Origin: Mantamonas sphyraenae STR306
Taxonomy: Eukaryota > Protista > CRuMs
Assembly: GCA_026936335.1 (NCBI GenBank)
Contig: JAPMXV010000004.1
Location: forward strand, 124,001-188,000
Length of the DNA stretch: 64,000 nt
Direction of reading: 5' to 3'
Shown here: one piece after another, positions 1 to 64,000 of the stretch
Layout: each line of letters opens with the position of its first letter
Position numbering within the stretch: position 1 is the stretch's first letter
The notes under the pieces: generated by a model
What the model saw: the letters and a program-made list of their open reading frames with translations, nothing else
Told to the model about the DNA's origin: nothing
The model's database searches: none
Program-made: the position numbers and the translations under genes

Positions 1-1938
1 GCAACACGCATAATGAGATAGATGAGCGAGGCAATGGTCTTCAGATTGACGCGCGTCTTGTCGTTCAGCTTGCGCTTGAACTTGAGACCGCCAGCCTCCT
101 CGGGCTCCAGCAGCATTTTGAGCACGAGCACACGCGTGATGAGAAAGTTGCCGATCAGCAAACGGCGCTTTCGGTCGTTCATGTACTGCAGCATGTTTCG
201 ATGATTCAAACTCACCTGTCGCTGCTCCTTGCGCATGAGGAAGCCCTCGGGCAGCACCACGCCATCGCTGCCCAGCCGCAGAAGGAACTTGACCAGTTCA
301 TCCGGCATGTTCTCCACGTTGTCCACCAAGGCACCCACCACCATCTTGGCACGCACCTGCGTGCTCTTCACACGCGCACGCACCTCCGACGCACTGGCAC
401 CGCCCTTGAGCAGTTTGAACCGGCCCGGTTTGACCAGCTCCAGATTCAGCTTCTTGTCGTCCACCACACGCGTGATGGCCGCACGCACGCTCTTCCGCAC
501 CCACTTCACCGCCATTTTCATGTGAAACTCCAACTCCTGGTGCATGTCCTCCTTGTGGCCACGCATCCGTGTCCTGTACGCCTCTCCACGCAGCTGCATC
601 ATCCCAATGAATCGCGACATGATCAGCAACACTCGCCAGCGCCGTGCCATCGCTGGGTTACTCAAACGCGCACGTCGCCCACGCATCGCCATGTAATCGT
701 CCTCGTCGTCGGTGTCAAAGTCCTCGTCGTCCTCGTAATCCTCGTCGTCGCTGTCCTCCTCATCCAGTTTGGCCATGAATTCGTCCACCGAGTTTCGTCG
801 CACCCCGGATGATGATGCCACACCTCCCAATCCACCACCACCACCACCAACCGTTTGCATCATCTGCCCTGTGTTCTCCACCACTTGTCTCTGCTGTGTT
901 TGTGTGGACGGTGCCTTGCCCCTGCCCAGCAGCTGCGACTGCTGCTGTTTCCGCCGCTTGCGACTCGTCCCTGGCCTTTCCTTTGCCTTTGCCATGCTCT
1001 CCCGCAGCATGGCACTCTGAAGTTGCATGTTTTCCATCATCACCAGTGTCAACTGCTGCGTCATGTCCCCGTTGCTTGTGTACCGTGTGCGTTCCTCCGC
1101 CGCCACACGTTCCCTCTCCTTCAATTCCTCCTGCCACGCTTCCCGCCGCGCACGTGCCTCCTCTTCTTCCCGCTGGGCCTTTGCCCGTTCCATCTGCTCC
1201 GTCAGCAGCTCCACGGCGTGCTCCAACTGCCCGTTCTGCGTCTCCACCTCCTCCTGCCGCAACGCAGCCAATTGCTTCACCAGTGCCTTCTTGCGCTCCA
1301 TGGCCGCCTTGAGTGCCCGTTGCTGCTCACGCGACACTTCCAACAATTTCTGGTACGCTGCCCATTCCCCGTCGTTCATCGTCGTCGTTGTCGTTCCCAT
1401 CATCATCACTCCCGACCCACTGCTATCGCTTCTCCTCGACACAACCGAGGACGACGAGCCACGCGACACCTGCTGGTGCTCCCTTGTATCCCCATGATAC
1501 CCCACGGATACACGGGACATGTTTCGCTTCTGTGGATGGGCGTCAACACACACCTCTTCTTCCTTCCTTTGCCCGTTTCTCCTCCTCCTTTCACTCACTC
1601 ACTCTCCCGTCTCCCGTCTCGCTTACCTGTTCCTGCAACCGCCGGCTGATGTTGTGCATGCGCCTGTACATTTCTGCTTCCACGTCGCTGCCACGTCGCG
1701 ACGCCTGGCTGGCCAAGCCGCCTCGGCCTCCTTGAAGATCCGACTCGACAATCTCCACATCCAGACCGCTCTTGTCCCACTGCGAGTGATGCGAGTGCAC
1801 CGATGGCGAGGACGATATGAAGCTTGTCTCTTTCACTGTGTTTCTCTGCTGCTGCCGCGCCGCACGTGCTGCACGCCGCCTGTTGATGCGATGCAGCTGC
1901 GACGTCGACGACGGCGAAAAGTCAGAAAAGCCCGACAT
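1..1938 (-). CDS. Hypothetical coiled-coil protein, 3' end runs off the window; one intron from about 1626 to about 1530
   Basis: ATG at 1938 (MSGFSDFSPSS...), GTAAGC donor at 1626, then an open minus-strand frame to position 1 with an E/R/Q/A-rich heptad stretch (YQKLLEVSREQQRALKAAMERKKALVKQLAALRQEE). Confidence 0.65.
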
Positions 1939-2089
1939 TGCCTTTTGGGTCACGTGGCGCACCCACCCACCCACCCACCCAACAACCACCATTGCACACC
2001 ATTCCATCGCCAGGCAAAATTCCCCATGTGGAATGAGATGGCACGAACGCTGCCCCGCTCGCGTGACCAGCCCAGCATCCAACACAACA

Positions 2090-3865
2090 ATGGCATGGAT
2101 CGAGGCCAGTGATGTCTTCATGTGGGCCATGATGCTCGTGCACCTGGTCGTCGCCCCATACACAAAGGTTGAGGAGAGCTTCAACATGCAAGCCATGCAT
2201 GACATGATGCGTCACGGCCTGTGGGATGTCGCCTCCCTGCCCTACGATCACTTTGACTTTCCGGGCGTGGTCCCACGCACCTTTGTCGGCGCCCTCGCGG
2301 TGCATATCCTCTCCATGCCCTTCCAATGGCTCCTCCGCATCCTTTCTGCCTCCATGTACATCACCCCTGTGGCCTATCTCTTTGTGGGTACGTTTCGAGA
2401 GTGCGCTGCCCCCCTCTCTCATCATCCCCCCACTCGCCGTCCCCGCCAAGCACCAAACCAACAGCATTCACACTCACCCACCACACACACACACACACAC
2501 ACGCAATGAATGAACCCAAACCCATCCAAAGCACGCGGGACTCTGGGAACAATCAATGTGGCTGCGTTTGGCTACTTTCGACGGACGGTGGCCAAGTTGT
2601 TTGGCCATGACACGGCACTGCCACTGCTGCTCATCACCTGTGTCCAATTCCATTGGCTGTTCTACGCCTCCCGTTCCCTGCCCAACACGTTTGCCCTCGC
2701 CGTGGTCACAGTGGCCCAAGCCGAGTGGCTTCGTGGTGCCCACCGCAACATGCTTGCCCTCTTCACCCTGGCCATTGTCGTCTTTCGCTTCGACGTCGCC
2801 GTGTACTTTGCGCCCGTGTTGTTGGTGTGTCTGTGGCGCCGTGACTTTGGGGTGTGGTTCATGGTGAAGCACGGCCTGGTGTTCACCCTGGCCTCCCTTG
2901 CCCTCTCCCTGCCCATCGACTCGTACCTGTGGCAGCGCATGCTGTGGCCGGAAGCCCAGGTGCTGCTGTTCAACACTGTGGACAACCAGAGCCACCTGTG
3001 GGGCACCATGCCTTGGCACTGGTACGCCACCCATGCTCTTCCCAAGTCCCTTCTGGCTGCCCTTCCCCTGGCTGTGCTTGGTGCCTACCTTCAATGGCAT
3101 CGCGTGTGGCACTTTGTCCTTCCCACCGTGGCCTTTGTGGCCCTGTACTCGTTCCTGCCCCACAAGGAGCTCCGCTTTGTGTTTTACGTCCTGCCCGTGG
3201 CCAACCTCCTGGCAGCCCTCGCCCTCTCCTCCATGCGCAAGCGGTACGCCAAACGCAGCAAACGCACGCGTGTGTTGCTCGCGGCCATGGTGGCCAGTGC
3301 CATTGCCCTGCTTGCGTCGCTGGCTGCCGCGGGTCTCCTGCTTTCCATCTCCTCCGCCAACTACCCCGGCGCACATGCCCTCCATGCCGCACATGCACAC
3401 GCCCCGCCAAACTGTACAGTCACTCATCCGGCTGGCGTGCGTGTGCACATTGACGTTGCGTCTGCCATGACGGGCGTCACACGCTTTCTGGAGCACCCGC
3501 ACGGTGTGGATCCGCGACCGGGTGGCTGCAGGTGGGTGTATTCCAAGCGCGAACACGACGTGGACGTTGCTCAGTTTGATTTGTTGCTCAGTGCCAATCG
3601 TACCGTGGACGGGTTTGACACGGTGGCATCCATCTCGGCGTACGCAGGCCTGGATGTGCGCGCCCTCCTGCGCGCAAGCTGGTTTGTGCGCCACAAGGAC
3701 ACTCTGTTCGTCCACCGCAACACAGCAGCGCCCGCGTCCTGGGTTCCCCCGGCGCCTGTCGATGAAGTGAGGGAACAGACACAGAGCAGCAACAATGATG
3801 AGAGTGGAGGTGGTGATGACGATGATGGTGATGATGGTGATGATGACACGGAGCAGCAACAATGA
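2090..3865 (+). CDS. ALG12: Dol-P-Man alpha-1,6-mannosyltransferase (GT22), 2 exons
   Basis: PYTKVEESFNxQA, YDHFDFPGVVPRTF, YASRSLPN and LPHKELRF motifs; multiple TM helices; intron about 2388-2530 (GTACGT...AAAG). Confidence 0.92.
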
Positions 3866-3912
3866 TGAGAGTGGAGGTGATGATGACGATGATGCTGGTG
3901 ATGATGATGATG
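3784..3912. repeat. Imperfect 67-bp tandem duplication of a (GAT/GGT)n-rich segment at the ALG12 stop
   Basis: GAGCAGCAACAATGATGAGAGTGGAGGTG occurs at both 3784 and 3851. Confidence 0.85.
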
Positions 3913-3940
3913 CAGCGCAGGCGAAGCCACAGGATTCCGA

Positions 3941-4648
3941 ATGAGCACCTCGTCTGCAGACGCACAGCAGGTGCTTGCGTTCACCCGCTTGATTGGCGGC
4001 CTAAAGAATGAACTGCGCACGGGTTGGACGTACCACAAAGACATCCTCGATGTGGAGAGTGTGGCGGACCACAGCTGCCGGGTGGCCCAGTTGGGCTTCC
4101 TGGCTGCCATGGTGGACACGGGCAAGGACAACGCGCCCCTCGACGTGGCCAAATGTGTCATGATGGGTCTGGTGCACGACATTGCAGAGTGCATCGTGGG
4201 CGACCTGACCCCCAGGGACAAGGTGAGCAAGCAAGACAAACTGCGCATGGAGTCCCAGGCACTCGACCAGATATGCTCCCTTGCCGGCGAGACCTCGGGT
4301 AGCCTCATACGCGACGTGTGGAACGAGTACGAGGCACGCGAGTCCCTGGAAAGCCGCTTTGTCAAGGATATGGACCGGTACGACATGCTCGTCCAGGCCT
4401 GGGACTATGAACGCGCCCACCCCACCGTCGATCTTTCTCGCTTCTTTGCCGGCACCACTCCCGACGCCATGTTTACCCCCGAGGGCAGGCTGTGGACCCA
4501 AGAGCTGGTCGACCAGCGCGATGTCTGGCTGGCTGAGCGCAACAAAGAGGTGCACGCAGCTCGTGACGAACCCACACAAAGCCCTCAGGACGACATCGCG
4601 ATCGAACCCACTCCTGAGGATGGTGAGCAGTCGTCGAATGATGAGTAG
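3941..4648 (+). CDS. HDDC2: HD-domain 5'-deoxynucleotidase (HDDC2/YfbR-like)
   Basis: LKNELRTGW, ESVADHS, GLVHDIAECIVGDLTP and FVKDMDRYDM motifs. Confidence 0.9.
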   Translation: MSTSSADAQQVLAFTRLIGGLKNELRTGWTYHKDILDVESVADHSCRVAQLGFLAAMVDTGKDNAPLDVAKCVMMGLVHDIAECIVGDLTPRDKVSKQDKLRMESQALDQICSLAGETSGSLIRDVWNEYEARESLESRFVKDMDRYDMLVQAWDYERAHPTVDLSRFFAGTTPDAMFTPEGRLWTQELVDQRDVWLAERNKEVHAARDEPTQSPQDDIAIEPTPEDGEQSSNDE

Positions 4649-4857
4649 AACGCAATTCCGGATGAACTGTACATAAACTAAACAAAGTCAAAAGCGGGAT
4701 GCCGGCCCTGCACCCGTGCAAACAACTCTGTTCCAACAAGTACGCTTGGTCACTCAACACCGTCCTCTTGTGTCTTGCACCGTTCTTATCCCTCTCACAC
4801 ACCTCCCATATTCCATGTGAACAAACACACAGACAGTCACCCCATTCCCCCCTTTAA

Positions 4858-7181
4858 ATGTCCAACACCCTTTCCCCTTCCTCTTCCCTGCTCTCCGGCG
4901 CCAGCAGCACGGCCTCGGCCTCTGACGAGGTGACCTACGTCGATGGCAAGAAGATCTTCCACAACCTGGGCGACAAAACCACGGGCCAGGTTTTCCGTGA
5001 GAAGCTTGCGGCCTCGGTCCGCTCGCCGGAGATCTCGGACCAGCCCGAACAGGCTGCCACCGCCGAGGATCCCATGGAGATGGCCCGCACCGAGTCCTAC
5101 CAGTTTGTGGACAAAATTGGGCCCCTCAAGCTGGAGCTGCACGACGACGAGGCCCCGCCCGAAGTCGAGGACCTCGGCGTGTCCGTGGACAACATCATCC
5201 ACAACGCCTCCCCGTCCGTCCTCTACGAGATGGCCCTCATGTACGAGGATGGCTCCAACATTGTGTCCAACGGCGCCATTGCCACTCGCTCCGGAGCAAA
5301 GACCGGCCGCTCGCCCAAGGACAAGCGCGTCGTCGTGGAAGACACGAGCAAAGACGTGCGTTTTTGCAGCCCCATTTCTCTCTTTGCCCTCCCGCACCCC
5401 CCTCCCTCGCTCACCCTTTACCTGCGCGTCCCCATCCCGGCCACACTCCACACACACACACACAGAACATCTGGTGGGGCCCTGTCAACATCGAGCTCAG
5501 CGAGGAGACCTTTATGATCAACCGGTCCGTTTTTTTTTTCAGATCCTTCCATTTCAAACCTCCACACACACCGCCCTCCGAAACCCGCTGCTGCGCCGCA
5601 CAGCGTGTGCATCCACACGCCGTGGCAACCTGTGCCCTCGCTCAACGCGTGGCCTAAACCCGCGGCCACGGCTGCATGTGCACACGTCCTGTGGCATGCA
5701 AAACATGGCTGAAGAGCCCTCCTGCCCACAAAAAATGGGCCTCTCGGCTTTTGCCCCGAGGCGCCGCGCACGCTGCACACGCGCTGACACGCATGCACAC
5801 ACACCCATCCCCGCATGCACACACGCCTCGTCCTCCCTCTTCCATGTATGTAAACAGTGAGCGTGCTGTGGACTACCTCAACACACGCGATCGCCTGTTT
5901 GTGGTGGACGGATTCGCAGGCTGGGATCCGAACTACCGCCTCAAGGTGCGCATCGTCTGCGAGCGCGCCTACCACGCTCTGTTTATGCGCAACATGCTCA
6001 TCCGTCCCACGGCCAAGGAGCTGCGTGAGTTTGGCGAGCCCGACTTTACGGTGTACAACGCAGGCAAGTTCCCTGCGAACCGGTACACGGAGGGCCTGAC
6101 GTCCACCACCATGGTGGCACTCAACTTCAAGCGCAAGGAGATGGTCATCCTGGGCACGCAGTACGCAGGCGAGATGAAGAAGGGCATCTTCACCGTCATG
6201 CACTACTTTATGCCTCTGCGAGGCGTCCTCTCGCTGCACTCCAGTTGCAACGTGGGTGCCGACGGCGACGTCAGCATCTTCTTTGGTCTGTCCGGCACGG
6301 GCAAGACCACACTGTCGGCAGACATCAACCGTCAGCTGATCGGTGACGACGAGCACTGCTGGACCGACACCGGCGTGTTCAACATCGAAGGCGGCTGCTA
6401 CGCAAAGGTGATCAACCTCAGCCGAGAGAAGGAACCCGAAATCTACGATGCCATCCGCTTCGGGTCGGTGTTGGAGAACGTCGTGTACGACGAGTACTCC
6501 CGCGTGGTGGACTACAACGACACCTCGGTCACGGAGAACACACGTTGCTCCTACCCCATCGAGTACATCCCCAACGCACTCATCCCCTGCGTGACGGAAA
6601 ACCACCCCAAGAACGTCATCCTGCTCACTTGCGACGCCTTTGGTGTCCTGCCCCCCGTGGCCAAGCTGACCCCGGAGCAGACCATGTACCACTTCATCAG
6701 CGGCTACACCGCAAAGGTCGCCGGCACCGAGCAGGGCGTCACCGAGCCCATTGCCACCTTCTCCGCTTGCTACGGTGACCCCTTCCTCGTGTGGCACCCG
6801 ACCAAGTATGCCGAGATGCTCGCCGACAAGCTCAGCAAGCACGAGGCAAACGCCTGGCTCGTCAACACCGGCTGGAGCGGAGGCGCCTACGGCGTCGGCT
6901 CTCGCATGAAGCTGAAGTACACTCGTGCCATCGTCGATGCCATCCACAACGGCGAGCTCGTCGACGCCGAGTACGTCAACTTTGACACCTTCAACCTCAG
7001 CATCCCCACAAAGTGCACTGGCGTGCCCGACGCCATGCTGGACCCGCAGAGCACCTGGGAGGACAAGAAGGCCTACCTGCTCCAAAAGGTCAAGCTGGCC
7101 AACCTCTTTATCGAGAACTTTGAGCAGTACGCCGCCGAGGCCACCGAGGAAATGATCAACGCTGGTCCCCGTTTTGAGTAG
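4858..7181 (+). CDS. pckA: Phosphoenolpyruvate carboxykinase (ATP), 3 exons (about 4858-5355, 5466-5524, 5858-7181)
   Basis: [32 protein letters not shown] (P-loop), LIGDDEH and NIEGGCYAK motifs. Confidence 0.97.
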
Positions 7182-7273
7182 GATGGATTGTTGGAACGAT
7201 TCCTGTGGAATGCAACGCAAACAAACAAAAACACACGGACACATGTCAATCATGGATGGTCTGCATTTGGACG

Positions 7274-10200
7274 TCACACATTGTCTTCACCTCGAATTTC
7301 CTCTTCCTCCTCCTCCCCCACTTCCTCCTCCTCCTCCTCCTCGGCCTCCTCTTCCATCCTCTCCGCCTCACCATCCACAGGACCAGCGTCCAGCTGGCCT
7401 TCTTCCACCATTTCGTCCTCCACGGCCATCACTGAGGTCTCATCCTCTTCCGCCACCGAGCCCAGGAAAGGACTCAGAATCTTCAGCGTGGTCCGAGCCT
7501 TGAGCCATCTCTCTCTGCCCTTGCCCTCCTCCTGAGCTTCCTGGTCCTCCAACGCAGCTGCCTCCTCCGCATTCATGCCTTGCGCAATGCGACTTGCGTG
7601 TCGTTCACGCCGTTCGCGTCGCCTGCGGCTGATCTCCTTCCAGTTGGCAATGATGATGGACGCCGCGTACAGCTCCGCTTGCGTGTACTGGCTGAGCGAT
7701 ACCAGCGAGTCGCTTGTGTTGCGCCTGCGGATGAACGAGCTGCGGTTGGCACCGGACACCACCGCCGTGTTCTTCAGCTGCTTGCGGATCTCCTCGGGCA
7801 TGGCATCCATGGAAAAGTCGTGCGACTGCGCACTGGCATGTTCCAACAGTGCCAACTCTGTGGGTTTGAACATGACGTTGCCCTGACTGTCTGTGGGGAT
7901 GTCGTACTCCGCCAACGCAAGAAGCTTGTCCTTGCGCGACAGCGATGCATCGATACCCAACGGCTCGCCCAGTTCCTCCAGCATGGGCAGCAGCCTGTCC
8001 GATCCAATGCGACCCGTGGCCTCCGGGTCGTACAGCGACCACAACGTCGAAAACCTGTCCCGCAGCTCGCTGATCACCTGGTTGTCGTCCTGGCGACGCA
8101 TGTTGTCGTACACCTCCAGCATCACCGCCACAATCAGATTGAGCACCACAAAGGTCACACTCACCACAAAGGTGACGAAAAAGATTGCCGACAACACAGG
8201 GTCGCCACACTCATCCTTTGCAGGATCGCAAAACGGCGGCTGGACCATGCAGTCACGCATGAAACCGTTCCAGCCCTCTCCAGTCGACATGCGAAACAGA
8301 AGGAGCATCGAACTGCCAAACGTTTCAAAGTTGGCGTGGCGAGAGAGAAACTCCTGCCGCACCACCTTGCCAAACAGATTCATGCCCAGCACCGCGTACA
8401 CAAAGAACAGCAGAAAGAGCAACGTGCCAATGTTCAGTAGCGACGGTGCTGCAATGTACAGCGTGCGCAGCAACGTGCGCAGACCCTTTGCCTGGCGCAC
8501 AAGCCGCAGAACGCGGGAGATGCGAAACACGCGCAGGATCGCAGCCGCGCTGCCCACGTCAAACAGGATGCCCAACCAGGAGCCCACCACAATGACGAAA
8601 TCCAGCTTGTTCCACGGGTCGCTCATGTACTTGCGCGGGTACAGCGCCACCATCTTCAGCACCAGCTCGATGCTGAAGATCACGGTAAACACAATATTGC
8701 TGATCTCCAGCGTCAGCGACCACTCCGGGGACATAGCGTAGTGCCGAGTTGCCATAAAGATGACGTTGATCACAATGCACACCATGATCACAGAGTCAAA
8801 CACCCTGTTCATGCACCATGCAAATGCGCGTGCGCGCAGTTTGTTCTGCGGCCGCTGCAGGCTCTGCATGGGCTTGGTCTGGTTCATCATTGTGCTTGCC
8901 TGCACCACCCATTGCAGTTGAGCCTCCGACAGCAGTACACTCTTCATGTTGAAGTCCATCTTGATCTTGGTGAACGCATCGATCACCACACCCACAAACA
9001 GGTTGACCAGGAAGAAGGAGCCGATGCTGATGAACGTAATCATAAACAGGGCATTCCACATATTGTGGTTCTCCACGGGTGCGCGTCCAACCTCGGTGGC
9101 GTCGACCACGTTGAGCAGCACCTCCACCCAACCCTCACCACTCGCTGCCTCAAACAGCGTCAGTTCCGCCTGGAGGATGTCGTCAAAGTGCGACGGGGCG
9201 TTGATCCATCGTCGCTCCTGCAATGTGGTCATGCCATCCACTGTGGCGTTGAACATCCCTGTGCATGCCGTTTCCAGTGTCACCGAAGGGTCAGAACACG
9301 TGTAAAACTTGCCCGCGTACAACTGCACGCCCAGGATGCCAAAGATGAGGAAGAAGAAGAGACACACGAGTGCGGCGTTCCCGATGGTGGGGATGGCACG
9401 GAAGATGGAGTTGACCACCACGCGCATGCCTTCGTTGCGACTGATCACACGCAACGGACGCAGCGCACGCAGTGCACGGAACGAGCGGAAGGCCTTGAGT
9501 CCCGACAGGAACAGATCCAGGATGGAAATGATGACAATGAAGCAATCGAGGACATTCCACGAGTTGCGCAGATACGTGCTTGGCCCACGCACAAGCCCCA
9601 GCGCAATGATCTTCACCACCATCTCCACACCAAAGATGACCACAAAGGCAATGTCAAACGCCGACAGGGTCTGTGCAAGCACACTGTCGTTTGCCAGATT
9701 GGGTTCGTCCAAGGCCAGCAGGATGGTGGACACAAGGATGGCCAGCAGAATGGCCCGATCAAACCACTTGTGGTTGATGAGGTCAATGCACGCCTTGCGC
9801 AGCGGATTGTCCAGGGTCAGTACGCCCAGCGCCACACCTTCGCACTTGTGTCCATTGGCCTCTTCTGCTTGCTTGGCCACGGTGTCGTCGCCCTGCATCT
9901 GTGCAGTCAGATCTGCAAGCGTCGGTGCCTTGCGAATCACTCCCCGCTCGTCCAGCTCGTCGTCGTCGTACCGCTTGAACTTTTGCACCGGTATGGACGT
10001 CGGCTGCGGCTGCGGCTGAGTAGCCACGGGCTCCAACACTGCCAACGACGCCGCTGCGTGGTACCCGTTCTCTCGCGACGAGCCATTGCTCTGTGCATCA
10101 GTCGACGCATCCTGACCCCCATTGACCCCACTTGCACCTACGCTTGCATGTGCGCCATTCACGGGCATGGTGCGCATGCGCCGCGGCGGCTGGTGCTCGT

Positions 10201-13018
10201 GGTGGTGCACATGATGGTTCACCTCCAGCATGCTGCCTCCAGACTCGCTGCTGGCCAGAGATCCTCTCTGGGTGCGCATGGAGTTTGTGTCGCTGCGTGA
10301 GGTTCCGCTGTCGCCGCTGTCGCTGTGACGCATGGCGCTGACGCGGGTGCTGCGTCGTCCGGTCTTTTTCTTGGCGGCGTTTGCCACGTAGCGTGAGAGG
10401 GAGCGTGCACGGCCCGCAATGGCTGTCGTGCCCTTGCGCAAATACGTGGAGGCCTTTGCAGCCGCACTGAGCTTTTCGTGGAAGCGTGCGACGGCCTCCT
10501 TGCGTTTGGCAGCAAACTTTTCGATCAGGATGGCCACAAAGAGGTTGAGGATGATGTAGGTGCCCATCACAATCAGGGTCACATAGAAGAGGATGGCCGC
10601 AGGCGAGGTGGCACGCACGCTGTAAAACATGAGTTGGGGCCAGTCCTCGCGGGTCAACACCTGAAAGGTGGCAATGAACGACCAGCTGAACGAGTCAAAG
10701 TTGACACGCGGCACGCCGCCGTCCACTTCGGGAAAGTTGAACGTGCCTCCAAACAGCTGCATGCCCAGCACGCAGTAGATGAAGAGAAAGAGAAAGAGAA
10801 GCACGGGAAACTCGCGCACGGACACGGCACACTCCCAGATGATTTGCAGCAGGTCGTGAAGTGACTCGAGGGAACGCACGAGCTTGAGCACACGGCCCAG
10901 GCGAAACGCACGAAAGGCGGTGAGGCCGCCGGAGCCCGAAGCAAAGGCCACCTCAAGCCACGAAATGATGACAATGGTGCCGTCAAAGAGGTCAAAGGTG
11001 GAGTGCACATACGCGTACACACCCATACCAATGAGCTTGAGGACCATCTCGACGGAAAAGATCAGCGTCAGCGTGAGGTTGGCCACCTCGAGAAAGTCGC
11101 TGAGGGCCTGCGATTGGCGGTGGTGCTCAATGGCCAGAAAGATGGTGTTGACAAAGATGCACAAAAAGATAAACACCTCAAAGGCGTCGTGTTCGATGAC
11201 CCGCTTGCAACCACTGACCACTGCATTGGGCTCGTAGCTACGGTGGCGCGGACGGCAAGGATAGCACAGCACGGATTCCCACACCGTGTTGCCTGCACGC
11301 CGCACGGCGTCGGTTGCGCGCGATTCCCAGTCTGTGTTTTCGGTGAGCTTCACCGTGCGTCGCATACTCATGGGCGACTGAGGCAGATGGGCACCTGGGA
11401 CGTGCATGGTCTCCACATCGACGCCATCCATAAACTTGAGCCGCTCGGCGTCCTCACTGGCAGTGATGGCATCCTCGATGGCCTGGCCTCGTGCGTCGGC
11501 AGCACTCATGGCAAAGTTGTCGTAGATGACGGCCAGGGCGAGGTTGACGACAAAGAAGCCGCCAATGAAGACGAGGGCCACAAAGTAGACCACCACCCAG
11601 TCGTTGAGGGCATCCTGGAGCATGTACATGATGTCTGAATAGCCTTCCATGGTGATGGTTTGAAAGATGATGAGGAAGCTGAATGCAGTGTTGTCAAAGG
11701 TGGTGATGCCGTAGTTTGGGTTGTGGGCCGTGTGGCGACACGTGTAGCCCGCAGGACAGGCCACGCCACCGTGCGATGGATCCAACGAACACAGTTGGTT
11801 CTCCTCGGGCGCATACAGCAGCGCCCCCGTGGCGTCGCTGACACAGCGTTGGCGCAGGACGCCAGCCCACATCTGCACCGCAAAGATGCCAAAGAGGGCA
11901 AAGAGGAGCACACACAGGGTGAACACGTCCAAAAGGCGGGGCAGCGAACTCAGCAGTCCTTCGACGAGGACACGCAGACCGCCAATGTGACTCAAGGTAC
12001 GCAGGGGACGCAGGACACGCAACGTGCGAATGACGCTCACGCCGCCCGTGCCCAGGTCCAGTAGGCCAATGTAGCCCACAAGCACAATGACAAAGTCCAA
12101 TCTGTTCCAGTGGTCTCGCAGGTACGCCTCCTTGCCACGCACAAACCCCAGGGCGGCAATTTTGACCAGCATTTCCAGCGAGAAGATGATAATAAACGCA
12201 AACTCGGCGTTCTGTACGGCACACCAGAGTTGTGTCGGCGGTGGCACACAGTCGGACGTGTCAGTGGGGCTGTGGGAGACCCCCGCGGCTTTGTGTGGTG
12301 TGGATGTGCGGGATGGCGTGTGGTCCAGGGCGAGGGGGAAGGTGGGGAAGGTGTGTGGCCGGGAAACGCCGGCGACCAGTTTTGGCAAGTGGCTGGGCGT
12401 CGATGCCCCGGAGCAACACAGACAGGGTGGAATGGGCACGCGGGAAACATGGGCATTGGACGTACGAAAAGCATGACATTGTCTGCCGAGTTTGGATCCG
12501 AGTCGAGCGGATCGTAGAGAGCGAGAAAGACGCAGTTGATGAGGATGGCCACAATGACGGCGCGGTCGAACCACTTGTTGCTGATGATGTCCTTGCAGAC
12601 GACACTCAGGGTGCGCTGTGGGTTGGAGGGGGGGAGCGGGGGCGGGAGCGGGGAGATACATGGACACGGGTGGTCGGGTTCACACATGGGCCGAGTGTGA
12701 GCCGGGTTGCGGTTCCGTGCCGTTTCGGCTCCAACGGCAAGTTGCGATTGCGAGCAGGACGAGCGGCGGGCTTGTGGGAAAGGCCAACACAGACACAAAC
12801 ACACACAAACACAAACATACCCTGGGCGGTGGTTCTGGTAGCTCGTCCTCGAGGTCATTGTGTGGTGGTATGGTCATGAGGAGACCCGAAGACCGCCTTC
12901 GCGAAGGCGACTCGTCGAGGTCTTCTAGGGGTCGGATCGTACGTGCAGGCTGCCGCAAGGGTGAGTCCATGGGCGATCCTCTCCGAGCCCGTTGACGTCC
13001 AGCGGGTGGAGTTGACAT
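7274..13018 (-). CDS. Four-repeat voltage-gated cation channel alpha subunit with an EEEE (Ca2+-type) filter; exons 13018-12821, 12615-12466, 12211-7274
   Basis: Four S4 segments (e.g. RTLRVLRPLR, RSFRALRALRPLR); pore loops TMEGY, TREDW, SGEGW and TGEGW; C-terminal EF-hand-like YDPEATGRI and an IQ-like segment; GT-AG introns preserve the frame. Confidence 0.93.
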
Positions 13019-13128
13019 TGGCCGAAATTGAAGACACGGACGAGCGTGTGTGTGTGTGAGGGTGGGTGTGTGAAAAGGAGGGTGGGCTTTGGGTGCGCCC
13101 GCGCAGACAAGCAATCCACGGTCGGCCA

Positions 13129-14991
13129 ATGAGCAGCAGGACGACGACACGGAGCACCGCAAGGACGACGACGTCGACAGGGACAGGGAGCTCGGCGGTG
13201 GGAGGAGATGGTGGGTCAGGAGGAGCAGCAGCAGCAGCAGGCGGCGGCGGCGTAGGCGGCTCGTCGTTTGCTCGAAGGACGGTTCAACAGCAGGCGAGTG
13301 CGTTTGACCAGGCACAGAACCTGGTGGTGGCCATTGCCTTGACACCGTTTGCGGCTGCAGTGGCGCGTGTGCACGAGCTCGTCGACCGGCGAAGCAAGAA
13401 GGAGCAGGAGGAGTTCCAACTGGAGGAGGCAGAGATGGAACGGGTGGCAGAGGCGGCCAGGAAACAACGGGAACGGCGCGAGGCGCGTCGCAAGGGCAAA
13501 CTGGGCGACGATGACGACGCGTACGGCGATTACGGCGACACACGAGGCATGTCCAGCAAGAAGAGACGGCGTCAGCGCGCCAAGGCCATGGAGGAGTTGA
13601 AACCCAGGCTGAGCATCGAGCAACGGCGGCGGTTACATCGTCGACGACGCCGCCTGGGCGAACACACACGCTTCTACCAACACGACCCGGACGATTCGCC
13701 CCGAGAGTTGGTCATGTACATGTTGCCCTTGTTGGTGTTGGATGTCCTCCTGTCGGTGTACCTGTACGTGGGCGCGCCACTGGTGATTGCCAATCTCGAC
13801 GCAACGGCCGCCAGCTTTGTCGCCCTGTTTGCTCTCTTTGTCTTTGTGGCCTTGCTGGTGGTCTACGTGGTGATTGGACGTGAAACGACGTTGGACATCG
13901 AGTTGACGCTTGAACACGCGCTGGACCAGCAGCGGTACGGACGCGTGCGCTACTATTACCTGGGCCACAGCCAGCACGGGGTGCCTGTACCGCACACCCT
14001 ACCGGCAGACACGTGGAACAACATCCTCAGCACCCTCGGCCGCATGCTCACCTTTATGCAGATGGCCGTGCTGGTGTTGGGCACTCGCACGTTGCCGTTG
14101 CCCCCGTACATCGACTTGCAAGCACGTCTGCGCTATTTACTGCTGGATTTCGGGGCATCGGCGTATCCCAGTGTGTTTGGGGTGTTGGTGGCATGTGTGG
14201 TGCTCTATGCCCTGCTCGTCACTCTGCTGGTGGTCTTCAAGCAGTCCATGCACGGGCGCTTCCCCGTGTTTTCCATCTACTTTCGGCTCATCATGGGTCC
14301 CTTGTACATTCCCATTGTCTACAACATGCTGTCGGCCATTGTGTGCACGCCGGCAGCGGGAGGCGGCTTTGAGACAAGCGCACTGCTTGGCTCAGCCTCC
14401 TGTTGGAGTGGCATCGACCTGAACACCCTGAACATCGACAGCGCACAAGCAAACACACAGCTGATGTACGCGGTGCTGGCCACGGTGGTGGGTCTGGGCA
14501 TGTATCTGCCCCTGGTGCTCATCATGCGCGCGCAACGCGACACGCCACTCGTACCCGACCAGGACGAGCGACACCACCTGGCCACCCATCCATCGTACAG
14601 CTTCCTGGAGGCCATTGTGCATTTCTTCATGGTCTTTGCCGCTGTGTCGCTGCACTGGAATTTGTACGCAATGTGTGCCATCATCATGCTCTTTGCCTTT
14701 GTCCTCCTGGTCGCGGTCGTACGACGCAACCCGTCCACACTGCCCGTCGTCAACCTTTGGTTCTTTTTTATCTATCTGGGCATCCTGTGGACGGGTGTGG
14801 CTGGCATCCTTGCCGCACTCCTCGTCACAGACAACGTGTTCGGCCCCGCCGTCATCCCACGCGACAACATGTGGCCGCTGCTCATTCTTGCTAGCGGTTG
14901 GCTGGCCCTCGTTCTCCTGGGACTCCTCCAGACGCGTCGCCTGTGGAATCTGGGCAATGCCATTTTCTATTCCTTGGACGACGACGGATGA
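13129..14991 (+). CDS. Hypothetical multi-pass membrane protein (about 9-10 TM) with a charged N-terminal coiled coil
   Basis: 620-aa ORF with many hydrophobic helices; the 'LYIPIVYNMLSAIVC' and 'CW' pattern resembles protist 7TM-type membrane regions. Confidence 0.75.
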   Translation: MSSRTTTRSTARTTTSTGTGSSAVGGDGGSGGAAAAAGGGGVGGSSFARRTVQQQASAFDQAQNLVVAIALTPFAAAVARVHELVDRRSKKEQEEFQLEEAEMERVAEAARKQRERREARRKGKLGDDDDAYGDYGDTRGMSSKKRRRQRAKAMEELKPRLSIEQRRRLHRRRRRLGEHTRFYQHDPDDSPRELVMYMLPLLVLDVLLSVYLYVGAPLVIANLDATAASFVALFALFVFVALLVVYVVIGRETTLDIELTLEHALDQQRYGRVRYYYLGHSQHGVPVPHTLPADTWNNILSTLGRMLTFMQMAVLVLGTRTLPLPPYIDLQARLRYLLLDFGASAYPSVFGVLVACVVLYALLVTLLVVFKQSMHGRFPVFSIYFRLIMGPLYIPIVYNMLSAIVCTPAAGGGFETSALLGSASCWSGIDLNTLNIDSAQANTQLMYAVLATVVGLGMYLPLVLIMRAQRDTPLVPDQDERHHLATHPSYSFLEAIVHFFMVFAAVSLHWNLYAMCAIIMLFAFVLLVAVVRRNPSTLPVVNLWFFFIYLGILWTGVAGILAALLVTDNVFGPAVIPRDNMWPLLILASGWLALVLLGLLQTRRLWNLGNAIFYSLDDDG

Positions 14992-15071
14992 GAGGGGAAA
15001 TGAAGTGCTGGAAGAGAAGGAGAGCAAAAGACAATGGAATCGATGATTCTGTGGAGAGTGTGCGTGCATTG

Positions 15072-15405
15072 CTACTGGTTTCGCCGCGAGAAGACTGCGT
15101 AGAGAAAGACGGCGACGAGAGCGGTGAGGAAGGCCCACTTTGTGGACGACCAGTCGGCGCCACCGACAACCATGGCCGTCATCATCATCCCAAACATAAG
15201 GGGAAACTGTACATAGGCAATTCTGTCGCGTGGCGACATGCTGACATTTTCTAGCAAGTCGCTGGGGTTCCTGCAAAGCGCAGTTGGGGTGCAGGGGGGT
15301 GGTTTAGAACACGCGCTGTCAGCACATAGACACATTGCAGAGCCAACACCGGGTGTGCCGTGTGTGGAGAAACTAGAGACGTGACACGGGAGGAGAAACA
15401 GACAT
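15072..15405 (-). CDS. Putative 66-aa two-TM microprotein; intron 15403-15271 splits the ATG
   Basis: AT|GTCTGT...TTTGCAG|G AAC splices to [66 protein letters not shown]; lies head-to-head with the CDK about 80 bp away. Confidence 0.5.
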
Positions 15406-15487
15406 GTTGTGGGAATTGCTGGGGAGGCAAGCGCAGTGCTGCTCAGGTCCAGCCAATCGTTTTTTTCAATCGTCTCCCACCAGCAGC

Positions 15488-16817
15488 ATGAGCACACCAC
15501 AACGGTACAAGGGCCTGGACCGTTATCAACGTATCGACAAGCTGGGCGAGGGCACGTACGGCGTGGTGTACCAGGCGAAGGACAAGGAAACGGAGGACCT
15601 GGTTGCGTTGAAGCGCATCAGGCTGGAATCGGACGACGAGGGCGTGCCGTGCACAGCTATCCGGGAAATCAGCCTGCTGAAAGAGTTGTATCATCCGAAT
15701 GTGGTGCGGTGAGTGGATGGATGGGAGTGCTGAAGGGCGATGGACGAGGCTGGCAGCAAAGGGGGGGGAGCTCGCAACTGACAACCGCAAGTTTCTCCTT
15801 TTTCGTTCTTTGTGCGTGTACGCAGCCTGTACGATGTGCTGCACACAGAAAAGAAGCTGACGTTGGTGTTTGAATACCTGGAAATGGATCTGAAGAAGTA
15901 CATGGATTCGATGGATGGCGTGTTGGAGCCCACCGTGATCAAGTCGCTGCTCTACCAACTGCTGCTGGGCATCAAGTACTGCCACGACCGGCGTGTGCTA
16001 CATCGCGATCTGAAACCGCAGAATCTGCTCATCAGCAAGTCGCTACTGCTCAAGCTGGCCGACTTTGGCCTGGCACGCGCCTTTGGCATCCCTGTGCGGC
16101 AATATTCCCACGAGGTGAGTGGTGGTTGCCCGATTCCGTTTTCTTCGCCTGCAGCCCCAGCCACCCGGTTGCTCCCAGGCGCGGGCCTTGCGAGTGCTCA
16201 CACAAAAAGGGGGTTGCGCGTGTACACAGGTGGTGACACTGTGGTACCGAGCACCGGACGTGCTTCTGGGATCCAAGCAGTACTCGACTCCAATCGACAT
16301 CTGGAGCATCGGCTGCATCTTTGCTGAGATGGTCAACGGCCGCCCGCTGTTTCCGGGCTCCAACGCCGGCGACGAGCTCGAGCGCATCTACAAGTAGGTT
16401 TGTCGGGGGAAGTGTGCAAGGGCATGGGGAACCGCAGCACATGTGGACAGGGCGAAATTGCGAGTCGAGAGAAAGGCATTGAGAGTGCAGCTGGCTCACA
16501 CGACCCCCCAACCCGCACTGTGACGAAACAGAGTGCTGGGCACCCCCAACGAAGAGGACTACCCGGGTTTGGCCGAACTGCCAGACTGGAATGCAGACGA
16601 AGCGCCGCAGTACGAGGGCAAAAGTGTGGCCGAGGTTTGCACGGACTTGGACGACGACGGCTTGGACCTGCTGCAGAGCATGCTGCAGTACGACCCGACC
16701 AAGCGCATCACTGCCAAGGAGGCACTGAACCATGCCTTTTTCGAAGACGTCCAATTGCCCGAAGAGTGGGAGGAGGAGCACAAAGCCATCCAGGAAGAAC
16801 TGGGAGAAGGATTTTGA
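15488..16817 (+). CDS. Cyclin-dependent kinase with a PCTAIRE motif (CDK5/Pho85-like), 4 exons
   Basis: [32 protein letters not shown] and [10 protein letters not shown]; GTGAGT/GTAGGT donors. Confidence 0.95.
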
Positions 16818-16886
16818 GGAAATGGAAGCGTGTGCCATTGCAAGGGTTTCCATTGCCCCATCCCACACGCCCCATGGCATCCAGTG

Positions 16887-17911
16887 TCAATCTGTGTCCA
16901 TGGCATTGCTGCCCATGCCACGCATGGCCTGTGCCATCTGTGCAGGCATGGATTCCAAGACCTCCTTCGGCAAAGGCATGCCGGGCTTCCAGCCTGCAGG
17001 CAGAGTCAATCCTCCAGCCATGCCCATGCGTGCCTTTGCATGCTCCGCAGCAGCAGCAGCCTTTGCCATCTGTCGCATCTCCTTGGCTTGTTTCTCCCGC
17101 TTCAGACGCGCCTCTTCTCGTTTGTTGCCCGTCTCGATCAGCTTTGCCAGCTGGTCTGACCTCTGCACCACCTTTTGCACACGTTGCGGCAGATATGCCT
17201 CGACGTCACTCTTGTGTTGCGTTTGGTCGTGCAACACCGACGCTTGCAGCTGCGCGTGCCATGGAAACGGCACCAGAAGCGCCTCCCCCTTGTTCGGCCT
17301 GAACGTGCTCGCCCCAATTCGTCCTGCATACCCGACCAGCTCCTGTACATCCACTTGGTCTGTTGTGTGTGCATGCACACGGGTTTGTGTAACATACACA
17401 CACGTGTTGCATGTGTGTTGTGGTTCGGTGTGTTGTGGTATCGTGTCAGCGGGCGAGTGCCAAGAATCACGACGGTGGAAAGTGGATTCGTGACTTTGTG
17501 GCGTCTCACACACACACATCAACGTACGTTCGGCTGCCTGCTCCATTAGCTGCAGTTGAGAGCGCCCCTTGTTCACCACTGTCAATAGATTACTCTCCAT
17601 GTCCTTCAGGGAGGCCGCCAACGCGTCGATCTGTGCGTCTTTCTCGGCCGCCTTTGCCTCCAGCGCCTCCAGCTTCTTCTGGAACCGCTGGTGTTGTTCC
17701 ACTGTGATTGGTGAGGTGGTGTGGGGTGCCAGGTGACAAGCATGAGCCATCACCACAACAACGTCAGCGAGTGCGCGTGTGCGTACGGGGTGCTTGTCCC
17801 TTACATTCAACAACCTGTGCCTGCAGCACTGTGTCCTTCTCCAACAATGCTTGTAGCACCTTGACAGAACTCCGTTCGTTCTCCTCTGTGTTTGTACCAT
17901 CGCTCGTCGTG

Positions 17912-17952
<41 letters not shown>

Positions 17953-18096
17953 ACCAATGGTGGTGGACCCCGATCTCACGAGCTGAGTCGTGCTCGAGCT
18001 GCCTCCTGCAGCCACACGAGCCTCCCCATCGAGTGCATCAAACAACCGTGCCAGCAAGTCTTGGTAGTCCCGCAGGGTATCCACTACCACGTCCAT
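16887..18096 (-). CDS. MED4: Mediator subunit 4, 3 exons (18096-17805, 17701-17528, 17359-16887)
   Basis: Coiled coil followed by VDVQELVGYAGRIGASTF...VPFPWHAQLQASVL, matching the Med4 'ELISYA.RIS...PYP' pattern. Confidence 0.75.
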
Positions 18097-18186
18097 CACC
18101 TGCCGCCGTTGCTGTGGTGCGTCCAGCGCAATCTGGCAAAGAAAGGAAATTGAGATCTCCCGCAGCACTCCAGCCTCACATCCGCC

Positions 18187-21173
18187 ATGTCATCCAGCAC
18201 AGAATCCTCCCCGAATGCTTCCCATGACAGTTCTGACAAGCTTGCCATCGACGAACTGTCCAGTCCTGACCTGGCTGCCCTGCTCCAGAGTGACGAGCAG
18301 GCAAACTTGCTTATCATCGACTCTCGTCCACCTTTCTACTACAAGAAGGGCATGATCCAAGGTGCCATCAACATCTACCCAACCAGCGCCTCTGTCGATG
18401 CTGCAATCGATGCCATGCCCGACACCGCCAAGGAGCTCTTTGATCGCCGTGCCAAGCTGTGCGTAACCGTCTGCCGTTTGCTTCACCCATCCCCGTGCCT
18501 ATGTCCCTGCTCGCTCTGCTCCCTCTCGTCTCGCTCACACTCACTCAATCATCGATCTCACGCGTTGGGGAATCTGTGCTGATCTTGTCACCACACCCGG
18601 ATCGATGCGACTGCACCGCGTGCGTACCCTATTCTTGCACCACTCCGATCCCGAAAACACCCACAGCAAGCTCGTATGGTATGCCAAGAACAGCCCGTTT
18701 GACGACAGTGTCGGCGAACAGGTGCTCCAGTATCTGCAGGAGGATGCTCAGGTCTCGCACGTCTGGGTGCTCCAAGGTACACACATCCACCTGCCTCAAG
18801 GCTGCATGGATTTGCCAAAAAACACGCCCTTTGCAAGTGCACTTGCTCATCCGCTCCGCATCGTCCGTATCTCAATCCCACTCCCCCGAAAATTCCACAG
18901 GCGGTTTCCGTGATTTTAAAAAGCAATTCAAGGAGTTTTGCAGCAGTGTGTCCTCGCCTCGCCGCCGCAGTAAAGAGAAGCTGCGCGCACGCTCTGTTTC
19001 GCCCGGCAGCCGCCGCAAATCAGGCGACCTTTCCTCTGTCGTTCGCGTATGTTGGGCTCCCGTGTGTCCTCATGCCACTGCATCTGCACCACAATCTGAC
19101 CCATGACCCAACCCATGCACACAGATCTCCACCGATTTGCAAGATCTGCATCTGGGCTCCGTAGCCTTGACGCCCATCATGCACTACTTTTTCTACGACC
19201 AGGCAGACATGGTCGCTCGCCATCACTACAACCAATCGTTCATGTTCAAAGTCACCGCTCCCATGACAGAGACCATCATGGCAGCCACGGTGCGACGCCT
19301 CATCCAAAAGCACGATGCATTTCGCTTCCGATACGAACGCCGTTCCAGCGCAAACAACGAAGACACGGCGTGGCGACAGTACGTGCTGCCACCAGAGGCT
19401 TTTGAGGATGACGACGGCGGCGCCTTCCAACTGGTGAATCTGTCTGCGCTCGAGACGCGCGAGGAGCGGCGCGAGACGCTGGAAACAAAGGCTGCGCAAG
19501 CACAGGCGTCGCTGGACATACAGAAGGGCCCCATGCTGCGTCTGGTGTTGTTTGATCTGGGCACCGACTACGAAGAGGAGACGGATGAGGAAGGAAATAG
19601 GACGGGTGACGAGGGCGGACAGCCGAGCCAGCGTCTGTTGGTGGTCATTCATCACTTGGCTGTCGACGGTGTGTCCTGGCGCGTGCTGATGGACGACATT
19701 GCACGCATCTACCAGCAGGTGCGGAAGGGGGTCAGCACGTCGTTCGGCACCTCCGACTCGTTTGCCCTGTGGGCAAGCAAGCTGCTGTCGTACGCTCAGA
19801 GCGCAGCGGCGGTGAGCGAGGTCGAACACTGGGTCAGCAACGTGGGCGCACGTGCCAAAAAGGCCCTCAAATCCCTACAGCTGCCACTGGACTACACAGA
19901 CGGCGTGGAAAACATGCTCAAGTCCAAGGTGGACGTGGTGCGCATCCAACTGACGGTGGAGGAGACCGAAGCCGTGCTGCGCCTGCTGCCAGCACAGTTC
20001 AACACTCGCATCAACGACGTCCTTCTCACCGCCACTGTGATGGCTTTGAAAAAGTGGACGGGGGCCACCAGCGCCCTGCTGGACATGGAGGGCCACGGTC
20101 GCGAAGACATTGTGTCTGGGGTGGACATTTCCGGCACCATCGGTTGGTTCACCTCCATCTTCCCGGTCTTTGTGGACATCAAGGGCGCCAGCTCCGACGT
20201 CGAGGCCCTGCACATGGTCAAGGAGACCCTTGCGGCCATTCCGAACAACGGCGTCGGCTACGGCATCCTGCGCTACCTCAATCGCAACACCTCGCTGCGC
20301 ACACGCCTCACCGACATGCCCTCACCACAAATCTCCTGGAACTATCTGGGTCAGTTTGGCAGCAGCTTCAACAGCAGCACCTCCTCTTCCTCCGCTTCGT
20401 CGTCGTCGTCGTCCTCTTCTTCCTCCTCATCCAAGTCGCGAGGGTCGACCAGGAGCAGTGGCACGGGAAGCAAGCACAAACTTCTGGCCAAGCGATCGGC
20501 CTCCCTTGCCGATGCCCTGTCCAGCCCGTCTTCGTTGTCATCCATGGAAACCGGCAGTGTGCTGAGCATGGACACGGACGAGAGTGCAGACGAGAGCAAG
20601 GAGTCCACGACCAGCCGACTGCTGTTTCCCGAGGCCGACGACAACGATGACGAGGGATTGACAGCGAGCAAGGCCAACCACGAGGTGATGGCAGATGAGC
20701 CAACAGGTGACAAGGAAACCACACAGGCAAGCGAGAAGGATGTGGGTGTGTATGGACCCGAGGATGGAAGCCCACTGTTTCAGATGGCCAGCGAAAATAA
20801 GGGTGCCGACTCGTCTCTGGAACAGACCAAAGACCACGTGCTGGACTTTTACGGCTGGCTCATGGGCGACCAGCTGGAGTTTTTCGTGGCGTACAGCACC
20901 GACATCCACAAGCGCAGCACCATGGACAAGCTGGCCTCGTACTTTCTCAAGTCGCTCACCAACCTCATCGACGCCGCCGCAGACGCCGCAGGCACCGCCT
21001 CGCCAAGCCGTACCAACAGCAACAATCACAGCCACGGTGGAAACTCGTCGTCGTCGTCGTCGTCGTCGTCCCCCGGCAGTGCAGGCAGCACAGGAAGCAG
21101 TGGATCATCACGCCGCTTCTCATTCCGCAAACGCTCGCTCTCCCTGCGTGGCAGCAACAACAACAATGCATAA
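18187..21173 (+). CDS. Rhodanese-like domain fused to a stand-alone NRPS epimerization (E) domain; exons 18187-18458, 18667-18776, 18901-19046, 19125-21173 (858 aa)
   Basis: Rhodanese: LIIDSRPPFYYKKGMIQGAINI...VWVLQGGFRDF. E-domain motifs: LTPIMHYFF, HHLAVDGVSW, NDVLLTA, EGHGRE, TIGWFTSIFP, PNNGVGYG, WNYLGQF. The splice phases are consistent. Confidence 0.85.
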
Positions 21174-21264
21174 TGGGCGACCTTGACTGGTGCTTGTGTC
21201 AATTTTGAGATGCTGGGTTCATTGTTCCTTGTTCCCTCGATTTCACTTCACACTTCCACACTCA

Positions 21265-24200
21265 TCACTGCAGCAGCTCGGTGGCCGGGAGGGGCTCGTA
21301 GCTGACCTCCTCCTTGACCATCTTGACGCTGCCGAGGTTGATGGCAGCCATGTCTTCGTCGTCGATGTGGTTGATGTAGTCGCTGAGGTAGTAAATGAGC
21401 AGGAGGGGCTTCTGCGGGATTTCCTCCTTGAAACGGGCCACCGACTTTGCTGGGTAGCGCAGCTCGTTGTTGCCGCTGTTGAACGTAAAGTTGCGTCGGC
21501 ACCACTCGATCAGCGTGTCCACCACCTGGACCTCGAGCGAAGCAGCAATGTACTTTTTGATCGGAGCGCAGCCCTCGTGCAGCAGCGACAGACACAACAG
21601 CAGGCGCGGGTCGGGCTCCTGCACCACAAACGCACGTCGCGGGTCGCCGCCGCGGAAGAGGCGATGGCGTGTGACCGGGTTCTTGGGGTTGCCTCGCAGC
21701 ACGCCGGTTTCCACGTCGGCCAGCGAGAACAGCTGCATGCCCACCATGTACTTGTAGTTGCTCTGGAACTTTTCGCGGCGCTTCTTGTCGCGCGGGGCTC
21801 CGTACAGGATGTGCTCGTGGATGACCATGCAGTGGTACAGGTTCAGGAAAAAGGTGCACTTCTCCTGGTGGCTGTTCAACTCGCTCAGGTTGACTTGCTG
21901 CAGCTCCGCCGTGGCTTCCACAAACGCCTTGAATCCGTCCGTGCGTGCCATGTCCGACCAGGGAATCTCCTCCGATGTGCTCTGCGACGCGTGCTCGTAC
22001 ACAATGGCCATGGCCTGCTCGAGGAGGCCGTCCATGACCTCGACGGGGTGGCCGCACATGGCCTTGAATTCCACTTCCATGTTGAGGACCACGTCCTTGC
22101 TGTTGATGACCTCGTGGGTGTTGTCGGCGCCCACCAGGTAGCCCTCTTCCAGGTCGTAGAAGATCTGGTTGTTCCAGTTGATCGGGGCCGAGTTGACGGT
22201 GACCGATTGGTTGTTGATCATGTCGGCCATGGTCAGGCGCTGCTCCTCCGTGAGGTAGGCCTCAATCCAGCTCAGGGTCTCGGTCAGGTTCTTGCCGAAA
22301 TCGGTGCGGTACAGGTCAAACAGTTTGGGCAGGACGATCTCCTTCTTCTTGAACTCGATGCGCTGGCGCAAAAAGGTGACGGTGGAGTACTCGAGCTGGT
22401 CGTCGAGCTTGTCGGCGTAGAAGATGCGCACGACGGGCGAAGAGACGGTGAGGTGGGAGAGACAAAAGTGGACGCGTGGGTCGACCTTGTCGCAGACGAG
22501 TTCGCGGCGAGGGTCTCGGCGTCCGAAGCGCTTCTTGAAGTTTGCGCGCAGGATGCCGTGCTGGATGTCGTCGAGACAGTAGGCGAGGCCGCCGACCTTG
22601 TAGCGATAGACGGAGAAAAAGGTGCGGCGTGCAAAGAGGGTGTCGGGTGCGCCGACGGTGACGTGGATGTGGAACACGAGCACGTTGTAGAGGTTGGTCC
22701 AGAAGGCAATCTTCTCCTTGGGCTTGAGATTGGACACGTCGACTTCCTGCAACTCGGCAGCGTTCTCGACAAAGTCCTCAAAGGCCTCTGAGCCTGCCAT
22801 TTCCCAAAAGTCTGCGCTCTGGCCGCGCACAAACTTGCCGATCTTTGTGCGGTGCTGGATGTAGATGCGCTGGACGGCGTCGAGCAGATCTGCAGCGACC
22901 TCTCCTGCGGGACGGGGCGGGTCGGTCCACTCGATGTCGCCGTTGAGCACCCAGGCGTCGTCGTCCTGGAACTCTTCGCCTGCCTTGTCGGAGGTGATGG
23001 GTTGGTACTCGTTGGAAATTTGCGTCTTTTGCAGCATGGTGGTGAAGCCGACAATGTCGTAGTCGATGTGCTCCTCCTCGGGCTCGTCCTCGGGGAAGAA
23101 ATAGTTGCTGATCTTTTCGGTGTTGTCACACAGGTGTTTGTAGAAATCGAGCAGGCGCGTCTGCAGGGTCTGCGGATCGAGGCGGTCCTCCGGCACAGGC
23201 GGCACAATGAGGTTGCCGTCGTCGTCCTCGGGCAGCGGGTTGGACGACAGCGAATGGAAGTACTTGCCGATGGTTTCGTAGTTGGTGATGATGAACGAGT
23301 TGAGCGCATGCATAAACTCTTCCTTGCCGACGAATTCGACACCGTTGGCCAAGTTTTGCACCACCTTGGCGACAAGCACCATTGCTCGACGAGCCTCACG
23401 CGTGGGCTTGGCTGTGCAAAACGTGAGTGGAAGGGGGTGGGGGGATGCGGGAAACAGGGGGTTTGGTGGGGTGTGTGTGAGCAGGTTGGTGGAGGTGGAG
23501 CTGGCGTCACGGGCGGGAGGGTCTTGGCGCAACGTACTGTCGACGAGCTGGTACAGCTCGGGGGTCACAATGGAGGGACACACGAAACGCAGGAACATGA
23601 AACCAGCCACCGAGACCTTCCAGTCGTCGGGGAACTTGCTGGACACGATGTCCTTGAGGAGGGAGCAGACGTTTTTCAGCTCGCTGCAAGGCGTGTCCCG
23701 GAAATTTCGAGTTGGGCACAAAAGCGGAGACAAACACGTGCGGGACGGGCAGAGGGACGGGTAAGTAAAGGGCAGCGTGTGGAACGAAGAATGTGCAGAG
23801 TGGCAGGCGAGACAAGGAGAGCAGAGGGTGCACGCGTGCCCGGTAGGGGCGCGAAAGGAAGGGCGAAGTGGGCGAGAGAACGGGGAGGGCCGAAAATGTG
23901 AAACTTACGAGGGACACTGCTCCTCGGTGTCGAGCATGGCGTCGAGGATGGACTGGGAGTAGCCCTCAATGCGCTGCAGGTTGGCCTCAATGTCGGTGTC
24001 GTCCTTGACACGACCCGGATCGACCTGATGATGGGGAGAGCGTTCGCGGGGCTGTGTGTGAGTGGGGCGGCGGAGAGGAGCAGGGCATGTGTGGATAACT
24101 CACCTCCAGGCTCTCTGTGATGGACACGAGGTCGTCCAGGATGGGCTTGAGGGTGTCGCGCAGGTAGTCGTGGCCCACCAGCATGGCATAGTTGGACATG

Positions 24201-24766
24201 AGACGCGTGGCGACGGAGTTTCCTCGGAACAGGGTGGTGGCGTGCTCTGCGCGCAAATTTCGTCAGTGACGCCAACGGCCAAACAAAGAAAACGGGGCCG
24301 GGAGCAGGAAGGAGGGTGGATGGCGAGCACGCGGGAAGGTGTGGGCCAAGGACAGGGAGAGATGGATGGCGGGCGGGGGTCGTGCGAGCAACTCACCAGT
24401 GGCATCGACCTCGCGGGAGATGACAAAGCGGAGCAGGTCCATGTTTTGGTTGAGAGCCTCAAAGATGTAAATGATGGCCTTGCAAGCCTTGTCACCGCCT
24501 GCCTGGGTGGCAGTGACGTCACACACACAGGCCATGAGGTTGTACTCCTTGTCCGAGATGTAATCGATGAACTGCGGGTACTGCTCGAGCAGCAGCTCGG
24601 CCTCGGTCTTGGCGCGCACCTGTTGGGCAATGTTGAAGGCCTCCTCTTCCTCGTCTTCCTCGTCGTCCGACTCGTCGCCCTCCTCCCCTTCGCCTCCTTC
24701 GATCACTTCGACCTCTTCCTCGGCCACGGTGGCTTGCTCGACGGCGTTCTTCTCTTCGTCGCTCAT
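21265..24766 (-). CDS. RasGAP domain followed by two DUF547 domains, multi-exon
   Basis: TTLFRGNS arginine finger and FMFLRFVCPSIVTP RasGAP signature; two repeats of the DUF547 pattern (AFWTNLYN...LDDIQHGILR...DPRVHF and FFLNLYH...LADVETGVLR...DPRLLL). Confidence 0.85.
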
Positions 24767-24835
24767 GGGAGTCGTGTGGTTTTGGGAGTTGGTGGGGTCA
24801 GCGCCGGCGTCGGCACTTCAAAGCCCCAAAAAAGC

Positions 24836-25717
24836 ATGTCTACAGGTGAAGCAAGCACAGGGGTGCACACAGACGCGCATGGCATGGAGTTTGTGCGCGT
24901 GGTGAGTGAGGACGAGAGTACGGTTGCAGAAGTGTACCTGCATGGGGCGACGGTGACGCGGTGGGCTGTGGGCAAGCGCGAATTGCTGTTCTGCAGCAGC
25001 GAGGCTGTGTACGACGGCCAAAAGGCCATCCGAGGCGGCGTGCCTGTGGTGTATCCGCAGTTTGGGCCGACAGGACCCATGAAACAGCACGGCTTTGCGC
25101 GAGTGTCGCCATGGACGGTGGCGTCGGTGTCGGAGGCAGGCGACAGTGTTGCGCTGCAGCTGGTGCCGCAGGAGTGCAGTGTGACGCAGGAGGAGGAGTT
25201 CAAGTGGGACAACAAGGAGGTGTTGACGTACCGTGTTCAGGTGGACAACAGTGGGGCACTGACGACGTCGCTGGAGGTGGACAACCGTGCAGGCGAGGCT
25301 GCATACACGTTTACATGTGCACTGCACACGTACTTTGCCGTGGGTGACGTGCGCAACATGCAAGTGCTGGGTTTGCACAAGCTCACCTTTCTGGACCAGC
25401 TGACAGGCCAGGAGGCGGTGCAGGAAGAGGAGGCGGTGACGATTGAGGAGGAGGTGGACCGCATCTACCGCGACGTGGCAGGACAGGTGGAGCTGCGCAA
25501 CACAAAGGATGGCTGGAGCTTCACCGTGGACAGCACCTTTGCCGACATGGTGGTGTGGAATCCCTGGGTGGACAAGGCTGCGCGCATGGGCGACTTTGGC
25601 GACGACGAGTGGCCGCAGATGCTCTGTGCCGAGGTGGCGCAGGTGAACACGCCGGTGGAGGTGGAAGCAGGCGCCACGTGGACAGGCCAGCAGGTGTTGA
25701 CATGGCAAAGCGAGTGA
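24836..25717 (+). CDS. Glucose-6-phosphate 1-epimerase (aldose 1-epimerase family)
   Basis: HGATVTRW, AIRGGVPVVYPQFG, QHGFAR, ALHTYF, EVDRIY, VVWNPW and MLCAE motifs. Confidence 0.92.
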   Translation: MSTGEASTGVHTDAHGMEFVRVVSEDESTVAEVYLHGATVTRWAVGKRELLFCSSEAVYDGQKAIRGGVPVVYPQFGPTGPMKQHGFARVSPWTVASVSEAGDSVALQLVPQECSVTQEEEFKWDNKEVLTYRVQVDNSGALTTSLEVDNRAGEAAYTFTCALHTYFAVGDVRNMQVLGLHKLTFLDQLTGQEAVQEEEAVTIEEEVDRIYRDVAGQVELRNTKDGWSFTVDSTFADMVVWNPWVDKAARMGDFGDDEWPQMLCAEVAQVNTPVEVEAGATWTGQQVLTWQSE

Positions 25718-25760
25718 CAAAAATCCCTGGAATGTAAAACGGGCTGTTGTTGTGTTGTTT

Positions 25761-26948
25761 TTAACCCACCACAAGGGTGGTATCGTCGCTGTACTTGTGC
25801 TCGGGCACCTCCAGGTTGTACGGGGCCGGGCCCTTGCGGATGCGTCCGGAAATGTCGTAATGGGAACCGTGGCAGGGGCAGAACCAGCCGCCGTACTCTC
25901 CCTGGCCATCGAGGGGCACACAGCCCAGATGGGTGCACACACCGAGGAGGACAAGGTACTCCGGGTTGACGGCACGCTCGTCGTCGGTCTCCTGGTGACG
26001 CAGATCGCTCAGAGGCACGCTGCGAGCCTCTTCGATCTCCTCGCCCGTGCGATGGCGAATGAACAGAGGCTTGCCACGCCACTTGAGGATGGTGGTGGTG
26101 CCCTGTGGAGTCGCACACAGTGTGCGTGTGAGCAATGGGCAGCATGGAAGCGGGTGATGGGCAATTGGGACGGCCTGTGCAAGGCAGAAGGGTGGCAAAG
26201 GGAGACGGGCTTCGCATTGGGGCGCTGGAGGAAAAAGCGGCGAGCTGAAACGACAAAAACGTACCTCGGGAATAGTGTTGAGGTCGACCTCGATGGAGGC
26301 CAAGGCGAGGACATCTGCGGAGGCACTCATGGTGCTGACAAAGTCGGTGACGATGGATTTGATGGAAGAGGCGTAGAGGAAGGAGCCAGAGGCGAGCATA
26401 AGGTAGGCGAAGGAGCGGCGAGTGAGGTCACCGTCGCGCTTCGGCGACTCCTGGTAGCGCTTCTCGATGTCCGGGAACTTGGGCAGCAGAACGGTGTCCT
26501 GAGCATAGCCACGGCTGTCGGCTGTGGGCATGGAACCGGCGCAGGCGTGTGTGTGGACAGCGTGAGCGCGTGTCGGAGATGGAGGCGAGCGGCAGAGGGT
26601 TTTCCGCATTTCGTCGGCGGCGCAAGCGACGGTGGGCCAAGTTGGAGCATGCAGAGGGGGACAAAGCGGTGCGTGGGGAAGAGATGCAGGAGGAGGATTG
26701 GCGCACGTGCGTGTGGGCGGTGTTGTGTGTGTGTGTGTGCGTGTGTGTGTGGGAGCGGGGCGGTGCAAGCGAGAGCTTTTTCGCGCCGTGCGGCAAGGTT
26801 TGCCAAAGGGGCGTTGGTGTGGCGGGGACGTACAGCTGGTGGAGGGCACCAGACTGCTGGAGACAGAGGTCTCGGACAGCTGGGAGAGAGCAGGCACAAG
26901 CATGCTGCGCACAGGCGTCGACGTCTTGCGGATCTGGCGAGAGAACAT
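25761..26948 (-). CDS. UQCRFS1: Cytochrome bc1 Rieske iron-sulfur subunit, 3 exons (26948-26834, 26521-26265, 26102-25761)
   Basis: CTHLGC and CPCHGSHYD Rieske motifs, [10 protein letters not shown]-terminal mitochondrial presequence. Confidence 0.97.
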
Positions 26949-27029
26949 TTCGGGCGGGTTCTTTTGGCGTTGAGCTGCGGCGGCTGACGCTGCGCGAGGC
27001 TGCCCATCGAAAACCAACAACAGAACCAG

Positions 27030-28266
27030 ATGCCGCTGCAAGCACCCATTATTATCGACGGACGTGGACACATCCTGGGCCGCCTGGCTTCCATTGTGGC
27101 CAAGGAGCTGCTCCAGGGTCAGAAGGTGGTACGTTGTGGCCCACGGAGGAGAGTGAGCGAGAGAACCGCCCATTGGCAGGCGCCGCCACAGCAGGCAACA
27201 CACACACACACGTCACATGGAGGACACATGCACACACACACACATGCGTTTGGCCCAGGCGAGGCATGCAACTGCACGCTGGATGCCCATGGGACGCAGC
27301 AGGAGGCGGCAAGTGGGCGCAGCCAAAAAGCGCATGCCGGCGGCCCTCTCGTAGGCTTGCTTCAGGGCTGCGCGGACCCATTGGCGGCCCCGCTGCATGC
27401 AGACATGCATGTGTGCATGCAAACAGAAGGGATGCGCGGCGTCGTGTGTGTGTGTGTCCTCTGTGTGGCCGCTGTGTGCTTGAGTGGGTGCAGAAAAACT
27501 CGCATGCAAAAATGCGTGTGGCCGCTGCCTGGCCACGTTTGAGGCTGGGACGAACGTATGCGAGGCGCGCGAGACACAACACAGGCTAACATGGATGTGC
27601 GCATCCCCACAGGTGATCGTGCGCTGCGAGGAGATTGTGCAGACGGGCAAGTTCATCCGTAACAAGCGTAAGTTGTGGCAAAGAGCGAGGCTGAATTGTT
27701 TGAGCCGCTTTCGATTTACCCGCAGCCACTCACACACACACGTACACACACACACACCATGGGTATGTGTTGGCTCCCCTCTCCAACCCCTCTTGCCTCT
27801 CCTTGTCGCTGGATGCACAGTCAAGTACATGACCTTCATGCGCAAGAAGACCAACACGAACCACACCCACGGTCCGTTCCACTTCCGCGCCCCGTCGCGC
27901 ATCTTCTGGCGCACGGTGCGTGGCATGATCCCGCACAAGACGTCGCGTGGAGCCGCCGCGATGGCCCGCCTGACGTGCCTGGACGGCATCCCGGCACCCT
28001 ACGACAAGAAGAAGCGTATGGTCTGCCCCGAGGCTCTGGCCGTGCTGCGCCTGACCCCGCACCGCAAGACCACCCAGCTGGGCCGTCTGTCGCACGAGGT
28101 TGGCTGGAAGTACTTTGACATTGTCAAGACCCTGGAGGCCAAGCGCAAGGCTCGCTCTGCCGAGTACTACAACCAGAAGAAGGCCCTGGCTCGCAAGTAC
28201 TCCCAGGCCAAGCAGGAGGCTGGTGTCGATGCCCTCAACCAGGAGCTGGCCCAGTACGGCTACTGA
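27030..28266 (+). CDS. RPL13A: 60S ribosomal protein uL13 (L13a), 3 exons
   Basis: [32 protein letters not shown] and [24 protein letters not shown]. Confidence 0.97.
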
Positions 28267-28370
28267 ACGGTGTTGTGAGAGAGTCATCATCCAAAAACAA
28301 CCAACCATCTGTGAATCCCAATGTACTCGTCGTAGCACGATCATCATCCTCATCCTACTCACTGCGTCGC

Positions 28371-29465
28371 TCACGCGCTGTCGTCGCTGTCCACACTCAT
28401 GAGCGGCACGGCCGAATAGACGCCGCGTCCGTCGACGTGTCGCACCTGTGGGCTGCTCATGTTGGGCGAGGTGAAGCCCGGATTGGGAGCCTGGCCGCCT
28501 CTTGACGTGGCAGCCGCGGCAGACGCGTGTGCTTCTTGCCTGCGCTTGAGTACATTCTGGGCCACCAGCGAGCGCACGGGCTTGTCACCTGTATGAACAC
28601 CGGCAGAGGAGGAGGAGGAGGAGGAGGAGGAGGAGGAGGAGGAGGTGCCGCGTGGTTTCCTGGTGGTGGAGGCAACGCCGGCGCGTGTGCGCCTGGAATC
28701 GCGTGCACCTCCAGGGACGCGTGAACCCGTGGTGGGACTGGCAGGGCGTGTGGCCATGTAAACGAGGATGGCCACGATGGCAAAGAACACAAAGAGGACG
28801 AGGAACGGGTTGAGTTCGGCGTCCTGTGCGCGAATGACCTGGCCGGGGCACAAGCGCACGGTGTACCAGCGGAACACGGCGCTGCAGTTGCTGTCCTGAC
28901 GCAACAGTTGCAAGTAGCCATGCCCATGGCCCCGGGGCGACGTGTCGCACGCATACTCGACACGTGTGTTCCAAGAGGCGCGACCGACGGCAAACGGGCA
29001 GTTGGGGCTGGTGTACTGTTGCACCAGGCGACCCTGATCGAACCAACTGCGCCGTGTGAGCTCATTGCCCAGTGACACGCACTTGGAATGGCCACTGATG
29101 CCGTGGAAGCAGGCACACACGCTGACAGCCGCGCCTTCAAGCTGTGCGTTGCACTCGCGGCCCAACACCTGGCCGCATGGGTTGAAGTGGAAGCGCACCG
29201 AGCCTGCGTGCTCCTTGCCCTCCCACACCGCATCCTTTCCAAAGTGTCTGCTGGCCAGTGGGCTGATATCTGCCAACACTTCGCCGTTGTCAAACACACA
29301 CTCGCCCTCTGTGTTGCTCCTGTACATCTCCTTGTCGTCCACAGCCATTGCCAGCGCCACCAACGCCATCCATATCATCACTGGTAGGACCAGGCCACGT
29401 GTCCTCCTGCTGTTGCTGCGGGTGTTTTTGTTGTTGTTGCTGCTGCTGCTGCTGCCTGGACTCAT
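28371..29465 (-). CDS. Type I membrane protein with an MRH (mannose-6-phosphate receptor homology)/ATG27-like domain
   Basis: Signal-like helix, FHFNPCG, TRVEYACD, CSAVFRWYTVRLCP, one TM helix and a cytosolic tail with YSAV. Confidence 0.7.
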   Translation of the reverse strand: MSPGSSSSSNNNKNTRSNSRRTRGLVLPVMIWMALVALAMAVDDKEMYRSNTEGECVFDNGEVLADISPLASRHFGKDAVWEGKEHAGSVRFHFNPCGQVLGRECNAQLEGAAVSVCACFHGISGHSKCVSLGNELTRRSWFDQGRLVQQYTSPNCPFAVGRASWNTRVEYACDTSPRGHGHGYLQLLRQDSNCSAVFRWYTVRLCPGQVIRAQDAELNPFLVLFVFFAIVAILVYMATRPASPTTGSRVPGGARDSRRTRAGVASTTRKPRGTSSSSSSSSSSSSSAGVHTGDKPVRSLVAQNVLKRRQEAHASAAAATSRGGQAPNPGFTSPNMSSPQVRHVDGRGVYSAVPLMSVDSDDSA

Positions 29466-29540
29466 GTGCGAGCAGAGCCGTGGTGTTGGGATGGGTGTGC
29501 GAGGGCGCAGCGGGTGCCAACGAGAACAACACACTTGGCA

Positions 29541-30416
29541 ATGAGTGTGGTGGAACAGGCAGACACAGAGCACGCACCCACAGGCGAGTTCCTGGAGGAG
29601 GATGAGGTGGCCAAGTACAAGAAGAAGTGGGCGGAGCTGCAGACGGAGCTTGCGCAGCAGGTGGTGGACACAGACACCCATCCGTGGATTATTGTGGACA
29701 GGGACGGAGGCACATCGAACGAGACGGCAGAGGAGGCAGAGAGGGCAGAGGGAGGAGCGGAGGACGAGGAGGAGGACGCTGTGACGTTGACTTTGGTGGG
29801 CGGAGTGGACATCAGCTTTGTCAAGGAGAGCACCGATGCTGTGGCAGCGTACGTGGTGTTGTCTTACCCCGAACTGGAAGTAGTGTATGAGGCATACGAA
29901 CAGGTGCAGCTGACCCTGCCGTACATCAGCGGCTACCTGGCGTTCCGGGAGTGTGGCTTTCTGGTGGATCTGGTTCGTGCACAGCGCGAGTCGCAGCCGG
30001 AATTGACGCCGCAAATGATCATGGTGGACGGCAACGGCGTGCTGCATCCGCGTCGTCTCGGGTTGGCCTCGCAAATGGGTGTGTATCTGGACATGCCCAC
30101 GCTGGGTGTGGCCAAGTCGTTTCTGCAGGTCGATGGCATGGGTGTCAAGAGCATCCGTGCCGCGTGGACCAAATCATACGAGGAGGGAAACACACAGATG
30201 CCTCTGGTGGGCAAATCGGGCACCACACACGGCATGGCGGTGTGTTCCAGCACCTCACGTGTGCCCACCTTCATCTCCCAGGGCCACCTCATGTCCCTGG
30301 ACACTGCCGTCCGCGCCGTCCAACAGTGCAGTTTGCATCGCATCCCGGAACCCGTGCGCCAGGCCGATCTGCGATCTCGTGACTACGTGCGGAAGCACTT
30401 TCCTGACTCGGGATGA
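29541..30416 (+). CDS. ENDOV: Endonuclease V
   Basis: VGGVDISF, PYISGYLAFRE, IMVDGNGVLHPR, GVAKS and RIPEPVRQAD. Confidence 0.95.
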   Translation: MSVVEQADTEHAPTGEFLEEDEVAKYKKKWAELQTELAQQVVDTDTHPWIIVDRDGGTSNETAEEAERAEGGAEDEEEDAVTLTLVGGVDISFVKESTDAVAAYVVLSYPELEVVYEAYEQVQLTLPYISGYLAFRECGFLVDLVRAQRESQPELTPQMIMVDGNGVLHPRRLGLASQMGVYLDMPTLGVAKSFLQVDGMGVKSIRAAWTKSYEEGNTQMPLVGKSGTTHGMAVCSSTSRVPTFISQGHLMSLDTAVRAVQQCSLHRIPEPVRQADLRSRDYVRKHFPDSG

Positions 30417-30547
30417 TGCTGCTGCTGCCTCCACATTGCAATGAAGACGTGTCAAAGTCGCCACGACGTGTGTCTGTGTGTGCTCTGGGTAACGAGTTGG
30501 GCGCGTTGCCCGTGTGCGCCGCTGGGGTGTCCAACACAACGAAGCGG

Positions 30548-33001
30548 ATGACATCCAAGGGTCCAGCGGAGCTGTTTGCGGAGGCACTGGTGCGCGAGTT
30601 TCTCACGCGCCAGGGCTACTCCCAGACACTGGAGATGTTTGAGATGGAAAACGTGCGTTGGGGGATGGAGTGTGGGCGTGATTGTGTGCCTGTTCTGAGT
30701 GTGCGTGGGTGTGGAATGGCTGGACTAACACAGTGTCCGAAAATCTGTGCGACGACCCTGAATGGGTGCCTGGGCAACGCTGTGCAGCCGCGCGACAGCA
30801 ACACGATCAACACAAAGAGTGCGCTGGTCAAGGGATTGCACCTGGAACGCCCTGTGAAGAAGAACAAGGACAAGGAGGACGGTAAGGGGGCGCAGGGGCT
30901 CTTGTGTGAGCAGTGGGCGTTTTGGCGCGGGAGAACGTGCTTTGGCCGCGCAAACACACACACACAGCGACGCGCTGACACACGTCACCGGAACATGGCC
31001 CATGGACGCACGCGCGCACACACATACAAACACACAGGAGAGAAGCTGGGATCTGTGTTGGAGGTGGCATGCCAGTATCTGGCGTCGGGCAAACGGCCAG
31101 GGTCGGCGCGGCCGAAAACTGCCAACAAGCAGAGCAGCGGCAGCGGCAGCAGCAGCAAACGGGCGGGCACAAGCTCAGGCGCACGTGGCACAGATCACCA
31201 TGTGCCAGATTACACGGTTGGAGGCATGGAGGGCGTGGGTGACGGTAGAGGCGTGTCTGTGTCGAGCACACCGCACGTGAGTGTGTTTGACCAAGACGAG
31301 GATCTGTCGCCCAACGATTTTAAGCGGGACGGCGGCAGGGGTGGCAGGAGTGGCACCACGGCAGGGAGGACATACGCAGGGACAGGCTACGGATCGTCAT
31401 CCACGTCATCGACAGCGTACGGTCGATCGCAGCCGTACGTGAGCGGCGGGACGCTGCACGCGTCAGTGGTGGATGCAGAAATCACACCGCAGGATCGGTT
31501 CAACGAACATAGCCACACGCGAGGTGGCGGAGGAGGTGGTGGAGGCGGTGCGGGTGGACGTTCGTATGGAGGACGATCGCCAAACGACGCGTACGAGGAC
31601 GATACGGGCGGGCGGCGCAGCGGGTCGGGCTTGTCGCACTCCAGTTCGGGCGATTGGACACGTCCGTCGCCGCCATCAAGCACATCGCCAGACGTGTCGT
31701 TTTCGGGGCGGCCGGGCTCGAGGAGAGTGAGGCAGCAGATGGCATCTGTCACGGCGTCGTCGGCGTCGTCGGTATCGTCGAACGACTCGATGGATGGCAT
31801 GGGTGTGCCACCACGACCCACGTCGCGCCAGGGATTCCTGGAGCTGGAGGATGTGGAGGACTTTGACGACGACTTTGAGTATGATTTTGACAAAAGGCAC
31901 CGGGGCGTAGGCGGAAGCAGCAGCGGGTTGGGAGGTGGAGGCGGCATGTTGGATCAAGATGTGCCGTGGCGGTCGTTGGACGAAGATGAGATTGCAGGGG
32001 TGCGGCAGTTGCTGTTTGGGCGCTCGAGCGGCAGCCGCAGCAAGTTCAACGGCGAGTGGAGACAGGGATTCTACTTTAGCGAACACGAGGCGCTGCGATA
32101 CGGCCTGGTACAGAACAAAGGAGGGCCGTGTGGGGTGTTGGCAAGCGTGCAGGCGTTCATCCTGCAACAGCTGCTGTTTGCAGGCGAGGAACCGAACCTG
32201 TCGCCGAGCGACGAGGAGCGCAACGAGGCGCTGTTGAAGGCACTGTGTGACATTGTGTGGCGTGCAGGTGCGGAACAGGGACGATGCCAGCTGGCGGTGC
32301 TGGAAGCGGAGGCACTGGCGGAGGGCAAGTGCAGCCATGCGTTCAAGCCCGTGCTGGACCACGTGAGGGTGTATGAGGCGGACACGTTTGACACGCTGAG
32401 CCAACTCATGCAACACTATCGGGCGCAGTTTTGCCACCGCAAGGGGGTCGGTGTGCCGCTGCTTGTGTTTTCGGCCATCCTGTCGCGTGGCATCCACACT
32501 GTACAGGGAGACATGGATGCGCTGAACGGCGGCAAGCTGATGGGCGAGAATGGGTACTGCAGCCAGGAAATGATCAGTTTGCTGCTGTTGGGCAAGGCCA
32601 CGTCGCATGTGCACGACGGCCTGGTGCGCATGGATGACATGGAGCTGCAGGGCGTGGAGGCGCAGTCGAGCATCGGCTTCCTGTCTCTGTTTGAGGCGTT
32701 TGGCTACATGGAGGTGGGGGAAAACCTGAAAAGCCCCAAGTTTCCAATCTGGGTGGTGTGTTGTGAGTCACACTTCAGTGTGCTCTTTGCGCTGTCGTGG
32801 CCGTCGCGCTTTGCCTCTCAATTCGACGTGTATTACTACGACGAGCTGGCCAAACAGGACGAAGAGTACCGTCTGACCATGGAAGTGTCCTCCGACCAGG
32901 CGGTGCCGTTTGATGAGAAGGCGCCGCCGCTGGAGCTTGTATTCCGCACAAAGTGGCCCAACGCACACGTAAACTGGAACGGGCGGGATGTGCTGATGTG
33001 A
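30548..33001 (+). CDS. MINDY4: MINDY-family deubiquitinase (MINDY4/FAM188B-like), with introns near the 5' end
   Basis: GLVQNKGGPCGVLASVQA (catalytic Cys) and PIWVVCCESHFSVLF (catalytic His); N-terminal LVREFLTRQG helix typical of FAM188B. Confidence 0.85.
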   Translation: MTSKGPAELFAEALVREFLTRQGYSQTLEMFEMENVRWGMECGRDCVPVLSVRGCGMAGLTQCPKICATTLNGCLGNAVQPRDSNTINTKSALVKGLHLERPVKKNKDKEDGKGAQGLLCEQWAFWRGRTCFGRANTHTQRRADTRHRNMAHGRTRAHTYKHTGEKLGSVLEVACQYLASGKRPGSARPKTANKQSSGSGSSSKRAGTSSGARGTDHHVPDYTVGGMEGVGDGRGVSVSSTPHVSVFDQDEDLSPNDFKRDGGRGGRSGTTAGRTYAGTGYGSSSTSSTAYGRSQPYVSGGTLHASVVDAEITPQDRFNEHSHTRGGGGGGGGGAGGRSYGGRSPNDAYEDDTGGRRSGSGLSHSSSGDWTRPSPPSSTSPDVSFSGRPGSRRVRQQMASVTASSASSVSSNDSMDGMGVPPRPTSRQGFLELEDVEDFDDDFEYDFDKRHRGVGGSSSGLGGGGGMLDQDVPWRSLDEDEIAGVRQLLFGRSSGSRSKFNGEWRQGFYFSEHEALRYGLVQNKGGPCGVLASVQAFILQQLLFAGEEPNLSPSDEERNEALLKALCDIVWRAGAEQGRCQLAVLEAEALAEGKCSHAFKPVLDHVRVYEADTFDTLSQLMQHYRAQFCHRKGVGVPLLVFSAILSRGIHTVQGDMDALNGGKLMGENGYCSQEMISLLLLGKATSHVHDGLVRMDDMELQGVEAQSSIGFLSLFEAFGYMEVGENLKSPKFPIWVVCCESHFSVLFALSWPSRFASQFDVYYYDELAKQDEEYRLTMEVSSDQAVPFDEKAPPLELVFRTKWPNAHVNWNGRDVLM

Positions 33002-33101
33002 TGGTGGATGGTTGATGGAAGCGGCATGGATGGTGGAGCATGTGACTGTGTATTTTGGGTGGACAACGATGTTCACGCTGCTCTGAGCAACGAAAACCGA
33101 A

Positions 33102-36100
33102 ATGAAGGGGTCGTTTGCGGCGATGGTTGCGGTGCTGCTGGCGGTGACGTCATTGCTGTGTGGCGTGGAGGGCAAGGCAAAGACCGAGTTGCCGCACATT
33201 GCACCGTACCAGTTCCAATCGGTGATGGGCGAGCACGAAACACTGTGTGTGATGCTGTACCAGCCAGGAGAGGCGGAGGAGCAGACGCGGGCTGTGGAGT
33301 CGCTGTTGTCAAGGTATACGCGGCATAGAGACGTGGTGGGGTGACACGTGCTAGCCCATGCGCTGACACAGGGTGTATGTTTGTGTGTGCATCGACTCGC
33401 AGCTTTGCAGAAATGGAAGACCTGCGACGCATCGCGTGGGCGCGCGGCAACGTGGGCGAGCATCCTCAGTTCCGCTCGACGCTGCAGCCTGGCCAGAAGC
33501 TGCCGCTGCTGCGCTGCTACCACCAACACAGAGATGCACATGCAGGCGTACCGCGTGTACACACATACGATGATGACCTAAACTCGCTGTCTGTGCGCTC
33601 GTGGGTACAGGTACGTGGCTTGGGCCAGTGACGTGTGCGGAAGGAATGCGTTTTGCGCCGTTGCCTTTTGGGAAGCGCGCTTTCCTCACACACACACACA
33701 CGCACGGAACACACAACACACAGCACACGGTGCTGCACGGAGGCCACCGCACAAACGTACACATGCGCACGTTGACAACGTCTACGATGAAGCAATTGGG
33801 GGAAGGGCGTTCGAATCGAGGAGCTGTGATCCTGATCAGCGCGCAGGGTCTGCAGGACCAGCTGCTGCTGGAACGCTTCCAGACGGCAACAGGCACGTGG
33901 AAGGACCACTACGACGTGTATCACGTGGACGCCACCAAGAACAGGGAACTTCTGAACGGATTGCATGTTCGCAACGTGCCGTGTGTGGTGTACCACCCGC
34001 ATCCGGGGCGTCTTGCAGCGCTGGACCTGGAGCAGACGCGCACACAACGCGTGGAAGATGTGCCTGCGCTGGCACAATTGCAAACACTGCAGCCGCCGTC
34101 GCCGACGCTGGGTGAGCTGGAATTGGAGCTGTGGAAGCGTGCGCAGCGGGCTCGCTGTGCAGATGACCTTGTGTTTGAACAGGAAGTGCTGCGTGTGGAC
34201 AGGGAACACGAATTGGATGCGCATGGAGGAGATGCGGAGGAGGAGGAGGAGGAGGAGGGGCAGGGGCCACCTGGAGACAGGCGACGCCGTGTGCCCGACG
34301 TGGACTTTGTATGGTTCTACATGGGTGGCAACCTGTTGCGTGAGGGTGTGTTGCACCCGGATGCGCCCGAGCGTTTGCAAACGGACGACTTTGGACGCAC
34401 GTGTGAGTCGCTGCGCGAGCGAGTGCGCAGCGAAGACGAGGTACACATCGGCTGCTGGATGTTTGACGGCCAAACCCAGCCGGACATGCTGAACAAGTAC
34501 CTGCCGCGCAATGGGCTCGTGTCGGTGCCCTTTGTGGTGGCTGTGGTGCGCAATGGAAGCACGCAGGGCAAGCCGAAACTGGTGTACCAGAACGCAGACG
34601 GACCGCGCTCTGTGGACATGTTTATGGACGCAGTGGTGCAGGAGAACATGCCTGTGCCGTCGGCGGGGACGGAGGATGCATCGGGTGGACAAGTGGAGGA
34701 GGAGATGCTGTTGGATGAGGCGCAGGTGCTTCTGGAACACGATGCGCACACACAGCGACGCTACCAGGAGGAGTGGGTGGACTTTGTGTCGCGGGACCCG
34801 ACCACACTGTGTGTGGGAAAGGAGGAGGACGGGCAGGAGGAAGAGGAGGCGTATTGCAAGCTGGAGTTTGAACAGCTGGATCTGCATGGGCCGGCAGGGG
34901 TGCAGGGCACGCTGGCCGGGTTGCGACACAGCAACAATGTGCTTGTGGTGCTTGTGCGTCCCGATTGCACGTCGTGCGACTCGCTGCTGAACGTGCTGCG
35001 CTACCTGCACAAGGAGGTGGCAAAGGTGGCGGTGGTGCGGGTGGTCAATTGTACAGACGAGGCCTTGTGTGCGTCGGAGTTTGCGCACGGCGGCAGCAGC
35101 GGGTTTCCGACGCTGGTTATGTACCGGCGAGTGCTTGCACTTGCGCAGGAGCACACGTCGGGACGTGACGAGTGTCGCAGTCTGCTGGAACGCGGCACGG
35201 GTCCACGCGTGTTTCGGTACGCCAACATGCCATCGACAGTGTACGAGTGGGTGCACCACTTTGGCGAGTCGTCGGTGGTGGCCGTAAACAGACAGTTGCA
35301 GGACGCTCGGCATCAGGTGGCAAACGAGCCGCTGGCGGTGTACACGGACCCGGAGCTGGGCCAGCAGGCCATGCACGTGGAACCGAAACAGGTGCTGGCC
35401 AAAGTGGTGCGTGCCTCGCAGTACAAGGAGGGCAAGGCACCCAAGGGGTTGCCCTTTCAGTGCTTTGTGGCCCTTGCCGAACACTTTTTCCACGAGATCT
35501 CGTTTCTGGTGGAGGGAGTCCTGCAGAACAACCAAGGCTCGGGCTGGGCGCAGTACATGGACTTGGCCAACATGCCACACGCCCTGCTGGACGACATGAT
35601 TGTCACGGACATGGAGTTTGTGCGAGGTGACGGGTTCTCCTCGACGTTGCTGGACACCCAGCACAACCACAAGTCGATGGACGAACAACTGACGGCCCAC
35701 GAGCACTTCCAATCCGATCTGTTCACGGAGAAGCAAACGCGAGCGATGGTGCGCGAGCACGCGCGCCACGACCACAGGCACGCCAGTAGGCATCGCGAGG
35801 CCGAGGCGAAGCCGTGTGTGGAGGCGCCAAGCGCGTGTGTGCGCACGTTGCAGTGGTACCTGCGCTCGCACATGCGCGCGCTGTTGTCCATGGAGGACGA
35901 CGTGTCGATGACATCGCACAGTGGCGGCTTTGCAGATCCCGACGATCCGCTGCAGAAGTTGCCGCGTGTTTTGGTATTTGTGCACGCGGACAACCTGACA
36001 TCCACGTGCATGGCCAACATGATGGAGGTGGCCTGGAATGAGTACGACAGGGTGTCTATGGCCTACTGGAAGGTCGTCGGCGACAATGTGCACATGCTCA

Positions 36101-36303
36101 ACATGCTGCGTGAGAGCTCGCTTGCGGATTCAGAGAAGGTCACTCCTGCGCAGCTGCCAACAGCTGTTGCACTGCCCAACGCGGCACGTATGGACCGTGC
36201 ATCGCATATGCCCTTCTCTGCCGATGCATGCAATGGCTCTCAGCTGCGGGACTTTGTCAAGCAAGTGCACGTGGGTACAATGGGGCAAACAAAGTTTGGG
36301 TAA
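33102..36303 (+). CDS. Secretory-pathway protein with several thioredoxin-like folds (PDI-like), multi-exon
   Basis: Signal peptide; repeated Trx-fold features (VRNVPCVVY, SVPFVV..YQNADGPRS, SGFPTLVMY, LPTAVAL); one CxxC (DCTSC). Confidence 0.6.
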
Positions 36304-36332
36304 GTTCGGTGTGGTGTGTTTTTGGGCCAGAC

Positions 36333-36432
36333 GGGCGCCTATGATGATCAACTCAGAGAAACTGTCACTACCGATGAGTGTGGTGCTTATGCACCGCGTG
36401 ATTTGAACCTCTGTCAAGAAACTGAGGCGCCC
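36333..36432 (+). ncRNA. Box C/D snoRNA (intergenic)
   Basis: Terminal stem GGGCGCCT/AGGCGCCC directly flanks C box ATGATGA (36341-36347) and D box CTGA (36422-36425); internal D'/C'-like boxes surround a hairpin. Confidence 0.85.
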
Positions 36433-36714
36433 TGGAGCCAGAGAAGGGGAGTGGGAAGGAGAAGGCGCGGGAGGAACTGACACAGTGTGACGTCGACACA
36501 GGGAGCTCCACGGCAGGTGAAGTTCACACAGATACACAAGCACACACACACAGCATTGATCTGCCTAGAAATTGTCCGAGTTGTTCATGAAAACACTCTC
36601 TTCTCTCGGTCTCACCTCTCCCTTTTCAATTCTCTCCTCCTCCGGGGTGTGTGTGTGTGTTGTGCCATCCCTATGTCCTTCCCTTCATCTCCACACAGTT
36701 CATCGCTCTCCGAT

Positions 36715-36817
36715 TTAGCCCAGCGCAGGGAACGCGCTCTCGTCCTTAAAGTTGGGGCCACGACCTCCGCCGCGTCCGCCGCTGCGTCCACCCTGGTTGC
36801 CGCGGCCACCCTGGCGG

Positions 36818-36852
<35 letters not shown>

Positions 36853-38113
36853 GCGACGGTCGCCACCACGGCCACCACCACGGCCACCACCACGTCCGCC
36901 CTGACGGTCGTTGTTGCGGCGGTCGTTGTTGCGTCGGTCGCCACGGTCGCCGCGATCGAAGCGGTCGTTCGAGCGAGACTCGCGGGCATAGCTCTGGCCC
37001 ACAAGCTCCACAATACCCTCCTGCTCCGTCGAGCGCTGAGCATGCTTGCCACGCTTCTTGTTGCCCTTCTTCTCCTTGCGCAGAGCAAACAGACCCTCCT
37101 CCATCAGGTCGTCGTCGTTGCGCTCAAGTGCCTCCACCTCGTCGTCGTAGTCCTCAACCTCACGCGGGGCGCCAGCACGCAGCTCGGCTGCCTTGGCTTC
37201 CTGCTCAGCCAGGTACTCGTCCAGATCGCGCTGTGTGTGTGTGTGTCCATGTGTGTGCCATCCCCAATGGATGTCCCATCTCCACGTGTCAGCTCGCTCG
37301 CTCTCTCCTTGCCCTCTCTTTCACAAATCCGTTCCACCCTTCAACCCCATCCATCTCTCCACACAATCTTCCACACACTTGTCTGCTCCACACCCACGTC
37401 AGACTCTCCACCCGCCACCCTCTCATCATTCTCCCTCACGCCGTCCTATCCCTCTTGGTCCCACACGCCCCTCTGTGCTCGGTTCTGAGCTTGCGCACAT
37501 GCAACTCACCTGCGGCTCGTCGTTCTCAGCCTGCTCGCCACCCTCGCCAGCGTTCTCCTCGCCATCCTCGTTGCGGTTGTTGTTGTTGGACTGCACACGC
37601 AGGTCGTCCTCAAACGTGCCCCAGTTGTGGCTGCCCTTGCCGCCGCGCTTCTCGCTGTCGTAGCGGCCAGTGCCCGACACATGACGGTCCTTGGCGCGGC
37701 CACGCTGGTTGCCAGCGTTGCCGCCGCTGCCGCCGGCGTTGCGCGAGGCTGTGCATCGCAGAAGTGGGTGGGTGTGCAGTGTCAGCAGGCACTCGCTCGG
37801 GTGGTGGCGCAGGTTGAAACGGGCGCTCAATTTTCGGTGCATTTTGGTCGCGTGAAACACGCTGGTGCAGACACAAGAGTGGGGTGGCGACGGCCATGCG
37901 ATCAAGCACGGAGAGGGATAGGGGAAATGGGGGACAGTGCAGGTGGTGATGGGACGTGGGGGGTGGGTGATGGGACTGGGTGGGGTGCACAGGGATCTCT
38001 GTGTTTGGGCAGTGGTGGGAGTCGTAGAGAGGGTGTGGTGACGCATGGAACGTACTCTGCTCCTTGGGAGCATCCTGCTCGTCGTCCAGAAGTGCAAAGG
38101 GGTTCGAAGACAT
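36715..38113 (-). CDS. SERBP1/HABP4/Stm1-like RGG RNA-binding protein, copy 1 (3 exons)
   Basis: MSSNPFALLDDE, DRHVSGTGR..EKRGGKGSHNWGT, LDEYLAEQ, RGG repeats and a C-terminal DESAFPALG. Confidence 0.85.
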
Positions 38114-38462
38114 CTTGTTTCGGTTGTTGGGGTGGGTGGTCGAGCGCTGCTGGTGGCCCGACAGGACACAGCCGTCACCTGCCCAACTGTTGACGGAGTT
38201 GTGGGAAGCATGGAGAAACTATGTGGCAATGGGAGAGGCGTGGATGGGTGGCGGACCGTGTGATCCATTCATGGGAAAACGGGGAGGCTGTCGACCCTCA
38301 CACGAACCACACAGTTGAGAACCCATCCACTGACTCCACACCGATCCCTGACATTGAACTCAGTTCATTCCTTTGCACACTCCCATCTCGTGTTCCTGCC
38401 CAGCCGCCAAAAATACGGCGGGCTTCCAGCGCAGTACCACCCACCCCAACAACCGAAACAAG

Positions 38463-39723
38463 ATGTCTTCGAACCCCTTTGCACTTCTGGACGACGAGCA
38501 GGATGCTCCCAAGGAGCAGAGTACGTTCCATGCATCACCACACCCTCTCTACGACTCCCACCACTGCCCAAACACAGAGATCCCTGTGCACCCCACCCAG
38601 TCCCATCACCCACCCCCCACGTCCCATCACCACCTGCACTGTCCCCCATTTCCCCTGTCCCTCTCCCTGCTTGATCGCATGGCCGTTGCCACCCCACTCT
38701 TGTGTCTGCACCAGCGTGTTTCACGCGACCAAAATGCACCGAAAATTGAGCGCCCGTTTCAACCTGCGCCACCACCCGAGCGAGTGCCTGCTGACACTGC
38801 ACACCCACCCACTTCTGCGGTGCACAGCCTCGCGCAACGCCGGCGGCAGCGGCGGCAACGCTGGCAACCAGCGTGGCCGCGCCAAGGACCGTCATGTGTC
38901 GGGCACTGGCCGCTACGACAGCGAGAAGCGCGGCGGCAAGGGCAGCCACAACTGGGGCACGTTTGAGGACGACCTGCGTGTGCAGTCCAACAACAACAAC
39001 CGCAACGAGGATGGCGAGGAGAACGCCGGCGAGGGTGGCGAGCAGGCTGAGAACGACGAGCCGCAGGTGAGTTGCATGTGCGCAAGCTCAGAACCGAGCA
39101 CAGAGGGGCGTGTGGGACCAAGAGGGATAGGACGGCGTGAGGGAGAATGATGAGAGGGTGGCGGGTGGAGAGTCTGACGTGGGTGTGGAGCAGACAAGTG
39201 TGTGGAAGATTGTGTGGAGAGATGGATGGGGTTGAAGGGTGGAACGGATTTGTGAAAGAGAGGGCAAGGAGAGAGCGAGCGAGCTGACACGTGGAGATGG
39301 GACATCCATTGGGGATGGCACACACATGGACACACACACACACAGCGCGATCTGGACGAGTACCTGGCTGAGCAGGAAGCCAAGGCAGCCGAGCTGCGTG
39401 CTGGCGCCCCGCGTGAGGTTGAGGACTACGACGACGAGGTGGAGGCACTTGAGCGCAACGACGACGACCTGATGGAGGAGGGTCTGTTTGCTCTGCGCAA
39501 GGAGAAGAAGGGCAACAAGAAGCGTGGCAAGCATGCTCAGCGCTCGACGGAGCAGGAGGGTATTGTGGAGCTTGTGGGCCAGAGCTATGCCCGCGAGTCT
39601 CGCTCGAACGACCGCTTCGATCGCGGCGACCGTGGCGACCGACGCAACAACGACCGCCGCAACAACGACCGTCAGGGCGGACGTGGTGGTGGCCGTGGTG
39701 GTGGCCGTGGTGGCGACCGTCGC

Positions 39724-39755
<32 letters not shown>

Positions 39756-39858
39756 CCGCCAGGGTGGCCGCGGCAACCAGGGTGGACGCAGCGGCGGACG
39801 CGGCGGAGGTCGTGGCCCCAACTTTAAGGACGAGAGCGCGTTCCCTGCGCTGGGCTAA
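38463..39858 (+). CDS. SERBP1/HABP4/Stm1-like RGG RNA-binding protein, copy 2 (exons 38463-38520, 38828-39066, 39346-39858)
   Basis: Same motifs as copy 1; GT-AG introns preserve the frame. Confidence 0.85.
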
Positions 39859-40120
39859 ATCGGAGAGCGATGGACTGTGTGGAGATGAAGGGAAGGACAT
39901 AGGGATGGCACAACACACACACACCCCGGAGGAGGAGAGAATTGAAAAGGGAGAGGTGAGACCGAGAGAAGAGAGTGTTTTCATGAACAACTCGGACAAT
40001 TTCTAGGCAGACCACAGAGAAGAGGGACGGAGTGACAAAGAGTGTGTGCATCGATGCACTCCACAACGTGTCCACTTCTGTGCGCCTTCTCCAGCAGATC
40101 TTTCTCGACCACACACAGCC

Positions 40121-40690
40121 ATGGACAAGCTGCGCCGCATGTTCAAGTTCAACCAGAGCTACAAAGGCACTCTGGTGGGCGTCGACAAGTTCGGCAACAA
40201 GTACATGGTGAACCCGGAGATGCAGTGGGGTCGGTTTTTTGCCCGTTTGCGTCTTTCCGCATTCCTCTTCTCTTTGCTGACACGCGATTGTGCTTCCATC
40301 CGCATCACTCTCCACAGGCCGCCAGCGATGGGTGGAGTACGCCTCGGACGACTTTGATGCCACCCAGATCCCGGCCGAATGGCATTGTACGTGACAAGGG
40401 CAGGCACACCGCGAGAGCGACGCGCGCCGGCGAGAATCCCTCTCGTGCTTTTCACGTGCCCACGCTCGCCACTGACAGCCGCACCCATCCCCCCCCACCC
40501 CCCTCCCGCAGCCTGGATTCACCATATGGAGGATGATCCGCCCCAGCAGGACGAGGAGATCGTGTACAAACTGGACCACGTGGAAAACAAGACCGGCACC
40601 AGCGAGACCTACCTTCCCAAGGGCCACTACCTCAGGCAGGGCGGCAAGAGCAAGCAGGTCGAGGCCTGGTCGCCCGAGCAGACGATGTGA
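40121..40690 (+). CDS. NDUFA12: NADH dehydrogenase 1 alpha subcomplex subunit 12 (B17.2), 3 exons
   Basis: GTLVGVDKFGNKY, RQRWVEY, DATQIPAEWH.WIHH, NKTGTSETYLP and VEAWSP. Confidence 0.9.
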
Positions 40691-40740
40691 TCGGCGACAC
40701 CAAAATCCACAAGACACTTTGTTCATGATCACCTTTTTGG

Positions 40741-41937
40741 TCACTTTCGCCGCAACGCCTTGCCCTTGCGTTTCTTGAACGTCGGCAGGCTCTGTCCCCC
40801 AACCGACTTGCCAAAGGCATCCACCATTGGCTGTGTGTCTGTTTCCACCATCACCTCGTGGGGTCGTTTGATCGACACAGCCGCCTGCACCTGAGCAGTA
40901 GCTGCCGCACGTCGCTCCTCCGCTATCCTAGCCGCCTCCTGCGCAGCATGGTCGTGCACATTGGCCACATCCAACCCAAACGCCATGTTGACCGTCTTTT
41001 TGCCCCGTTTGTTGCGTCCCTTTTTCATCAAGTTGCCCTTGCTTCGTTGTGCAGCCACCAGACTCGCTGCCTTTTTCACCGCCGCCTCCTCGATGGCCAT
41101 CCTCTCACGCACCATCTCTTCCGCGCTCTTGATGCGGATTTCACCGTCGTCGTCCCGTTGCATCTCTTCCACCGACCTGCCAGCTCGCACAGCTGCCTCT
41201 TTCAGCTTGCGTTGCTCCGACTCGGCTCGCCGCGCCTCTGCCTCAGCCTTGGCTGCCTCTGCGCGCTCCTCTTCGCTCACTGCCGCTTCATACGTCACTG
41301 TGACATCCTCCCATTCGCCCACACCGCCGTTGGAGGTCTCTGCACTGCTCTCTTGCTTCGCTGGGGCCAGTTCTTCTGCCACTTGGGTCTCCTCTTCTTC
41401 TTTCCCATTCTCTTGCACATCGTCCTCCTCGGCTTCATCCGTGCACTCTTCCCACCCGCCGTTGCTCTCGTTCCACGCGTACTTTGTTCCTTGCCACTCG
41501 CACATCCACGTGCCGTCCTTCCGCTGGTACTGACTCGCGCGCATGGCCAACTCCTGCGCCTCACGCTCGGCATGCTCAGCCATAGCCCGCTCCAGGGCCG
41601 CTGCTGCCTCGTTGCCACTGTTGGAGACGCGTGGATCGGTCGTGTCCACTGCACCTGCACTACTGCTGCTGCTTGCAGGGGCAACCGCCACGCCAGTGTC
41701 CTGGGCGTACGCCTTGGCAGCTGCTGCGTTGATGCGTGCCAGCTCGGCTGCCACCGACGCTTTCCGTTTGTCCTCTTCACTGTCACCACCGCCTGCCATG
41801 GCTGCCAGCTTCTTCTGCACATTGGCTTTGTGTTTCTGTCCGCGTGTGTGGTGCGTCCGAGACGCCTTGTTGTCCAGCACCCAGATGTCACAGTACTCGC
41901 AATGCCATCGTGCGTTGGACTTCCAGTACGTCGTCAT
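40741..41937 (-). CDS. WBP4: U1C-type zinc-finger protein (WBP4/FBP21-like)
   Basis: MTTYWKSNARWHCEYCDIWVLDNKASRTHHTRGQKHKANV, a WW-like segment and a C-terminal FKKRK. Confidence 0.75.
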   Translation of the reverse strand: MTTYWKSNARWHCEYCDIWVLDNKASRTHHTRGQKHKANVQKKLAAMAGGGDSEEDKRKASVAAELARINAAAAKAYAQDTGVAVAPASSSSSAGAVDTTDPRVSNSGNEAAAALERAMAEHAEREAQELAMRASQYQRKDGTWMCEWQGTKYAWNESNGGWEECTDEAEEDDVQENGKEEEETQVAEELAPAKQESSAETSNGGVGEWEDVTVTYEAAVSEEERAEAAKAEAEARRAESEQRKLKEAAVRAGRSVEEMQRDDDGEIRIKSAEEMVRERMAIEEAAVKKAASLVAAQRSKGNLMKKGRNKRGKKTVNMAFGLDVANVHDHAAQEAARIAEERRAAATAQVQAAVSIKRPHEVMVETDTQPMVDAFGKSVGGQSLPTFKKRKGKALRRK

Positions 41938-42059
41938 GTCTGTGTCCCTGGACTGGGCGGTCGATGGTTGGGAATGGCTGGTCCCCATGGCGCTTGGCGA
42001 ACCAGGACAACTTCGCCCCCCCAACCTACCACACACACAACGCTTTCCCGTCAGTGCCC

Positions 42060-44810
42060 ATGTCCTCGCTGTCCAAGCTGGCCAAGTCCAGCTCGTCACG
42101 ACTCAAGGAACTGGTGGAAACCAGCCGCACTGTGCGTAGCGAAACACAGACGGACAATCTCAGCATCCAACCCATCCACAGGGACCCCGAGCAGCTCTTC
42201 CGCTCCGCCAGCAAACTGGCCAAGAATGCACCTCGCCCCACCGAATCTCAGCGCATCAAAGGCACCCAGCTACTGTCCCGTTCCGACTGCGACCTCAGCA
42301 AGATCGAGCGCGTCAGCAAGCTCGACCTCAAGAGCACCTTTGAGCCCATGGAACCCATCAGCGACACCGACATCCCCACTTTCCTTCGCCACAAGCACGA
42401 AGAAATCCTCTTGACTGCCATTGAGGAGGTCAACAAGGTGGTACGTGGCTTCGCTTCGCCTGTGGGCCGCCCGGACGGAAAGGGCCATGCGACCCGACTT
42501 TGATCAGCTGACACCGCAACTGCCCCTCCCTCCTCACACAGACCTTCAACGACTTTAGCGACCAGTTTGTGCAAACCATGGAGGACGAGTGGATGGAGTA
42601 CAAGAACGGTCTCATGCAAGCCACCACCGACCTCCACGCACAGCGTAGGGTGCGTTCAGCCGTCGCGCATTTTTTGGCGCCAGCTTCTTTGCCCCGCTCA
42701 CACTCGCCCCCTCGCACACGGTGGCCCGTCTTGACCACAGCAAGGAAACGTGCAGCTGTCTCGCTTCTCCACAAGCTCCATCATGGATCTCAAGATGCGC
42801 AACTACGCACGTGCCGTGGGCAAGTTCAACGACAACCTGGAAAACCGCTTCCCGCTCATCAGCGAGCTGCGTCAGGAGGCCCAGCTCATCAACGAGAGCG
42901 ATGTGGTAGGTTTTTCAAAACACCCACCGCACCCTTTGAACCGCACCCGTGTCGCTGCACACCAGCACGTCACCGCCGCGAGCTGAATTCATTCCATTTA
43001 CTCCCGCACCCACCCACACACACACACACAGAAAAAGCAAACTGTGTCCGACTGCTGGTCGCTGCTGGAACGCTACTTTCCAGAGTCGATGCTGCTGAAG
43101 AGGCAGCCGCAGCCGTTTGACGACAGCGTTGCGCGCGTCGATGCAGCCATCGACTTTTTGGAGACACAGATGAAGGCTCACATCATGAGCCGCGGTGGCT
43201 ACGAGTACAAAGAGGGTCGCAAGCTGATGGTGCAGCACGTGCAGATGTTTCTGGAGCTGGTGCTGCAATCGGACGACAAGCGCTGGCCAGACATCCTGTC
43301 CGAGTTTGACATCAACGACGAGCTGCCCTTCTGGCCCAAGATGTACTATTTCCTGCGCTGCGGCGAGCTGGAGGAGCCGTGCGAGATGCTGCGACGCCAG
43401 GGCCAGAGCATGCACAAGGAGCTGCTGAAGCAGCTGGAGGCGCTGCACACGCAGGGCTGGAAATCGGGCGTGTTGCGACACCAGCAGGGCGCGCTGCACA
43501 ACGAACACACCGCTTCTCGCTCGGAGGACGAGGATCCGTATCGCGGTGCCGTGTATGGACTGCTGCTGAACAAGCCTGATCTGGTCAACGAGGTTGTCAA
43601 CACGCTGCAGGACTTTCTGTGGCTGGAGCTCAAGGGCGTGCAGGCCCTGGCCCACAAGCCCGACCAGTATGCTTTGGAACTGCAGCGTATGCAGGAAATG
43701 CTGGTGGAGGAGTACGGCGCAGAGTACTTTTGCCCCGATGGTCAAAACCCCATGCTGTACTTCCAGGTGCTGCTCCTCACGCAGCAATTCGAACTGGCTG
43801 TGGACTACCTTGTAGCACACGAGCCCGTGGAGGCCACCCACTTTGCCTTGGCCATGCATGCGTACAATGGAATCAATGTGTACGAGGGCGAGGATCCGCG
43901 CCCGGGCGAACTGCTCGTCGTCGACGAGGCCAACGGGGCCATGTTGAACCTGGTGCAACTGGTGCAGGCGTACGTGCACCCGTTTGCCCACCAGGATGTT
44001 GACCAGGCAGCACAGTACTACAACTTTCTGTCGGACGACATCAAGACAGAGTGCTTCTTGCGACTGGTCCTGGATACGCGCGACTACGACCGCCTGCTGG
44101 GCTCCGTGGACGGCTACGAAGCCGGTGTACTGAGCCACTTCCTGTCGCAGGACCAGCTGAGCTTCCTGGTGGAGCAGTGTGCACGCACTATGGAAGAGAA
44201 CTCCGAGTATGCAGACGCCATGATGCTGTACGACAGACTGCCCAACACAGGCGCCAACGAACGCCACGTGCTGGCCATCCTCAGCAATCTGCTGAGCAGG
44301 GATCTGATTGAGCAGCGCAACAGCAAGTCGGGCGCATCATCCATGAACATCTTGGAGTATGCCCGCGAAAAGGAATCGCAGAACCAGAACCAATGGATGG
44401 AAGACGACGAGGTCGTCAAGGAGTTCCGCCTCATGCTCAAGCTGGCAACGTTCACGGAGAGCTTCTACCAAGACGAGTTTCGCGAGTGCTTGCGAATCAT
44501 CAGGGACACCGAGCTGTTGCCCACACGCCCGGAGATGCTGGACGAGAGCGTGAACGAGTTTGCCATGCTCAATGACACCATCAAGCGCCACCTGGGCCAG
44601 ATCCTCTTGCACACCATGGAGAGCATCAAGGCAGAGGTGGACACCCTGCGCAGCGGTCGCAGCGGGCACGACGGACGCCGCACCCTGCGTGACTACGAGG
44701 AGTGGGCCAGCACACTGCTGCAGTACAGCGTGCAGGTCAAGTACAACTTTGGGGACATTGGCCAACGCATCAATGAGCTGGAAACACGCATCCGAACAAT
44801 GTACGCTTGA
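42060..44810 (+). CDS. NUP93: Nucleoporin Nup93/Nic96, 4 exons
   Basis: TFEPMEPISDTDIPTFL...LLTAIEE, WPKMYYFLRCG, DPYRGAVY, LQDFLWLEL, YFQVLLLTQQFELAV and EATHFALA. Confidence 0.92.
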
Positions 44811-44820
44811 TTTTGGTTTC

Positions 44821-46992
44821 TCATCCGATGCGACGGAACGCACCGCCTCCGGTGCTGGAGCCCGTGCTGTTGGTGCTCATGGACGTGCAGGACTGGGGAC
44901 TGCTGTCTTGGATTGCGTAGAGATCAGACCCCGGCGTGCCACCGGCGAGCAGTTGTGAAGCCACAGGGTTGAGCATGATCATGGCCCTGTTGGCAATGGT
45001 CAGCTCCATCAGCTGGTGGTCGTGCACCAGCGTCTGCATGGCCTCACTGCGCTCCCCGATGGCTGTGTTGCGAGCCGCTGCCAGTGCGCGGTTGTGCTGA
45101 CTGTGCAAATAGTGCACCTTGACCAGCTCGGGCTCAATCACAGACGCCGATGCAGCCGATGCATGGGCTTCGGCCATCGTGTCCTCCTCCACACCTTCCA
45201 GCGTCGCCATCGACTCCTCCCCTACGTCCTGCTCCTCTGTTTGCTGTTCTCCGCCACGAGTCAGCATGTTGAACTCCTCCAGCCATTCGGAATCCTGGTC
45301 CACCGCCGATGTTGCACTTGCTTCATCCATCGCAAGTGCAAGTACGCGCTGGACTGTTTCCAACGAGTCTTGAATGGGTGCAAACAGGCCTTGTGTCTCC
45401 TCTTGCCCTTGCTCCTGCCCATTCTCCAAAGCCAGCTCCAGCTCTGTCGTATCTACATCCGTGTCACGCGACTGCTGCAGCCCTGCAATCTCCTGTTTCA
45501 GCCTCTGCTCCTCCTCCTCCATCTCCTTGAGCATCTTGGTCAGCAGGTTGCTTCGCGGGCCGGAAACAACCTCCTGCTGTTCCTCCTCTGCCTCCTCCTC
45601 ATCTCCATCCCAGTCCAAACGACGCACAATCGCCTGTTGCTGCGTTTCAGTGGCAACCCCCTGGCTGCCACCCTCGCTGTGCTTCTGCAGGGCTTTGGAA
45701 ACGCTCTGCGCCTTGGAGGAGGACTTGTGCGCAGATCGGGTGTGATGCGAGCGAACCTTGCTGCGACTGGCCGGCGTACCCAGCTTGCCCGTGCTCTTTG
45801 GCGTGAGCAGCGATCGCCCAATCGAGTTGTGCAATCCCTGTCGCACCAGCGGATTTTCGAAATCCACCTCGGGCGACATCAACAGGGCATTGCCGTTACC
45901 GTTGCCGTTGCCGCGAGCGTGTGCTGCCTGAACCGACTCGCTGCGAGAATGGCGCTGCTTGTTGTTGCTGCTGCTGCTGCTGCTGTGCTTGCGTCCCGAT
46001 CGGCTCCCACGACGCTGGGTGTTGTTGGCCACCCGCAGCGGCCCTTTGTAAATTGAAGCTCGCTTCTCCGGAAGCTCCTCCAGATCAGTGACACGTGCTT
46101 TGGCCGACGACATCGGTGTCTTGGGTGTCTTGCGCGTTCGCTCCTGCTTGCCCTCGCTCTCCTGCGGCGTCATCGCGTCCAGACGCATGCCAAAGGTCCC
46201 ACCGTCCACAAACGAACTCGTGTGACCGGCCTCGGGTGATCCTTGGTCCGTGTGCACCGTGATCCGTGGGGCTGTGGCCTTGCTTGACGAGAACAGCAAG
46301 CGCACAGCTTGTTCTTTACGCGAATCCTTGGCCGGCGTCTTGTGCGCTTCTGTTGCCGTTTGATCGCCGGCATCTTTGCCTCCTTGCTGCTTAGTCTGTG
46401 ATTTGGACACTCGGCTGGAGGCTGTCTTGCTCCTGCCCGCAGACTTGGGTCGCAACGGCGTTCGCTGTGCGCGGTGTGGATTCTCCTCCTTTGCCTTGTT
46501 TCCCTGCTGGCGACCCACAACTGTGGGTGCCTTCAGACGCGATCCTGCCGTGTTGAGACTCGTCTCACTATAAGTGTACCATGTTCGCAGGTGAGCGGCC
46601 GCGTCAGCTTCCCTTCTGCCCAGTCGCTTGTCAAACGTCAAAAATCCGTTGGTGGCAGCGCGCGCTTCGGCGCCATCTCGACTCTCGTCCACCTCCAGGG
46701 CTCAAATCAGGCCTGTGCTGCATTTGTCACTCACCTATCGCTCCCTTTGCCCAACTTGGCCATCATGTACACACCGGACGATTCAACGCGTCCGTTCTTG
46801 GCGTTCTCCTGCTCGAAACTACGTGACAAGCGAGCGCGTCAGCCGAAAAAAGCCACTTCAGATGCACAACTGGGCCCTGCACTCGACACACGTGCCTCCA
46901 CACCCTCCTACTGCATTCACAAGTCTTCAAACGTACCCAAGTCGCACCGCCTGGATCGAGGTTGGCGCTCGAAGACGGCTCTTGGCTGGCAT
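44821..46992 (-). CDS. Hypothetical low-complexity/coiled-coil protein, 3 exons
   Basis: ATG at 46992 (MPAKSRLRAPTSIQAVRLG) joins the long ORF through two phase-consistent GT-AG introns; S/K/T-rich, then an acidic coiled coil. Confidence 0.65.
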
Positions 46993-47154
46993 GGTCTTTG
47001 GAAAATGTTGTCGTTGCTTCGGCTGGCGCTGGCGCGATGCCCGCTTGGTTGGCAGACGTGTACTGCCTCTAGCAAAAGTCGGAAACTCCCACACGTGTGC
47101 GGGAAATGGAAACAAACGGTGACCGAGGGTTGCATTGATGCATGTGCAAGGAAA

Positions 47155-48186
47155 TCAGGCAGATGCTGCGCTGCCATCGCTTGAGGAGTCCAGGGAGCTG
47201 AGGGAGCTGTCCTGGCCGAATTCCTGATAGCCATCACGCTCCTCGTAGTACAGCGCGTAGTGCTGGATGATAAAGAGGAGGTCAAACACGATGGAGATTG
47301 AGCCCAGAGCAAGTTTGGGAAGATCGCCGGTAAAGATGGTCCACGATTGGATGATCTGAGCGTCAACAAACATCTGCAGGATGGAGAGGAGTCCACCGGA
47401 GAAGTCGAGCAGGATCTGGTGGATGCTCCAGCCATACGTGCTTTTGCGAAGGTAGTTGAAGTATGCCTGTGGCATGTACTTGATGGTGCTCATCAACACC
47501 TTGATGAGCCCGAGATAATTCAAAAAGTACAGCCATGCACGTGGACCACCTGCGGGACCCAGAACATTGGTGAGAGTAGCCAACACAAAGGCACCAGCAA
47601 TGGAAACGCCGATGGCACTCGAAACATAAATCGCCGTCTTGGACAGCGTCTGCGAGCCACGGTCGTAGATGAAGCACTGGACAATGACCACAGAGACAAG
47701 AAGAACACCATGCAGGGCGAAGAACTGTGCGGCAGGCCAAAATGTACACTCGACAGGGTCAGAAACGGAACCTTGGGAAAACGCGTGCACGTGGTTCACG
47801 TGCCCTCCGTGCGGCCTGGACGTCAGACACGGAGTCGCCTACGGCATGGAAACACGGTGCTATGACCAGGGAGTGGCTGTGGGAAAATGGAACACGCTGT
47901 TTCAACGCACCACGTCGTTGAACTGGACGCCCGAGGTGTTGCCGTCGTTTTGCAGGGCGTACTCGGCCCGAATGACCGGGTCGGTGTACATGACGGTGTT
48001 GAACACAGAGTAGCAGACAAAGCCAATGATGTTGTACAGAGAAAAGTCAAAGGAGAGTCCAACGACACTCTTGCGTCGGAAGTTGAGGATCACCTGCGGG
48101 TAGAAGCTGACGTTCCATGCGACCACGTAGGTCCAGCCCAGGACAGCTGACAGAATGACCCATCCATTGGACGCGTCCTCCGACAT
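47155..48186 (-). CDS. CTNS: Cystinosin (PQ-loop lysosomal cystine transporter), with intron
   Basis: GWTYVVAWNVSFYPQVILNFRRKSVVGLSFDF and IKYMPQAYFNYLRKSTYGWSI..ILLDFSGG. Confidence 0.93.
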
Positions 48187-48279
48187 GGGTGATTCTGGGT
48201 GCGTGTGCAGATGCCCGGGAGCGAGGAAACGATTGCTTCCGAACGCGCACGCCACGCAAACACATCATCACTGCACGTC

Positions 48280-51200
48280 ATGTCCACCACAGACGGTCAG
48301 CACGAACAGCAAGTACCAGAGGATTACGACAGCCTGTCTCGCAAGACCGGTACGATCGTGTTTGTGGGAAAGAAAGGAAGCGGGAAAAGTTGCCTGGCCG
48401 GCACGCTGTACTTCCACTTTACCGGCGAGGACGAGCGGTGGATCAAGCGCAAACTGGAGAGGCTCACCGCCGAGTACACACGACACGCCTCGGGGCATCC
48501 TGTGGGAGGAGTCATGGCGTATTTCATGGACAAGACCTACACAGAGAGGGAGACGCTTTCGACCAACCGGGGCAACTACGAGGCGTTGCAGTGAGTTGCA
48601 CGTGTGCGAGCCGTATTATTCGACATTTGTCTGCGGCCCGTTGTCGTGCGTGATCTCTGTGTGATCTCTGTGCCCGTGGCTGACCCGGTCGCAAACCTTC
48701 ACACAAACACTCCCCCCGCAGCATCGATGGTCGACTGTGGAACATCATCGATGCACCAGGGAACCCAAAGTACGAGAAACGTGTGGTGCATGCGTTGGGT
48801 CTTGCAGACGTGATGGTTCTCGTTGTTGGTTCGGACGAAGTGGAGGACAAAGAAACGTGGGGCCGTTCTGGCGTCATGGTTCAGCGAATCGCCACTGCAT
48901 TTATGCTGGGTGTGCGGCAGGTGATTGTGTGCATCAACAGGCTGGACCAGGAATCCCAAAATCTGCGCGAGAAAGCGTACGAGGCAGCTGCGACGATGGT
49001 TGCGCTCGTACTGAAGCGGGTGGGCTTCCATGGCAAGCGTCATTTCGTGCAGTTCCTCCCAATCAGCTGCGCACTTGTCCTTGAGGGCCACAACGTCGTT
49101 TCAGAGGACCCCGAAGTGTTTCCATGGTGGAAGGGCCCATGTTTGGCGGAGTTGCTTACACGAGCTCAAACGGAGAAGTGCAATCCAGATTGCACTGGCT
49201 TCATGCTCATCCGTGAATGGTTCAAAATTGGAGGGATTGGCACAGTGTGTTCTGCGGTGGTTCTCCAGGGCACGATCAGGGAAAACAGACGCATGGACGT
49301 CGGAGACGGGACAATCAAGCTGATGTGTCGCAGTCTGGAACGATGGTTCGAGGGGTTGCAAGAATGTGGGCCAGGCGATATGATTGCTTTGAATGTGCGT
49401 CGTACAAGCTCGTACGAGGCGAATCGATGCATCCGCCATGTGCACGCTGTGGATGGGGGAGATTTCCAGATGCCGAATCACTGGGCAGCGCTCACCAAAG
49501 TGCCCAAGATGGCCACCTGGCACTCGGGAAAAGAGGACGTCCCAGACCTTGTGGACATGTTTGTGGCGGATATCCGTCTTGTGCGCACGCGGTTGCACAA
49601 ACGAGGCAAACCGTTCGATGTGGGCTCAAGCATGGACCTGTCGTACATGATCGGCTGCACGCAGGCCAAAGTGGTGTCCATCATTGCACGGCTCGACCAT
49701 GACTTTCGTGTGGTCGAGCGCTACCCGGAGCAGTTGCACAAGCGTGACGTGCTCCGGGTGCTGCTGAAAACCACCAAGCCCATCTTTGTGCAAAAGATGA
49801 ATCTGATTCCGCGTTTGGACAAGATCGTGCTGAAAGACACGTTTGGGGTCGTAGGTGGAGGTGTCGTGCGCAAAGCAGCAGCACGGCGCACGTTGAACAT
49901 TGGCGTGCGCGAAGGAACGGAAGAAACACGGGTTGAAGGCGTCCAGCGTCTGCTGGCTGAAGAGTTTGACGTGCAGCTTCATACGTTCTCCACATGCACA
50001 CGTTCGGTGCTGTCTGGTTTGAATTTGCTGTACACAAGCAACGTGGAGGGCGACGAGATGGAGTGTGTGGAAGAGTTTGTTCGCCGCGGTGGCTCGGTCC
50101 TCTACCATGTTCGTGCATCGTCGCTTTCGCACAGCTTGCTGGCTGCATATGGTATGGTTGTCGAACCAGCACGGGCCGATGGCATCCACATGGGCCACGT
50201 GCGCTTCCGCAACGACGGACTGAAGAAACCGGACGACGACACGCAAGACACGGTCAGCTTTGACTCCATCATGATGACCATAGACAGGGGACGGTGGCAG
50301 GAGGACGATGGACAAATGGTAGGATCAAGCGACGCCGAGCAGGTGGAGCTGACGTTGGAGCAGCGGCGACGTTGGAATCGAGAGGAGAGACGAAAGCGCA
50401 GGCGAGAAAGGCGGCAAGAAAAGCTACGATGGAAGCTGGAGGTTGCAGAGATGTTGGATCTGGAGCAAGACGGGCTGAAGGAGGAAGACTGGAAAGACCT
50501 GAGCAGCGCAGAGGCTCGCCGTAGGCGCAGGGAAGGCAAGCAGCGTTGGAAGGCAGACATCGCCCGTCTTGAGGAGCAAGCACAGCACAGGATGCAGACC
50601 GACTTGACACGTGAGGAGATGGAAAGCTGGGACCACAAAGAAGTGGTACGATTTGTGGCAGGGCATCGTGCGTTGAGGCTGTATCTGAAGGAGATTGCAC
50701 AAAGCCCGATGACAGGCAAGGATCTGGTGCGCTTTGACCATGCGGATTGGGAGTCGATGCTTGCAGGAGTGTTTGCGGGAGAAGAGTGTGGGCGCAACGC
50801 GGTGAGCGCAGTGCAGGAAGTGCTAGAGGCGATTGAGCGTCGAGAAGCCACACAAAACGAGAATAGTGTGGTCGAGGAAGTGCAGGTGGGGGTGGAGGGT
50901 GTCCGTGTGGCGCGGTTGGGAGGGCCGGGTTTGCAACGCACGCTGAGCGCGCAGGAGGTCATGGTTGAAGAAGCGATGGATGACGAAGAGGACGACGGAT
51001 TGGGTGATGCATTGGAATCGCTGCACAGTGAAGCGAGCGAGGCTGTTGTAGTCGAGCTGGATCATCGGCTGGGGCGGACCGAGTCGTGGGCAGGCGAGTC
51101 GAGGTCCGATCGCGATCAGATTGACATTGAAGACTTGCCTGAGGAGGTGTGGTTGCGAATATTTACATACCTGGACGATCCCCAGTCCGTGTGTGCAGTC

Positions 51201-51800
51201 GCGCAGACCTGCGGTTGGTTCAACGACCTTGCAGACAGAGATGTGGTGTGGGAGTCGCTGTGCGAACAAGCAGGGGTGCTGTGGATGTCTCAAACACGGC
51301 ACGTGCGTGTGAACGAGGAGTTGGCGCACAATCTGCTCGAACGCAGCGAGTTCAAACTGCGTTTCTACGCCTACTGGACGCTTGTCCGTGATGGTCCACT
51401 TGGCTGTTTGGCACGCGGCGTGTATGGAAAGGGAAGGTTCCTGGACATGCAGGGTGTTCATGATGGACATTCGTCACTGACCCTCACCGAAGAGGTTCCA
51501 GGGGTGGATGTGGTGGCGTCTCGGCGTCGCCGCAGAGGAGGAGGAGCGGTGATGGTCTACGCCAAGCCCGGTCACATGGACAACCGCAAAGGACAGATGC
51601 TTGTTCTTCTCGATGTGTCACCGACCAACAGGCAGGGATCAGGGTGCCTGACTCACAGGATGCTTGCTAGGAAGGGCAACAATGCTCGCGTGTGGCTGAA
51701 GAACTACGCGCACGTGGCTTCCTTCATGCGGCCAAAGATGATGGCCTCGGGAGATGGAGGAGTGGAAGGACAGTCGTCGTCGTCGTCTTCCTCAACGTGA
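48280..51800 (+). CDS. eEF1A-like GTPase + split GIFT/GATase-like domain + SAM + F-box, paralog 1 (exons 48280-48590, 48722-51800)
   Basis: GKKGSGKS, IIDAPGN, CINRLD, WWKGPCL, KIGGIGTV and a domain III barrel; SAM-like ESWDHKEVVRF...TGKDLV; F-box IEDLPEEVWLRIFTYL...VAQTCGWFNDLA. Confidence 0.85.
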
Positions 51801-51852
51801 GTGTGTGAGCATGCCCGAGGCGCGCCACGAGAAAAGCAACTGCCTGCTGCAA

Positions 51853-54800
51853 ATGTCATCCTCCAGTTCCTCATCCTCCGGAAACAAGTCCACAAGCACC
51901 GTGGCATTCATTGGCCCGTGCGATGGAGGCAAAACATCGCTGGCCGCATCAGTGCTTCTTGCAGTGGGCTTTTTCCCTGAACGGGCGGCCGAAAAGTGCC
52001 AACTGGAGATGGTTGACTATGGCAAGGCACGGCAGGGCACGTACCAGGGCAAGGCATGGCTGTTGGACCGCACCAAACTCGAGCGGGAGCGCGGGTTGAC
52101 GATTCGTGGAGGGTTTGGACATGTGACGTGAGTTTGCAAAGGAGGAGAAACAAGACCCCCCTTCCGGGGGGTTTCGTGTGCTGTGTGCTGACACGCTTGA
52201 GGGTGTCTCTTTGAACAGGCTGTCAAACGGGCATTGGAACATGGTGGATGCACCCGGACATCCAGACTTTGTGAAGCGTACGGTGGAAGCCATTGGACTC
52301 GCAGACGCGGTGGTTCTTGTGTTGTCGCATGAGCAGGCAACGGACAAGCGGCTGACGTCGAGCGGGACCGAGTTTATGGAGCGTGTGACGTCCATGTACA
52401 TGATGGGTGTGCGTCAGGTGTTGGTGTGCATCACCCGCCTGGATGAGCTGAATGACACGCTTGCGGAAGAGGTTTACCTCAACGCAAGCACGCAAGTGGC
52501 AAAGGCGCTGAAGCGCGTCGGGTACAGCGCACGCAAACACGCGGTGCACTTTCTGCCCACGGCAGCGGTGTGCTCCATGCAGGGATGGAACGTGGCGAGC
52601 AACACGCGCGAGTCTGGCAAAGGGTTCCCATGGTGGACGGGCGCTTCGTTGATGGACCAGCTCAGCAAGCTGGAGCCGAAGGAAGCACACGTGGAAGGCG
52701 AAACGGGTCTGGTGCAGGTCAAGGATGCACACAAAATTGGTGGGATTGGCACGGTGATCACGGGAGTGGTGCTGCAAGGGACTGTGCACGCACACTCGGA
52801 CTTTTTGGGGGTGCCTGGCATGGAACTGGTGCGTGGCCGGTCGATCGAGAAGTGGTACCAATCGGTGGAGACTGCAGGGCGTGGCGACATGATTGGCATC
52901 AGTGTGAGTGGTTGGTCACGCAACGAGGTGCGCAAGTACTTCCTGGGTTGCATGTTGGTGCAGGCGGCCAAACCAAAGCTGGATTCCCGCAGCGACGTGA
53001 GGCGGGCTGGCGAGTGGCGGCACGTGACAAAGACCAAGATGACGCACACGGACGATGCGGCGGTGCCTGAGTTTACAGACATGTTTGTGGTGGACATTCG
53101 GCTGGTGAGGCCGCAGTTGAACACGCGCAAGACGCCTTTCGACGTGGGCAGCAGCGTGGGATTGACATACATGTTGGGCAAGACGCATGCGTCTGTGCTG
53201 AGCATCATTGCACGTCTGGACAACAACTTTAACATCGTGCAGCGGTACCCTCAGAAGCTGCATCGTCGCGATGTGCTTCGCGTGATGCTCCAGTCGCGCG
53301 ACCCCATCTTTGTGCAGAGCAACGACCGCGTGCCTCGTCTGAGCAAGGTTGTGCTCACCGACTCGCTGGGTGTCATCGGAGCAGGTGTGGTGCGCAAAGT
53401 TGCGGCAAACCGCGTGTTGCACGTGGGCATTGTGGACGGCACGTGGGTGGGCTTGGTCAACCTGCTCAACGAAGAGTTTCAGGTGCGCACGCGAGAGCTC
53501 GGCGACGTTGAACTGAGCGACAGGTCCCTCAAGGGACTGAACTTGGTGCTGGTCGGCCATGCCATGCTGCGTCGCATGAAGAGCCGTGAGGCCGAGGCGC
53601 TGCGACGCTTTGCAACGAACGGTGGCTCTGTGTTGGGTGTTCTGGATCCCGGCAGCGACGATGGCCTTGACTACTTTCTGCAAAAGATGCAGGTGTATGT
53701 TGTCAAATCACGCGCCAAGGCTGCAGCACATCTGGGCATGGTGATGTTCACGCAAGATCCGTACGCACGCATCAAGCGGAGTCAGAAGCGCTCCAACGAG
53801 CAGTCGTTCCGCAAATTCATGCTGTCGTACGAGCGAGGTCGATGGAAAGACGAGGGCCTGGAAAACATTCCGGTTCCCTCGCAACAGGAAAAGGCTGAAA
53901 AGGCGCGCAAGAGGGAAGAGAGGAAGGCGCGCCACAAGGCACGCAAGCAGAAGCAAAAGGAGGAAGCTGCGCGGACGGTTCAACGCATGCTTTCGCAGCT
54001 GACGCGTGAAGAGGTGCAAGGATGGACACACGAGGAGTTGATGCGTCTGGTGCGTGGCCATCGCGTGTTTGCCATGTACGCGGAATCGTTCAAGGCGTTC
54101 CAAGTGGACGGCCGCAATCTGCTGTCGTTCGAGCGCGAGCACTGGGAGGCAATGTTTGAGGGATCGATTGCGGCATCGATCCGAGCGCGCAAGGTGATGG
54201 ACGCCGTGGAGGAGTTGAAGGAGTTGATGGACCACCAGAAGGCGACGGGTGGTGACGAGGGCGCAGGCAGCAGCAGCAGCGGTAGCAGCGACGGTGAGGG
54301 CGATGGGGAGCAGGAGAGCGGAGAAGACGACAAGGGAAAGGCAAAGGCAAAGGGAAACGCAAGGCCAAGCCTGCTGCGCACCGTGAGCGCACAGGAGGTG
54401 CTTGAAGACGTGGAGGGCGAAGGACATGGCGAGTTGGGCGAAGCGTTGCAGTCGTTGAATAGCGAGGCGAGCGAACGGGTGTCTGTGGACAGCGACGCCC
54501 GGCTGGGACGAACGGAATCGTGGATGGAGGTTGTGGAAGACGACGCAGAAACGAAGGACGGGCTCCACATCGAAGATCTGCCCGAAGAGGTGTGGCTGCG
54601 TGTGTTTTGCTTTCTGGATGACCCTCAGTCTCTGTGTGCACTTGCACAGACATGCGGATGGTTCAACGATCTGGCAGACCACGAAATGGTGTGGGAGACG
54701 CTGTGTGAACGGCACGGCGTGCTGGGCATGAGCGATCACACATCAGTCAATTTGTCGGAGGACATTGGTATGGCCCTGATGGACCGCAACGAGTACAAGT

Positions 54801-55210
54801 TTCAGTACTATCTGCACTACAAGAACGCCCGTGAGGGCCATTTGGGCTGCCTGAGCCACGGCGTGCATGGCAAGGGCCGCTGGATGGGCTACTCCGGCGT
54901 CGATGGATACTTTGCGCTGAAGAACACCAATGAGATGCTGGTGGCGGCTTCGCGTCCCAAGAGGGTGGGAGGCGGAGCCATCATGCTGTATGCCAAACCC
55001 GGCACGTACGGCATGCGAGGGCAGGTGCTACTTATTGCCAAAGACCGGCACTCGGAGGCCTTTACTGACCGATCGCTGCAGAACCGTCGCAACAACGAGC
55101 GGATCTGGTTGAAGAACTTTGGTCATGTGTGTGCGTTCGGACGTGCAGGAAACGAGTATGTTTCAGGCGACGAGGGCTCATCGTCGAGCAGCAGCAGCAG
55201 CAGTCGCTGA
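51853..55210 (+). CDS. eEF1A-like GTPase + split GIFT/GATase-like domain + SAM + F-box, paralog 2 (exons 51853-52127, 52219-55210)
   Basis: GPCDGGKT, AWLLDRTKLERERGLTI, VDAPGHPDFVK, CITRLD, KIGGIGTV; SAM-like QGWTHEELMRL...VDGRNLL; F-box IEDLPEEVWLRVFCFL. Confidence 0.87.
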
Positions 55211-55277
55211 TAGGGAGTGTGTTCAACAATGGAGTTCATGCATGATGCAATGTCCCCTTGCACACCCAACCCAAATC

Positions 55278-58112
55278 ATGTTGTCGTCGTCGTCTTCTTC
55301 CGCAGCGGAAACTTCTGGGGCCCCTCTGTCCTCGATCCCGTCGTGGTGGAAAGGAGACGCAAAGGAGTACGAGAGGAGACTGAATGAGACACAGCTGGCG
55401 CGGGAGCAGATCAATTCACGGCACGGTTGTCTGGCTGTAGGGACAGCTGTGTTGCTGGGACAAATGGGCGTCGGCAAAACGAGCCTGGCAGCCATGCTGA
55501 ATGCGTGTGAGACTCCAGAATCTGTGCAAAGGGGTGTCAAGAGACGCATGGGGGGCAATGATGATTGGGGGAACATCCGGATGTGCCTCGACCAATACCA
55601 GGAGGAGAAGCATTTTTCGGTGCGCAACAAACGTTCCACGCTGGTCAATCTGGCGGCGCCATGGATGATTGTGGACACTCCGGGGAAGCGAGAGTTCTCG
55701 TACAAAGCGGTGGAAGCCATAGGGACGGCAGATGTGGTGGTGCTGGTTGTTTCGTCGGACAGGTCGGGCGTGGATGAAACGCAGGAAGAACGCGACGTTG
55801 ACCGCATGCTGAGCATTGCATTTATGCTCGGCGTACGGCAAGTAGTGGTTGCAGTGACTCACCTGGACAAGTTGGCAAGGACGGAGCAAAAAGCAGCGTT
55901 CAAAACGGAGGCCAAGAGGGCAGCTGGGTGGCTCTCACGCGTGGGGTTCAACATGAAGAAGCATGTGTACGGTTGTGTGCCGACGTGTGCTGTGTACTGC
56001 GAAGGTGGTTCGAATCTGTACGCGCGGGACGGCAAGGCATTCCCGTGGTGGCAAGGCAAGTGCTTGGTGGACTGCATCATGAGTTGCTCCTTGCAAGAAC
56101 GCAGGCAAGATGGGCCGGGTGTGATGGTGCTGCAAGACTATCGACGACGCATGTTTGTGGGACACTTGGGCCACGGAACCGTCCTGCAGGGAGAGCTGAG
56201 GTACGGGCCGGCGGTGTTTTTGCCGTCTGGGCGCACGTACTTTGTGCGCAACGTGGAACAGTACTGGGTTGGAAAGGAGGTGGCCACAGCGGGTGCCTAC
56301 GTGTCGTTGCTGGTGCAAGGGTTGCGACTGCACACACATCTGCAGAGCGCACACCTGAAGCCGCTCCTGCTGCAGACACCAGAGATGTGGAAAGAAGGCG
56401 TTGTGAAAGAATCGATGCTGGACGAGCTTCAGGAGCTACCTGTGACCACGCGCATGTTTGTGGCAGACATTCGGCTGACTCAGGTGTGGTTGAACGGTGG
56501 ACGGCGGGCGTTTGGGGTCGGGTCGTCCTTGAAGCTCATCTACATGCTTGGTGACACGCGTGTGACTGTGCTCAAAATCATGGCAAGGCTGGACACCAAC
56601 TTTCAGGTTGTGGACGAGGATCCAAAGTGGTTGCAGAGGAGGGATGTGCTGCGCGTGCTTTTCGAATGCCAGGAAGACATCATGCTGCAATCGACGCCTG
56701 TGGTGCCTCGACTGTCACGCATGGTACTGACGGACGAGTACAAGGTGGTGGGTGCAGGTATGGTTCGCAAGGTGGTGCCGTCCAGCCATGTTTTGCGCGT
56801 GCGAAACACAGGCGTGCATGGCGGCCTCATGCGCTTCTTTGGCATGCGAAGCACTCTGGTCGAGGTATCGGGCACTCAAAATGTCAACTTGATGCTCGTG
56901 ACTGCCGGTACCCTGCCTCAGGTGGACGATGCGTACGCCAAGGAGATTTTCGACATGGTTCAGCGCGGCTGCTCCCTGCTGTGTTTGATCTCGCCAAACT
57001 TGATGGGATTCACAGCGGCGTTGTTGGAACAGTTTGGAATCAAGGCGATGGCCTCCAAGTGCAAGCAGCCAGCGCGCGCGAGGCTGCTGATGTTCGCCGA
57101 AGATCCGTACAAAACATTGCGTGCCAAGACGGACACCGCGCACGCGGGCGTGTCATACCAAAAGTACATGTCAGCAGCAGCGGCTGGGTTATGGCTGGAC
57201 GAGGAGGATGGAAAAGACAGCCACGCTGGAAGTAGTAGCAGCAGCAGCAGCAGTAGTAGCAGCAGCAGCAGTAGTAGCAGCGGTGGCGCCATGCTGACAA
57301 CACAGGCGTTGGACGATCTCAGGGAAGAGGGAGAAGGAAGCGAGGACGCAGACTCCGCAGGCGAGGGAAGTGGCGGTCTGGGTGAGGCGTTGCTGTCGCT
57401 GCACAGCGAAGCAAGCGAGGGATTCAATTTGCAGGACGAGGAGCGATTGCAAAGGAGACGAATGTCATTGCTTTCGTTTGCATCGTCGTCGTCAGTGGAG
57501 TCTGGCGGCGAAATAGGTGCATACGATGTGCCAGAGGAAGTGTGGCTGCGCGTGTTTGGGTTCCTGGACGACGCTCGTTCGCTGTGCACATTGTCACAGG
57601 TGTGCGGCTGGTTCAACGACCTTGCAGATCGTGGCGTGGTGTGGGAAAGCCTGTGTGAACGACATGGGGTGCTGGGCATGATGAAGCACGCCCAGATTCA
57701 TGCGGACGATCCTCTGGAAATGGCCTTGCTGGAACGCAACGAGTACAAATTACAGTACTACGTTCACTACAAGAACGCACGTGAGGGTCACTTGGGCTGT
57801 CTGTCCTCTGGAATGCACGGAAAGGGTCGATGGATTGAATACCTTAGGGATGTGGACGGGTACCTGCAGATCACGGAAAAGGGGGACGCCCAGGGCCTGG
57901 TGACGGTGGCGTCGCGTCCGAAACGCAGTGGAGGCGGCGCGTTGATGGTGTATGGGAAGCCTGGGATGTGCGGACGGCGTGGTCAGGTGCTGTTTGTTGT
58001 GGAGGACAGGCAGAGCGAGCTGTTCAGTTCGTTCCGCCTTGACCAGCTGAACAACAACGCACGTATCTGGCTGTCCAACTTTGTGCACGTGAGTGGGCAG
58101 AGTGCATCGTGA
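55278..58112 (+). CDS. eEF1A-like GTPase + split GIFT/GATase-like domain + F-box, paralog 3 (intronless, no SAM)
   Basis: GQMGVGKT, VDTPGK, VTHLD, WWQGKCL; domain III shared with paralogs 1 and 2; F-box YDVPEEVWLRVFGFL...LSQVCGWFNDLA. Confidence 0.85.
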   Translation: MLSSSSSSAAETSGAPLSSIPSWWKGDAKEYERRLNETQLAREQINSRHGCLAVGTAVLLGQMGVGKTSLAAMLNACETPESVQRGVKRRMGGNDDWGNIRMCLDQYQEEKHFSVRNKRSTLVNLAAPWMIVDTPGKREFSYKAVEAIGTADVVVLVVSSDRSGVDETQEERDVDRMLSIAFMLGVRQVVVAVTHLDKLARTEQKAAFKTEAKRAAGWLSRVGFNMKKHVYGCVPTCAVYCEGGSNLYARDGKAFPWWQGKCLVDCIMSCSLQERRQDGPGVMVLQDYRRRMFVGHLGHGTVLQGELRYGPAVFLPSGRTYFVRNVEQYWVGKEVATAGAYVSLLVQGLRLHTHLQSAHLKPLLLQTPEMWKEGVVKESMLDELQELPVTTRMFVADIRLTQVWLNGGRRAFGVGSSLKLIYMLGDTRVTVLKIMARLDTNFQVVDEDPKWLQRRDVLRVLFECQEDIMLQSTPVVPRLSRMVLTDEYKVVGAGMVRKVVPSSHVLRVRNTGVHGGLMRFFGMRSTLVEVSGTQNVNLMLVTAGTLPQVDDAYAKEIFDMVQRGCSLLCLISPNLMGFTAALLEQFGIKAMASKCKQPARARLLMFAEDPYKTLRAKTDTAHAGVSYQKYMSAAAAGLWLDEEDGKDSHAGSSSSSSSSSSSSSSSSSGGAMLTTQALDDLREEGEGSEDADSAGEGSGGLGEALLSLHSEASEGFNLQDEERLQRRRMSLLSFASSSSVESGGEIGAYDVPEEVWLRVFGFLDDARSLCTLSQVCGWFNDLADRGVVWESLCERHGVLGMMKHAQIHADDPLEMALLERNEYKLQYYVHYKNAREGHLGCLSSGMHGKGRWIEYLRDVDGYLQITEKGDAQGLVTVASRPKRSGGGALMVYGKPGMCGRRGQVLFVVEDRQSELFSSFRLDQLNNNARIWLSNFVHVSGQSAS

Positions 58113-58180
58113 GCGGAAAGTCGGTGTGTGCGGGAGGCTGAGATGCCCTGGGGCAGACAAACAAAACAAACAACACGCTG

Positions 58181-59248
58181 ATGCGGGTCTTGGTCGTGGT
58201 GCTGCTTTGTGTAGCATGCGTGCATGGTGCGCTGCCACCTTTGGAGAAGCAGGCCCTCGTGGACATCTACAACGAATGTGAGGGAGCTCACTGGAAACAG
58301 GCCACAAACTGGCTCAAAGGAGACCCCTGCGAGCAGAAATGGTTCGGCGTCATTTGCCGCGTCGACCCAAATGACAACAACACCCACCATGTGGTCGAGT
58401 TCTTCCCCAATCCACGCCTTTCTGGAAACAAGCTGCGCTGCAAGCTGCCCGACTCGATTGGCAATCTCGAACACATGGAACAGCTGTACCTAAGCAACGA
58501 CCTGACCAGCAGCGAGATTCGAGGCGAGATTCCAGCCAGCATCGCACGCATGACCAACCTCAAGTGCTTCTACGTGTCCCACGGCAAGATGGAGGGCAAC
58601 ATTCCCGCGTTCTTTGGCAACTTGACGCAGCTGCAGGGTTTGTTCATGCGCATCAACCGCTTCAGTGGCCCGTTGCCCGATTTGTCGCGCCTCACCTACC
58701 TCAACCACTTCTGGGTCGACCACAACAGCCTGGAGGGCGGCGTCGACACCTTGACACAGCTCAAGTTCCTCCGCACCATCCACCTGGAGTACAATTTCTT
58801 CAGCGACCCGTTCCCTGAGACGCTGTGCACTTCTGTGCACAGTTGCCATGCCGAGCTGAACAGGTGGCCATGTCCTGTGCCAAACAACGGCACGTGCTGC
58901 AACATCAAGTTTTGCATCGACCAAGCTGCACATGCACAACGTGTCAAGCCATCGGCTCCCGTGCAACACCACACCACCACCACCACCACCACGGACACTC
59001 TTCCTACGTGGACCAACGCGACCCTCCAGCACCCCTGTACGTGTGCCATCCTGAGTGAATTCGATTGTTCCCATCCTCTCCCCCCCCCGCACGCATTCCC
59101 TTCACACCGCTTCACCTCCTCTTGCGATCAACAGCGACCACGGGCTTTCTGCGCGTGGCCGACCACATGGGCCATCCTGCCAGCAGCAGGAGGGTGGCCA
59201 CAGAGACCAGAGCCCACCCAGTGCCCTCCCATCCGTACAATTCGTTGA
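58181..59248 (+). CDS. Secreted leucine-rich repeat protein (plant-type LRR with N-cap); 3' end uncertain
   Basis: Signal peptide; EKQALVDIY...NWLKGDPCEQKWFGVIC cap; LxxLxLxxNxLxGxIP repeats; Cys-rich C-cap. Confidence 0.8.
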   Translation: MRVLVVVLLCVACVHGALPPLEKQALVDIYNECEGAHWKQATNWLKGDPCEQKWFGVICRVDPNDNNTHHVVEFFPNPRLSGNKLRCKLPDSIGNLEHMEQLYLSNDLTSSEIRGEIPASIARMTNLKCFYVSHGKMEGNIPAFFGNLTQLQGLFMRINRFSGPLPDLSRLTYLNHFWVDHNSLEGGVDTLTQLKFLRTIHLEYNFFSDPFPETLCTSVHSCHAELNRWPCPVPNNGTCCNIKFCIDQAAHAQRVKPSAPVQHHTTTTTTTDTLPTWTNATLQHPCTCAILSEFDCSHPLPPPHAFPSHRFTSSCDQQRPRAFCAWPTTWAILPAAGGWPQRPEPTQCPPIRTIR

Positions 59249-60401
59249 GCATTCCCAAAGGATATCCGGCAACAGAGCCACCAAGCCCAGCCCAGACATT
59301 GACGAATCCCACACCTGCTGCGTTGGAGGGTCCACTCATCTCCGAAGCAAACAGTCCGGTGACGGTGGTCACGCCGGCAATGCAAATGCCCAGCATCAAC
59401 ATGACCAATACGTCCGCCATCCATCCTGCATCCACAGCCACCAGTCCCAACAGCGGCAGGATCACAAGCGCACTCAGGACCGGGATAGGGCCGCGATGGC
59501 CATGAAAGATGCGATCCGATACTACACCCGCCACCATGGAGCCTGCGATGGCTCCCAGCTCGTACGACACAGCCATTTGGCGCGCATTGGACACACTGTA
59601 CGCACGCACCTCAATCAGAAACAGCTGGCTCCATTCGCTCATGGACGAACGCAGCAGCTGGCCCAGCATGTTGATCAGAGCCAAGTTCCATAGAACAGGG
59701 CTGCTCAACACATCACGATACAGATTTGGTGTGTGTGGGCTTGTTTGCGAGGCACGACCTCCCCCTGATGCGGCTCCAGAGTTGCCGTTGTTCTCGTCGT
59801 CGTCAGAGCCCCGTTTAGCGTGGACGGCCGGCCGATCACGGACAAAGGCAAACGTGAGCAGAGAGCAGAGGCAGGAAACAGAACCAACGAGATGCAACAC
59901 CTGGTCCCATTGCATGTTGGGGCCTTTGGGAGCCGTTAGCGCCGAGACGAGCAGCGGTGTCAGGGTACTGCCAAGATTGCCACCCGTAGCTACCAATCCC
60001 CAGTACGAGCCTTTCTCTGTGGGTGTAAACCACGAATTCAAAAGTCGTGAGCACGGTGGAAAGCCCCAGGCCTGTACGAGGCCATGCAGGGCCCACAGGA
60101 GCAGCCGTTGGTTGTGGTTTGCCGCAGCGACTTGGCTGAAGGCCATGTTGAGCATGCCCGAGGCCATGAGCACGCCCGCCAGAAGGAAGCGTGGAGAAAC
60201 TCGGTCTGCAACCATGGTTGAGATAATCTTGCCGCCCGTGTAGGCCATGGCAAAGGACGAGGCGAGGGCTCCCACCTGCACCTTGCTTGCCTGCGTCGCC
60301 TCGCGGAAGAGAGGCACCATGAAGCCCAGCGCACGGCGGCCGATGTACAACACCGCATATGACGCCACCATGGCGTACAGCACAGAGAACTTGGGACGCA
60401 T
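59112..60401 (-). CDS. MFS transporter, organophosphate:Pi antiporter (GlpT/UhpC/SLC37A4-like)
   Basis: YIGRR, GKIISTMVADRVSPR, QAWGFPPCSRLLNSWF..EKGSYWG and AGVVSDRIF..HR; 12 TM helices. Confidence 0.88.
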   Translation of the reverse strand: MRPKFSVLYAMVASYAVLYIGRRALGFMVPLFREATQASKVQVGALASSFAMAYTGGKIISTMVADRVSPRFLLAGVLMASGMLNMAFSQVAAANHNQRLLLWALHGLVQAWGFPPCSRLLNSWFTPTEKGSYWGLVATGGNLGSTLTPLLVSALTAPKGPNMQWDQVLHLVGSVSCLCSLLTFAFVRDRPAVHAKRGSDDDENNGNSGAASGGGRASQTSPHTPNLYRDVLSSPVLWNLALINMLGQLLRSSMSEWSQLFLIEVRAYSVSNARQMAVSYELGAIAGSMVAGVVSDRIFHGHRGPIPVLSALVILPLLGLVAVDAGWMADVLVMLMLGICIAGVTTVTGLFASEMSGPSNAAGVGFVNVWAGLGGSVAGYPLGMLNELYGWEGTGWALVSVATLLLLAGWPMWSATRRKPVVAVDRKRR

Positions 60402-60459
60402 GCGGGTCTGGTGAGTGTGTGTCTGCCTGCGCAGGCGCTGCCACGGCGTGCACTCACAC

Positions 60460-62425
60460 ATGAACCGGAGGGCAATCAACGTGTTCCTGGTCGTGCTCAT
60501 GGTGGCCTTTGTGGGGTTTCACATCGTCCACAACCTGTACAGTGAGTCCAGCGGCCGCAAGGCCGCAGGACGCCAAAAGAGTCGCATCGTGCCAGCGTAC
60601 GGCGACAAGGACAGCTCCACAAAGCGCAAGGGCCATGCAGAGGCTTCGCCCGACGACCAGCCAGGCGACCACGAGGGTAAACCCAGCACAGACAATGACG
60701 ACGATGCCGACGACGACGATCAAGACAACGGCGAAGACGGCGACGACGACAACGAAGAAGGGGGTGATGAGAACCCCGACACACCGACCGACGCCACACC
60801 AACACCACAGCCATCACCACACGCCACACCTGAACCAACCCCTGAGCCAACCCCAGAGCCAACACCAAAGGCAGATCCTCCTGCCCATGGGGATCACGCA
60901 AAGGTACCTCTCTTGGGTGGTGTGTGGGAACACCTGGATGCCGCGCCCTGTGCTCACACCTCCCTCTGGCGTTCCACCCCACACAGCTCATCGAAGACAT
61001 GAAGGCACGAGCCGCTGCAGGCGAGGCGCCCCATGCACTACTTCCTGTACGTTTGTGCGCATGTGTGTGTGTGTGTGTGTGTGTGTGCGCGTGCGTGCGT
61101 GCGTGCGTGCGTGCAGAACTGGAGCGACGTGACCAGCTGACGACCTTCCCCACCCACCGCCTTGGTCCCCGTCGCCTTGGTCCTCCTTGGAAAATGTCGA
61201 CCAGGCGGTGCCCGCCAGCGAGGACAGCTGGAATCCGGGCTACTACCTGTCGCATGGCGAATGGATGAACCGCGCGTTGGCAAAGTCCAAGCAGGACGGC
61301 CAGTGCGGCGCGACACTGGGAGTGTACCATCACGTGCAAGCGCAAACGCTAAACAAAGTGTTCGATAAGCCACTGAATGAAGTGTGGCCACGGGACAAGT
61401 TCTCACCGTCGGAGGCGGCCGTGAGCAAGAGCACGGATCTCAAACACGCCTGGAAGGAGGATGTCAACCACAAGATCACCCTTGACGCCCTGTATGGAGG
61501 CGGAGACGAGCGACTCAAGGACACTCACAAAGTGACGCTGAACGAGCTCGGCCTCACGCTCAATGCGGACAAGTTCACGCCGGAGAAGGACCACGTTCCC
61601 ATCTGGGTGCGCATCTTTTCGCGCACCACGCCTCTCGACAAGGTCGTGGAAGGACTGAAATTGGTGCAGGACATCGACAAAACGATGCTGTTCTTCACTG
61701 TGGATGGCACCCACAGGGACATTCTCGAGTATGTGATGAACCACGTGGACTTTTGCTACGTGCGCATCTTTTTCCACCCGTTCACCATGGACGAGGACCT
61801 GTTTGGCCTCGCAGGCAAGGGGGGTACCTGGCCACGCATCAATTCGCACTTCAACTACGGCATGCGCCTCCTCACAGACCTGTTTGACCACGACTACGTG
61901 GCCATCCTTGAAGACGACATCATGCCAGGCCCAGACTTTTACAACTGGCACAAGGACATGCGCGAGGTGGCACGAAGTGACGAACGCGTGTTTTCCATCG
62001 GCTCCATCATGCACGGTCCCACACACGACTGCACGTACATTGAGGGAAAGCTCATCAACCAGGGCACCTGCCGCATCAGCGACATGAACCTCATTGTCGC
62101 CGAACACTACTACACAGGCTGGGGCGCAGGGCTTCCCAGGCGCACATTCCTAGAGTACTTTCAGTACTGGACCCACGACGTCTACGACCTCATTCTCAGC
62201 ACCATCATCAAGCAGCGCATCACCCTTTCGCCCTGCTCCCACCGTGCCAAGTGGCAAACAAACGCAGGCGTCCACGGTGGCGCTCCTGACCGCTGGGACA
62301 ACCCGCTCCCCATCCTCAAGGGTGTCCAGCACGACGTCTATGCCGTGGAGAACAAGCCCCACCCGGACATGATTGTCCTCGACATCAAGTCCTTGCGAGA
62401 GAAGCACCAAGCAACGAGGAGGTGA
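60460..62425 (+). CDS. Type II Golgi glycosyltransferase, GT-A fold (MGAT2/GnT-like), 3 exons
   Basis: N-terminal TM anchor and acidic/PT stem; LKLVQDIDKTMLFFTVDG, VDFCYVRIFFHPF and ILEDDIMPGPDFY resemble GnT-II/GnT-I motifs. Confidence 0.7.
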
Positions 62426-62506
62426 ACACACGGCACACACACAGAGAGAGACATGTACAAATCGCCACACTGCAATTCCTTTTTGTTGTTCGTCCTCACC
62501 TCACAC

Positions 62507-64000
62507 CTAATAGCGCCAGATCTTCAGATAATGATCTTTCGAGCCGGAAGCGACTCGCTGGCCGTCGGGAGACCAGTCGACGGCAAACACCTCGTCGGCG
62601 TGGCCAGGAAGCTCATTGGTCATCTTCTTGCGCCGCTCCTTCTTCAAATCCCACAGCTTGAGGGTGGAATCCTTGGAGCCCGACACCAAGAGCCGCGAGT
62701 CGGAACTCCACGCCACCTGGTAGACGGCACCCACGTGTCCACGACACGTGCCCACAAACTTGCCCGTGCGTCCGTCCCACAGTTTAACAGACTTGTCAAA
62801 CGAGGCAGAGGCGATGTAGTTGCCATCGGGTGAAAACACCACCTGGTTGACCAGCTGTTGATGGCCTGTCATGCGCTCCAGAGGCTTCTTGCTGTTCACA
62901 GGGTCCCACATGTACATAGTAAAGTCGTCTGAGCCCGACACGAGCAGCTCGACCCCCTGGGCTGCCAGTGCGCTCTTGTATCGTTTCAGAGCCGCTTCCT
63001 GCGCCTCGTCATCGTCCTCGGGTCGCGTGCCGTACTCGTCGTACGGTCCAATGCGCATGGCATAGTCTGTGTTCAGTGCCATGGTGTTTACCCAATGGCC
63101 GTGGCCGTCCAGCGTGCGCACCAACTTGCCCTCTTTGTCGCTCCACACCTTGATGGTCTTGTCCTGCGAGGCAGAGTAGATCAAGCCCTGCCCTCCCCAG
63201 CGCACACATGTCACTTTCTTCTGATGGCCACTCATGGAGAAGAGCACCACCCCACGCACCGTGTCCCACACCTTGAGCGTTCCGTCGTCGCTGGCGCTCA
63301 CCAGCCGTCTGCACGCCGTGTTGCGATGGAATGGTTCCCAACACAGGGAAGTGACGTAACTGCGGTGGTTGGACATGGTGCGACCCACCTGCTCTCCCGT
63401 CTGTGGATCCCACAGGCGAATCTCACCCTTCATGCACGCCGACGCAAGCAGTTTCATGTCAGGGCTCCAACACACACTCAGAATCCATTGCGGGTGGCCT
63501 TTGCACGTAGCCAGCGGCAATTCTGTGTTCATCTCCCACAGGCGCACCGTGCAGTCGCCGCTGCCCGTGGCCAGCAGCTTGCCGTCGGGCGAAAACTGCA
63601 CCACCACCACCGCATCGTCGTGGCCCGGCAGTGACGACGTGCACCGCGACACAGGGCGCACACGAAACACAGCCTGCGGACGGTACGTCACCTGCAATAC
63701 TTGTTCTGCACTCTCCACGCTCGTTTCCACCGCTTCGCGAAGCACGTCCTCCACGGGCTCGTCCTCGTTCAGAAAGAACGAATACGGCATGGTCTCCTCC
63801 TGTGCGGGGACAACACACGCGCGCGCGGGTGTCATGGTCAGTGCACACAGGCACATGTCGACGTGTCAGTTCTTCTGTGCCTCGCTTGGGGGCAGCTGTG
63901 TGTGCGAAACGGCGGACTGCGCGACGCATGCTGCGGCACTCACGTTGTTCAGCAGCTGGTTGACAAGCAGCGACATGTCCTTGGTCACCATGTCCAAGGG
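62507..64000 (-). CDS. NLE1: Notchless/Rsa4 WD40 ribosome assembly factor, 5' end outside the window
   Basis: YRPQAVFRVRPVSRCTSSLPGH, GHGHWVNTMALNTDY, LVSGSDDFTMYMW, RMTGHQQLVN and LPGHADEVFAVDWSPDG. Confidence 0.95.

Follow-up and report, generated by a model that had tools for sequence, protein, structure and literature searches.

How does an epimerization (E) domain, normally a built-in part of a nonribosomal peptide synthetase (NRPS), come to stand behind a rhodanese-like domain in a gene of a eukaryote, likely a protist, and what could it do there? Both parts lie in one open frame of 858 aa across four predicted exons on the (+) strand (18187–21173), with the start ATG at 18187 and the end of the stop codon at 21173. 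All positions are those of the window, the whole 64-kb stretch of DNA that was analysed. Its features are as follows.

18187..18458, + strand: predicted exon 1, with the ATG, a short Ser-rich leader and the N-terminal half of the rhodanese-like domain
18459..18666, + strand: predicted intron 1 (GT..CACAG, 208 nt), its exact ends less certain than those of introns 2 and 3
18667..18776, + strand: predicted exon 2, with the rhodanese active-site loop including Ala97, a helix and the last strand
18777..18900, + strand: predicted intron 2 (GT..CACAG, 124 nt)
18901..19046, + strand: predicted exon 3, in which the rhodanese ends at about 18941 and is followed by a linker rich in Ser, Arg and Lys
19047..19124, + strand: predicted intron 3 (GT..CACAG, 78 nt, phase 0), the fusion junction
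19125..21173, + strand: predicted exon 4, a single open exon of 2049 nt
19125..19166, + strand: remnant of a PCP-to-E linker, which aligns with bacterial T-E linkers and keeps Q182 and G187
19167..20357, + strand: main part of the E domain (PF00668, TIGR01720, PDB matches, tree), ending at NYLGQF
20358..20771, + strand: Ser/Thr/acidic insert, a spacer of 138 aa, predicted to be disordered
20772..20969, + strand: C-terminal part of the E domain (second tblastn segments; HMM i-E 7.6e-11)
20970..21173, + strand: Ser-rich, basic, low-complexity tail, including the stop codon

Judged by its sequence and predicted structure, exon 4 is a true NRPS E domain. It matched PF00668 with 198 bits and the E-specific model TIGR01720 with 103 bits (cut-off 74.2), which answers the HMM classification proposed in the sequence-only reading. 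Every PDB sequence match (10/10) was an E-domain construct, with E-values of 1e-52 to 1e-59. In the tree, the domain fell inside the E clade, separated from C domains with an SH-aLRT of 100 (15 and 6 C-domain outgroup rows). The AF2 model of the E-domain ORF (pTM 0.69) was searched with Foldseek, and E structures came first (E 1e-34 to 2e-30), with other C-family folds at 1e-19 and weaker. The PDB matches, the tree and the fold ranking thus agree with the earlier assignment to the E rather than the C class. In the ESM Atlas, exon 4 found bacterial condensation clusters (0.98). An ordinary WS/DGAT acyltransferase was rejected, as TIGR02946 gave 15.5 bits (cut-off 309.95). No eukaryotic orthologue of the E domain was present among the matches listed in the homologue search (proteins of 375–1194 aa; best 120 of 1452 matches).

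The catalytic motifs are intact. HHLAVDG starts at residue 352, with the catalytic His353 at 19653–19655, and EGHGRE at residue 498, with the catalytic Glu498 at 20088–20090; GTIGWFT (513), PNNGVGYG (549) and WNYLGQF (581) follow. In the E domain of BacC, one His and one Glu are the key catalytic residues (PMC12402864). H353, D357 and E498 are the residues found in all bacterial E domains compared (188/188), and Y583 is the one found in 187/188. Despite a long branch (1.03–1.2), 80 of the 94 near-invariant columns are kept, the E-specific Glu motif among them, and most of the 14 substitutions are conservative. All seven E signature motifs are recognizable, as previously claimed, but not all are canonical, since five near-invariant residues differ (Q195M, K385T, R513G, R546A and F581W). 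Retention of invariant residues was 0.85 compared to a minimum of 0.87 in 186 scored bacterial E domains, a baseline that is biased because these domains were chosen on canonical motifs. Three of the lost residues are basic (K385, R513 and R546), and their loss could reflect a carrier-binding site that is changed or gone. As a marker of lost carrier binding, R513G was weakened because a PCP lies upstream in 17 of the 21 metagenome loci with this change, the other four being fragments.

A Ser/acidic insert after motif E7 had been described as about 150 aa long. The insert is indeed present; its net size is rather ~130 aa, and the E domain resumes after it. The 138-aa spacer stands where 155 bacterial E domains have 8 aa (maximum 17), just after the last motif, which we take to be the start of the bridge over the active site. 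The predicted model has a pLDDT under 50 at ORF residues 411–542 and mostly 87–97, with one block of 66, in the C-terminal part of the E domain. The tail occupies the place of the C-terminal docking (COM-type) segment of bacterial E domains, and the exon 3 linker contains kinase-site-like motifs.

The gene model was evaluated by splice signals and codon use. Of the 26 AG dinucleotides in 18460–19130, only the three intron acceptors belong to a CACAG site. A codon model trained on seven other ORFs of the window gave every exon segment its highest score in the frame of the model, with +0.01 to +0.59 bits/codon (exon 1 +0.15, exon 2 +0.35); introns 1 and 2 were negative in 6/6 frames and intron 3 in 5/6. 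For intron 1, near-tied alternative ends were obtained when gene models were compared by rhodanese HMM, and a donor at 18463 combined with the 18666 acceptor was rejected, as it creates a stop. Two conserved elements of the E domain, L-T-P and G187, lie upstream of the first in-frame Met of exon 4 (ATG at 19179, 3' of L-T-P), and retention of intron 3 leads to an in-frame stop. For these two reasons the rhodanese–E fusion is well supported as a predicted splice product, and the in-frame join proposed from the sequence holds, with GT-AG introns and one frame open throughout.

According to the rhodanese HMM, the N-terminus is a rhodanese fold that lacks the catalytic Cys. Exon 1 alone matched PF00581 with 27.7 bits (cut-off 22.2), and the HMM alignment spans the whole domain across both splice junctions. 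Ala97 (18683–18685) falls into the column of the catalytic Cys, in line with the Cys-less active-site loop reported earlier, and the C-terminal L-x-G-G motif is completed at the intron 2 junction. With exons 2 and 3 joined, the score was 56.9–57.4 bits compared to 53.2 for exon 1 read through, and the best alternative splice model among 3556 open models reached 59.8 bits; the HMM score thus weakly supports exons 2 and 3 as rhodanese parts. Exon 3 is mostly Ser/basic linker, so the domain ends early there, and the three-exon rhodanese of the first description has to be shortened accordingly. Its assignment to the Cdc25/MKP type is weakly supported by sequence and model. The best PDB matches of exon 1 were Cdc25C, Cdc25A and DUSP16/MKP7, with E-values of 0.046–0.11, and exon 2 alone gave nothing relevant among its PDB matches. 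The model of the half-rhodanese was poor (pLDDT 62, pTM 0.33); it had no fold match under E 0.001, and its matches included TSTD1, Uba4/MOCS3, USP8 and RDL2, all with E of at least 2. MKPs carry an Arg-Arg docking motif directly after a G-A-I-N-I stretch, and no such motif follows G-A-I-N-I in the 858-aa protein. Inactive rhodanese domains of the MKP7/DUSP16 and USP8 families have a docking role, and by analogy the Cys-less rhodanese is likely to be a docking-type domain. The gene resembles MKP7/DUSP16, USP8 and the Cdc25 fold in placing a Cys-less rhodanese before a catalytic domain, albeit with weak matches; unlike in MKP7/DUSP16 and USP8, the catalytic part that follows is an NRPS E domain and not a phosphatase or protease.

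E domains act on thioester substrates delivered by a PCP through a 20-aa linker, as described in PMC10510592. Here, neither a six-frame domain search of the 64-kb window (1288 segments) nor tblastn with 12 NRPS proteins revealed an A or PCP domain, which bears out the stand-alone state of the E domain in gene and window. Among its bacterial relatives, 168 of 188 have a PCP motif at most 110 aa upstream of the E domain, one has a variant PCP and 19 are too truncated to judge, so that every assessable one is PCP-linked (169/169). An open-access, exact-word literature search returned nothing on a free-standing E domain or a rhodanese–E fusion, and action in trans is therefore without precedent in the literature searched.

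We compared the protein with the canonical E domains of PvdL E2 (9LCO/9LCP/9LCQ/9UP2), GrsA (5ISW/5ISX), TycA (2XHG/9BFD/9BFG), TycB3 (6TA8) and BacC (9RDE). It resembles them in sequence, predicted fold, the catalytic His and Glu of HHxxxDG and EGHGRE, and the remnant of a PCP-E linker. It differs in lacking an upstream PCP as well as an A or C partner in gene or window, in its ~130-aa insert, in a Ser-rich tail instead of a docking segment, in the changes of K385, R513 and R546, and in its fusion to a rhodanese within an intron-bearing eukaryotic gene. Also related are VibH (1L5A) and SgcC5 (4ZNM, among the fold matches), which are also single C-superfamily domains and act in trans on the substrate of a separate carrier protein in type II NRPS pathways, as is predicted here. 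These are, however, condensation enzymes of bacterial clusters, whereas the present domain is of the E type, lies among housekeeping genes and has an extra docking-type domain.

Bacterial contamination or misassembly was rejected. Codon use of the gene is host-like (RSCU rho 0.885, compared to 0.78–0.92 in seven host genes), its GC3 of 0.77 lies within the host values of 0.65–0.86, the GC profile is flat, and the neighbours, Med4 and RasGAP-DUF547, are eukaryotic, the locus lying among unrelated housekeeping genes. Codon use and introns thus support the proposed integration of the E domain into the host genome. Its horizontal acquisition, also proposed earlier, is likely. Identity was 38% to bacterial E domains (maximum 43%) and 23–27% to fungal-type ones, and in free trees the domain stood among bacteria, with the fungal-type rows forming a clade of their own without it. 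Taken together, these sequence comparisons make a bacterial origin likely, whereas grouping the domain with the fungal-type E domains was also compatible with the AU tests (p 0.656 and p 0.631), which leaves room for that kinship. A Bacillota donor was dropped because other trees shifted the position toward Cyanobacteria or a mixed group. The fungal-type sequences come from metagenome loci (L082, L084, L087, L088, L089, L094 and L100) that we take to encode fungal-type NRPS E domains, likely of eukaryotic NRPSs. They have the R-to-G change at 513 in common with this protein because the search selected for it, and they differ in their low identity and in being PCP-linked inside large NRPSs in every case.

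No second rhodanese–E fusion was found in protein-representative, metagenome, viral-contig and literature searches. Exon 1 had no match at E 0.01 or better among 197 longer candidate proteins. Against 1.84 billion representatives it gave 28 matches; 13 of the 17 that were scanned with Pfam belong to the rhodanese family, and none of the 17 has a condensation domain. Weak leads (0.80–0.81) were obtained for exon 1 in the ESM Atlas. When metagenome and viral contigs were searched for the E domain, 73, 5 and 31 pattern matches were obtained, none of which was confirmed, and none of the 21 metagenome loci with the R513G pattern had a rhodanese match or was closer than the bacterial matches over the whole domain. 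Considering that the host is without close database relatives (Notchless is at most 62% identical), missing orthologues say little. The finding consists of a single example, with splicing predicted from the sequence.

What might such a protein do? We tentatively propose that it epimerises thioester-bound amino acids in trans, a reading that we rate as a serious possibility somewhat short of probable. Since no carrier domain is attached, it is predicted to convert L to D forms on a separate partner, outside an assembly line. Excised at the PCP-E linker of an NRPS, the E domain would have been acquired long ago, most likely from a bacterial source, and would then have come to be spliced behind a docking domain of the host. 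In place of the covalent PCP tether, the rhodanese would bind a partner loaded with an aminoacyl or peptidyl thioester; candidates are a CoA ester, a free PCP/ACP, or an NRPS-like module whose gene lies elsewhere. Alpha-proton exchange by His353 and Glu498 would then yield the D form, and the Ser-rich linker, insert and tail may add phosphorylation control. Weighing against a trans epimerase are the absence of a partner from the window, the lowest invariant retention and the three lost basic residues.

It is also conceivable, though on balance unlikely, that the E domain was repurposed within the same fold into a stand-alone acyltransferase or thioester hydrolase, in which His353 would transfer acyl or aminoacyl groups to an amine or alcohol, with CoA or a carrier as the donor, while the rhodanese localises the enzyme. 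The lost carrier tether, the three lost basic residues and an insert right at the presumed start of the active-site bridge would suit such a change. Retention of the Glu498 motif and of most E-invariant columns speaks against it, as do the fold, which ranks with E domains, and the profile scores, which have not shifted to C-type or WS/DGAT models. Free-standing C-family enzymes do exist, and the acceptor of VibH is a small-molecule amine (PMC10510592). The Glu motif is E-specific; neither an acyltransferase nor a dead scaffold has an obvious need of it.

Such a scaffold, that is, a non-catalytic binding module comparable to the glycopeptide X domain, or else a sensor of thioesters or D-amino acids, seems improbable to us. 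Inactive domains of the C/E family are known (PMC1894796), the X domain is listed in PMC10510592, and the long branch and lowest invariant retention would fit. All catalytic residues checked are, however, intact, and in dead domains the His or Glu would usually be the first to go.

The layout of a MAP-kinase phosphatase suggests yet another reading, which we consider doubtful: a rewired signalling-type enzyme in which the inactive rhodanese docks a client, kinases control the Ser-rich segments, and the E domain introduces D-residues into ordinary peptides or proteins, with no thioester and outside an assembly line. The order of inactive rhodanese, Ser/basic linker, catalytic domain and Ser-rich tail is as expected from such a layout, and the best, if weak, PDB matches of exon 1 point the same way. 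The fold matches of the rhodanese, however, extend to TSTD1, Uba4/MOCS3, USP8 and RDL2, and the MKP-type Arg-Arg motif is absent. The alpha proton of an amide is, moreover, much harder to remove than that of a thioester-bound substrate. Ordinary peptide or protein substrates are the least likely version, because the E chemistry described in PMC10510592 concerns PCP-delivered thioesters. Eukaryotic peptide L/D isomerase activities do exist, their enzymes mostly unidentified (PMC11277431), and if this reading is true, the protein would represent a eukaryotic L/D isomerase of a new class.

We likewise give little credence to a slowly decaying, now functionless remnant of a lost NRPS in an accidental fusion. 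It would account for the 14 near-invariant substitutions, the large low-complexity insert and the lack of an orthologue in the searches made, the last of these carrying little weight in a host so isolated in the databases. Nevertheless, the 2049-nt exon is open, its codon use is fully host-like, and most of the changes are conservative; moreover, conservation of the E domain on either side of the insert implies long purifying selection. Least probable of all is a wrong gene model, with a rhodanese gene ending in intron 3 and exon 4 as a separate gene or joined to another 5' exon: retained intron 3 would close a rhodanese-only protein, possibly an isoform, but a separate E gene from ATG 19179 would drop conserved upstream residues, the CACAG acceptor and the in-frame GT donor are matched 78 nt apart, and Med4 and RasGAP-DUF547 on the two sides are both on the minus strand, which leaves no other plus-strand first exon.

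E domains are described as cis-acting units that stay tied to their carrier. A trans-acting epimerase would be directly testable, as it is a single soluble protein for which the assay and the catalytic mutants are obvious. An intact E domain that is under selection without its carrier, behind a docking-type domain of eukaryotic kind, is a natural test of epimerization in trans, which would help NRPS engineering and would give microbial eukaryotes a new route to D-amino acids.

The large domain of the predicted rhodanese-E protein is an NRPS epimerization (E) domain, as judged by sequence, fold, tree position and catalytic residues. It matched PF00668 with 198 bits and scored above the cut-off of TIGR01720, and all ten PDB sequence matches were E-domain constructs (PvdL, GrsA, TycA, TycB and BacC). 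An AlphaFold2 model (pTM 0.69), for which 19 rows were aligned, is confident in its core and disordered in the insert and tail. Its matches to these E structures had E-values of 1e-34 to 2e-30, and every other C-family fold ranked behind them, with 1e-19 or weaker. In trees of 116 and 69 rows, the window sequence fell within the E clade (SH-aLRT 100 in both). The assignment to the E rather than the C type, proposed in the sequence-only reading, is supported; the alternative named there, an ordinary CoA-dependent acyltransferase, is not borne out, as the WS/DGAT profile scored 15.5 against a cut-off of 310.

The catalytic motifs HHxxxDG and EGHGRE had been recognized before, and indeed H353, D357 and E498 are the residues found in all 188 collected bacterial E domains. 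According to PMC12402864, catalysis by the BacC E domain depends chiefly on a His and a Glu; judging by the motifs, H353 and E498 would be their counterparts. The statement that all seven E motifs are present needs some qualification. The window sequence keeps 80 of the 94 columns that are at least 90% conserved, but this retention (0.85) is below that of every one of the 186 scored bacterial rows (minimum 0.87; two of the 188 were too gappy), a set picked on canonical motifs. Conservative replacements make up most of the 14 changes; Q195M, K385T, R513G and R546A are not conservative, and three of these four take away basic residues. PCP-linked E domains likewise show the R-to-G change at 513 (17 of the 21 loci retrieved with a pattern that demanded the change, the other four being fragments), so R513G alone is no proof of lost carrier binding.

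The E domain lies in the last exon of a gene whose splicing is a prediction:

Predicted exons of the rhodanese-E gene (GT-AG introns, one 858-aa frame)
18187-18458, plus strand, exon 1
18667-18776, plus strand, exon 2
18901-19046, plus strand, exon 3
19125-21173, plus strand, exon 4

Between 18460 and 19130, CACAG is found only at the three acceptors of the model, among 26 AG dinucleotides. A codon model based on seven other window ORFs preferred the model frame in all exon segments and was negative for the introns, bar one minus-strand frame of intron 3. In bacterial E domains, the PCP-E linker and the first motif align with the start of exon 4, which keeps their Q182, G187 and L191-T192-P193. 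Because the first in-frame Met of this exon is residue 195 and its open frame starts after a stop at 19104-19106, these residues can be translated only with a spliced upstream exon; exon 3 ends at an in-frame donor at 19047. We regard the conserved residues upstream of the first Met as the strongest argument for the predicted fusion junction. A weaker test used an HMM of 51 rhodanese domains, which were chosen with exon 1 and are therefore circular for it. This HMM aligned over both internal junctions and gave the model 56.9-57.4 bits versus 53.2 for exon 1 read through. The junctions of the model ranked sixth among 3556 open alternatives (top score 59.8), and its intron 2 was common to five of the top 12 entries besides the model, including the best-scoring one. 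In view of these alternatives, the least certain part of the model is where exactly intron 1 begins and ends. Taken together, the locus holds a chimeric gene that is real, intact and unusual, a single example with predicted splicing.

Exon 1 by itself scored above the Pfam rhodanese cut-off, and Ala97 falls in the column of the catalytic Cys. By this alignment, the small domain is a rhodanese lacking the catalytic Cys, as its active-site loop had suggested. Its proposed Cdc25/MKP type stands less firmly: the closest PDB sequences were Cdc25C, Cdc25A and DUSP16, but at E-values of 0.046-0.11, and a poor half-domain model gave only weak fold matches, mostly to rhodanese folds of various kinds. 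The subtype is uncertain. In MKPs and USP8, Cys-less rhodaneses have a docking role.

When 12 NRPS proteins were compared with the window by tblastn, only the E region was found at meaningful E-values, and HMMs built from 116 PCP and 19 A segments detected no PCP or A domain in 1288 six-frame window segments (best A match i-E 0.21). In agreement with the earlier claim for gene and window, the E domain stands alone locally, within these 64 kb. A PCP motif lies at most 110 aa upstream in 168 of the 188 bacterial E domains and a variant PCP in one more, the other 19 being too close to the record end for a call. The rhodanese-E protein agrees with the E-domain family in sequence, fold, tree position and catalytic residues, but differs from an NRPS module, and is not one, because it has no PCP. 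Five bacterial records (P0031, P0044, P0079, P0106 and P0117) carry an E domain only, on contigs roomy enough for more; these may represent split genes or E domains that naturally stand free. A very divergent family of PCP-linked E domains was observed in metagenome NRPSs (L083, L092 and L096; branch length 2.4, near-identical among themselves).

After the last E motif, a Ser/Thr/acidic spacer follows, as had been noticed, although it measures 138 aa rather than about 150; bacterial E domains usually have 8 aa here (maximum 17). Past the spacer, the E domain picks up again and completes, and a Ser-rich tail occupies the place of the docking segment in bacterial E domains.

The window is eukaryotic, judging from Pfam matches that include Med4, RasGAP-DUF547, a four-repeat ion channel, Nic96, MINDY, Rieske and a WD40 protein. 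The latter is Notchless, whose best 120 listed relatives share no more than 62% identity and come from amoebozoans, animals, fungi and plants, so the host is likely a protist that lacks close relatives in the searched collection. The rhodanese-E gene sits on the plus strand between two minus-strand genes, and further features were observed:

7274-12679, minus strand, four-repeat voltage-gated Ca/Na-type channel with GPHH domain (1801-aa open frame)
16887-18189, minus strand, Med4-like gene (Pfam match within 16890-17975)
21265-24392, minus strand, RasGAP and DUF547 gene (two matched stretches)
36557-38149 and 38427-40014, large near-perfect inverted duplication (main arms of 1330 nt with 99% identity, about 1.6 kb altogether; 277 nt between the arms)
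38194-39150, HABP4/PAI-RBP1 match of an ORF around which the duplication lies
48684-58112, plus strand, three tandem paralogues of about 1000 aa each (divergent EF-Tu/eEF1A-like GTPase and F-box domain)

As read from the sequence, the Med4-like gene appears to start about 90 nt away from the ATG of the rhodanese-E gene, which is on the other strand; this suggests a common bidirectional promoter. The stops of the RasGAP-DUF547 and rhodanese-E genes are less than 100 nt apart. The inverted duplication could be genuine or a product of the assembly, and the GTPase-F-box paralogues are, in this genome, a further case of unusually fused domains.

GC3 (0.77) and codon use (rho 0.885) of the rhodanese-E gene are inside the host-gene range, which points to an old integrated gene and rules out contamination as its source. 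Among the best 120 of 1452 homologues, all with an organism name were bacterial and none came from EukProt. A horizontal origin of the E domain, as proposed earlier, is favoured by a mean identity of 38% to bacterial E domains versus 23-27% to seven metagenome E domains, which we take from their motifs to be fungal-type. AU tests, however, did not reject a clade with the fungal-type rows (38 rows, LG+G4, p 0.656; 25 rows, site mixture, p 0.631), and in both the constrained tree outscored the free quick search. In free trees of chosen subsets, the window sequence formed a long branch among bacteria with varying neighbours: a Bacillota-rich group (116 rows, with the full set of 75 locus E domains, 25 of those derived from proteins and 15 C domains), a mixed group (69 rows) and, in two further trees, Cyanobacteria as nearest; all trees after the first had fewer rows. 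Transfer from bacteria is probable, a preference resting on identity and not on the tree. PMC6361889 assigns dinoflagellate C domains to the LCL type. No further rhodanese-E example was found in protein collections, metagenome and viral contigs or the ESM Atlas, nor was such a fusion or a free-standing E domain in open-access literature searched by exact words; as the host is isolated and the searches limited, this absence is weak evidence.

The E-specific catalytic pair was kept over a long branch, and the loss of the carrier occurred at the linker; read most simply, the protein would be an epimerase that is still active. Changes such as K385T and R546A would also be compatible with an E domain turned acyltransferase or hydrolase, which appears unlikely with the E-specific E498 motif retained. 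The intact catalytic residues make a binder without catalysis rather improbable. An isomerase of peptides or proteins that docks in the manner of MKPs, to which the closest PDB sequences of the rhodanese would fit at their weak E-values, is slightly more doubtful, as is a relic gene, given the open frame of exon 4. A wrong gene model is quite improbable beside the conserved start of exon 4. Our tentative preference is a trans-acting epimerase, in which a non-covalent docking domain would have replaced the covalent carrier tether, and an aminoacyl or peptidyl thioester would be offered by a separate carrier or CoA. The rhodanese-E protein would then operate like VibH, a free-standing C-family enzyme of dissociated pathways.
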